In this document: positions 1 through 64,000 of the stretch, one piece after another | Numbering within the stretch: position 1 is the first letter of the stretch | How the letters are laid out: each line of letters begins with the position of its first letter | From: Eledone cirrhosa | Lineage: Eukaryota | Direction of reading: 5' to 3' | DNA length: 64,000 nt | Assembly: GCA_964016885.1 (NCBI GenBank) | Contig: OZ024742.1 | Span: 208,134,001-208,198,000, forward strand | Notes under the pieces: generated by a model | What the model saw: the letters and a program-made list of their open reading frames with translations, nothing else | What the model was told of the DNA's origin: nothing | Database searches by the model: none | Translations under genes and position numbers: made by a program

Positions 1-520
1 CTCATGGATGTAATACAACTATCTTGCTCGAGGTCTACATCTGAGTCTCCAGCCAGTTGGTTTTTTCTGTAAAATGTTTCCGGTGATTCTTTCCTGAGAC
101 GTTCTAACCACATGCCCATAAATCGGAGCTGTGATCCCTCAATCCGGAGAAGTAGCGGCTCTACCTGGAGTGACTCTCTGATCTCCGAACTATGCACTTT
201 ATCGACTAAATTTACTCCAAAGATCCTTCGGAAGAACGCCATTTCGGCCGCTTGTATTTGCAATTTGCATTCTTTCGGTCATTACCCAAGATTCATGACC
301 CTAAGTAAGTGTTCGCAAGAATAGCAGGAAGACAGCGAGTTTGGCTTTTACACCTATCCTCCTTCTTCTGATTACTGAATGCTGAAGCTGGTGCATTACT
401 GCATCAGCTTTTGCAATTCTTGCACTTAATCCAGACTCCTGCCTTCCCCCACTCATGAACACCGCCCTGAGATACTTGAACTTCTCTACCTGCTTCAGTG
501 GAACTCCATTGACATGTATA
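1..520 (-). mobile_element. RTE-clade LINE fragment (C-terminal part of RT ORF), degenerate
   Basis: Minus-strand translation gives QVEKFKYL..ARIAKA.., GHESWVMTERM and IQAAEMAFFRRIFGV..SSEIRESLQVEPLLLRIE, typical of the RTE post-RT region. Stops and frameshifts are present. Confidence 0.8.
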
Positions 521-759
521 TAAATTAGAGCGACTTTTGACCATACGTTTTTGTGTGAATGTATGTGTGTGTAAAACGAAGGAAGGGATACACACATATA
601 TGTCTCTAACTTAAAAACGGTGACACATACACATACATATATACACATGTATATATATATATATATATATAACACACGTCTCTAATTTAAGAACGCCGAA
701 ACACTCACGCGCGCGCACATACACACACTGTCCCATTACCACTTAAAAACTTTAGTCAA

Positions 760-1130
760 GGCAAACATCCCCTCAATTTTAGAACGATCTGGATTGTCCA
801 GAATTGATGGACCTGACGGTCTTACCCTGTGCCCCTGGTGAAGAGACAAGTACCTTGTCTGGGACATCAGAGTTTGTGACTTTTATTTCTTCCCACATCT
901 TGGATGCAGCGGTAAGGGCGAGAGCTACAGCATTCGCAGCTGAACGGAACAAAATCCTAAAATACCGTCATCTGTCGACTAACTACATTTCCCAGCATGC
1001 GGCGTTCGAGACGTTTGGGGGAGTCGGGTTACTGACTGTGAGGTTCTTATCTTCAATGGCGGCTCGCCTAACGGAGGAAACTAGTTGTTCCAGCACCTTA
1101 GTCCCGCCATTACCCGAGGTAACGCTGTGA
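760..1130 (+). mobile_element. CRE-like non-LTR retrotransposon fragment (restriction-like endonuclease region)
   Basis: PDGLTLCPW*RDKYLVWD, then in another frame AAERNKILKYRHL..AFETFGG; this is the PD..D..K RLE layout of CRE-like elements. Confidence 0.65.
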
Positions 1131-1597
1131 GTGTGCTGGCTTGCTCCTCGCGATATTGTTATCTTTTACTTTGGTAGCTGCTTGTTTGTCCACCCCTTTT
1201 CCCTGCCTTTTGTTGTATGTGGTCTAAGATGTGTGTATTACCTGCTTGTAATTTTTTTTCTTAGTTTTTATCCTTTTCCTTTACTTTGCATACATTATAT
1301 TTGTTTTTGTTGATAAGAATAAGTAAATAAAATGTTATACTTCATTTTACCCTATTTCCAAATTTATCGAATGATGCTATCAGGAATTTATGTGTGTGTG
1401 TAGGGTTATGTAAATGTATGTCTGTGTGTGTGTATTTTGTAAGTGCTTTTGTGTTTGCGCGATTAGTTAAATACTCATACATATAAATATTTGTATATGC
1501 ACATGTACTCACACGTACACACATACACATATACGCACATAAATACACGTCAGCGTGTTGGAAAACAGCCTAATCTCTTCAGCTCTTTCTTTCACTC

Positions 1598-1826
<229 letters not shown>

Positions 1827-2393
1827 GTCAAATGTTTAAAATTTAGCTTCGTTTATTACTGCTATATATATTTCGGTGACAGCCATCTTTGGCTGTGACC
1901 TCTTTAGGCAGTCCGAATTAGTGTGGTATAGACAAGTACATATGTTGTTGAGGTGTATAACTTTGTCAATACTCTGATATGCCCAGTTCCTGGTTGGGTT
2001 GTTATTTCACTGAGGACCTGGAATCATATGAATTCAAACAAACGAATTTCGGTGTCAAACGGCCTCTTCTCCTCTCATTCAAAAGTCTATAGAAATTCGT
2101 TCTGAGGCAAGCCAATCTGTAGTTGTTGTTCTTGTTATTGTTAGGTACATCTGACCTCAATTCTTGTGTTGGTAGTGTTGTTATTGTTGGAGTTAGCTCA
2201 AAAAAATTTATAAAGTGGTAGAAGGAATAAGATGGTAAAGGAACAAAATAACAAAAATATGTCAAACTTCCCATTGGTCAGTTTTGAGAGCATTCCTCAG
2301 TTCGAAGTCTATATAAATTCTTTCTGGGGTGAAGCTCCCTGTAGTGTTTGTGTTTGCTATTGTAAAGTACATCTGACCTCTACCCTTATTTTG

Positions 2394-2509
2394 GTAGCAA
2401 GAACCCTCCGATACGTCCTGAATATCTGAATATCTCAGGCTGCAGATAGTGGCTTTGATATTCATTTCAACAAACTTTCCAGTTAAATAACATCAATGAC
2501 TGAGACTCA

Positions 2510-2553
<44 letters not shown>

Positions 2554-2600
2554 TAACAATAATAATAAGAGAAGGGAATAATAATAATAATAATAATAAT
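2394..2600 (+). mobile_element. 3' tip of R4/Dong LINE (same family as 8911-12303) with (TAA)n tail
   Basis: gcaagaaccctccgatacgtcctgaatatctga plus 3' UTR matches about 12270-12375, followed by (TAA)n. Confidence 0.9.
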
Positions 2601-2624
2601 AAGAGAAGGGAATAACAAGAGAAG

Positions 2625-3430
2625 GGAAGAAGACGCACGAGGTGGCGGAAGGTCATGAAATCGCTCCCGTAAGTTTTGAATTTTTAACATTTGTGAAATA
2701 ACAACCCTTAGTACAAATGCTACGTAAAGCATCCGGCTTGAGCCCCAAAAATTTCGGACCCAAAATATATTGTTATAAGGCTCAAATATTCAAATATTCA
2801 ACTTTGTATTGTACATTGTATATTCAAAAAAGAAAATGGCTATAAATGGAAGAAGATATCCCCCCTCCTCTGTCTACACTATATAGAACAGCCAAACAAC
2901 ACCAATCTCACCAACACCAGAAACTAGATACACCCCCTACCCCATCACCTCTCTGTGTACACTAAACACAACAGCCAGATAACGGCAATTTCACCACCAC
3001 CACTCACTACTGCCATCATTACCACCACTATCCCATCACCGCCGCCACCACTCCTTCATTGCTACCACCGCTACAACATCATCACTACAGTAATACGATC
3101 ACATCACCACCACCACTGCCTCGGTATCGACATCACCACCACCACTGTCTAAGTATCGATAACGCCGCTACTGTCTCCCACATCACCACGCTGGCTGCTG
3201 CCACCACATTATAGAATTACTATTATTATTGTCTCAAATTTAAAAAAAAATATATGTTTAATTCCAATTTTACGGGAATATGTCAACACAAAATATAATA
3301 AAAATATATATTAAACATACGAACACAAACTCATAGATACTACCACCCCACCCCATCCATCATTGCTACCACTATCCCATCGTCGCCGCCACCACTCCTT
3401 CAATGCTACCACCACTATTCCCCTGTTAAC
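2625..3430. repeat. Dispersed repeat 'unit A', copy 1
   Basis: Begins gaagaagacgcacgaggtgg... directly after a (TAA)n tract. Homologous to 7868-8450 and 12415-13050. Confidence 0.85.
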
Positions 3431-3789
3431 TTGAGAGAGAAAGGGGAAGGTGGCGGTATCACTAGACAAGGGAGAGGCTAGCAAAAGATATAAATAGATT
3501 GACTTAGTGACCTGGCCGCCGGCCAAACGTCAACATCAACAACTATGGGACTGCTGGCTCACCCCTTCCTCACCAACAATATAAAAAGCCCCGGCACCAC
3601 CACCGACATAGCCAACAACAATAACAGCCAACTAAAACAAAAAGTATATTATATTATTGTAATGCACTGGGTGATTGCTGGCCTTATGCCTGGAGTGAAG
3701 ACAATTATTAATAATTTCATTATTAAGCCACGCAATGCTCACATTAAGGAACCACTCATGATAATAACAATTTTAAAAAACAACAAAAA

Positions 3790-6700
3790 GAAAACCCCGT
3801 GACCAAGAAATACCGGGATGGCGGCCGGCGGGGAATAGCCGTGTCTCTAGGGGAGAACGACCCCTCTAGTCTTGGTTGACACTCGTTCTAGAAGTGGTAA
3901 CACGAAATGATTACCCCTTGGCGGATAAGGATAAAACGCGACAAAATAAAGTAAATGTCTAATGATAAAACCTCATACCGGATCGGCCGTCACCCGGGTA
4001 AAAAAGGGCCGCGTCCCTCAGAGAGGAACCAGACTGGGGTCGAAAAATCAGCTAATGGTTCAAACCTTCCCATCACTTCGGAGCTGGAGACCTCCCATAA
4101 CCGGAATACTCCTACTGTTGGCCCTCCATGCTCACCACCAAGAAATCCAAAGAAAAAGAGAGAAAAATGGTCAAGGGAAGATAATAAAGAAGTCCTTGAG
4201 GCTTTCTACACTGCCATGTACTACCCACCAAATACATCGAATACAGAACAGACATATATCAACTGGAAAAAGAAACATCCCGAAAACAGAGGCTATATTG
4301 ACAGTAACAGACTAGCCAATATATGAAGACATATTGTAAGAAAAAAGTTACTAACTGATATAGAAATTGATCAGATCAAGCTATTAGCACAAAGTCAGCG
4401 AAGGGAAAATGAAACATGTGTCAGTGAAAATGAGGTAAACTGTAACACTTCGAATCCCAGGGTTGGAGTGGAATCACTGGCAACAGAACAAATTAAAGAA
4501 AGGATCGAAAAAGTGGAGGGAGTGCATGCTCAGGATGAAACTCCAAATGAAAATAATGAGATCGTAAATGATAAAGAAATGAATGAGAATGAAATTGACA
4601 ACTTGAAGAATGAAATTATGATCGAATGGATGAAAATGAAAGAATCTGACATGGGGCAACGAGACACCCTCCCTAAGATCCAGAACTCCAAACAGAACCA
4701 AAAGATAATACACAAGACTAACATAATTCTCAAAAACATTATCATCACAAACAAACTAAACATTACTGATTTAAATCATCTCTATTATGCATCGGCTAAA
4801 GTCACCACTCACTTATGTGGAGTGAAGATGAAAAAACAAAGGAATTCCCACAAGAAATCTACTTGGCAAGAGAACATCAATCGCCAAATAAACCTTCTCC
4901 GATCTGATATAGAAATTTTAAAAAACTATAAAGTAGGTGAACATGTTAAACAAACTAAACTTAGAAAATTGAAAAAGAAGTACAGTATAAAATCAACATG
5001 TGACATAGACATGCTGATAGAAATAATCAAGCAAAAAGTGTCGGCCAAAGCTGCTCGTATAAGGCGCTTTGAAAAACGATCTAGATTCTATAAGGACAAT
5101 AATATGTTCAAAAACAACCAAAGAAACTTCTACAGAAAAATTGGTAAGTCAACAATAACTGCTAAATCAATACCACCCAAGGAGGAAGTGCAAACATTCT
5201 GGGAAAAGATCTGGGCCGAAGAAAAAGTTCATAACATACATGCCCCATGGATAGACAGACAAATGAAAGATACAGCTCACCTTGAGGAACAAACATGGGA
5301 AAATATAACAGTTGAACAGTTGCGCTTGGCTCTAAGAAAAACCAGCAAATGGAAATCCCCAGGAAAAGACAAAATACAAAACTTTTGGATAAATGCCTTC
5401 ACAGAGTCTCATGAGCTGTTAGCCCAACTTTACAATGAAATAGTTAAGGAGCCAGAAAAGATACCTTCATGACTAGTTAACGGCATTACATTCCTGCTTC
5501 CGAAGAATGGTGAGACAAACAATCCCAAAAATTACAGACCCATAACTTGCTTGACCACAATGTATAAAATTTTAACATCAGTCCTAACTGAATACACATA
5601 TGACCACCTGATAACAAATGACCTATTTCCCATTGAGAGGAAAGGGTGTAAACGAGGCTCATATGGCTGTAAGGATCAGCTTCTGGTTAACAAAATGATA
5701 CTGGAAGATTGTCATTAAAGACACAAAAATCTGTCGATTGCTTGGATAGATTATAAAAAAGCATTCGATAGTTTGCCACACAGTTGGATTGAAAAATGTT
5801 TAGAGATTTTCAAAATATCCCCCGTTGTCAGGAGGTTTTTGTCATTCAGTATGAAGACATGGAAAACCACACTCCTTTTGAATAGTGAAACAAAATCACT
5901 GGAAGCTGGAGAAGTTAAAATTAATTGTGGAATTTTTCAGGGTGACTCTTTATCACCGCTTTTATTCTGCATCGCACTTATACCATTAAGTAAAATGCTC
6001 AATGAAACAAAACATGGATATAAAGTCTATGACAAAACCATTAATCACCTGTTCTACATGGATGACCTGAAACTATTTGCAAAAAATGATGAACAATTGC
6101 AAGGGCTATTATCCACTGTGAAGCAGTTCAGTGATGACATTAAAATGGAGTTTGGACTAGATAAATGCGCCAAAGCAACGTTCACCAGAGGAAAGCTGCT
6201 GAAAGGTTCAGACATTAATTTTGATCGGGGGAACGTGATAAGAGAACTTGATCAAGAAAAAACTTACAAACATCTAGGTGTTTGTGAAGGAGACGGAATC
6301 AAGCACTCGACAATGAGGGAAAGGATAAGGAAGGAATGTTACCGCAGAGTAAGAGCAATCTTAAGAACGGAATTGAATGCAAGGAATAGGATCAATGCCA
6401 TAAACACGCTTGCCATACCAGTAGTAACCTACAGTTACAATGTCATCAACTGGTCAAGCACAGGGATCCGTAGGCTCGATATAAAAATTCGAAAATTCTT
6501 AACCATGCACAGAATGCATCAACCTAAGGCAGATATAGATAGAATATATCTCCCTAGGAAAGAAGGAGGACGTGGGTTAATCCAGTTAGACATTGCGTTG
6601 AAAACTGCAACAATTGGATTATCTACATATCTAAGGGAATCACATGATTGGATGATCAAACTCGTTTTGAAACACGAAAGCATCAAAAGATCATATTCCA

Positions 6701-7509
6701 TTACAAAAGATGCACAAAGATACAGTAATGGACTACAAATTTCAGAAGTCCCATTTACTGCTGAAATGGAAAACAGAAAAAGGAAAGCAGGTAAAAGTTA
6801 CTGCAAAGAAAGAACTGCTACAGAAACTGGCTAAGAAATGGCAAGAAAAGCCTCTGTATGGAAAATACCCAGAGCGAGCTAACAATCCTGATGTTGACAA
6901 AACTTTAACCCATCAGTGGTTGGCATCCTCTGGACTGAAATCGGAGACTGAAGGACTGATTATATCGGCACAAGATCAGTGTCTGCCAACAAAAAATTAC
7001 CAAGCCAACATAATAAAAAATGGGTGCAGCCCATTATGCCGTGTATGCAAAAAACAACCAGAGACCATTGACCATATAATTTCAATGTGCAGTCCTATAG
7101 CTCCAACCGAATACCTAAACAGGCATGACAGAGCTATTAAAACATTTGAAAAATTGAGCAAGTATAAGGACCTGGAGATAGAAATTGGAAAAATGTGGAA
7201 ATTGAGAACTAAAACAATACCAGTGGTTGTAGGCGCTCTGGGAATGATACCTAAGGGGGCTAATGATTACTTATCGCAAATCCCAGGAAACCCGCGTATA
7301 GGAGAAATACAAAAGATAGTACTAATGGGAACTGCCCATATACTAAGGAAGATTCTGTAAATATAAGTACATCACAAGTCAAAACACTAAAGATGCATGT
7401 GTGAATATGTATGTTCTTTCTTGAACATGGCGGACATTGTTGTCTCTTGAGGTCACTGGTTGTGACTTGGTGATAACTCGTATGAACATAAAGCAAGATA
7501 AATGCAACT

Positions 7510-7577
<68 letters not shown>
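3790..7577 (+). mobile_element. R4/Dong-clade LINE, decayed near-full-length copy with (TAA)n tail
   Basis: Single ORF 3955-7360 with RT motifs GIFQGDSLSP and HLFYMDDLKL and zinc knuckle CRVC..H..C. 3' UTR is followed by (TAA)n at 7511-7577. Confidence 0.92.
3955..7360 (+). pseudogene. Disrupted RT-RLE ORF of Dong-like LINE
   Basis: Segments starting at 3955, 4468 and 5773 are in one frame, broken by stops at about 4324, 5470 and 5716. There is a frameshift near 6770, and a deletion near 7135 (RHDRA|IKTFEK) removes the PD..D endonuclease core. Confidence 0.9.
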
Positions 7578-7579
<2 letters not shown>

Positions 7580-7867
7580 ATGAAATTTCACGTATGAAAT
7601 TTTTTTTTTTTTTTTTTGGTAGCCATGTTTTTTTGCTTAAAATGAAATTTTGGGTACAAAACCCCAATAACTGATTATTTAACCCCGAAGGGCCAAATAA
7701 CGGACAGAAAGACCCCTCTCACGAGGAGGAGGGTGTCTTTATCAACAATTTGGTTCAAGTTTTAAACAATTTACAATTGTTTTAACGGTTAAAAATTACT
7801 ATACCTTACAGAGCCGAGCCTCCGTCAACCATGGCATTCAATAATAATAATAATAATAATAATAATA

Positions 7868-8450
7868 AGGGAAGAAGACGCACGAGGTGACGGAGGTCAT
7901 GAAATCGCTCCCGTAAGTTTTGAATTTTTAACATATTTAAACCATTTGTGAAATAACAACTCTTAGTACAAATGCTACGTAAAGCACCCGGCTTGAGCCC
8001 CAAAAAATTCGGACCCAAAATATATTGTTATAAGGCTCAAATATTCAAATATTCAACTTTGTATTGTACACTGTATATCCAAAAAAGAAAATGGCCATAA
8101 ATGGAAGAAGAACCCCCCCCCCCCTCCTCCTCTGTATACACTATATAGAACAGCCAAACTCACCAACACCAGAAACTAGATACACCACCCACCCTATCAC
8201 CTGTGTACACTAAACCACCACCGATCACTACGGCCATCATTACAACCATTATCCCATCACCGCCGCCACCACCCCTTCACTCCTTCACTGCTGCCACCGC
8301 TACAGCACCATCGCTACAGTAATACGGTCACATCACCGCCACCACTGCCTCGGTATCGACATCACCACCACCACTGTCTCAGTATCGCTACCGCCGCCAG
8401 TCTCCCACTTCTTCTTTTAGCTGGCTGCTGCCACCACATTATAGAATCCC
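7868..8450. repeat. Dispersed repeat 'unit A', copy 2
   Basis: Close match to 2625-3220, again directly after (TAA)n. Confidence 0.85.
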
Positions 8451-8729
8451 TACTGCTAAAAAAGAGGAAGGCATCAAAATATATAGATAGACTCAAAAGA
8501 AAAAAGAAAAAATAAACAACAAAAGCAGCACAGCAACAACAGTAAAAAACGAGAAAAACAGAGAAAAACAAAAACAAAAAAAGAAACCCCCAAAACGTAA
8601 AGAAAATAAGAATGAAGAGAGAGGCAGGCGGACGGACAGAGAAGAGGGGGGAAAAAGTAAAACTTAAAAAACAAAAACTAAGTCAGACATTCGAATACTA
8701 CATTACAATGAAACTTATGCTTATTCATT

Positions 8730-11700
8730 TTTGGGGCCCTTTCTGCCCGTGTGTTTGTTTGTTTATGTGTGTCCGTATACAGCGTGGTGATAATGCCACA
8801 CAAGGGCCAAGTGGGATGGCGGATCCACAGATGGCTATGTAAACATACATTCGCCAATCCTCGATAAGAGTGTTTAAATATCGAACATAAACAGTTCGAA
8901 TAACGGTGAAATGGAGACTAGAACGTCATGTGACAGACTCTCACCCAACAGGTGCCCCCTGGCTCAGCAGCAGGAACCTGACTGTCAACGAAATACTGCT
9001 GATGTTGGAGGAAGAAGAAGAAGGAAAGGGGCCAGAACCAACTGGACGAAAGAATTGAATAGAACTGTTATGCAATGCTACCTGAAAAGTAACCCCAAGG
9101 AGAGGGGCTACAGGAGACGGATGCATAACATCTGGAACGAGATTGGTTTATTTAAATTAGATGAACAAAAATTGGCCGGGCAGGCTCGGGTAATAAGAAC
9201 TAATGGGTGGATAAGCGAGCTGGAACTGGAGGAACTGAGCAGAGAGAATGGCTTGGAGATGGCGGGTGTAGTATGCCAGACAAGCGAGCCGGCGGGAAAT
9301 GAAGGTGAGGAGGTCCTGAGAGCGGAGGAACCACCCGAAGCAGACAATGATCTGAATACTGAGATAAATAATACCTGGAACAGAGATACGGCCACTGAGG
9401 AGATGAATGCTGACGGGCTAGGACAAGATTCGGTTGACATCCTAAATTTAGTGGTAGATGAGTTGAACAATGATAGTGGGAGACCTATGAACCTAAGATT
9501 TGTAGACAGGAAAAAGTTAAAAGAAACAACAGCTAAGGTAAACAAAGTCATCCCATACCTTGAGGCGAGGAGTCTTCACCAGTGCAACAATATCCTCAAA
9601 GCAACAGCAAATACGGTGAGGAAACTACTTGGTATAAAAGCGAGAGGAAACAACAGACAAGAAAGAGCAGAGCCGTGGTGGAAGAAGCGACTGAGTGGGC
9701 AAATCGGGGAAATGAGAAATGACATAGGAAAGCTTGAGTCACTACTGAATGGGACACTAAAAAACATAGGCACTAAAAATAGACTGGAAATAAAATACAA
9801 AACTAGGAGTAAAAAGCTAAATATTATCATAGAGGAATTGAAGCAACGCATTGTAGCAAAGAGTGCCAAAATCAGGCGATACGAGAACAGAGTCAGTCAG
9901 TATAAACAGAACCGCATGTTCGACAACAACCAGAAGATGCTGTTTGGACAGCTTGAGGGGAAAGAAAGAGGCACCGACTTGATCCCTGGGGCGGAACAAG
10001 CTAAAACATTCTGGAGAGGAATATGGGAGCAGGATGTTAGACACAATGCCCAGGCAGGGTGGATTCAGACAGTACAGAGGGAGATCGGTGAGCAGGCACA
10101 GCAACAGACTGATTTGAGTATCACAGTTGAAACTCTTAAGGGGCAAGCCAAAAAACTAACCAACTGGAAATCACCAGGCCCAGATGGTGTGCAGGGGTAT
10201 TGGATTAAACATTTAACATCCCTCCACCCGAAGCTGACGGCCATGTTCAATGACTGCTTGGTGTCGGGTGAGGTGCCAGAGTGGTTGACAAAAGGTACCA
10301 CAGTTCTGATAATGAAAGACCGAATCAAGGGTAATGATGTTACCAACTATAGACCTATCACATGTCTGCCCGTAATGTGGAAACTGTTGACGAGCATTGT
10401 GTCTGAGGAAATCTACCATCACCTCCACACAAACAACTTGTTGCCGGACGAACAGAAAGGATGCCGAAAGAAGTCACGTGGTACAAAGGACCAGTTGCTT
10501 ATTGATAAGATGGTAATGGGGAATTGCAGGAGGAGACACACTGATCTTGCCATGGGATGGATAGACTACAGAAAGGCATTTGACATGGTGCCTCATTCCT
10601 GGATCACCAAAAGCCTGGAGATCTTCAGGGTGGCAGATAACATCAGAGAGTTGCTGGGCAGGAGTATGGGGTCCTGGGAGACAGAGTTGACATCAACTGG
10701 AGTATCCTTGGGAAGCGTGAAGATCAAGAGAGGTATCTTCCAGGGAGATAGCCTGTCCCCTCTGTTGTTTGTCCTTGCCCTGATGCCCTTGACCATTATG
10801 CTGCGAAAAGTGAGAGCAGGATACAAGTTGGGAAGGGGAGAGCTTACCATCAATCACCTCCTCTTCATGGACGATCTTAAGCTCTTCGGGAAAAGTGAGA
10901 AGGAGTTGGATGTGCTTGTTGACACTGTCCGTATTTTCAGCAGTGATATATGTATGCAGTTTGGTATTGGTAAATGTGGAGTCATTGTGATGAGGAGGGG
11001 TAGGTTGAGCAGAAGTAACGGGATCCAGATACCAACAGGTGAGATGATAAAGGAAATTGACTCTGAGGAAGGATACAAGTATTTGGGCGTTCTGGAGGCT
11101 GATGGCATAAAGAACAAAAAAATGAAGGAATTGTTAAGAACTGAATACATTCGGAGAGTAAGGAGCGTATTGAAGTCACATCTGAACAGCAGAAATGCCA
11201 TAAGCGCAGTAAATTCCCGAGCTGTGTCTATTATTAGGTACAGTGCGGGAATTCTGAGATGGAATGTTGCTGAACAAAAAGAAATGGATAGGAAGACTAG
11301 GAAGCTATTGACTATCTACAACATGTTCCACAAGAGGAGTGATGTCGATAGACTCTACCTAAGGAGATCTGAGGGTGGAAGAGGTCTTATCAGCATAGAG
11401 GACTGTGTTCAGATGGAGAAAAACAACCTATACAAATACGTGACCTATAGTAAGGAGCCAATGCTCAGAGCTGTACTGAAGGAGGGGAGAGTAGGCCAGG
11501 GGATACCCAAGGAGGAAATAACATCAAGGAGGAAGAGCAGCCTTAAGGGAAAATCCCTTCATAGTACCTTCTTTGAGAAAACTGAATTTAGAGATCCACA
11601 GACATGGAACTGGTTGAGAAGAGGAGACCTCAAAAAGGCTACAGAAGGAATGCTAATGGCTGCGCAGGAGCAGGCCCTCAAAACGAAGTGGTTGAAGCAC

Positions 11701-12417
11701 CATATCTACAAGGAGGAGGCTAGCCCACTGTGCAGGATCTGTGGAGAGAGAGAGGAGACTGTGGCTCACATTGTGTCCGAGTGTAAACACCTAGCCCAGA
11801 CCCACTATAAGGGCTGGAGACACGATGTGATGGGCAGGGTGATCCACTGGCACCTGTGCAAAGTAAACAATCTACCACATTCTGAGAAATGGTATGAGCA
11901 TAGGCCAGAGGCGGTGATGGAGAACAGTCAGGTGAAGGTGCTGTGGGATTTTAGGATACAGACGGACAAAAAACTGGAACACAATAGACCTGACCTGGTG
12001 GTTGTGGACAAAGAAAAAAGATCGTGCCTGATTGTGGATGTGGCCTGCCCGTTCGACACGAGAGTGCAAGAGAAGGAGAGGGAGAAAATTCACCGATACC
12101 AGGACCTAAAGTGGGAGGTGAAAAGGATTTGGAACTGCCATGAAGTCAAAGTGATCCCGATTGTCATAGGCGCACTGGGGACTATCTCCAAAGGTTTCCA
12201 GGGATGGTTAAAGAAAATCGGCCCCTTCACGCTTTTTGGAACGCTTCAAAAGGCATGCTTGCTTGGAACGGCAAGAACCCTCCGATACGTCCTGAATATC
12301 TGAGGCTGCAGGTAGTGGCTTGATATTCAATCCAACGGACTTTCCAGTTAACCAACATCAATGACTGAGATTCAAGGAATAACAATAACAATAATAATAA
12401 TAATAATAATAATAATA
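8730..12417 (+). mobile_element. R4/Dong-clade LINE, intact full-length copy
   Basis: Uninterrupted ORF, short 3' UTR and (TAA)n tail. The 5' boundary is approximate. Confidence 0.93.
8911..12303 (+). CDS. Reverse transcriptase / restriction-like endonuclease polyprotein (1130 aa), R4/Dong clade
   Basis: KSPGPDG, NYRPITCL, IDYRKAFD, GIFQGDSLSP, LFMDDLKL, CRIC..H...C knuckle, RHD, RPDLVVVD..D..K..KY RLE and terminal PIVIGALG. Confidence 0.96.
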   Translation: METRTSCDRLSPNRCPLAQQQEPDCQRNTADVGGRRRRKGARTNWTKELNRTVMQCYLKSNPKERGYRRRMHNIWNEIGLFKLDEQKLAGQARVIRTNGWISELELEELSRENGLEMAGVVCQTSEPAGNEGEEVLRAEEPPEADNDLNTEINNTWNRDTATEEMNADGLGQDSVDILNLVVDELNNDSGRPMNLRFVDRKKLKETTAKVNKVIPYLEARSLHQCNNILKATANTVRKLLGIKARGNNRQERAEPWWKKRLSGQIGEMRNDIGKLESLLNGTLKNIGTKNRLEIKYKTRSKKLNIIIEELKQRIVAKSAKIRRYENRVSQYKQNRMFDNNQKMLFGQLEGKERGTDLIPGAEQAKTFWRGIWEQDVRHNAQAGWIQTVQREIGEQAQQQTDLSITVETLKGQAKKLTNWKSPGPDGVQGYWIKHLTSLHPKLTAMFNDCLVSGEVPEWLTKGTTVLIMKDRIKGNDVTNYRPITCLPVMWKLLTSIVSEEIYHHLHTNNLLPDEQKGCRKKSRGTKDQLLIDKMVMGNCRRRHTDLAMGWIDYRKAFDMVPHSWITKSLEIFRVADNIRELLGRSMGSWETELTSTGVSLGSVKIKRGIFQGDSLSPLLFVLALMPLTIMLRKVRAGYKLGRGELTINHLLFMDDLKLFGKSEKELDVLVDTVRIFSSDICMQFGIGKCGVIVMRRGRLSRSNGIQIPTGEMIKEIDSEEGYKYLGVLEADGIKNKKMKELLRTEYIRRVRSVLKSHLNSRNAISAVNSRAVSIIRYSAGILRWNVAEQKEMDRKTRKLLTIYNMFHKRSDVDRLYLRRSEGGRGLISIEDCVQMEKNNLYKYVTYSKEPMLRAVLKEGRVGQGIPKEEITSRRKSSLKGKSLHSTFFEKTEFRDPQTWNWLRRGDLKKATEGMLMAAQEQALKTKWLKHHIYKEEASPLCRICGEREETVAHIVSECKHLAQTHYKGWRHDVMGRVIHWHLCKVNNLPHSEKWYEHRPEAVMENSQVKVLWDFRIQTDKKLEHNRPDLVVVDKEKRSCLIVDVACPFDTRVQEKEREKIHRYQDLKWEVKRIWNCHEVKVIPIVIGALGTISKGFQGWLKKIGPFTLFGTLQKACLLGTARTLRYVLNI

Positions 12418-13050
12418 AGACGCACGTGGTGGATAGAGTGTTATGGAATCGGTCCCGTAAGTTTTTGATTTATAACATATTTAAAACTATTGTGATATAA
12501 CAATTCTTAGTACAAATGGGACATAAAGCACCAGGCTTAGCTCTCAGGAAATGAGAACCCATAATATCCTGTTATATCGCTCAAATATTCAATTTTGTTT
12601 TATAGATTTTATATTAAAAAAAGAAAATGGTTATTAATGTAAGAAAACCCCCTCTGTCTACACTATATAGAACAGCCAAATAACAGCAATTTCACCAACA
12701 CCACAACCTAGATACACCATCTATCCCACCACCCCTCTGTGTACACCAAATACAACAGCAAGATAATGGCAATTTCACCACCACCACCACCAATCCCAGC
12801 ATCATAATAATTACTATTATTGTATCTCAAGTTTTCTCAAAATGTTTAATTCAAATATTAAGGAAATATGTCAACACTTATATTAAACATACGCGACAAA
12901 CCGCATAGATAAACAGATCAAACAAAAGCAGACTATTCAACAAAACTCAGTAACGATAACGCCATCACTATAGTCACCGCCACTACCACTCCATGATTGC
13001 TACCACAACCCCATCAGCGCCGCCACCACTCCTTCATTGCTACCACCACT
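12415..13050. repeat. Dispersed repeat 'unit A', copy 3 (more diverged)
   Basis: agacgcacgtggtgg...cccgtaagttttt...tacactatatagaacagccaaa, homologous to copies 1 and 2. Confidence 0.8.
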
Positions 13051-13091
13051 ATTAATATCTTTGGGACACCATTAATATCTTTGGGACATTA

Positions 13092-13265
13092 TTGGTAGAG
13101 GGTCGGACACCATTCTTTGACACATAGAGTTACGGCCCTTGCCATTCTGAGTTCAAATCCCGCCGAGGTTAACTTTGCCATTCATCCTTAAGGGGTCGAT
13201 AAAATAAATTATCAGTAATGAACTGGGTAATTGCTGGCCTTGTGCCAAAAATAGAAACAATTATC
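13092..13265 (+). mobile_element. tRNA-derived SINE
   Basis: B-box GAGTTCAAATCC and body ggggtcgataaaataaa..ctggccttgtgccaaaa..gaaacaattat; at least six copies in the window. Confidence 0.85.
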
Positions 13266-13734
13266 AGGTTTTCAGAAGTTTTGTCCGAGTATATACCAAG
13301 TCACGTGTAGTATTGCATTTTGGCGTATGCAGAGTTGTATATTTGTAGAATTAACGACACCAAAAAGATATACCCTTTTCATACTAGCGATTATTAAGAC
13401 AATCATTCCATGAAACCAAGAAACCTTTATGTAGAACTATAATGATAGCGACCAATTGGCCTTCACTTTATTTATAGCAAATCGGAAAAGACGTATTGGA
13501 GTCTACGCCAACTATCAGTGAGAAAATGGTCAAAAGTCATAAAGTGACTTGTTCCAAATTTGATATATTTATCGCTGAACAAAATATTATTCATGGTATG
13601 CTGTTTTATATATACTCCTATAAATTGAAGCGATCGATTGACACAGACATTGTGATTATGTTGCTGGCATATTTAAAGAAGACGTGAACACCCACCGAAC
13701 ACATACACACGCACACACAAACACCCACACACAC

Positions 13735-13765
<31 letters not shown>

Positions 13766-13825
13766 CACGAACAAGCATTTTGTGTATATAAATATATACA
13801 TACATATACACGAACACATACTGCA

Positions 13826-13870
<45 letters not shown>

Positions 13871-14005
13871 CTGTATGTCTGTATGTATGAGATCGTACGT
13901 TTATATATCAATATATATATGTATATATATATATATATATATATACACATACGCTCGTATACATACAGACATACATACACACAGAACAACATATATACAC
14001 ATACG

Positions 14006-14190
14006 ATAATTGTTTCTACTTTTTGCACAAGGCCAGCACTTATCCCAGTACATTACTGGTACTTTATATTATCGACCCCGTGAGGATGAAAGGCAAAGTT
14101 AACCTCAGCGGGATTCGAACTCAGAATGACAAGGGCCGTAGCTCTGTGCGTCAAAGCATGGTGTCCGACCTTTTACCGATACTGCCAATC
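14006..14190 (-). mobile_element. tRNA-derived SINE (same family)
   Basis: Reverse complement of the 13092 SINE. Confidence 0.85.
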
Positions 14191-14424
14191 AACACACGTA
14201 TATATGTATATAGTAAAAAAGGACATGCATAGGTATATTTAAAAATTAAGAGTGTATGAACAAATTTTTTTTATATATATATATGATAAATATAAAGATA
14301 AAATTAAAAGTAAAAAAAAAAAATAATAATTACGTGGATACGTTAAGTGAAAGATACAAATATTGGCCAGACAATCTAACACAGATATACACTTACACAA
14401 TTATATAAACAAACAAATATGTAT

Positions 14425-14495
<71 letters not shown>

Positions 14496-14633
14496 CGCAT
14501 ATATAGACACATAATACACATATGCACATAAATACATATATATATGCATGTATAAATACGTACATACATACACATATACACACATATATATACACCCATA
14601 TACATACATACATATGTATATATGTATATGTAT

Positions 14634-14671
<38 letters not shown>

Positions 14672-15560
14672 TATTAGAATCATCAAGTGTCAAGTATGAT
14701 TGGATGTAAATCACATGTAAGTGTTATAAGTATAATAAAATATATGTGAACTTATATATGTGTGTCAAGAATATTATTAGAAAGAAGGAGTGTTTGAAAC
14801 ATCTTTATATACTTACATACCTAGATGTACGCATAGCGAAAGAAGTGGAAATAATCAATATGTGAGTGGTATCGGTATAACCTTTAGTATGTAGTCATAA
14901 TGAATAAGAGAATGCTGTTTGTGTGTTATGGGTAACTAAATGAATATGGTCATATTAAATGTAAGTTCAGGGTAGTTAGTGTTAATGGTATTTCATAATT
15001 GAAATATATGTTCAGGGTGCTTGTGTGTCCGAGTTGATGCTATGCTTATTCCAACAGTAAAGTAGGTGTGATCTTATATGCGGGCAACCTCTAAAAATAT
15101 CAGCTTTAGAGTTAAGAAAAATATTTGGAGATTTCAGGATCTGTAGATTTCTATATTTCTCGCTTATGCATAAGTACATTTTTTTATACCTTTTGCATAT
15201 TCTGTTGATTGGTCTCAAATTGACCAATTTATTACATATGTAAGTATATACATTTGATAACTCTATAAGACGCATCGAACACTGTCTCTTTCTAATGATA
15301 TATTTGATACACATATATAAGTTCAGATAATTTAATTATACTTTAAAAAAATACATATGATTTATATCCAATCTTACTTCCTCCCATGATGATTCTAATT
15401 ATAGCATCGGAAGCTCCATTTTTCTCTGCAAATATACTTAACATATTCATAGATATGTATGAATATTTTGGAGAGCTAATATATTTATTTTTTCTATGTA
15501 TGAATTTAGGTGTGTTTGTATGTATATATGGGTTTATATGTATATTTGTTTGTACGTACG

Positions 15561-15955
15561 GTCATTCTTGTTCTTGTATTGGCATGTAAACAGAACTGCA
15601 GACATTAATGTTTCTGGTGATTACCCTTCATCAGTGCAGTATACTGCTTACCTGCCAACTGTCAGATCTAGGGAAAATATATGATATGTTCTAAAGTATA
15701 CAGTGCCTGATCGGCCTGAGTTGCATATTAGCAGACTGGCTTATCAGTCAGATCTGGATATTAGCAGACCCATTGATCAGTCAGATTTATAATAAAATGT
15801 ATATTTTCTAAAATATATGATATTTTAGAAAATATATATTCTCACTAGCTCTGAGAGGTGGCAGGTAAGCAGTATACAGCACTGTTGAAGAGTAATCACC
15901 CAGAAATATTAGTGTCTCCAGTTTTTATTCATGCCAACAAAAGAGCAAGAATGAC
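15561..15955. repeat. Short inverted-repeat element with hammerhead motif in each arm
   Basis: 15561-15690 is the reverse complement of about 15830-15955. Confidence 0.75.
15595..15640 (-). ncRNA. Type I hammerhead ribozyme motif
   Basis: ACTGCA-CTGATGA-agggtaatcacca-GAAA-CATTAATG-TC-TGCAGT: 6-bp stem I, palindromic stem III, GUC site. A degenerate copy lies on + at 15876-15922. Confidence 0.7.
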
Positions 15956-16049
15956 GAGGTCATTCAGCTCACATGGCTGGTTAAAGAAGCTGGTTGCATA
16001 ATTGCAATTGAATTGAATAATATTATTAATATTATTATTATTAATAAAA

Positions 16050-16210
16050 AGGGCGGTAGTTTGGCAGTTTCGGTACAGCGTCAGAGACCATGCGTTGCAG
16101 CATAGAGTTATGACCCTTTGCGTTCTGATTAGAGGGTCGGTAAAATAAAGTACCAGGAATGCACTGGTATAATTGTTGGCTTTGTGCCAAATGTAGAAAC
16201 AATTATTAAT
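16050..16210 (+). mobile_element. tRNA-derived SINE, internally deleted
   Basis: gggcggtagtttggcag..taaaataaagtaccag..tgtgccaaatgtagaaacaatt. Confidence 0.75.
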
Positions 16211-16274
16211 ATTCAAACAACTCAGATTACATTTATCTTATTCAGACATGTCATGTAGAGCGATAAATTATTTG

Positions 16275-16382
<108 letters not shown>

Positions 16383-16869
16383 GGTAAACAGAAATAACAA
16401 CATGATCGCTACAGTATATGGAAGATATATATATTATGTTAAGGCTTGATAGAGGGTCAAAACGTAATGAATCCTGCATTATAAATATTATTCTTCCACG
16501 TTAATCTCATTTCTTCTCTCACTTAGATATACTTACGATGTGTATATTTATCCTTTGAAACTCATCTCTTCATGCACTCTATTTTCCCTATTAATATATA
16601 TAATCGTTCTTTCTTTCCTCTTCTATCTTTCTCCTTTCTTTTTTCTTTTTTTCTTTTTTTTTCCTCTGAACCTTACATATCATCTTCTTCCAACAGTTTA
16701 ATTTAAATAAACCGTTACTTTTCAAACTTTCGGAGACTCATTTGCATACTCAGTCATAATTTTGTATCACCCTCAATAAATGTACTATCTCCACTGTCTA
16801 GGAAGCTCCAGCCGTTAAGGTTGTCTTTTTTTTCCGGGTATGACTATATTTATTTATAAAACAAATCTG

Positions 16870-16935
16870 TATTTTATCTGTTGAAAGCGCACCATAATTT
16901 GCCTTGGTTGCCATTGAAATATGTATAATAAAATA
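16870..16935 (+). ncRNA. Degenerate hammerhead motif (family of 26729-26795)
   Basis: TATTTTAT-CTGTTGA...GAAA-TATGTA-TA-ATAAAATA. The core is mutated but stem I is perfect, and the flanks match 26700-26825. Confidence 0.5.
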
Positions 16936-17084
16936 AATATGGTTTTATAAATATAGTTTCCATTTATTAATATATTGTGTATTTACTCCCCCCCCTCTCC
17001 GTTGAGTGCTTTATATCAGTTATAAAAATGTTTAAGCTTGTTGAATCTCAACAAATTAAATATAACCTCTGCATATCTTTTTAT

Positions 17085-20000
17085 ATATATATTTATGTGT
17101 ATTTGGTGTATATGTTCGTATGTGTGCGGGTACAGGCGTTGCGTGGGTTCAGTATGTGCGTGCGTGTTACTTTTGTGTACGTGCTTGTATTTGCATACAC
17201 ATGGCGGATGTTTTCGCGAATGCATGTTTATGTACGTATATGGATGCGTGCATGTATATATTTAATTTTTGTTGATTTCAATTACCTCTGTAATTTATTT
17301 ACATTATTCTTAACGATGAAGACGAGAATCATTCGGTTTCCTAAATAGAATTTTAGTCTACGATTTCAGTTATACCATAAACGTGGTTTTGTCTTTGCGT
17401 GTAATTGTTCATCTTCGCTCCAAATAATGACGTATTATCTTTGTTTTTTTTCGTTCTTTGCCAGAGAACGTTTCCACGAACCAAAGTATCGTCTTCCTGT
17501 CTTCCTTCGGTTGCAACGTTTTTCGAAATATTTACTTCTGCGTTCACAGATTGATATTTTTAGTTTCAGAAGATCCCGTTAAGGGTGAAAGCAGCGATTC
17601 TTTGCTTAAAATGTAATCTGTTATTTTAATAAATATTTGCTCTACGGTTCTTATATATTTGATATATATTTATCCTTATCGAGCCCTCTTTTGATTTTAG
17701 ACTTCAAATTTATTATTATTACTATTTGGCTCCCTCGGTTGAGCAACCTATTGATTTAAATTCATCTTCTACAAAGAACATACCCGTACCAAGCAGGAAA
17801 CATACCTAAAGCTCCTGATAGAGAAAACAGACGCGTTCATGAAAAGATTGCGATGGCGTGCTTTTTATTTCGAAAATCAGGATAAAGCGGACAATAAACA
17901 GGATAAATTGGGGTTTAAAACCTACAATAACCCTCCAAGTAACCCAGCATTGCTACCCTTCGAAAATGATGTCTTGCAACTCTTACCGAGTATCAAATTT
18001 AGGAATAGGAGCAATTCCTTCCAGCAGGACCTGTAGAGTTCGATATATTAAGTATTTTAATGCCGTGCACGTCCACTCCAACAAAACTGGCAGTCTGTAT
18101 CAATTAGAGCGCAGTACTTACCATGAACTGCAACATAATGCTGTAACTAAAGATTACCGTAAAACTAATCGGAGCGTCATTAATGACATCAACGATGCTG
18201 AGTTTAAAATCACCTCTGATTTCAACATCCTGGACCGGCCTAAATCTCTGGACCCTATTTCTCCCCACTTTAACTTGGAGGATCACAAATCCAATTTCCC
18301 CAACAACCCCTCTATTCGACTTATTAACCCTACGAAATCCGATTTATGTAGACTTAGTAAAAGGATTTTAGATAGAATTATACCTGAAATTAGAAGCTTG
18401 GCCCCTTTTGCACTGTGGAACACTTCTTTCGCGGTGGTTGATTGGTTCAATAGCATATGCAACAAGGAACATTGCCGTTTTATCCAATTCGAAATCAATA
18501 ATTCCTACTCCTCCAGCACTTTACCGCTTCTCCTTAGAGCTATCAATTTCGCTAAAACACTCACAGTGGTTAAGGATTTCGTGGTTGATGCCATCCTCAA
18601 TGCCCGTAAGTCGGTGATTAATTTCGACGACTCTATTTGGATTAAAAAATCTAATAGTACCCCATTCGACGTGAGTATGGGTGGCAGCGACTCTGATCTT
18701 ATCGGCCTTTTCCTTCTTTTCTCTATCAAGGAAGAATTCCCCAGCGTGGGCGGTGGTTTGTACCGTGATGACGGTCTTTTGATCATGACAAAGTGCGGCC
18801 CACTTGCTTGCGACAGGTTCAGAAAAGAACTCACAGCCTTCTTTAAAGGCTTCAACCTCTCCATACATGTTGAGGCCAACCTCTTAGTCGTTAATTACAC
18901 TGACGTTACCTTCAATTTGTCGAAAGGATTGCACTACCCGTATAAAAAGCCGAATGAACGGCTTAATTACATAAGTAAGCATCCACCATCCTGCCAGCAT
19001 AACCAAGAACCTGGTAAGAAACGTTTCTTCGAGGCTTTCCAGTCTATCTACAAACGAGCATATTGTCACCGACCATTCCACATATTACAATGAAGCTCTT
19101 GCAGTGGATTTGTCAATAAGGTAGCATATACAGAGTATGATAATAGACCTAGGAAAAGTAGATCCCGACACATTATATGGTATAACCCACCATATAATAT
19201 GGAGGTGGCCACACAACTAGCTAAGATCTTTCTCTCCCTTATTATGAATCATTCCCCCAGCACATAAATATTTTAAATTTTTTAATAGAAATACCATTAA
19301 AATTCATTACTCTACGATTCCTAACCATGCGCATAACATCACATCTTCAAATTTACCTAAATTACCTAGCCGTAGGAACACGTGCAACCCTGTAGCTAGT
19401 ACTAACTGTAATTGTAGGAATCGGGTTGACTGCTCCCTATCCGGGAAATGTCTCTCTAGTAACTTTGTCTACAAATATAAGATTGAAACACCCACGTCCC
19501 GTAGGGCCTACATAGGGTTAACCCTACATAGGGTTATTATGAATCATTCCCCCCAGCACATAAATATTTTAAAATGTTTAATAAAAATACCATTAAAATT
19601 CCTTACTCTACGATTCTAACCATGCACATAACATCACAGCTTCAAATTTACCTAAATTACCTAGCCGTAGGAACACGTGCAACCCTGTAGCTAGTACTAA
19701 CTGTAATTGTAGGAATCGGGTTGACTGCCCCCTATCCGGGAAATGTCTCTCTAGTAACTTTGTCTACAAATGTAAGATTGAAACACCCACGTCCCGTAGG
19801 GCCTACATAGGGTTAACCACAAATAGATTCAAGCAGCGTCTTTGCATGCATACACATTCTTTTCTTAAACCTTTAAAAAGGAATATGACGTCACATTCAG
19901 CTTATATCAGGTGTCTAAAAGACAACCACACCAAATATAAGTTACACTGGGAGATCCTAGCTGGAGCTAGATCGTATAACGTAAATAAAAGACCAGTGAC

Positions 20001-21100
20001 CTCTGCGCCGCTGAAGCCCTGGAAATACTCTACGCCAAAGATCACATCTTAAACAAAAAATCTGAGGCAATATCGGCTTGTAAACATAAATTGCACAAAA
20101 CTACGCTAACGGTTAGTACGAACTATACGCTGATATTTTACGTCTTGGTGTGGTAGCTAAGTATATGTTATGTTTATACCATTACTTATTTGTATAGGTA
20201 AGTATATATTACCTGTATGTTTTGTGAAGGTACGTATACTTTCTCGTATGCATATTTGCTTGTATATGTTATAGGCGTATATATTATATTATATATACTG
20301 GTACATCTGCATATGGTTATGTGTATACGTGAGTTTTGTGTCTGTGTGAGTATACGGGTTCGTACGTATGTAGGATGTGTGTATATGTGTACTTTGTGAT
20401 TTGGTTGACGTGCGTTTAGCAAACACATGTGTATTTATATGTAGGTATGTGTGTGCGCGCGTTATATACGTATTTTTATGTGTATATTTATATACGTTTA
20501 TATAATTATATGTATACACGCACACACACATATATATATATATATTTTTTATATATATATGTTTATGTGTATTAGGTGTATACGTTCGTATGTACGCGGG
20601 TACAGGCGTTGCGTGGGTTCTGTATGTGCGTGCGTGTTTTTTGGAGTACGTGCTTGTATTTACATACCCATGGCGGTTGTTTACGCGTACGCATGTGTAT
20701 GTACGTATATGGATGCGTGCATGTATATATTTAATTTTTGTTGATTTCAATTACCTCTGTAATTCATTTACATTATTCTTAACTCTGAAGACGAGAAACA
20801 TTCGGTTTCCTAAATAGAATTTTAATCTACGACTTCAGTTATACCATAAACGTGGTTTTGTCTTTGCGTGTAATTGTTCATCTTCGCTCCAAATAATGAC
20901 GTATTATCTTCGTTTTTTTCCGTTCTTTGCCAGGGAACTTTTCGACGAGCCAAACATATCGTCTTCCTGTCTTCCTTTGGTTGCAACGTTTTTCGAAATA
21001 TTTACTTCTGCGTTCACAGATTGATTTTTTTAGTTTCAGAAATCCCGTTAAGGGTTAAAGCAGTGATTCTTTGCTTAAACTTTAATCTGTTATTTTAATA
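17085..21100 (+). mobile_element. Penelope-like element PLE-1 (C-terminal GIY-YIG, CxC linker; Hydra-like) with direct pseudo-LTRs
   Basis: Direct repeats at 17085-17633 and 20555-21100. RT motifs FDVSMGG and GLYRDDGL, CNCRNRVDCPLSGKCL linker and AYIGLT GIY-YIG. Ends in (TA)n. Confidence 0.9.
17740..20133 (+). pseudogene. Disrupted PLE RT/GIY-YIG ORF with ~295-bp internal tandem duplication
   Basis: Several frameshifts and stops. About 19239-19525 is duplicated at about 19534-19818. Confidence 0.85.
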
Positions 21101-21181
21101 TATATATATATATTAAAATAACAGATTAAAGTTTAAGCAAAGAATCATATATATATATATATAGGTATATATATATCTATT

Positions 21182-21799
21182 TGTGTTCAAATCATAAGGG
21201 ACCAGAATCGCTAGGGTAAAAAAAAACTAACTATGAACAATAGGGTTTGCCAGACTCAATTTAACTGAAATAAATTAAGAAAAAAATACAAACCGAAATT
21301 GTGACAACTATCAAGAACTCAGACAGACAGATTTTAGCAATGCTGTTTCGCAATGTAGTGAAAGGGAATTACCATTTCTATTGCTCTTCAGTGGGTGAGG
21401 AATTAGTAAATCTTTCACTTCTAAATATCTCAGAAGACTGAATGGTGTGCGTATATAAAATACCGCACATTTTATCCAGGACCTAGGGTGTCTCGTAAAA
21501 CGTATGCTACTAAAAATATCAGCCAAGTTCACTCTACATGTAAAGTAGCTCTACAAATTCAAGGAGCCGAATTTATCAAAAGTATATATTGAGTTAGAAA
21601 CACAGCATAGTCTCTTACAGTTAAATAACTCAACGAAAGAAACATTTCCGAGCCGTGTAATATAATTGAATATAAAAGGGAGACAAACACAGATATGTAT
21701 ATATATGTGTTCAAATCATAAGGGACCAGATTCGCCATGTCGAAAAAAGTACTAACTATGAACAATATGGTTTGCCAGACTCAATTTAAAAGAATAAAT

Positions 21800-21802
<3 letters not shown>
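21182..21802 (-). repeat. ~524-bp unit with ~100-bp terminal direct repeat and one hammerhead (retrozyme/pLTR-like 1.2-mer)
   Basis: tgtgttcaaatcataagggaccaga occurs at 21182 and 21706, and the unit is flanked by (TA)n. Confidence 0.7.
21318..21399 (-). ncRNA. Type I hammerhead ribozyme motif
   Basis: CTCACCCA-CTGAAGA-GCAAT...ATTGC-GAAA-CAG...CTG-TC-TGTCTGAG. Stems II and III pair cleanly; stem I pairs 6/8. Confidence 0.65.
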
Positions 21803-21882
<80 letters not shown>

Positions 21883-21914
21883 AGATCAAAAGATGGTTAA
21901 AGGAGTTCCATATA

Positions 21915-21981
21915 TTTTATTATGCGCATTTCAAAAACAAACATCATCAAGCAATAATATTTGTGTTTTCATCAGATAAAA
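21915..21981 (-). ncRNA. Minimal type I hammerhead in PLE-2 3' pLTR
   Basis: TTTTAT-CTGATGA-[stem II with 12 consecutive pairs, GCTT loop]-GAAA-TGCGCA-TA-ATAAAA; palindromic stem III, AUA site. Confidence 0.85.
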
Positions 21982-22929
21982 CAGGAGAACATGATATGAA
22001 GGCTAAAAAAACACTTGTTGATAGTGCAGTTTTAAATCAACATATGAAAAGTGGTTTTAGATTGATGTGTGATATTGGGAAAAATATTTTATTTAGAGAG
22101 GGGGGGGGGAAAGGATGAAAAGGGAAGGAGATGAGAGGGAGAGATGGGTGATAGAGAGAAAGAGATAGTTTTTATAACTGAGAGGAGATATATTTTTTAC
22201 ATAGAGGGGTTGAAAACCGTTGGAAGATACTGTATAAATTAAAAATTTTGAAAATTAACGAAGGGAGGATATGTGCGAGGAAAAAATATTTTATTTAGGG
22301 AGGGGGGGTGGAAAGGATGAAAAAAAAGGGGGGGGGGAGGAGATGAGAGTGAAGGTGGAGAGGGAGAGATGGGTGATAGACAGAAAGAGATAGTTTTTAT
22401 AACTGAGAAAAAGATATATTGTTTTAATATAGAGAGAGGTTGGGAACCGTTGGAAGATAATGTATAAATTAAAGGAATTTGAAAATTAACGAAGGGAAAT
22501 TATGTATGAAGATAGAGAGAAAAAAATAATAATTGTGGGTGAATATTCTAACGTCAAAAGAAGAAATGTATGTATTGTGGCAATTTCAAAATTAGCGAAG
22601 AGAAAAGTTGTTAAGGTTTGTGTGTAGAAGGATTTGAGAAAAATAATGTGAAGTTAAAGTTTGTATATTGAATTGATATGTATTAATAATGAGTTCGTTG
22701 ATGGGGAGAAAAAAATAATAATAAATTAAGGATGAAATTGAGATTAAAAAGATTTATGATAGAGAGAAAAAATAATAATGATTGCGGATGAATATTCAAA
22801 ATGTCAAAAACAATGTTATTATTATAGAGTGTATAATGCCCTTTAAAGTAAGGTAGATGGGTATATTTTAAAGAGGTGTATGTATATGTGCCTTTGAGAA
22901 AAGATTCTAAATAGATAAAGAATTGAATA

Positions 22930-25334
22930 TTAACTGTATACTTTGTGAAAAGTTCTATGGAATTTATGCAGGCAGATAGAAAACAAATCTGAGCGTCTAT
23001 TTATTATAGAATCTAGGTTAGAGATAATGGTAAATTTTTCATTTAGGCAGAGATTACAGATTTTAGATAGAGAGCTGTTCAAGTATGAGGATGCAGAAGA
23101 AATCTTCTTCCAAAAGATGGTATATTTAATGTTTTTGTCTTTTAAGGACCATATGAGTTCTGAGAGAGCAGTGTTGGTTCTTTTAAGTTTGTATTTGAAA
23201 GATGAATGATGATTATAGAGACGAGCTTTAAAAGAGGTGGAAGTGGAGCCAAAATAGGTCAAGGAATTGGTGCTAGTTATAATTTTACATTCATAAATTA
23301 AGTTTTTATCGAGGCAATGGTTGTTGAGAGGACATTTATTTTTAATGCGGCAGTTGCAATTAGAGAGATTATTAATGAGTGATCTAGTGTTATCTATAGA
23401 AGGAATTGGATTGGAGAAGTTGTTTGCGATAGGAATAATAGGAATAATAGTTTCTTGATTTAGAGTTGGATTATGAACATTTAGCGAAGTTGTGTTTGAC
23501 GTTGTATTTGGGTTTACAGGAGTTAGCCTAGGGTTTACAATGACGTCGGGAGTACTATTACTGTTATTATGAAATTCAATATTGGAAGGAAGAGATTTAG
23601 TGTTTAATATTTTGTTGTTGTGTTTAGAGATGATGTTGGAAATATTGGAGGATGTAGAATACGAAAATTTGATGGTGTGTTTGTTAAATATTTTACTATA
23701 GATATGTGAGGGAGGGAAGCATTTATTTAAGGCAGTAAAAAATAATTTAGGAATATTGTTATTAATAGAGATGGAGAAAGGAGCATTATACCAGATTATG
23801 TTTTTGTATCTAGGTCTTTTATTAAAATTATTGGAATGGTCATGATTAATTATTCTACTGTAAGTTTTCCTAGAATTTGTTTCTTTATTATATTTGATTT
23901 TATCTGGATAGCCGGCTTTAGAAAGTGCGTTATTATAGTAATTGGCGTTAGCATCAAAGATGTTTTTATTAGAAGATATGTTAGATATTCTATTTCCAAT
24001 ATTATTAACTATAGCATTCTTGATATTGGTAGGATGGTTAGATTTAAAGTTAACATAATTAAGATTCTCATTGTTTTTATGGTAAGGGTAATATAGGCCA
24101 GTGACAAGATTAAGAGATACATCCAAGAAATTAGCTAGTTTGATACTATTATCAAATTCAATTTTTAGGTTATGTTGGTTAAAGAGATTACGTATATTGT
24201 TCTTAATAATATTAAGTTTAACTATATTGCAATTTAGGATAGTAAAGAGTCCATCGTCACGATAAATTCCAACGCGAAGTTGAGGAATTTTCCGACTCAA
24301 AGAGTTCAAAATGAAGATACCAATTAAATCAGTCAATTGGGATGAATCGGATGCTCCCATTGTGATGTCGAAGTTGTTAGAGGTATCGGCTCTGGTCCAA
24401 TATTCGTTGTTGAACTCTAGGATGGTTTTACGTGCGGTGAGGATGATGTGAAGTTCATCTGTGGTGATGTCAGAATATTTAAGTGCGAAAGATAGAGCAT
24501 TATTGAGAAGTGAAGGCGAAATGGAGGAATAGTAGCTGGCGATATCGAATTGAATAAATTTTAGTTTGTTTTTATTATCCAATTTGTTGAACCAGCCAAT
24601 CACTTCAGAAGTACCAAACCATAAATTTAGGTTTAAAGAAGAGCAATTAGAACTAACCTGTGGGATAATCCTATCCAAGATGGCTTTACTAACAACCCCC
24701 AGATCAGATTTAGAGGGGGCGATTAATCTAACAGGTAGTTCAGTGCGAAAATTGTTTTTGTGATCCTTGAGATTTATCCTCGGAGTTCTTGGGAGGAATG
24801 GTTCGGTCTTTTTTTCAATGCCAAGTTTTGACATAATCTCATAGGCTTCAAGGTTTATGCATTCTAAATTTTCATGGTTGGTTTTACGATACTTTTTCCT
24901 AAGTTCCTTTAGGATAAGGTTGTTATAATTATCCTTGGAAATACCATATAGGTTATTGGTTTTGTCAGAGTGGACTAAAACATTTTTTGAGGAATTTAGG
25001 TTAGAGATTGTGTTCTTGAGATTTACAAGGTGCTCTTGTCCTTTGTAAGGGTATCTCTTGAATTTAAGATTTTTTTTATTATTTTAGTTAATTCTTCCTC
25101 GAATTGTGCTAGATTTTTGTTGGAAGGAGGATTTCGTCTAGAATTAAAAAGATGATCAAGGAAGTTGTGTTCTTTGGTATGAAAGTTCCCTTTTAGGCGC
25201 TGGTCATAGAAATAGGCTGTCCATCTAAGTCTTCTTACGAAGGATTCAGTTTTTTCAATAAGAAGTTTGGTGAATTCGGATTTACCAGGTATAGGAATGT
25301 CTTTAGTTGAATTGGTTATGTTGTAATAATCCAT
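22930..25334 (-). CDS. PLE RT + GIY-YIG endonuclease (~800 aa with one frameshift in an A-homopolymer at ~25071-25078)
   Basis: MDYYNITNSTKDIPIP..RRLRWTAYF joins ..HSDKTNNLY..FDIASYY..FDITMG..GIYRDDGL..CNCRIKNKCPL..YFGSTSTSFKARLYNH..CNLCLNEK..CLHK. Confidence 0.88.
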
Positions 25335-25540
25335 GTTGTAGAAGAAGAGGTGAAGGACCATCAAAAGGTATCCAATATGAGAGTAAGCGCTCAACCGTTA
25401 AGGAGCAAGTTAATGTAGGAGGTGAGTTTTATTGTAGTACAATAAAGCAATGAGGATATCGGATAAGAAGCACTCTACAGTTTGTGGGACTGGAGTATGC
25501 ATAATATAAGATCAAAAGATGGTTAAAGGAGTTCCATATA

Positions 25541-25607
25541 TTTTATTATGCGCATTTCAAAAACAAACATCATCAAGCAATAATATTTGTGTTTTCATCA
25601 GATAAAA
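25541..25607 (-). ncRNA. Minimal type I hammerhead in PLE-2 5' pLTR
   Basis: Identical to 21915-21981. Confidence 0.85.
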
Positions 25608-26728
25608 CAGGAGAACATGATATGAAGGCTAAAAAAACACTTGTTGATAGTGCAGTTTTAAATCAACATATGAAAAGTGGTTTTAGATTGATGTGTGATA
25701 TTGGGAAAAATATTTTATTTAGAGAGGGGGGGGGGAGGATGAAAAGGGAAGGAGATGAGAGGGAGAGATGGGTGATAGAGAGAAAGAGATAGTTTTTATA
25801 ACTGAGAGGAGATATATTTTTTACATAGAGGGGTTGAAAACCGTTGGAAGATACTGTATAAATTAAAAATTTTGAAAATTAACGAAGGGAGGATATGTGC
25901 GAGGAAAAAATATTTTATTTAGGGAGGGGGGGGTGGAAAGGATGAAAAAAAAGGGGGGGGGGAGATGAGAGTGAAGGTGGAGAGGGAGAGATGGGTGATA
26001 GAGAGAAAGAGATAGTTTTTATAACTGAGAAAAAGATATATTGTTTTAATATAGAGAGGTTGGGAACCGTTGGAAGATAATGTATAAATTAAAGGAATTT
26101 GAAAATTAACGAAGGGAAATTATGTATGAAATTATTTTTCACGAGAATGCATATATACTTATGTTTGAAGTTTTGTCTCAGATTTTGCTTATAGACCTAA
26201 GAATTTTTAAACTGAGCATGTAGTCATTTTTTACACATTATAGATATGTGTCTCATTCATGAATACTGGTATTTACATTATAGTGCCTAATTCATAAAAA
26301 TTTATAATTCAAATGGATGAGACATAATATATTTTTAATATATTTTAAATATATCATCTTTCTTTCTTTTTCTCATATACACTAATCTAACTGTATCCCT
26401 TCCCTTAACCTCTCACATATACGATGATCATCTGTCAAAATGCAGCCTACTATGTTTTTTTTTTTTCACCATCAATGTATTTCTCGCTATCCTTGTCTCT
26501 CTATCTCGCTCCGTTGTTTTTCTTTACATACATATCTTTTCTCTTTGCATACATCTCTTCATCTTCTTCTTTTTTATTTACATACATCTCTTCACCTTCT
26601 TCTTCTCATCTTCGTTTTCTTTCTATATAACTATCATAACAGTTTCACTACCAAATCAACTTTTTTAAAAGGAAGTTGCATTCTCAAAAGGTATGTCACT
26701 AATTATTTATAAAACAGCTTATGTATTG

Positions 26729-26795
26729 TATTTTGTCTGAGGAAGGCATAACATATTTTTTAATATGATATCCCAGAAATATATATAACGAAATA
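26729..26795 (+). ncRNA. Minimal type I hammerhead motif in a short repeat
   Basis: TATTTTGT-CTGAGGA...GAAA-TATATA-TA-ACGAAATA; 8-bp stem I and imperfect stem II. Confidence 0.6.
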
Positions 26796-26858
26796 AATAT
26801 GGTTTTATAAATATAGTTTCCATTTGTTTAATATCGTATATATATATATATATATATA

Positions 26859-29304
<2,446 letters not shown>

Positions 29305-29397
29305 ATGTATGTAAAAGGTAAACCGAAATAACAACACAATCGGTACAGTATATGGAAGGGATATATTAGTTTAACGCTTGATATGGCAGGAAGAGGG

Positions 29398-29433
29398 TCT
29401 TAACCTTTCGGACGCTATTCCTTCATCAGAAGA
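29398..29433 (-). ncRNA. Minimal hammerhead motif, partly degenerate
   Basis: TCTT-CTGATGA-aGGAatagcgTCC-GAAA-GG-TT-AAGA. The adjacent 29310-29385 matches 16377-16450. Confidence 0.5.
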
Positions 29434-30352
29434 AAGAATGAGAAATAAGATAGATTCCGGGGACGGGCGGGATGGAATTGGAAATAATATCTTTAATTAA
29501 AAATAATAGGTCCATTCATGTTGACATCTCTTGCAGAACTGTGCTTTTATGCAAAAATGTATATCTGGGTATTTCGAAAGAAGGAGAGTGAGAAAGAGAG
29601 TGAATGTGTGTTTGTGTGTATGTGAATGTGTATTTGTACATTCTAGCGAGACAGATACAGAGATTGAGTAACATTTTTCATGCCTATTTATATTTACCCA
29701 TAAGACTCTGCAACTATATAAATATATCTCAACACACAAACTATCATTTACGTACATATAAATATATTTATGTATCCACATGCATACAACACATACAACT
29801 TATTTCTATGCGGCTATAGAAGAAAGGGTACAAATGTATTTATATGAAAAAAAATATAGACATTTAAATTGATCGTAGATTCCTAATTTCGTTTGTTACT
29901 GCCAATTGACTTTCCAGGTGGCAAATATACAAGCCAACTTATGATGTTCCGGTGAAATTATCTTTCAGTTTATTTACTTTTCTTTAGTCTACATTTGCCA
30001 ACAGTCTGTGTTGGCGTCATTCTTATATTTTCTTACTATGTTATTTATTATTTTTTTTTTTTTTTGTCATACATTTTTTGAAAGTCATATTTGAACAGTT
30101 GAAGACTAGATTCCTAATGTAAGTTAATATATAGCACCGTATAGGTTATTTAGTTATTTGTTTATTAGAGTGGTTTACAATCTTCAAAACTGATGCGCCA
30201 TATGAACAAGGTCATTTGAGATTCTTAAGAGAGTGCGTTTATCAAATTTGTTGAAATGGCGTGAGCTCAATTGTTGGGAACTAACAACTTATATTTAATT
30301 CGTTTTTTATTTGTTTTGTGGGATTTCTTATCTGAAAACGTGTGTTGAAACA

Positions 30353-30899
30353 GATATTGTTATACTTTGGTAGGGTCATGCTACCAATAAAAACACACGC
30401 ACCTCTTAGTTTTCACTATGGTTTTATTTTGTGTCTCTCTTTTGGTTTGTCCTACACCATCTTTTGTTTGTGTGTTTTGTCTTGTGTGCTTAGTTTACGC
30501 AAGCATTATATTCGGGTGTGTGTGTTTAATTATTTATTCATGTGTTTATTTACTTGTCACTAGTGGGTTGTTTGTTCTATCTGTGTGTGTCTGATTTGTT
30601 TTGTTAGTTTGGTTTTTGTGTGTGTTTGTATGTCTTCATTTTGTCCATAATTACTAGTTGTCCTGTTGCTATTCCACTCATTCCACAAAAACAAGATGGT
30701 GTAGGACAAAACAAAGGAGACACCAAATAAAAACCTAGTCACTGAGGAGGTCACAGAATGTGTGACGAAAGAGCTTTGACAATATATAAACATCCTTCCG
30801 GTTATCGAACCAACGGAAACCTATAATAAATTGAAGTGAAAACCAACAAGTGCGTCTGCTTTTATTGGCAGCATGACCCCCTCTAAAGTATAACAATAT
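30353..30899. repeat. Short inverted-repeat element with hammerhead
   Basis: 30353-30470 is the reverse complement, with a deletion, of 30688-30899. A related copy lies at 61445-61680. Confidence 0.75.
30738..30780 (+). ncRNA. Minimal type I hammerhead motif
   Basis: GTCA-CTGAGGA-gGTCACAgaatgTGTGAC-GAAA-GAGC-TT-TGAC. Confidence 0.65.
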
Positions 30900-32199
30900 A
30901 TATATATATAAATATATATATGAGTGTGTGGGGGAGGTTATTTGTATATATATATATATATATACAAATAACCTCCCCTATATATATATTGTTATACATG
31001 GGGAGGGTCATATTGTTGTAATAATATTGCCAGAAATAATAACAGAACACACTCACTGTTTGGTTGGCATACGCTTCTGTATCTTTTATATCTCTACAGT
31101 TAATTCATTTGGTCAGCAATGTTTATCATTGACTGACCAACGGTCAAAATTACAGATATAAACACGTATATATAGTCTAACAAAGTTCTTTCGTTGCACA
31201 TCTACAACATCATCAATGGTACTATTATGTCCCTCCTGTTGTATTGTATGTCTACGCTACTTTTATTTTATCTTTATTTATTTATGTATTTTTGTCTTCT
31301 CTGCATATGCGTTTGCGTGTGTGTATAGGGTCTAGTGTGTGTGTTCGCGTTTGGGTGAGATTTTTGGTTATTTTATTCTATCTTAGTTTACTTGTGTGTA
31401 TTTATATGTGTTTGTTGTTATTATGCTTATGTATATCTGTATATATATAAAGACGAAGTTTTCTGTATGTGTGTGTGTGGACAATGTTTAATGAGGGCTC
31501 ATATATTCTAAACCATTCATGAGATTTCTTTGAAATCTTTTACAGAGCTTCTCTTTGCACAAAACCTGTACATGATCTACAAAGGCTTTCAAAAATCGAT
31601 ATTGGGGCCTTTGGTGACATTAAAAAATGTCGGTTATTTGTATGAATTTTCGTGATAAAGTAAGACAAGAGTTATCTTTAAGTAAGACAAGAGTTATCTT
31701 TCGTAATTCGGCTCATTCGGATTTTGATTTATTCTTTGTACTTGAAACAAAAGGTTCGCTTCCTTGAGACTAACAATATCATTTTGCATATTTCACAACA
31801 AGCAATTTCTAACAGATACTAAGTTAAGTTATAGATTTGACATCGTATAATTTATCATTTCAGGCTTGATGTTCATGCATTAAGTGATGTCATAACATTT
31901 ACAATATTATGCTTTGTACATAATAGTGTCTATTATTCACTTCACTTCTCTATTTCATGATGCGCTTTTACTGTTGTCAAAAAGAGACACGATCTCACAT
32001 ATTAATTATTTCGCTGGAATAGTGCCTAATGTTTTCATGTTTATATAAAGTACGTTTTTCTTCTATGTATTCAAATTTACTTTGTTTAATGAGTTACATC
32101 GAAAGCTACTTGAACCGTCCAAAGGACGGGTAGTTAAGCTAGTATATATATATTTATTTATTTATTTATTTATATTTCTCTTAAGTCAGTATTATTTGT

Positions 32200-33620
32200 T
32201 TGGGTGTTGTTGTTAGTCCATTCATTTTTTCTGTTTAGCTTTGACCTTCTAAGCTCTATTTCGCTTGCCTCTCTGATTTACCTACCTGCTGGGTCATTTC
32301 TATGTTTAGATATTATTTTAATTTCTATGTTGTCTATGTTACCGTCATGTTATTGTCTGGCGTGTTCGTATAGTACAGTCCCGTTTTTTCGTCCTTTTAA
32401 TTCCCCCCAGTGTTGGACTATCCTTTCTCCTATTCGTCAAGCTGGCTCGCCTATGTATGTTGTTGTCATGTTTCTGCAAGTACCCTCTGTACATCTTATG
32501 CTATAGACTACATTTCTAGTTTTACAGTTTATCTAGGGGTTTACTTTACATATGAAACATTTCCTATTAGTACAGTGGGTTTTCTTAAAAGGGAACGTTT
32601 TGCTGATCAGGGATTTTATGGTAGTTCCTGGTTTTTCTACCACTTAAATCTTTAAGAGGGTCTCTCTACTTAGTTTAGCTAATTTCCCTCCAGTGGTAGC
32701 GTCCCCGAACATGACACTCTGATATCTCTGGTTGTAGTACCATGAGGTGACTTTCCCTATCTTATGCTAAGCTATTCCATTATTTCCCTATCTAAGCTAT
32801 TCCATGATATGTTCCTGTATAATGGACACATTCCTTTCATGTTCAGTTCTATGAGGGTCTTATACTTCTCCATGGCTCCTTCGTATACTCTGATTCTGTC
32901 TCTTTGGCTGTAGCCAGAGAACTGCATGCGGTTGATGAAGTGTTGGATGAAGTCTTTCCATTTCTTTTGGGTCGCACATGCGGGACACATTCTTCATCAC
33001 TCATACCATGTCTGCGATCAGAATATTAAACTTACCACTACTGGACATTGCTGAGTTTTTGAGTATCAGCTATTTGGAGGCCATGAGTTTAGCGTAGTGT
33101 GAGTGGAGAATTTGCGCCCTCTCGTCTATAGTGTTAATCCAGAGTTCTAATACAGGTAGTATATTGTTAGGGTGTTTGGAAGGGTTGTCGATAGTTACAG
33201 TTATACCCTGGTGTATGGAGATAGCTATCTGCTGGATGCTTTCCAATGTGCTACATTCTAAATCATATTTGTTAGTACTCCCATGTGGGGGTGTCGTTAT
33301 TACTATATTAATATCGTCTTCGTAACGAGATTACATGATGAGGTCTATGTAGCTTTAATCAAGGAGATATTTGAGTCTCCTTTCCCACCATACCATGAAA
33401 CGTTTGGCAACGTCACCAGCTATGCTGACGCCAATGGCTGCTCCTTCATCTTGGGTGTAGACCTTCTCGTTGAATTTGAACTATTATGAAGAGAGATAGG
33501 TTTTTGTTTTTGTTGCACTCATTGATTCTGCTGAGGAGGTGCTCTGTATTGTCGCATACATCTGGAGACATCTTGATTATGAGGCGTATAACCATTGAGA
33601 CGAAGTAGGAGATCCTGTAG
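32200..33620 (-). mobile_element. Decayed Penelope-like element of a different (Nematis/Neptune-like) lineage
   Basis: Minus-strand GAAIGVSIAGDVA, RYEDDINI (YVDD-like), VTIDNPSKHPNNILPVL, MQFSGYSQRDR and a GIY-YIG-like YIGEPA*RIGERIVQH. Many lesions; the clade call is tentative. Confidence 0.7.
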
Positions 33621-33754
33621 TTGCTAACGATATTGGCTCCGCATATAGGTCTTGTTGGTGGTCCTGTTGTCGGGTCGTCGACTGTCTTATATAGAAATAT
33701 ATATAGTAATAATATATATATATAGTAATATAGTAATATATATATAGTAATAAT

Positions 33755-33864
<110 letters not shown>

Positions 33865-34175
33865 CAGTTTAGCCCGGCGTTGCTCGGGTTTGATCATTTG
33901 CTATGAAAAGTTACATACAGGTAAACGTAGCTTGAAAGCGCAGAATCTTTTCAATTAAGTGCACAAACCAGTTGGACCGGTTATTAAAAGTTACGAACCA
34001 ATTAGCATTTTGGAAATCAATGATGGGTTAATAATCTTCCAATAGCGAATTTAGTAGACCAAAGTTGCAAGATGGTGGCCCTGATGCCGCTGGGTGTCAG
34101 ATCTGTCCGCTATGGGTGACCCTACCAGTTTTCCAGATGGCATAGCTCCAACACTTCCAACACCTGCACCAACAT

Positions 34176-35978
34176 CTATAGCACCTCTTGGTAGACGATA
34201 TTGCGTGTCATCCCTTGAGGAGTATAAGCAAAAAGTCCATTCCTGCTCCCTACGCGGGAACAGGCAACATAAAGTTGGCCATGGGAGAAGCATGGCTCCC
34301 CCAAATGGATGCCAGCCACCTACAATGTTTGCCCTTGTGTATTGTTAATGGACATGGCAAAACATGGTCTCACCGGGAATTGGGATCGCTGGAAATCGAA
34401 CGGGATATCTGACGCCGAGAGGAAAAGGTTCATACTTGGAATGAAAACATTCTCCCCTCTCCCTCACCCCGTTACAATGGTGGCCTCAATTCAAGTGGGC
34501 GTCATTGACTTGACGACCATGCGAGTACCGTTGCACTGCGTTGGTGGACGCAAGTTCCTTATTAGCATAATGGGACAGCCAACCCTAAGCTTAAGAATGT
34601 GACGTGGGAGCCCTGGCGGTTCAAGGCAATTTAATAACTCAACCGTATAATTAACGATATCATCGAGGTCTGACGTCCGGTCAATAGATTTGAAGATGTG
34701 CTCTTTACCGGGGATCTTCTCAATGAGCTGCTCGTTAATAAAATTAACCATGGTATTTTTCGGAGCATGGATGGCTCTTTCGCTGAGCCAATCGAGGTTT
34801 TTAAAGTTAGATGAGACATTAGGAAAAACTGCTTCCCAAAGGTCAGAAGGGTTGCTCACAATGTTGCACAGGGAGTCGATTGCTATGCCGCCCTTGTCAA
34901 CCGCAGGGACCTTGCCTTCACCAAGTGCTAAAATATTCTGAGCAAATGCTGCAGACATGTTGTCACCACGAAAATGAGCACGCATATTTGTGCTCAGGTA
35001 CAAACTCTTCACATAGATCCACAACATGGACGCCTTAAGGCAGGCACGCACTTCATCAGCTCTTGTCCCTTTGGGGATGACAGGCAGCGTTTGCCCCAAA
35101 TCCCCTGATAGCAGAAGGGTTACGCCACCCATAGGAGCCGTAGATTCCCTAATGTATTTCAAGGTACCGTCCAATGCCTCAAGAGCACCCTTGTGTGCCA
35201 TTGAGCACTCATCCCAAACAATGAGGCAACATTTTTTGAGAACCAGAGCTTCTTGTGAACTCTTGCTGATATTGCATGTTGGTGTCTCAGTTTTTACTAA
35301 ATCCAAGGGGTGTTTAAAGGTTGAATGTGCTGTCCTGCCTCCCGGCAGAAAAGTAGCAGTGATCCCTGACGATGCAATGGCCAACGCAATTTTTTTCTCC
35401 TGACGAATCTTAGCGAGAATCAATTTCGTTACATAAGTTTTTCTGGTACCCCCAGAAGCATCGAGAACGTAAATACTCCCAGTCTGATTTAGATCCGCGT
35501 CAATGATAGTTAAATAGGCCAACCTTTGGTCCGACAGAAGTTTGGGCTCATTTTCCTCTAAGTATTGGGAAAGAGATTCGATGTCATATGCTGTTTCCCG
35601 CAATAAATCCGGGGCCAACGTGTTAGCTTCCTCTCTGACGGTTGACGACAAGCCATACGTCGCCAACTCACTCCCTCCCATGTCCAGGAGGGCGTCCTCG
35701 ATATCAATGAGTGCCCTGTTGTAGATAATGTTGCTGTAACCAACTTCCACTGAAGTATACTGCATATGAGCCAGGCGCAGGAAGTCCTCAGACGAAATCT
35801 CTGTACTTGACCCATAAAGATTTGGGATCAACCAATTCACACTTTTGAAGCAAAATGGCAAAGAGGTCCCGTAGCACTTTAGGTGATTTATCTGATTTGG
35901 CGGCGATTTGGTTCGTAAAGTAAACCTTTTGTCTATTTTCCAAATGTACCGCAATCTGTACGATGGCGGGGGGGACAT
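34176..35978 (-). pseudogene. Helitron PIF1-family helicase, disrupted
   Basis: LDASGGTRKT (degenerate Walker A), GGRTAHS, IVWDECSM, GDLGQTLPV, LCNGTR-like QCNGTR, then frameshifted FSHGQLYVACSRV..NIVYQEVL*. Confidence 0.9.
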
Positions 35979-36713
35979 TGGTTTTGGGGTAAATCAAATA
36001 GGCGCCAAAAAGCTTCATTACTACTGATGTACCGCTCCGCCAGGTATTCTGTGACCTCGTCCCTGCTATTTTCAGCTTGAAATGCGAACATTGCGGCATC
36101 AGAGCACTTATTTACATATTTGTATATGTATTTTATCAACTTGATGGAGATGCAAAACTCAACGTTGATGTGGGCGTTGAACATCCTCAAGAGAAGCGGG
36201 CAGTATGGGACCACTCATCTATTGTCGACTTGACATCCCCTTACTGTTGTGGTGAAGCCACCGTTATCGGGCCGTCTCCGCTTGTAAAGGGGGTACCCGT
36301 CGCCACCATCTGAGTCGGGTCAACATATTCTTTTTGGTATCCCTTACTGCACGAACCCCCTTTCAGACACGTGTGATGCTCATTAGGACCCGACGCACAC
36401 GGACCATGTTAGCTTTGACGATGTCATGTAATTCCCGGTCAGTTGCTGGGTTAGGGATTTCAGCCGAAATGAAGCTGTCTATGACATTTGAATTGATTTT
36501 GTCAGCTAACCAAATCAAAATGTGAGCATGTGACAGCTCTCGTTTTTGCCATTCGACGGTGAACATGTCACATTTTACAGCCCCAAATACCCGACCTTTT
36601 TTTATTAAAGCCATGAATTTAGCCAGTTTCAGACTGAACACTCTGGCAATGAGGTCATGTCTGTTCGAATAATTTTGCCCAGCAAAAAGTTCACGGATTA
36701 CATTCCGATTCAT
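35933..36713 (-). pseudogene. Helitron Rep (HUH endonuclease) fragment
   Basis: VEWQKRELSHAHILIW (HUH motif), ISAEIP, HINVEFC and KYIYKYVNK (Y2 motif). Confidence 0.9.
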
Positions 36714-37938
36714 ATGTCTATAGCATTAATCTGTTATATGAAGTGTTATATTGCGGGTTGTTATTTGCAATAAGCCGATTGAAAATGCCCCAAATAAGCC
36801 GTGTTGCAGTGTTGTCATATAAGGAGTGAAGAGCGATATAGAGAGTAAAGCAGTTAAATTATAGAGAGGGGGAATATACGGAACGCTCCATTTGATCAAA
36901 TACATTGTTTCTCTCTCTGCAGTGGCGTCATATAGGGAGTGAAGAGCGACAGAGAGTAAAGCAGTTAAATTATAGAGAGAGGGAATGATCATGATCGATT
37001 TTTGCCCTTATTGTTGATTGATTTGAAATGTTTTTGCTTCAATACCTTCTCCTGACCAAAACCAATAATTGTCCCGACTTTGAATAGAATCCCGTAAAAA
37101 AATGTTCTCATTAATTTTTGTCTCATATTGAGAAAAACAAAGAAAGAAAATTACAAGGACAACAATAAAATATAATGTCTTTGTTGAGAATCATATAAAC
37201 AAATGCTTAAGCGTCGTTATTGTTACGTTTGTTGTTTTATAAATTCATCTGTTGCTTTTGAATATTTGTTATTTGATGTAAAATGTAAGTATGGAAAATG
37301 TAACGTTGAGAGAGCAGTATGTATTTAGTGTTATCGGCTTTTAAAATTTTGATATTTGATGTATGAGTGTCGCTTAGTTATCAAAGTTTTTTTCGCGTCC
37401 CCGAACGAAGAGGGGGAATGATCTATTATACAGAAAGTGAAGAGCGACGGAGAGAGTGAAGCTAGTGTTAAACCTCGAAGCATGAAGAGAGTAAAGCAGT
37501 TAAATTATAGAGGGGGGAATAATCTATTGTAGAGAGAGGGAAATGCGACGGAGAGAGTAAAGCTATGGTTGTTGCATAAATCGATGTGTTGCTTAGCTTT
37601 GAAAGTTTGTCTCGCGTTTCTTCAAAAGAAGTTTTGTCGTTGTTCTAATTTGTAACCTTTTAAAGAGAGTTGCAACATGTATGTAGTTTCATATATTTTT
37701 GATGGTAGTAGTGAGAGGAATGAAGCGAGTAAGAGAGAGGGTTACAGCATGTATTTAGTTTTATCGATTTATAATTACGCGTTGACCTGCCCTGGTAAAT
37801 TTGGAGCACATTGGGAATAAATCATCAAAATCGGTAGAGAAATGTGGAAATGCATAAGAATGATACACACACACAGACAGACATCTACCATTTTATATAG
37901 AGTGAGATAGTAATAACAATAATAATAATAATAATAAC

Positions 37939-38319
37939 ATCATGCCTGATTGTGGATGTGGCCTGCCCATTCGACACGAGAGTGAAAGAGAAGGAGAGGG
38001 AGAAAATTAACCGATACGAGGACTTAAAGTGGGAGGTAAAAAGGATTTGGAACTGCCATGAAGTCAAAGTGGTCCCGATTGTCATAGCCGCACTAGGTAC
38101 TATCTCAAAAAGTTCCCAGGGATGGTTAAAGAAAATTGGCCTCGCCCCGCTTTTTGGAACACTTCAAAAGGCATGCTTGCTGGGAACAGCAAGAACTCTC
38201 CGATACGTCCTGAATATCTGAGGCTGCAGGTAGTGGGTTGATATTCATTTCAACAAACTTTCCAGTTAACTAACATCAATGACTGAGACTCAAAGGATAA
38301 CAATAATAATAATAATAAT
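37939..38319 (+). mobile_element. 5'-truncated Dong LINE copy inside (TAA)n
   Basis: Matches about 12021-12375, with (TAA)n on both sides. Confidence 0.92.
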
Positions 38320-38345
38320 CTGTTATTTTAATAAATATATATATA

Positions 38346-41300
38346 TAGGAAAAAGTATGACCTCGACGGCAGAGCTCAAGCCGTTTCGACGGCTATTTCT
38401 GGACTAAATTAGAATTTTTATCCTGGTGAATAAATAGCCGAACTTTTCAACGGGGTATTTCCTTATATGGGAAGATTTTAGTTGTCAAGAGGATCAGTTA
38501 AAATTTGTTGTAAACACAAATACGTCTATCATGCCATTTGGTGTGAGGTAGTGGTGGCTGAACTTGCCTGTAGAACAATAGAGGAGTGAGTGGAGCGGTC
38601 AAGCGTTGAAAGTGATATGTATACAGCAGATTCTAAGGCTAGTGTATGAAGTGGAGGAGGGAGGTTATAGAATAGGTAAATCGAATGAGAGTAGGAGACA
38701 ATAAAAGATAACAGAAAGAAATAAATAAAAAAAATATATGAAATTAGATAGTGAGAAACGAATAAAAGAAATCACAATGTTAGGTGTGGTGCTGTAGGAG
38801 AGTTTAATGGTGTTTATCCGCTAATGAGAAGATATTCGACGAACACGCGCCTCATTACAACCAGGCCCTCAAGCGGACTGTCTTCCGGGAGGAAATATCC
38901 TTTTATCCAGCTTCCCTTAGCGGATCCAGCAGGCGACTACGCCGCTCACGCAACGTAACGTGGTTCAATCCTCCCCATAATGCCGAGGTGGAAATACCTG
39001 TCGGGAAAATCTTCTTTAGACTCCTCGAAAAACACTTCCCACTACAACACCGCTATCACAACATAATCAACAAAAACACCATTGTAGTGACCTACATTCC
39101 GCGGGCTCACATACATTCTCTGTGCGTGATTTGGCTCAGCTCAGCCAATCAGCGCCAGTAGAAGAGGATGTATCCCTACGCGTTCTGAGGGAGAAATAGC
39201 CCGCAAAGATTTGAGGACGCTATCACTTCCAGTTAAACCGTGCTAAGGTAAACACCACTTGTTCTTTTGCTCCGCCAGCACAAATATTATGTAACGACAC
39301 AACAATTTTACTACGGAATTGGCTAAACGCCTCAGGCAGTCGACCGTATTTTCTCTTGTAATCTTAATTGATTTGTTTTATTTCTCTTGGCATGCCAGCT
39401 CAACCTCTGTTAATAAATAATGTAAAACCAAGTTAAAGTCGTTGTCGATATTCCTATCCTGTCTTTCTACCAAACCTGGTTCCTCGTGGCGACATTACAA
39501 CTCTCTAAATACTTCTCCGCAAAATTGTCGACCCTCGACGATTAAGTATGAAAACGCAGCTTATTTGAATTGGCCATTCGTTTTAATGGCTATGTGGAGT
39601 GGCTTAACATTTGGAGTGTTCGACTCGGGTAGCTAGACGCACTTAGCGTAAGTCCATAACATTCATAATATTCCATTTGTTGAAGCACGCGGCCTGCACA
39701 ATATTTCTGTCATAACTTTCATGGTAACACTAGTAACTCACGCATACAGACGAACACAAAAATACAAGACAAACAAAAATTAATTTAAAAAAAAAGGATT
39801 TCTCTGGATATAGAATTTTGCTTTCAACATTCTGTTAAAATTACAAATGGAGACTCAAAAATTTTGTTTTCCCGCGTACATTTTGTCTTCTTCGATCCCA
39901 GCCGTCTGATTGGCTGCGTCGTGCCACATGACGGCTTCTTCATCAGAGGCGCATTTTTCAATCGGCCATCTTGCCGAATAATTTTCATGGAGAATAATTT
40001 TTTTTGTTGTTCGAATTTTCTTTCGAATATTTTTATTAAAAAAATTACCAGTATTTCAAAAACTTTTCGCCACGAGGAAATTTCAAAACGGCTACCACCA
40101 AGTACCAGCCATCAGCAGCAACACATGGCTAACTATTAACCAACACCAGGGAACGGCTTGTAACTTTACCGACGCAACCACCATACCTTCTGTCTCGTTA
40201 CCACAAGGACTCGAGAAATTAAGACATTAGTTTTCTCACCATTATGGCGTCAGACGTGGCGGCCATATTGGTGACTCTGCGTTCTTCAACGCTCGACTTC
40301 TACTCTACAGAAGATTCATTGTGACTTTGCTTTAACAACAACTCTACTAGCTCCCTAGTAAGAGTGTTCCCAAACAAAAATGAAGCAAACTTTTTGTTAA
40401 AAGAAAAGAAACAATTCTTTCTTTCTTCCTTTTTTTTCAAGCATTTATTTTGGACATTTATTTTTTTTAAAACTGTATTATATGAAAATTCATTTCTCTC
40501 TATCATTGTATATATGACCGCAGGCACACATTTTCTTTGCGGTATTACATGCCTGCATATATACACACACCAACATGTTGTTATCTATGGTATGTGATCT
40601 TCAAGCGTCGTAATATTCTGCGAGATCCCTTTTCACCTTCTGGAGGTACCAAAACATGCTATCGACACTTGCAGCTTAGTTCACCTGCACCGCAACACGA
40701 GAATGCTAATTGCAGCTTAACTCAAACAGTTTCACATCTCGTTGCACATTCATCGTCCATAACAACCTGTATCTTGTTATCTTCCCCAACTCACCGGGAA
40801 AACAACAAATAGAACTGGACTTGTCAGCATTTTCACCACTTCTGTGGATTCGCCCGAATTATGGAACTGCAACCCACCTACAGATTCAACTTGCTTTTTT
40901 TTTCTTATCAAAGCAACCAGCCATTTTTTCCTGGCTCCCTAGCACATTCGGCAATACATCTGGGAGGCCAACATTTTCTCGCCTACCCATCATCTTCTTG
41001 CCAGCACTGGTAAACTACTATAATAGCTTCGTCCACAGCTACTGGTACAACACTTACCATTAACATTTAATGCAAGAACAGCAACTTCGCCCATGTCAGA
41101 CTTTATCTGTTTTCTGGTAGACCTTTGGTGGTCACGTATAAACTACAAAACAGCTAGTCATTTGACAGCGGCTCAAAACGGCCCGTCACGATTCATTTAT
41201 TTTTCTTTCATGCATGTTTCTGCTCAATTATTTTTTCACTGATGTGCTCTTTCAGCATTTGTTCTTGCTGATTCAATAATCTGTGGGTCCTCGGCTTCAT

Positions 41301-43196
41301 CGTTAACGATTTTCGGCTAAAAATCTTCTCGGAGGTGATGTAGTGACCTACATTCCGCGGGCTCACATACATTCTCTGTGCGTGATTTGGCTCAGCTCAG
41401 CCAATCAGCGCCAGTAGAAGAGGATGTATCCCTACGCGTTCTGAGGGAGAAATAGCCCGCAAAGATTTGAGGACGCTATCACTTCCAGTTAGACCGTGCT
41501 AAGGTAACCACCACTTGTTCTTTTGCTCCGCAAGCACAAACAATATGTAACGACACAACAATTTTACTACGGAATTGGCTAAACGCCTCAGGCAGTCGAC
41601 CGTATTTTCTCTTGTAATCTTAATTGATTTGTTTTATTTCTCTTGGCATGCCAGCTCAACCTCTGTTAATAAATAATGTAAAACCAAGCTAAAGTCGTTG
41701 TCGATATTCCTATCCTATCTTTCTGACAATGATGGTTCCTCGTGGCAACATTACAACTTCTAAAATATACCTCTCCGCTAAATTGGTGACAATATACCTA
41801 ACACCAAACCATCAAACTCTCCTACACCACCACACCTAACTTCGCACAAAACATCGTCTCCTCAGACAACAACAAAACTCAACCCCTATGGAAGAAATAA
41901 CCTAGACATCAGTGGAGAGCCGACCAGGAGGTGTAACTGCCCTGATAGAACTACGTGCTCCTCAACAACAAATGGCAAGAACGTAACGTGATCTACCAGT
42001 GCAACGTGAGGACGGACACCTCCAACAAAGCTTATATAGGATTAACCGCGTGTGACTTCAAGACCCGGCTCTACCAACACCGACATACTTTCCGAAACCC
42101 GGTCCGACGACATGCCACTACACTTTCAGGCCACATCTGGGACCTCAAAGATAATAAGACAACCTAGAATCTCACTTGGAGTTTACTGTCCAAAGCTAAC
42201 TCTTACACGGGAGGACGCTGTCCGTTTAACTTATGCTCGGAGGAAACATTACAAATGCTGTTTTCGAAGGACCAACTCCTAAACAAGAAAGGGTAACTGG
42301 TAACCGCATGCAAACACAGATTGCGTAGGAGTAACCTCGCCCTCAAACCCCATAACGACCCGGGTGGGTAGACAAGGGCTGATACCCCCTACTAGCCGAA
42401 TAAGTTAGGGGAATCCCCAGCTTACTTAGGTAGATGTATCTCTTTTCTTTTCTTTTCTTCTTTGTCTTCTTCCCCCTGTTTCTTTCCACCCCCTATTTTC
42501 TTCCTCGTCTGCTTTTCCTCTTTGCCTACCCCGATGCAGCCCATCGGGCCTCTGTAGCATCAGTTCCCCCACCCCTGTAATTGTAACTACTTATAACAGA
42601 CGTGTTAAACCCCTTTAATTCTGTATCACTTCTGGTACTACTCATTTTTTTCTATTCTCAACTTATTAACCTGTAATTGTAAGATATCATTGTTATTTTT
42701 TATTCATTTCTCACTATCTAATTTCATATATCTTTTTATTTTTATTTAATTCTATTATCTTTTATTGTCTCCTACTCATATTCGATTTACCTATTCTATA
42801 AACTCCCTCCTCCATTTCATACACTAGCCTTAGAATCTGCTTTATACATATCACTTTCAACGCTTGACCGCTCCACTCACTCCCCTATTGCTCTACAGGC
42901 AAATTCAGCCACCCCTACCTCCAACCAAATGCCATGATAGACTTATTTGTGTTTACAACAAATTTTAACCAATCCTCTTGACAACTACAATATTCCCATA
43001 TAAGAAGTACCCCCTTGAAAAGTTCGGCTATTTATTCACCAGGATAACAATTTTAATTTAGTCCAGAAATATCCGTCGAAACGGCTTGAGCTCTGCCGTC
43101 GGGGTCATACATTTTCCTATTTCCCACTCTACTACCCTAAGTATTGAGTACTCTGGTGAGTTATGATCCATCTGGTTCCTTACCACAATTCCTTTG

Positions 43197-43200
<4 letters not shown>
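38346..43200 (+). mobile_element. 5'-truncated Penelope-like element PLE-3 with inverted upstream pLTR, interrupted by an LTR element
   Basis: 38346-38775 is the reverse complement of about 42690-43120. ORF remnant RSRNVTWFNPP..NKNTI|KLSYTT..CNC..AYIGLT. (TA)n on both flanks. Confidence 0.88.
39083..41807 (+). mobile_element. Non-coding (non-autonomous) LTR element with 5-bp TSD
   Basis: Direct repeats start TGTAGTGA at 39083 and 41339 (at least 417 bp, to CATTACA at 39499/41755). ACCAT is duplicated at 39078-39082 and 41808-41812, and removing the element restores the PLE ORF. No long internal ORF. Confidence 0.85.
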
Positions 43201-43254
<54 letters not shown>

Positions 43255-45029
43255 CTTCTTCTGATGGCGAATGAACACGTGACATTGAGGCAGTGTCTGC
43301 TACTACAGTCGTAATTTACTCCTACACTTCACACCGCTCTCAGGCACAGAACGGAAACCTGTTGATAACGTGAGTCCCCGTTTCGTTCTACAATTACCAA
43401 AAACTTTCATATTGCGCAAGTCGGATTCTTGATTTGGGATTTATAGAAACCAATCGAGGATATTATAAACGGTCCAGGTGTTTTAAGTGATAGGTGTAAC
43501 CAATCGTTTTAGGGGTAGCTGTAACCTATCGATTTATCGATACATTCTTATTGAGTGCTTCGTGCAAAACATAATTTTTGTTCTATCGCTGAGTTTGGCC
43601 GACCGATTTTACTAAACTTCCTTATATATCTGTAAATATAAATGGGAATTTATGTCTGTTTGTTTGTGAACCTAAAACTCAAAAACTACCAAAGCCGATC
43701 TTGATGAACCTTGACACGTGTGTGGGGCTCATGCCCATTTGATTTCTTACGTATATTTCATTTTAATCAAAGGGCTCCCCGAGGGTTCAAAACCCCGCTG
43801 AAAACCCCCGCGTAATTTTTTCCCTTCAATTTATATGAAATTTAAACCATAGGTAAATGACAAAATATGATGCCTATTCATAAAACTTCAGCCAATTTTC
43901 ATATACTAAGACACCCTAATGGGTGTTAAACCCTCTAGTTTGAACATGTTTGCCAATAAATGGAACAAAATTTCACGAACTCCTCCTATGGTTTTGGAGA
44001 TAGATCCCCGTAACCATATATATTCTGAAACTACATCCAGGGTACTTGTATATGTATATTTCATTTTAATCACAGGGTTCTTCGGGGGCACAAAACCCCT
44101 GTTGAAAACCACCGCTGAATTTTTTTTCCCTTCGATGTATATGAAATATGCGTGTTTGCGAGCGAATGTGTACTGTGCGTGTATATATGGGTACGTGTGT
44201 GTATGTGTGTGTGCGTGGGTGGAGAGGGGGGGTCTATGTATGTATCTGTACGTGTTTACATACACGTATGCATGTGTATGAGCATGTGTGTGTGTGCGTG
44301 TTGATGTATATGTGTCTGTGTATGTACGTGCCTCTCTGGATGATTGTATGCGAATGTTTATACGTTTATATGTTCTCCTTAATGTGTGGGTATAGCGGGA
44401 GTCTATGCGTAAGACTGTAGTTATCTATGTGATTTTGTGTGCGTGTGTGTATGTGTGTGTGTGAGTGCGCGCGTGGATGTGTGAACTACCAAACACAACA
44501 GTAATTCATTGAATTGTAGCAGACATGGGACAGCGGATTGGTACCTGTGGTCAGAATTATGATGATGTAGACAACCAGTGGCCAATCACTGGACGCGCGA
44601 AGAGGATGAAGTTTTTGACGCTACTGGCCCAGAGGGTCAGATACCCCAATGAGAGAATATGCTCCGAAATAATTAGACGTGTCCGTCGAACCTGCGGGTC
44701 CAGAATCAGACAGATCCACACAATGATCTCGTCTCGAGCTGTCCACCGGCGAAACAATTGTAACATACAATAAATTGAGTTCAGATGCATCACTGATTTT
44801 TCGTTTTATATTATATATATATAGTAATGATAATAAATGTGAAGACTTTGCTTAAACTTTAATCTGTCATTTAATAAATATATATATAGTTATACGTGTG
44901 TGTATATGTGTGTGCGCGCGCACGTGTATATGTACACACATACATATATATATATATACACATATACATACATATATATACTACATACACATAAAAATAT
45001 ACTTCACCCATGTGTATGTATAAGTGTGT

Positions 45030-45150
45030 CAAGGCTCATGGATTAGTGGGTCGTGCGTTCGATTCTCCTGAGCGATTCGTTGCCCTGAGCAAGACAATAT
45101 ATTTCATAAAATTATAATCCACTCAGTAGGCAAAAATGAGTTATTCAGGT
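45030..45150 (+). mobile_element. Degenerate SINE (CORE/V-like)
   Basis: gcgttcgattc..ccctgagcaagaca..ccactcagt..aaaatgagt resembles 61195-61430. Confidence 0.45.
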
Positions 45151-45410
45151 AACTCAATCTGTTAGCTATGTCATCAACTGTAGATCGCTGAATCTACCTG
45201 AGAAATAAGTTTGTTCTTTAATTGCATGTGATACCAGTATAGCTATTTGAACAAATGTAACACACGTCATCGGCGATGTCCCACAATGTGTATAGGTTTA
45301 AACATCCTTCGTTCAGTAATAGTCATGGGTTTTGCGCCTAGAAAGTTCTCCTCCGATATGTGTGTTTGTCTGTGTGAGTGTGTGGGTGTGTGCGTGTGTG
45401 GGCGTTTGTG

Positions 45411-45457
<47 letters not shown>

Positions 45458-46246
45458 GCCTGGTAAGTAAGTGTCATTTTGTGTATATAAATTGGCCAGG
45501 ATTTGTTTATTTGTCCGGCAGTTTCCGGCTTATATCTCAAATAACCATCATATCTGGTCGCCATATCACTATCCGCCACCTATGACCAATTATCTACCAG
45601 AACAACTGTGCCGAGAATCTGCCAGTCATATTTACTTATCAACTTTTCTATTCTTTTCATCAAATTCCTAATATCCATATTATTCTAATTCCCCTAAATT
45701 TCTCTGATAAATGTTTTCATCAGTCTCAGAATATATCAAGGTTTTTCACTTTAAATTATTCAAATGATTCTTCTTTATTTCACTTCACTCTCTGTGATTT
45801 AAACATTTTATCTAAACATTTCTTCTATCAATAATTTTCCGATTAGTTTTGCTACTACTTTACATTCTGTCAATCACCCGGTAATTTCAAGTATAGTTAA
45901 CGTTTTAGGGATATTATATATCCAATTAGCTATTAGACTCTTCTATGTCCATCTCAATTTTGCCTTGTGTAATCAGAAACACGTTAATGCATGTATGTAT
46001 ATGTATGATTATTCATCTTTCTCTGTGCACGTACGTATGTAATGATTTCTAAATTTAGCCATCAGGCCCAAAATGTGACACGATGAAAATTCGATTATAC
46101 CGGCTTCGTACTGTACTGTTATCTACTTTATCGATTTTGAGTAATTTAATGCTAAATTTAAACTCGTTGGGAATGAATATTAAAATGTATTGACACACCA
46201 TTTTATCTCTTGCGCTGTCTTCTCTTGTATCTATATACATATGCAA

Positions 46247-46355
<109 letters not shown>

Positions 46356-46363
46356 TATTATTA

Positions 46364-46410
<47 letters not shown>

Positions 46411-47223
46411 TTACGATAAACATGTAGCAAAAGCTTGAAATATTGTGTAAATACCTTAAAGCATTTGCATTTAATTATTTTTACATATGAATATAATTTT
46501 AAGTAGATGTAATTTTAGTGAGAATGACCCAGGAGCAATGAAAGTCTAAATGGTGTATTGGAATTATGACCAGGGAATTGCTGCAGAGTTTACAATACAT
46601 ATCCAGACTGGCATCCTACCAACTTGTCTATTTTCTCCACATCTCTATAATAAAGTAAATAGAAAATACAATTCACTCTAAACAGTCGTGATCTGAGATT
46701 GTAAAAGCTGTATGGGGACATACATATATGTATATTTATTCATGCGTTTCCGCATTTCTTTTCTTCTTTTTTCTTTTTTTTTTGCAAGAATACCAAATGT
46801 TGAGATAATTAGGGCTAGCTATCTCTTTGCTTTTCTGTAACCTGCAAAGACTTCTGATTATTTATTTTACTTCCGAGAGAAAATTTTCTTCCAGATGACA
46901 GATTACACACGTTAGCTATGTCTCAACAGACTATTTCAAATTTAAACAAAGGCCAAGGAGAACTAATGTCTCTAAGGCATAAATCGTTTCTCCTTCGTGA
47001 TTCGTAAGTGATCTCCAAGTGTTAATGTTTAACATTGATATCTTGTTTTACGCGAGACACAGTCCTTTCTTTTAGTTCTTGTTGCTTACAAGATATGTTT
47101 TATAAAATGGGGTAGACGATATAAAAGACAAATATAAGTATATACGAATGGCTTAAAATCTACTGCTTCCAGTATCGTCAGTAGCCCCTTAAGTAACTTT
47201 CGGATTCATATGTTTGTATGAAT

Positions 47224-47289
<66 letters not shown>

Positions 47290-47294
<5 letters not shown>

Positions 47295-47480
47295 AAAATG
47301 TGTAACCCCGACGGCAGAGCTCAAGCCGTTTCGACTGAAATATAGTCCAGAAATAGCCGTCGAAATGGCTTGAGCTCTGCCGTCGGGGTCTTGAACATTT
47401 TCCTATTATCCGCTCTACTACCCGAGTATTGAGTACACTGGTGCGTCATGGTCCATCTGGTTCCTTACCATATTTCCTTC
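47290..47480. mobile_element. Mini inverted insertion of PLE-3 pLTR end in (TA)n
   Basis: 47290-47335 is the reverse complement of about 47358-47406, followed by the tail also seen at 43120-43185. Confidence 0.85.
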
Positions 47481-47504
47481 GTTATATATATATATATATA
47501 TATA

Positions 47505-48745
47505 TATTTGGTATATACGTTCGTATGTGTGCGGGTACTGGTGTCACGCGGATTTATGTATGTGTACGTGCATGTATATGCATGCATAGCGGGTGTTTTG
47601 CGTATGCCTGTGTATGTACATATTTGATACGTTATATGTATATATTTAATTATTTGATTTTAATAACCTCTGGCATTTTCGTTCTACTAATTTATTTACA
47701 TTAATCTTAACTCTGAAGTCAAGAACCATTCGGTTTCCTGTATAGGATACTAGCAGTAAAGCCCGGCGTTGCTCGGGGTCGCTCAGTAGCTGTGTTAAAG
47801 TTACAATGTTAAGTTTCTTTTTTGGCTTAAAAACTGTAGTGTCTACTGTGCAGACTTGCATGTGGTGTTTTTGATTAATATTCCCTCAACCAACAATATG
47901 CCTTATGAAGTTAAGAAAACATAACGATAACCCGAATGTTATAACAAAAGAGGATGCTGGGGATAAAAACTACACTGGTTATTTATTAACAAAGATCGAA
48001 AATGTAAACACTGCAACGCAGAGAAAAACAACGTAAGACGCTCAATGTAAACAGAACAAAGGGAAATAACTCGTCACTTACGCTCAAAAATCGATACATT
48101 AGATTCGATTTCGTCACATAGGGTGGGTCAATTTGAAATATTTTTTTCCGATGTCTTCGCTAGGGCTCAATGTACAAGTATAGCAATTTCGGTGCAATTC
48201 CGTCAGAGATTCTAAGAGGAGATGTGTTCCAAAAATCGATAGACAGACAGACAACCACAGCTTTATATATATAGAACAAATGGAAATAACTCGTCACTTA
48301 CGCTCAAAAATCGATACATTAGATTCGATTTCGTCACATAGGGTGGGTCAATTTGAAATATTTTTTTCCGATATCTTCGCTAGGGCTCAATGTACAAGTA
48401 TAGCAATTTCGGTGCAATTCCGTCAGAGATTCTAAGAGGAGATGTGTGCCAAAAATCGATAGACAGACAGACAACCACAGCTTTATATATATAGATTAGT
48501 CTACGACTTCATTTATACCATAGACGTGGTTTTGTCTTTGCATGTAATTGTTCTTGCGTTCTACATAACGACGTTTTATCTTCGCTTTTTTCCGTTCATT
48601 GCTATGGAACGTCTTCACGAACCAAAGATCTTCCTGTTTTCCTTCAGTTGCAACGTTTTTCGAAATATTTACTTCTGCGTTCACAGATTGTTTTTTTTAG
48701 TTGCAGAAGATCCCGTTTGCTAAAACTTTAATCTGTTATTTTAAT
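47505..48745 (+). mobile_element. Solo PLE-1-family pLTR split by a Helitron
   Basis: 47505-47749 and 48496-48745 align contiguously to about 20570-21097. Confidence 0.8.
47750..48495 (-). mobile_element. Non-autonomous Helitron with ~220-bp tandem duplication of its 5' end
   Basis: On the minus strand: A|TCTATATATATAAAGC...CCCGAGCAACGCCGGGC..CTAG|T. About 48053-48273 is repeated at 48273-48495. Confidence 0.88.
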
Positions 48746-48751
48746 ATATAT

Positions 48752-50693
48752 ATCTATATATATAAATATGAGGATGTGTATGTTAAGGTTTGTAACGGAT
48801 TCACGTCAGCAATTTCCAACGGATTCTATTCAAAGTCAGGACAGTTATTGATGTTGGTCAGGGAAAGGTCATGTAGCAAAAACATTTCAAATCCATCAAC
48901 AATAAGGGCAAAAATCGATCATGATCATTCTCCCTCTCTATAATTTAACTGCTTTACTCTCTCTGTCGCTCTTCACTCCCTATATGACAACACTGCAGAG
49001 AGAGAAGCTATGTGTATGATCAAATGGAGCGTTCCGTATATTCCCTCTCTCTATAATTTAACTGCTTTACTCTCTGTATCGCTCTTAACTCGCTATATGA
49101 CAACACTGCAGTGGAGCGTTCCGTATTGACATACAGCTTATCTGGAGCATTTTCAATCGGCATATTGCAAATAACAACGCGCAAAATAATACTTCATATA
49201 ACAGATTAATGCTAAACACATACGAATCGGAATGTAACCCTGTGATCTATTCCTGGGCAAAATTATTTGAACAGACATGACCTCATTGCCAGAGTGTTCA
49301 GACTGAAACTGGCTAAACACATGGCTTTTATCAAAAAGGGTCAGGTATTTGGGGCTGTAAACGTGACATGTTTACCGTCGAATGGCAAAAACGAGGGCTG
49401 CCACATGCTCATCTTTTGATTTGGTTAGCTGATAAAATCAATTCAAATGCCAGAGACAGCTTCATTTCGGCTGAAATCCCTAACCCAGCAACTGACCAGG
49501 AATTACATGACACCGTCGTAACTAACCTAGTCCGTGTGCGTCGGAACCTAATGAGCATCACACGTGTCTGAAAGGGGGTCGTGCAGTAAAGGATACCCTC
49601 AAAAATGTGTTGACCAGACTCAGACTGGTGGCGACGGATACCCTCTGTACAGACGGAGACGGCCCGAGAACGGTGGCTTCACCACAACAGTAAAAGGAAG
49701 TCAAGTCAACAATAGATGAGTGGTCCCTTACTGCCCGCTTCTCCTGAAGATGTTCAACGCCCACATCAACGTTGAGTTTTGCAACTCCGTCAAGTCGATA
49801 AAATACATATGCAAATATGTAAATAAGGGGTCTGATGCCGCAATGTTCGCATTTCAAGCTGAAAATAGCAGGAACGAGGTCACAGAATACCTGGTGGGGC
49901 GGTACATCAGTAGTAATGTAACTTTTTGGCGCCTATTTGGTTTACCCCTACACCAACGGCACTCCGCCATCGTACAGCGTTCTGTACATTTGGAAAGGGT
50001 TTACTTTACGGACCAAACCACCGCCAGGTTCGCGGCTGATCCGAAAGAGACCACTCTGACGGGTTTCCTCATACTTTGTCAGTTCGATACATTTGCGCAT
50101 ACAATTGTGTACCCCAAGGTTCAATACTACTTTATATGGTCGAAAAGCACTTGCGTGCGAAAAACGTCAGGTCAGGCCATTGAATGACATCCTCGTGAAA
50201 AATTTGACAGCTGTCTTGGAAGGATTTACACTGTGCCCCCATGTCAGCATGAGTGCTTTCATCTCCGCCTTCTTCTGCATGAAGTTGTAGGCCGACAAAG
50301 TTTTCAGGACCTCAAAACTGGTGATGGAGTAATATGTCATACGTACCGGGAAGCCTGCTTTAAGCGTGGTCGTTTGGAAGATGATTCGCAATGGGATTCC
50401 ACTTTAGCAGAGGGTGCTTTGTTGAAAGTAGAGTCACCCATGGCGGAAGGATCTGACACCCACCGGCATCCGGGCCACCATCTTGCAAATTTGGTCTACT
50501 AAATTCGCTATTGAAAGATTATTAAACCATCATAGATTGTCCAAAATGCTCATTGTTTCGTAACCTTTAATAACCGGCTCAAATGTTATATGCACTTAAT
50601 TGATAAGCTTATTCGCTTTCAAGCTACGTTTACTTGTATGTAACCTTTCAAAGCAAATGAACAAACACGAGGACAGCCGAGCTAAACTGCTAG
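48752..50693 (+). mobile_element. Helitron copy 2 (Rep remnant, helicase deleted)
   Basis: 5' TCTATATATATAAA, VEWQKRGLPHAHLLIW, KYICKYVNKG and a 3' end ..gctaaactgCTAG|T. Homologous to 33861-37100. Confidence 0.88.
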
Positions 50694-50726
<33 letters not shown>

Positions 50727-50729
50727 GTA

Positions 50730-50790
<61 letters not shown>

Positions 50791-50800
<10 letters not shown>

Positions 50801-50966
50801 ATAACAAAAGATGGTTAAAAGAGTTCCATGTATTTTATTATGCGCATTTCAAAAACAAACATCATCATGCAATTATTAAATATTATGTATACTCCAGTCC
50901 TACAAATTGTAGAGTGCTTCTTATCCGATATCTGCATTGCTTTATTGTACTACAATAAAACTCACC

Positions 50967-50968
<2 letters not shown>
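50791..50968. mobile_element. Mini inverted insertion of PLE-2 family termini in (TA)n
   Basis: 50791-50875 matches 25501-25580, and 50881-50966 is the reverse complement of about 25421-25505. Confidence 0.8.
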
Positions 50969-51022
<54 letters not shown>

Positions 51023-51404
51023 TGCCCCCTCATTATCGAGTATGGCCATTGCACGACATACCATAATTAATAATTATTAATTAATTCTATCGTGCAATGC
51101 TTGTGCGTGAAGATATGTTTTAAAGTGAGGAAAGGCTGTGCACTGAGACAATCCCACTCTCTGAGCGACAATAGCTATAACCCGAAAAGCAGAAAAGGTC
51201 AACATCATCGGAAGAACACATAAGAGTCAACGGCCATCCGAAAGTGTGTAAATAAGTATATACCCATATACCGCGCTTAAACCACTGGGAGTGAAGGACC
51301 CCTACCCTTTTTCAGGGCATTCTTCTAGGAGAAGGCAACTCAAGAAAATGGGATAACTCCGATATAAAACACGCGGCTCAGTAGTTACCGATGATATATA
51401 TATA

Positions 51405-53150
51405 TATTGTATTTGATTGATTCTTATTAATCATAGAATGTCTGTGCACGTACCACCGTTTTTTGAAAACACCGGTTGTGGAACCAATGCAATACTATGC
51501 CAAGCTACCTTTTTACTACGTTTTTCTCAAGGCATCTGTTTAGTAGAGGGCAATTGTCGGGTAAGTGGCAATTGCATAGAAATGCTTTCCTATGCGCCGG
51601 TTCTACTATATGATTTTGAAGAGTGTTATGTATGGGCTGCGAATTAGGTTTGTTGGTGTATTGTGGTGGTGTTCTTTGGCGTGTATTTTGTTGCGAAGAT
51701 GTAATATGTGTGTGTTCTATATTTGGTGACATGGAACTTATATGGGGGCACCTTTGATTATGAATTCTTATATAGTTAATTTTGGAAATATGCGATTCTA
51801 AGGTTCCACAGCCGGTGTTTTGAAAAAACGGTGGTGCACAGACATTCTATGATTAATAAGAATCAATCAAATACAACAGCTCTTGCCAATAAAATATGAC
51901 AACTCAAGAATGCAGGTATTAAACACGAGATCAGCTAGAAAATACTGTCAACTGCTAAGGCCTATCAAACTGGTATGTCCCATTGTAGGCTCTGTAATAT
52001 GGAGCTCTTCCAAATTCTTAATTTTAGTAAAACCCTTCTTAACAGCAGAATTGAGGGAACTATCTTTTGCCGGCATAAATCAGCAACGAGGTTCCTGAGA
52101 TTTAGACCTACTTAACTCCATTTTCAACTCCTTATTACTTTTTTATACTTTTAGAACGTATTACGATATCAAATTATCACAAACTTTATAATTACGTAAG
52201 ACTAACCTAATAACATTTGTATTAACATCATTATTTTTATTTTTATAAGGGCGGTGGATTGGCAGTATCGATGGAGGGTCGGACGCCATGCTTTCCAGCA
52301 TAGTTACGTGCCTTTACGATCTGAGTTCAAATCCCGCCGAGGTTGACTTTGCCTTTCATCCTTACAGGGTCGATAAAATAAAGTACCAGTAATGCACTGG
52401 GGAATTTGCTGGCCTTGTGCCTAAAGTAGAAACAATTATTTTTATTTTTATTTATATTTACATCATTTATTACCTTATATATATATACACCTTTCACCAT
52501 TTGTCTTTGTATTTCTCCACTTAAACATATTTCATCTCGATCATTTTATCCTATAATATAATACATGTCAAACTAGCTATTTTACATAGTAATGTATATT
52601 CGTCCGTATGTTTATTTTATTTTCTCTCTTCTTCATATCCCCCATATTCATGATTAATTTCTATACCCTCTGCTTCCTCACTCATCCCTCTTAATCTTCC
52701 TCTATTTCTTTCTCATCTTCCTTACTTATCCTTCCTCTTTCCCTATGCTATATCCCCCCTTCTCTCTTTCTATATATATCTTTATTATTATTAATATTAT
52801 ATTTATTTTGATGTGATAGTTTGATTTCGTAACTTTGCCGGTTATACATTTAACTATATCTTCGTTCCTTCTTTCGTCATTTTCTTTCTTTCACTCTCAT
52901 TTCCGTATGTCCCTCTTCCTTTATTTATTTATCATTAATACTCTTATTGATGTAGTAATTTGAATTTTTAAGTTTATCGTTACGCATATATTTTATATTT
53001 CTTAATAGTTTCTAATGAAATGATTGAACTTGAGTTATACTGTCTCCAGTATTTAGCAATTTATAGACAATTCTATCATCGAAACAGTTGTAAGACTGTA
53101 AATAAATATCCTTGTTTGTGCTGTCAACCATGTTATTCTTCACTTATATA
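51405..53150. mobile_element. Truncated PLE (Hydra-like) with 5' inversion
   Basis: Minus arm 51405-51800 (LCNCHLPDNCPLLNRCL). Plus arm from 51800 (AKAYQTGMSHCRLCNME..LLNSR..CRHK). Inverted overlap at 51407-51485 and 51802-51877. Degenerate HHR (CTAATGA..CGAAACAGT..ACTGTA) at about 53005-53108. Confidence 0.75.
52248..52440 (+). mobile_element. tRNA-derived SINE
   Basis: Same family as 13092. Confidence 0.85.
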
Positions 53151-54014
53151 TATATATATATATTCATCTTATATGTGGAGAGTAAATGAGTACAAAAGAA
53201 ATGTAGGAATGTTTCAGAAATAGAGCGAAAAAAATTAGAGAGTGAGAAAAATGGAAATAGTAAGGTACGCCGTTATTATCAGAATGGAAGGTAGATAATG
53301 CTACTAAGAGCTCTTTTAAATCCAATCTTCATATCATAACATGTTTTGCTCAAATCGTCAGAATATTGGAATCTTTAATTTAGCCCTTAAACAACAAGCT
53401 ACTATACTACGAAGGGGGTCATTCTACATGACATATATGCCAAATATGTAAATGGGATACGTCAGAAAAAATGATTTGTATTAGAAAGGACATTTTCAAA
53501 TCAGACATATAGGACCCTATAAATCATTGATTTAGTATTAATTCCATTCCGTATGATGGTAGCTGGAAGAATTCATTTGTATCTGAGTGCAATGGAGTTA
53601 AACTAATTCGAGTCGGAAATAACCGACCGTAGCTGACTGAAAATGCACATGGCAAAAATACATGTTATGCCATTGAACTTTAAGGGACTTCAGAAAACTA
53701 ATTGATAATGGTCTGATGGATAATTTTGATTAATTTTCTCACTTTTTGTCTTAGTTATATCTCACGGATGTCTGAAACCTGCAACATATTTGCCTGACTC
53801 ATCTCATTTCGTTATTTTTGATAAACAGTCGGTCAAATGTAATGGAATAAACAAAATGTCCAAGGCATGTTCCCCTTATCTTGTTCCCTTCACTTATCTT
53901 TGTATGTGTGATGATAGGTTGTGATATAAGGGAGAGTTGTTTGCTATTTCTCTCAGGCTGAATGACTACGCAAAGGCTCCTTCATTAGCTTCTTCGCTGA
54001 TATTATTTATCTAA

Positions 54015-54198
54015 TTGGCAGTATCGGTAGAGGGTCGGACGCCATGCTTTGACGCATAGAGTTACGGCCCTTGTCATTCTGAGTTCAACTCCCGCCGAGG
54101 TTAACTTTACCTTTCATCCTTACGGGGTCGATAAAATAAAGTACCAGTAATACACTGGGAAAATGCTGGCCTTGTGCCAAAAGTAGAAACAATTATTT
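54015..54198 (+). mobile_element. tRNA-derived SINE
   Basis: Same family; attatttatctaa recurs on both sides (TSD-like). Confidence 0.85.
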
Positions 54199-56587
54199 AT
54201 CTAAAATAACCAAATTCTCAACTAATATTCTTTTTTACAAAGAGTGTATTTACTACACCTTTTCGCTAATGCATCGTGACAAGAAATCAAGCCAGGCATC
54301 ATCACCTCACTTAATAAAACATGTTGTCTATGCATATTTAAGAAATAAAAATAGGTCGAATATATCGGTTAACGCATTTGTTGGCTGATATAAAACTTCA
54401 ATCATATGATAATCTCTTTAAATATTCTATCCTATTTTGTCTTTACATCACTTAATATATACGTAACTGTCGTACAATCTCAGGTTTTTCGGCTAAAAGC
54501 AACGATTAATATCATGGGAAATGAATGTTATTTTACGAGAAATCAGCGCAACATTCAACAACAATATGCTATGCTGCTTACAGGTCCACCGTAAATTCAG
54601 CTAATCCACCACGATAGGCGGAAAACAGAATGACGCATTTTTCTTCAGTTTCACTTCGGACAGATGTTATACTGATAAGCTATAGTTATACAAAACAGAG
54701 AGATATGCAGATTTCCTGTCTTCGACAACGTATATTGTTTTACTTTTTAATATTTTGATTATACGTTTGTTAGGGGGAGAAGTGAGGAGAAAGAAAAGTT
54801 AAAAGAAAAGAAAGAACCAGAGACAGATAGAATAAATGTGATGACGAGGGAGCATATTTGGATCGCTTCTTGTTTGTTCTTATTGATGTTTAGATACAAT
54901 CATCACTTACTGAACATTCGTGAATCTCGACTTGAATCTGATTATGTACTTTCAACCATTTATCTTTATATAATTTTTGTTGAATTTACTTTTGTATAGC
55001 AGTGTTGTTTGTTGTTGTTCAGTTTGATTGGTGTTGTCAGCAGAAATATTACGAAAAACATTCCAGCCTCCACCATGCAATATTTCAGACAGAATATATC
55101 AATGACACAATTATCTAATACAGACTTGCCAACCTCTGAAAACCGAAATGGGGAGTGCCATGAAAATAGTGCCCCAAGACGGGAAAAATGAGGCAAAATG
55201 ACAGGATTTTACTTAATGAAAGCAATGCCCATTTTCACAAGAGAACACATCTCTCACCCACCCCAAAGAGGGTAGGAGATCTCCCTGTCGGACGGGGTGG
55301 GTTGGCAGGTCTGCTAATGTCTTATTTCATGTTTGGTAGGATATCATTTCTTGAAGACCAATCGGACCCTTGTTCACAGATTCCTTTCCTTGCTTAACTT
55401 TGTTGCAGCTGTGCTTTGAAGTGTCTCTTAAATAACATAAGTAAATGAAATATAGCCAGTGAATAGAAAGACATAGTAGAGGATATCTTGCTGTATCAAT
55501 ATATTTAAAGTAAATTATGCTTGTATCAGGATTTAGTTAAGATAATTACATGTATTTATTCCGTGTGCTTTTGAGAGACAGCGAGAAAGCTAAATCTCCC
55601 TCAAATCAAACACTTGTAATGTAAAGAACACTGGATAATGTAGATCCCAATATTTAAAAACTAAAGAGGCATGGAGGAGGTAGCGGGCACCGATGTTTTA
55701 CAATTTAAAACGTACATAATAATAGTAAACATTTTATGTTTTTTACGCCTTTTTACATAACTATAATGCAGTTCAAATTGTTTCTATTCGTTGGTAAACA
55801 AATAGAAGTCTTATTCAGAAACGTCGTCGAATTTATACAATGTATGAATATTGTATGCAGTATAATACAACGGTGATGTGTTTATCAGGTACACATAAGA
55901 TCTAGTGAAATGTTAACAAGTCAAGCTAATCCTGCAAGCTAAGGCGTATTTCATGTAACTTAGCGCGAAACATATAGTAAAAAAAAAATAACTTCTTGTT
56001 TGTACTTATGCATTTTTATCTTAAAAATCCCAGCTAATATCTTTCCTATTTCTGATATGTAGTTGAACTGTTGAACGAAACGTTTATTTTAAATACACAA
56101 TGGACTGTATGTATAACCTAGATTTGAACTCAAAATACTTCTGAGATGGTAATCCAATGAAACCAATAATTACCCAGGTATTTCACTTCCTCTTGAATAG
56201 AGTATAAATACTATTCCAGCGCCTGACACAAGCCAACATTATAACAAATATAATACTGTTGAGATTTTATTCATCGGTATCACACTAAGTCGTTTAGTTA
56301 CCACGCACCACTAATTTCATTGTTCAACAGAGTAATTGAACCAACACATATTCTACTTAATTCAGTAAGGTTATAGGTGCTTGTGTGTTTAACTGCTCAT
56401 CTATCACTCATTCTGCCCATCTGTCCGATTGACGCATTGAGTTCTTTTGTTTTTCGTTTTTGATTAATATTGGCTTTACACACAAACCAACCAATAATCA
56501 CGTACACAAAAACATGACCACACACACACACACATATACACACACGCACACACACACATATATATATATATATATACAGACACACAC

Positions 56588-56617
<30 letters not shown>

Positions 56618-56620
<3 letters not shown>

Positions 56621-59600
56621 AACGGAAAAAATGAAACGATATTTCATTTCCCACTCTTAGTACGGCTGTTACTTAAATATAAGTATGTACACGTACATAC
56701 ATATATGTATACCGACGTACAGTAGTATGTATATATATATATACATACATGCACACATATATATATGCACGTATGGATTCACCGAACATTTATTATAATG
56801 CTCGGTGTGTTTGTAAACAAACATCCCGTATTAAGCCGTAGTGTCTAGCAACCACCGTTGCTCGTTTGTTCAACACTGACAAAGGAACGCTGTACTAGTT
56901 TCAAGCTTGTTAGCTATCGTCAGCAACGTATACCTTCCTGCCAGATTGTTGAACGTATATACTTACCTTATGCATATTGACGGCCGAGTAGCCCAATATG
57001 CATATCGAGTGGGTTAATCGGCCGGGTGCACCGAAAACGATAAACGGAAAAAATGAAACGATATTTCATTTCCCACTCTTAGTACGGCTGTTACTTAAAT
57101 ATAAGTATGTACACGTACATACATATATGTATACCGACGTACAGTAGTATGTATATATATATATACATACATGCACACATATATACATGCACGTATGGAT
57201 TCACCGAACATTTATTATAATGCTCGGTGTGTTTGTAAACAAACATCCCGTATTAAGCCGTAGTGTCTAGCAACCACCGTTGCTCGTTTGTTCAACACTG
57301 ACAAAGGAACGCTGTACTAGTTTCAAGCTTGTTAGCTATCGTCAGCAACGTATACCTTCCTGCCAGATTGTTGAACGTATATACTTACCTTATGCATATT
57401 GACGGCCGAGTAGCCCAATATGCATATCGAGTGGGTTAATCGGCCGGGTGCACCGAAAACGATAAACGGAAAAAATGAAACGATATTTCATTTCCCACTC
57501 TTAGTACGGCTGTTACTTAAATATAAGTATGTACACGTACATACATATATGTATACCGACGTACAGTAGTATGTATATATATATATACATACATGCACAC
57601 ATATATATATGCACGTATGGATTCACCGAACATTTATTATAATGCTCGGTGTGTTTGTAAACAAACATCCCGTATTAAGCCGTAGTGTCTAGCAACCACC
57701 GTTGCTCGTTTGTTCAACACTGACAAAGGAACGCTGTACTAGTTTCAAGCTTGTTAGCTATCGTCAGCAACGTATACCTTCCTGCCAGATTGTTGAACGT
57801 ATATACTTACCTTATGCATATTGACGGCCGAGTAGCCCAATATGCATATCGAGTGGGTTAATCGGCCGGGTGCACCGAAAACGATAAACGGAAAAAATGA
57901 AACGATATTTCATTTCCCACTCTTAGTACGGCTGTTACTTAAATATAAGTATGTACACGTACATACATATATGTATACCGACGTACAGTAGTATGTATAT
58001 ATATATATACATACATGCACACATATATATATGCACGTATGGATTCACCGAACATTTATTATAATGCTCGGTGTGTTTGTAAACAAACATCCCGTATTAA
58101 GCCGTAGTGTCTAGCAACCACCGTTGCTCGTTTGTTCAACACTGACAAAGGAACGCTGTACTAGTTTCAAGCTTGTTAGCTATCGTCAGCAACGTATACC
58201 TTCCTGCCAGACTGTTGAACGTATATACTTACCTTATGCATATTGACGGCCGAGTAGCCCAATATGCATATCGAGTGGGTTAATCGGCCGGGTGCACCGA
58301 AAACGATAAACGGAAAAAATGAAACGATATTTCATTTCCCACTCTTAGTACGGCTGTTACTTAAATATAAGTATGTACACGTACATACATATATGTATAC
58401 CGACGTACAGTAGTATGTATATATATATATACATACATGCACACATATATATATGCACGTATGGATTCACCGAACATTTATTATAATGCTCGGTGTGTTT
58501 GTAAACAAACATCCCGTATTAAGCCGTAGTGTCTAGCAACCACCGTTGCTCGTTTGTTCAACACTGACAAAGGAACGCTGTACTAGTTTCAAGCTTGTTA
58601 GCTATCGTCAGCAACGTATACCTTCCTGCCAGATTGTTGAACGTATATACTTACCTTATGCATATTGACGGCCGAGTAGCCCAATATGCATATCGAGTGG
58701 GTTAATCGGCCGGGTGCACCGAAAACGATAAACGGAAAAAATGAAACGATATTTCATTTCCCACTCTTAGTACGGCTGTTACTTAAATATAAGTATGTAC
58801 ACGTACATACATATATGTATACCGACGTACAGTAGTATGTATATATATATATACATACATGCACACATATATATATGCACGTATGGATTCACCGAACATT
58901 TATTATAATGCTCGGTGTGTTTGTAAACAAACATCCCGTATTAAGCCGTAGTGTCTAGCAACCACCGTTGCTCGTTTGTTCAACACTGACAAAGGAACGC
59001 TGTACTAGTTTCAAGCTTGTTAGCTATCGTCAGCAACGTATACCTTCCTGCCAGATTGTTGAACGTATATACTTACCTTATGCATATTGACGGCCGAGTA
59101 GCCCAATATGCATATCGAGTGGGTTAATCGGCCGGGTGCACCGAAAACGATAAACGGAAAAAATGAAACGATATTTCGGCCGTCAATATGCATAAGGTAA
59201 GTATATACGTTCAACAATCTGGCAGGAAGGTATACGTTGCTGACGATAGCTAACAAGCTTGAAACTAGTACAGCGTTCCTTTGTCAGTGTTGAACAAACG
59301 AGCAACGGTGGTTGCTAGACACTACGGCTTAATACGGGATGTTTGTTTACAAACACACCGAGCATTATAATAAATGTTCGGTGAATCCATACGTGCATAT
59401 ATATATGTGTGCATGTATGTATATATATACATACTACTGTACGTCGGTATACATATATGTATGTACGTGTACATACTTATATTTAAGTAACAGCCGTACT
59501 AAGAGTGGGAAATGAAATATCGTTTCATTTTTTCCGTTTATCGTTTTCGGTGCACCCGGCCGATTAACCCACTCGATATGCATATTGGGCTACTCGGCCG

Positions 59601-61170
59601 TCAATATGCATAAGGTAAGTATATACGTTCAACAATCTGGCAGGAAGGTATACGTTGCTGACGATAGCTAACAAGCTTGAAACTAGTACAGCGTTCCTTT
59701 GTCAGTGTTGAACAAACGAGCAACGGTGGTTGCTAGACACTACGGCTTAATACGGGATGTTTGTTTACAAACACACCGAGCATTATAATAAATGTTCGGT
59801 GAATCCATACGTGCATATATATATGTGTGCATGTATGTATATATATATATACATACTACTGTACGTCAGTATACATATATGTATGTACGTGTACATACTT
59901 ATATTTAAGTAACAGCCGTACTAAGAGTGGGAAATGAAATATCGTTTCATTTTTTCCGTTTATCGTTTTCGGTGCACCCGGCCGATTAACCCACTCGATA
60001 TGCATATTGGGCTACTCGGCCGTCAATATGCATAAGGTAAGTATATACGTTCAACAATCTGGCAGGAAGGTATACGTTGCTGACGATAGCTAACAAGCTT
60101 GAAACTAGTACAGCGTTCCTTTGTCAGTGTTGAACAAACGAGCAACGGTGGTTGCTAGACACTACGGCTTAATACGGGATGTTTGTTTACAAACACACCG
60201 AGCATTATAATAAATGTTCGGTGAATCCATACGTGCATATATATATGTGTGCATGTATGTATATATATATATACATACTACTGTACGTCGGTATACATAT
60301 ATGTATGTACGTGTACATACTTATATTTAAGTAACAGCCGTACTAAGAGTGGGAAATGAAATATCGTTTCATTTTTTCCGTTTATCGTTTTCGGTGCACC
60401 CGGCCGATTAACCCACTCGATATGCATATTGGGCTACTCGGCCGTCAATATGCATAAGGTAAGTATATACGTTCAACAATCTGGCAGGAAGGTATACGTT
60501 GCTGACGATAGCTAACAAGCTTGAAACTAGTACAGCGTTCCTTTGTCAGTGTTGAACAAACGAGCAACGGTGGTTGCTAGACACTACGGCTTAATACGGG
60601 ATGTTTGTTTACAAACACACCGAGCATTATAATAAATGTTCGGTGAATCCATACGTGCATATATATATGTGTGCATGTATGTATATATATATATACATAC
60701 TACTGTACGTCGGTATACATATATGTATGTACGTGTACATACTTATATTTAAGTAACAGCCGTACTAAGAGTGGGAAATGAAATATCGTTTCATTTTTTC
60801 CGTTTATCGTTTTCGGTGCACCCGGCCGATTAACCCACTCGATATGCATATTGGGCTACTCGGCCGTCAATATGCATAAGGTAAGTATATACGTTCAACA
60901 ATCTGGCAGGAAGGTATACGTTGCTGACGATAGCTAACAAGCTTGAAACTAGTACAGCGTTCCTTTGTCAGTGTTGAACAAACGAGCAACGGTGGTTGCT
61001 AGACACTACGGCTTAATACGGGATGTTTGTTTACAAACACACCGAGCATTATAATAAATGTTCGGTGAATCCATACGTGCATATATATATGTGTGCATGT
61101 ATGTATATATATATATACATACTACTGTACGTCGGTATACATATATGTATGTACGTGTACATACTTATAT
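56618..61170. mobile_element. Hammerhead-bearing tandem array 2 (422-bp monomer), two divergent arms (retrozyme-like)
   Basis: Left arm 56618-59177 has 6 units, with HHRs on - starting at 56887, 57309, 57731, 58153, 58575 and 58997. Right arm 59176-61170 has ~4.7 units, with HHRs on + at 59234, 59652, 60074, 60496 and 60918. Units are nearly identical and the flanks are (TA)n. Confidence 0.92.
59234..59276 (+). ncRNA. Minimal type I hammerhead of array 2 (representative of 11 copies)
   Basis: ACGTTG-CTGACGA-tAGCTaacaAGCTt-GAAA-CTAG-TA-CAGCGT; stem I extends via CTGGCA/TGTCAG and GTTCAACA/TGTTGAAC. Confidence 0.88.
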
Positions 61171-61194
61171 ATATATATATTTATGTATATAACA

Positions 61195-61430
61195 CTGTGG
61201 GTTCAATTCCCGGCCTGTATGTGTGTTGTGTTCTTGAGCAAAACACTTCCTTTCATGTTGCTCCATTATACTCAACTGAAAATGAGTACCAGTAATAGCT
61301 GGGATTTTAACCCTGCGATGGACTGGTGTCCTGTCCAGGCGGAGTGTTTTACTCTTAGTCTCTTAACGCGATGGAAAGCGGTATAAGCACCGCGATGATT
61401 AGCCTCCGGGCTTGAGAAAAACTTTAGACT
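61195..61430 (+). mobile_element. SINE (CORE/V-SINE-like)
   Basis: B-box ggttcaattcc, cttgagcaaaacact and aaccctgcgatggactggtgtcctgtccagg. Confidence 0.6.
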
Positions 61431-61444
61431 TTAGCTATATATAT

Positions 61445-61680
61445 ATATATTTCGTTTTTGAATTTGTTTTGCAAGAATTCCTGTATGAAAACATGAATTG
61501 AAATAGATATTGGGAGGTCATGATGCCAATAAAAATATACGCACCTGTTGCTTTTCCCTTCAATTTATTACAAATATCCGGTTGGTTTGTTCAATAACCA
61601 GATGTTTGTTTATTTACTGTCAAAGCTCTTTCGTCACAAATTATGTGACTGCCTCAGTGACTAATTTGATATTTATTTTG
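61445..61680 (-). repeat. Copy of the 30353-30899 repeat with degenerate hammerhead (61619-61661)
   Basis: gtcaaagctctttcgtcaca..tgtgactgcctcagtgac. Confidence 0.7.
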
Positions 61681-61764
61681 ATTCTCTCCTGCTAGATGTG
61701 GGCATATAAACTTTTATATATGCTTGCTTGGAAATGACCAATTGCCATTATTATAATTGCCATT

Positions 61765-61958
61765 GGGCGGTGAATCAGCAGTATCGGTAGAGGGTCGGAC
61801 GCCATGCTTTGCAGCATAGTTACGTCCCTTAACGGACTGAGTTCAAATCCCACCGAGGTTAACTTTGCCTTTTATCCTTACGGGGTCGATAAAATAAAGT
61901 ACCAGTAATACACTGGGATAATTGCTGGCCTTGTGCCAAAAAGTAGATACAATTATTA
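61765..61958 (+). mobile_element. tRNA-derived SINE
   Basis: Same family; attataattgccatt flanks both sides (TSD-like). Confidence 0.85.
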
Positions 61959-62787
61959 TAATTGCCATTATTATATGTTTTTTTTTAATTTCCTTCAGTT
62001 CTGTTTTCATTTCTGTGCAGGTGTCTTTCCGGCACCTAAGTCAGAGAAATTCATTGTATATATTGATAAGCCACAAAAATAAACACAATAGATTGTTCAC
62101 GACATGCACTTTACATAGTTATAAGTATATCATTTGCTTCATACATATGCACATTATGTTTATAATCACATTTACAACAGAATGATAATCAATCATATAA
62201 GAGTGCTGCATTATTTACAACTTACATAATTACGAATGTAATGAAATCAATTATGTAAAATAAAATTACATTGATGATTATCTTTCTCATAACGATAGTG
62301 GTCTTCTCAACACATGTGCCGTACCGCTAAAACAATTTGTCCAATTCTTGCAGTGATGGTGAGCCAGCGATCATTCTAAAGTAATTTTCTGTTACCTTTT
62401 TTTTTTATCATTTCTAGTACTCCTACAATCACGGGTATTGAGATGTCACAGATTTTTTTCAATTTCATAAAGCAAATCTACCTGTTCTGAGCCTGTCAAA
62501 TTCTTTTTGCCGATCTCAAGGGATGTTCATATCTATCTTCATCATTAAGACGAGTAATGCACTGGGGTCAATTTACTCGATTTTCCCCTCCCCTAAAATT
62601 GTTGTCCTCGTTGTTCAACGGTTGTTCAACGGATTGAAATACGTTTGTCATTAATATTTATGTTTCGAACGGGAAATAATATTTTAGTCTTTGCCCCAAA
62701 GAAAGGACTCCCCATAATATTTGGGCCTTTTGGCCCAAATATTTTAACTTCGTGTGGTTAAAAGAAATTTGTTATCGAAAAAAAAAC

Positions 62788-64000
62788 ATGGCGGAGGCAC
62801 GCCCCCCAACTTTGACTTTGCTGTCTTGCGACAGCGAGTCAAACTCTGAGTTTAATAACGCTACCCCTCCCCCAACCATTTTAAATTGTAACAACACATC
62901 AGGCAATATCGCCAACACCAGCACCAACAACAGTGAGAACAAAAATGACAACAGCAGCAACAGCGAGATTACCAAAAATACTAAAAAAAAAAAACAGTCG
63001 TGAACAAGAACGACAACAGCACCAACAACAACTAGACCAAAACGAAAAACAACTGCAATAATGACAACACCAACAACAGAAATAACGACAACAAAGACAA
63101 CAATATCAACAACAGTGACAACCACAACAACAGCAAAAACAACAATAACAATAGCAGTAGCAACAATATCAACGAAAACAACAAGGAAATTAACACCACT
63201 AACGAGAACATAAACAGCGACTGCACTAACAGCAACAATACCAACTGCATCGAAAACAACAAGAACGGCGGCACGAAAGACAACAATTATAACAGCAACA
63301 GTGATAACAGCAACGACACCAACAAGAACAACGACAACAACAACAACGCAACCAATGATAAGGAGAACACTTTCGCTGCGGCAGCAGCCAAAAAGAGACC
63401 ATGCTTCAGCATGGACCTCTCGAGCAAAGATGAAAAGTTGACCCAGGCCTGGAAGCTCATCAAACAAGAGCAAACCTCGGCCAACTTAACTGTCCCGGTA
63501 GAAGCTATTGATATAGTGGAGCGCAGAACGGTACATTACAGATGTATGTCAGCAGAAACCAAGAGGGCAGCTTTAATTCCACAAGCAGATGTCGAAGTCG
63601 CGCTGTGGTGCATCAGGGATGACACCGAATATATAGCGAGGGGCAGACAATACGGCACCATTTCGGAGCTGTTTAAGTCAGAAGCCCTCGCTATGAAACA
63701 TGCTATGACCCCTTACAATACCAGCGAGGTCATAATGTCCCTCCCACATGGGAAAACGAACTTCGCATTCCCAGAATCCCACCAGGACTTGACATATGGT
63801 GGCATCTGGGATGTGTGATTGTGGAGGGGACGGATATCGTCCCGATAGAAGTGACAAGAACTGCCAGAGAGGATTGGTCCGAGGTTGACCTGGAGATACT
63901 TCTCCAAATCAGGTCGGAGAATGTCAAAAAGTCCCGGACCACATCCGTCTTCAGAATGGGACGGTCATTCACATTATGAACAAATACACACACAAACATC
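62788..64000 (+). pseudogene. Probable ORF1 (gag-like) of an L1/Tx1-type LINE, frameshifted, cut by the window end
   Basis: ATG at 62788, Asn/Thr-rich AAC-repeat N-terminus, TFAAAAAK motif, then complex coding-like sequence with frameshifts. No decisive domain is visible. Confidence 0.4.

Follow-up and report, generated by a model that had tools for sequence, protein, structure and literature searches.

A 64,000-nucleotide stretch of the Eledone cirrhosa genome (GCA_964016885.1, contig OZ024742.1, positions 208,134,001 to 208,198,000, forward strand; hereafter the window) raises the question of how repeats that encode no protein come to lie in (TA)n microsatellites as two opposed tandem arms with shared end points. 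The window holds two such arrays, both composed of head-to-head tandem arms, at 56618-61170 (422-nt unit; family F2) and 26859-29170 (468-nt unit; family F1). In both, the 5' ends of the arms meet in the middle and the RNA-sense 3' ends point outward into (TA)n, which adjoins the outer ends in four cases out of four; the RNA sense of each set of arrays follows from the orientation of its hammerhead motif.

Two arrays with common end points

A first-pass annotation had claimed that both arrays stop at two common monomer sites, X and, about 55-60 nt further inside, Y, separated by a hairpin and a U-run. All four ends fit these sites and the spacing proved to be 59 nt in F1 and in F2: counted from the predicted hammerhead cut, X and Y lie at 275 and 216 in F2 and at 312 and 253 in F1. 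The hairpin between X and Y of F2 (AAATGAAA..TTTCATTT) was located at 56629-56649, together with the U-run. The features concerned are the following:

56618..59177, minus strand: left arm of the F2 retrozyme array, 6.07 units of 422 nt; its RNA-sense 3' end is X (56618) and adjoins (TA)n
59176..61170, plus strand: right arm of F2, 4.73 units; its 3' end is Y (61170) and adjoins (TA)n
26859..27612, minus strand: left arm of the F1 retrozyme array, 1.61 units of 468 nt; its end is Y (unit position 253)
27610..29170, plus strand: right arm of F1, 3.34 units; its end is X (312)
56618..56676, minus strand: 59-nt 'tail' of F2, from Y (216) to X (275), present on one array end only
56624..56651, minus strand: predicted hairpin lying immediately 5' of X and its U-run (folding, z -2.5)
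56670..56685, minus strand: predicted short hairpin with Y in its loop (folding)
59235..59275, plus strand: a copy of the type I hammerhead motif, with CUGACGA, stem II, GAAA and a palindromic minimal helix III; predicted cut after 59270

The two arms of F2 overlap by 2 nt at their head-to-head junction. Folding places X of F2 a few bases past the hairpin at 56624..56651 and the U-run, and predicts hairpins similar to this one in F1 and in the related family F4 (see below); the whole F2 unit folds far more strongly than its shuffled versions (z -8.6).

The remainder of the window is rich in other repeats. Two related Helitron-like fragments lie in opposite orientation at 33862-37092, which includes a PIF1 helicase region, and at 47750-50692. 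A non-LTR element with a 1,141-aa open reverse transcriptase (RT) frame beside (TAA)n runs occupies 8878-12303, with a broken relative upstream at 3955-7360, and a SINE-like dispersed repeat of about 180 bp recurs with 83-91% identity at 13087-13264, 14005-14189, 52258-52439, 54014-54197 and 61778-61957.

Identity and relatives of the repeats

Judged by their sequence features, the arrays are hammerhead-motif tandem repeats and as such non-LTR retrozymes. The 422- and 468-nt units are tandem and non-coding, as expected of this class: the F2 array has no ORF of 120 aa, and the sole long frame of the F1 array is a low-complexity one of 127 aa. A motif scan recovered one type I hammerhead motif per unit, comprising the core, stems I and II and a palindromic helix III. 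Among the 150 of 231 Rfam matches listed there was no hammerhead family, just microsatellite-driven miRNA matches below the gathering score. Exact copies of the 31-nt ribozyme core number 2,012 in the 3.0 Gb genome; the copies are dispersed, have no LTR and are flanked by target duplications of 10-15 nt (non-LTR retrozymes having more than 4 bp), and the dispersed loci share 99-100% identity. In all this they resemble known non-LTR retrozymes, which are likewise non-coding tandem repeats of a few hundred nucleotides, each unit bearing a single type I hammerhead whose helix III is short and palindromic, and which occur as dispersed multimers with duplications longer than 4 bp in genomes that also harbor PLEs (Penelope-like elements), the proposed mobilisers. 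Their length of 422-468 nt puts them at the upper end of the span of 150-450 bp given in the accessible text of PMC7229834.

Several relatives were encountered. F4 is a divergent 465-nt relative of F1 and F2 (loci L131-L150); its X ends fall at 298-299, and its Y ends are scattered over 223-235, tracking homology to the target. Additional hammerhead tandem families comprise one with a 310-nt unit and a relative of it (L091:1-3244, L083:2677-3522, L065:240-650, L129:320-800); the few ends seen adjoin (TA)n near unit positions 130-139 and 165, which hints at two end sites of their own. Isolated hammerhead-like motifs also occur in other repeats of the window, at 30742 (plus strand) and about 29429 (minus strand). 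Some retrozyme arrays are long, those of L039 and L080 exceeding the stretch fetched, and element clusters have formed where a retrozyme or PLE sits in (TA)n inside or beside an element of the other kind (L059, L083, L091, L129).

Distribution of the ends in the genome

Mapping of termini onto the monomer bore out the expectation of two sharp peaks. The positional sample comprised every locus, 35 in number, to which the first 100 core matches of the listing belong, and as these were drawn by their match to the core the sample was not selected by its ends. In the 34 loci tallied, 58 of 65 resolved 3' ends lie at X or Y (33 X, 25 Y, 7 elsewhere, with 2 more at the edge of the stretch). Several of the off-site ends fall in the internal TA tract of the unit, where other elements had inserted; this long (TA)n tract is itself seldom an end. 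Two arms were present at 24 of the 35 sampled loci, including two whose second arm is about 15 nt long. For these tallies the mixed-subfamily locus L050 was left out of F2, L041 and L042 were merged as one locus, ends at a locus edge or gap were left out, and so were arms shorter than 35 nt, which hides the second arms of about 15 nt in L046 and L057.

Junctions of the two sites with (TA)n are likewise far above chance. Genome-wide we counted 3,931 exact X-(TA)n and 3,884 exact Y-(TA)n junctions, as against 14 (TA)n junctions for a control site in the F2 unit with longer TA homology; the ratio is approximate, as the search patterns were unequal in length and ambiguity.

One X and one Y end per insertion

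Outward-facing neighboring junctions within 8 kb of each other, drawn from 87 X and 100 Y junction coordinates in the first 79.8 Mb of contig C1, gave 26 XY, no XX and no YY pairs; a few of these recur among the fetched loci. Among fetched loci with two canonical ends, the pairing was XY in 40/40 cases for F2, 10/10 for F1, 13/13 for F4 and 14/14 for PLE-A, a coding element described below, amounting to 77 pairs with neither XX nor YY (L034 contributes two duplicate pairs, both counted). A second coding element, PLE-3, gave 13/13 outward pairs of the XY type and no XX in 20 loci picked for having an X end. Independent use of the two sites would give at most half XY.

Twelve more pairs have one end at neither X nor Y; we tentatively ascribe these to subsequent deletion or to nesting of insertions. 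One of the twelve, L020, combines X with an X-like end whose first 15 nt are repeated (L020:3820-3850), so that it may be a true X+X exception; the repeat looks as if the primer had realigned to a short direct repeat past X, recalling by analogy the realignment of telomerase-type enzymes.

The proposal that the longer arm ends at X did not survive: the X arm is the longer one in only 41 of the 77 pairs, amounting to no length bias, and because of this we regard the coincidence of long arm and X in both arrays of the window as fortuitous. The rule that holds genome-wide is one X and one Y, not long versus short arm.

Target-site duplications and local growth

Pure (TA)n masks duplications, and the test for them therefore rests on flanks in which the repeat is interrupted, present in 21 of the 77 pairs. 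An interrupted duplication of at least 10 nt was found in 10 of these 21, compared to a mean of 1.65 and a maximum of 6 in 500 shuffles; the lengths are 10-15 nt, with one periodic case of 20. The targets of L137 and L138 are AT-rich but not repetitive, and carry duplications of 13 nt and 11-13 nt respectively. Our script called no duplication in the other 11 interrupted flanks; several of these are artefacts of end calling, and the flanks of L034, L038, L056 and L071 look truly discordant. A direct duplication flanking a two-armed array implies that the whole array was inserted as a single event at a staggered cut, and such a cut with duplication would, under target priming, leave a 3' overhang on each side.

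Fixed variants specific to one arm were seen in L027, L031, L044 and L048, and thus some arms were locally amplified or derive from different molecules. In L027 a single variant has spread across ten adjacent units, and L041 is an old array of 38 diverged units with recurring sets of variants. From the arm-specific variants and this old array it follows that local satellite-like growth also occurs. These two loci are what might recommend the view that each array began as one pLTR-like insertion and expanded into a satellite on the spot, with ends and inversions arising through DNA slippage or recombination at TA-like patches, and amplification by unequal crossover is proposed in the accessible text of a recent preprint (10.64898/2026.07.22.740005). 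Such a process does not, however, account for the 14 junctions at a control site with longer TA homology against about 3,900 at X or Y, for the rarity of ends in the internal (TA)n tract, for dispersed loci that are 99-100% identical, or for 10-15-nt duplications flanking entire two-armed arrays. As the origin of the ends, satellite growth is thus largely refuted, and we give this account very little credence.

Penelope-like elements with the same footprint

The window contains PLE copies that are relevant here:

21875..26250, minus strand: PLE-A, a Hydra-like Penelope-like element by its motifs, with RT and C-terminal GIY-YIG; frameshifted copy with a hammerhead in each pLTR
50796..50971, no strand assigned: minimal PLE-A insertion, head to head in (TA)n, with a 72-nt Y arm and a 92-nt X arm; neither contains the other
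38346..38782, minus strand: inverted arm of PLE-3; its end is Y (equivalent to 43120)
38783..43199, plus strand: main arm of PLE-3, 5'-truncated, with a broken ORF and an insert inside; it ends at about 43199, which is X, about 80 nt past Y
47290..47483, no strand assigned: minimal PLE-3-type insertion, head to head in (TA)n, with a Y arm and an X arm

As had been noted from the sequence, these copies show the same two-end asymmetry as the arrays, PLE-3, 47290-47483 and 50796-50971 each having one Y and one X. The 3' end of PLE-A in the window is its Y site and adjoins (TA)n. The parallel claim that the ends lie far from the hammerhead cut holds for the retrozymes but not for Y of the PLEs: the ends of PLE-A fall at 43-46 (Y) and 134 (X) after its cut, and Y of PLE-3 about 20 nt after a presumed cut. 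The families resemble one another in their end motif, in which UAU or UACAU comes after a run of pyrimidines. The tails of different families could not be aligned with one another.

PLE-A retains an 821-aa open frame in 40 of 62 scored copies, at 98-99% identity; from the first Met its ORF has 809 aa and joins a telomerase-like RT to a GIY-YIG at its C terminus in one frame. A predicted model of it (pLDDT 86.7) has telomerase RTs as its top six fold matches; a GIY-YIG hit was obtained in 3 of 67 aligned members, PLE-A itself not being one of them. Pfam returned nothing in the three PLE frames, and PDB sequence searches returned nothing meaningful. The motifs fit a Hydra-like PLE: as compared to the Hydra clade in the accessible text of PMC8557442, PLE-A shares the C-terminal GIY-YIG, the DKT, CxCx5C, CxxC and CxH flanking motifs, the lack of CCHH, the hammerhead in the pLTR and the (TA)n targets, but has RWT for RWK and a unit of 3.9 kb rather than the usual less than 3 kb.

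Some further features of the PLEs are worth recording. Two PLE-A loci on different contigs, L094 and L108, share the same inversion junction (about 135 and 1264 in unit positions) with different arm lengths. The pLTR of PLE-3 (43010-43105) folds in a hammerhead-like manner around an unusual core, which reads UUGA(A/C)AA for CUGANGA and is conserved in the copies compared, and the ORF of PLE-3 is interrupted by an LTR-like insert of about 2.7 kb (39083-41785) with 445-bp direct repeats starting in TG. The third PLE of the window, at 17640-20300, is also Hydra-like but older and contains an internal duplication of 295 bp. L036:3779-4500 belongs to another PLE family; its inverted arm extends past the position at which the main arm enters the ORF, and stops in (TA)n.

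Which enzyme inserts the retrozymes? Local alignment of retrozyme units with the pLTRs of PLE-A and PLE-3 found no significant likeness, and the matches to the third PLE at z>3 were AT/GT low-complexity sequence. Neither local alignment to these three of the many PLE families nor tblastn of the fetched loci found a partner PLE. The lack of pLTR homology in the three families, along with other RT elements in the window (8878-12303), would be in keeping with mobilisation by a microsatellite-targeting retrotransposon other than a PLE. LINE-type priming starts elsewhere, namely at the RNA 3' end, whereas the two internal end sites, the one-sided tail, the duplication length and the head-to-head arms all match PLE-A and PLE-3 of the same genome, leaving such an element a most improbable agent. 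The inserting enzyme probably belongs to a Hydra-like PLE; among the elements encountered, PLE-A is the strongest candidate source.

Template, arms and inversion junctions

All 97 junctions between arms are head-to-head, none being direct tail-to-tail. Within a locus the two F2 arms are discordant in 13 of 717 diagnostic comparisons (1.8%) as against 18% for shuffled partners; the corresponding values for F1, 4/36 against 39%, are weak. Minority variants are nearly all private to one copy, those shared by both arms being 4/125, two of them ancestral, in a comparison of low power. As to the template, 102 of 123 F2 arms cross the ribozyme cut, and the 5' ends within 10 nt of it number 5 of 121, with 5.7 expected, the others being spread over the unit. 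Because the arms read through the cut and their 5' ends ignore it, a cleaved linear monomer is ruled out as the usual template. A circle and an uncleaved multimer fit these data equally well, with about an even chance for either.

At the junctions, overlaps of at least 2 nt are present in 44 of 83 (18% at random) and inserted bases in 26 of 83; short overlaps and inserted bases are the pattern of microhomology-mediated joining. Of the 77 pairs, 38 have a Y arm that lies inside the X arm, 17 show the reverse, and in the remaining 22 there is no containment either way. Internal deletions blur this count for PLE-A, and we therefore rely on the retrozymes, where containment is absent from 15 of 63 pairs, and on the minimal insertion at 50796-50971.

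These observations bear directly on a scheme of single priming and fold-back, in which target priming happens at one end, the cDNA or antisense template then primes itself at a palindrome and is copied back, and the intermediate is resolved when the endonuclease cleaves the second arm at the remaining site. It would account for the shared haplotype and the head-to-head orientation, and at several junctions both 5' ends do lie at one palindromic position (70/70 in L031, 313/313 in L058, 70/70 in L132). It also stands near published ideas, going by the accessible texts on self-priming (PMC3846280) and on endonuclease resolution (PMC8557442). A second arm copied from the first should, however, be contained in it, and Y lies inside X in only 38/77 pairs, with neither arm inside the other in 15/63 of the retrozymes; nor is there a length bias (41/77), and in vitro the RT starts at either boundary of the tail (PMC11167929). 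Arms that do not contain each other could be mimicked by later deletion at the palindrome centre, which would blur the containment test, and for this reason fold-back keeps some weight as an unlikely explanation.

A further alternative is that two separate RNAs serve, one at each cut end, with an asymmetric enzyme complex forcing X at one and Y at the other. The X+Y pairing does not by itself require a single RNA, and the arm-specific fixed variants of L027, L031, L044 and L048 could be taken in its favor. It sits poorly with the low within-locus discordance (1.8% versus 18%), and a screen of the 5' side of 33 unpaired arms against six references found no arm of another family or of a PLE, though many families coexist. 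We consider the use of two RNAs about as improbable as fold-back.

A proposed model of priming at two internal sites

The reading that we consider likely is that the RT/GIY-YIG protein of a PLE makes a staggered cut in (TA)n and that each cut end primes at an internal position of the RNA, X serving one end and Y its partner. The initial annotation had similarly proposed internal priming on a circular RNA by a PLE enzyme at two fixed sites, once per strand of a cut (TA)n. The priming itself is well backed by the footprints: the termini form two sharp peaks and pair as X+Y, the duplications measure 10-15 nt, two coding PLE families follow suit, and neither arm can have been copied from the other. 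The circle is one of two templates that fit equally, and the asymmetry of long and short arms attached to the proposal (41/77) has to be given up. Under this model the staggered cut would leave 3' overhangs of about 12-14 nt, each of which would anneal by 2-5 nt to a U/A-rich patch, that of Y in a hairpin loop and that of X past the next hairpin. A single ribonucleoprotein, which probably has two RT sites on the same RNA, would set the division between X and Y. Synthesis of both cDNAs would then continue past the ribozyme site over a random distance, with either a circle or an uncleaved multimer as template, and host end-joining would fuse the two cDNA ends, generating the inversion. Single-arm copies would probably be events that lost most of one arm, and some arrays may afterwards grow locally as satellites.

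More tentatively, and at slightly less than even probability, we propose that these PLEs, and the retrozymes as their parasites, normally integrate by fixed-site twin priming. One complex would hold one RNA, possibly a circle, with the two overhangs assigned to start sites flanking the hairpin, and both RTs would roll repeatedly through the unit. As a first counterpoint to twin priming as such, a common haplotype of the two arms would also arise from one dominant source locus per cell. The L1 elements provide a comparison: in the twin priming reportedly described by Ostertag and Kazazian (2001), both target ends are said to prime on the RNA and to be joined by microhomology to yield an inversion with duplication, with a first start at the poly(A) end, a second at an internal site that varies, and only a minority of inverted copies. 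Here, in contrast, both starts are internal and fixed, the longer arm comes from either, and 24/35 sampled loci are inverted. A second counterpoint is that the anole enzyme in vitro shows no start-site difference between the strands (PMC11167929).

Relation to previous work and implications

The closest parallels come from work on PLE tails. In vitro, the Anolis PLE Poseidon cuts and extends both strands, and two internal starts on the RNA bound the tail (Frangieh et al. 2024, PMC11167929). In the accessible text of Craig et al. (2021, PMC8557442) the tail is often at one end only, ascribed to resolution by the endonuclease, and the Hydra clade inserts into (TA)n; that of Arkhipova et al. (2013, PMC3846280) ascribes head-to-head PLE inversions to self-priming and gives duplications of 8-10 bp. 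Our elements agree with these in the two putative internal starts bounding a tail, the frequent one-sidedness of the tail, the inverted 5'-truncated copies, the AT-rich targets and the presumed cutting and extension of both strands. They differ in their tails of 59-90 nt rather than 30-40, in that the rule extends to protein-free retrozymes, in 2-5 nt of primer homology where the in vitro work reports none (PMC11167929), and in the near-absolute X+Y pairing, the accessible PLE texts having the tail as 'optional' or 'often at one end' and the inversions as products of self-priming or endonuclease resolution.

With regard to retrozymes, circular templates and PLEs as mobilisers are proposed in the accessible texts of Cervera and de la Pena (2020, PMC7229834; 2014, PMC4209133). 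The preprint of Li, Clavereau and Pollet (2026, 10.64898/2026.07.22.740005), as far as its accessible text goes, bases the link to PLEs on their co-occurrence and on homology to pLTRs, without settling the mechanism; here the link is an insertion footprint, obtained without pLTR homology in the families compared. The accessible texts of PMC7229834 and of the preprint have no terminus map, tail, inverted arms or (TA)n target. Our search of the literature, with subscription papers including early Penelope work lying outside it, returned neither a tail or X+Y pairing in retrozymes nor fixed-site twin priming in PLEs. The retrozyme and PLE families and the two-start tail of PLEs are thus already known. 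New here are the footprint of tail and duplication in retrozymes that encode no protein and the near-absolute X+Y pairing, which places a constraint on PLE integration.

The inverted ends and one-sided tail of PLEs and the mobiliser of animal retrozymes are given as open questions in the accessible parts of PMC8557442, PMC7229834 and the 2026 preprint. The thousands of young insertions in this genome yield a quantitative rule common to protein-free retrozymes and coding PLEs, and footprint evidence, beyond co-occurrence, for PLE machinery inserting retrozymes as multimers. A direct test has natural reagents in the intact PLE ORF, a 422-nt RNA with two predicted starts and a (TA)n target. If fixed-site twin priming is indeed the normal route, a single mechanism would cover the tail, the head-to-head inverted pLTRs, the tandems, and ribozyme satellites that are born as ready-made multimers.
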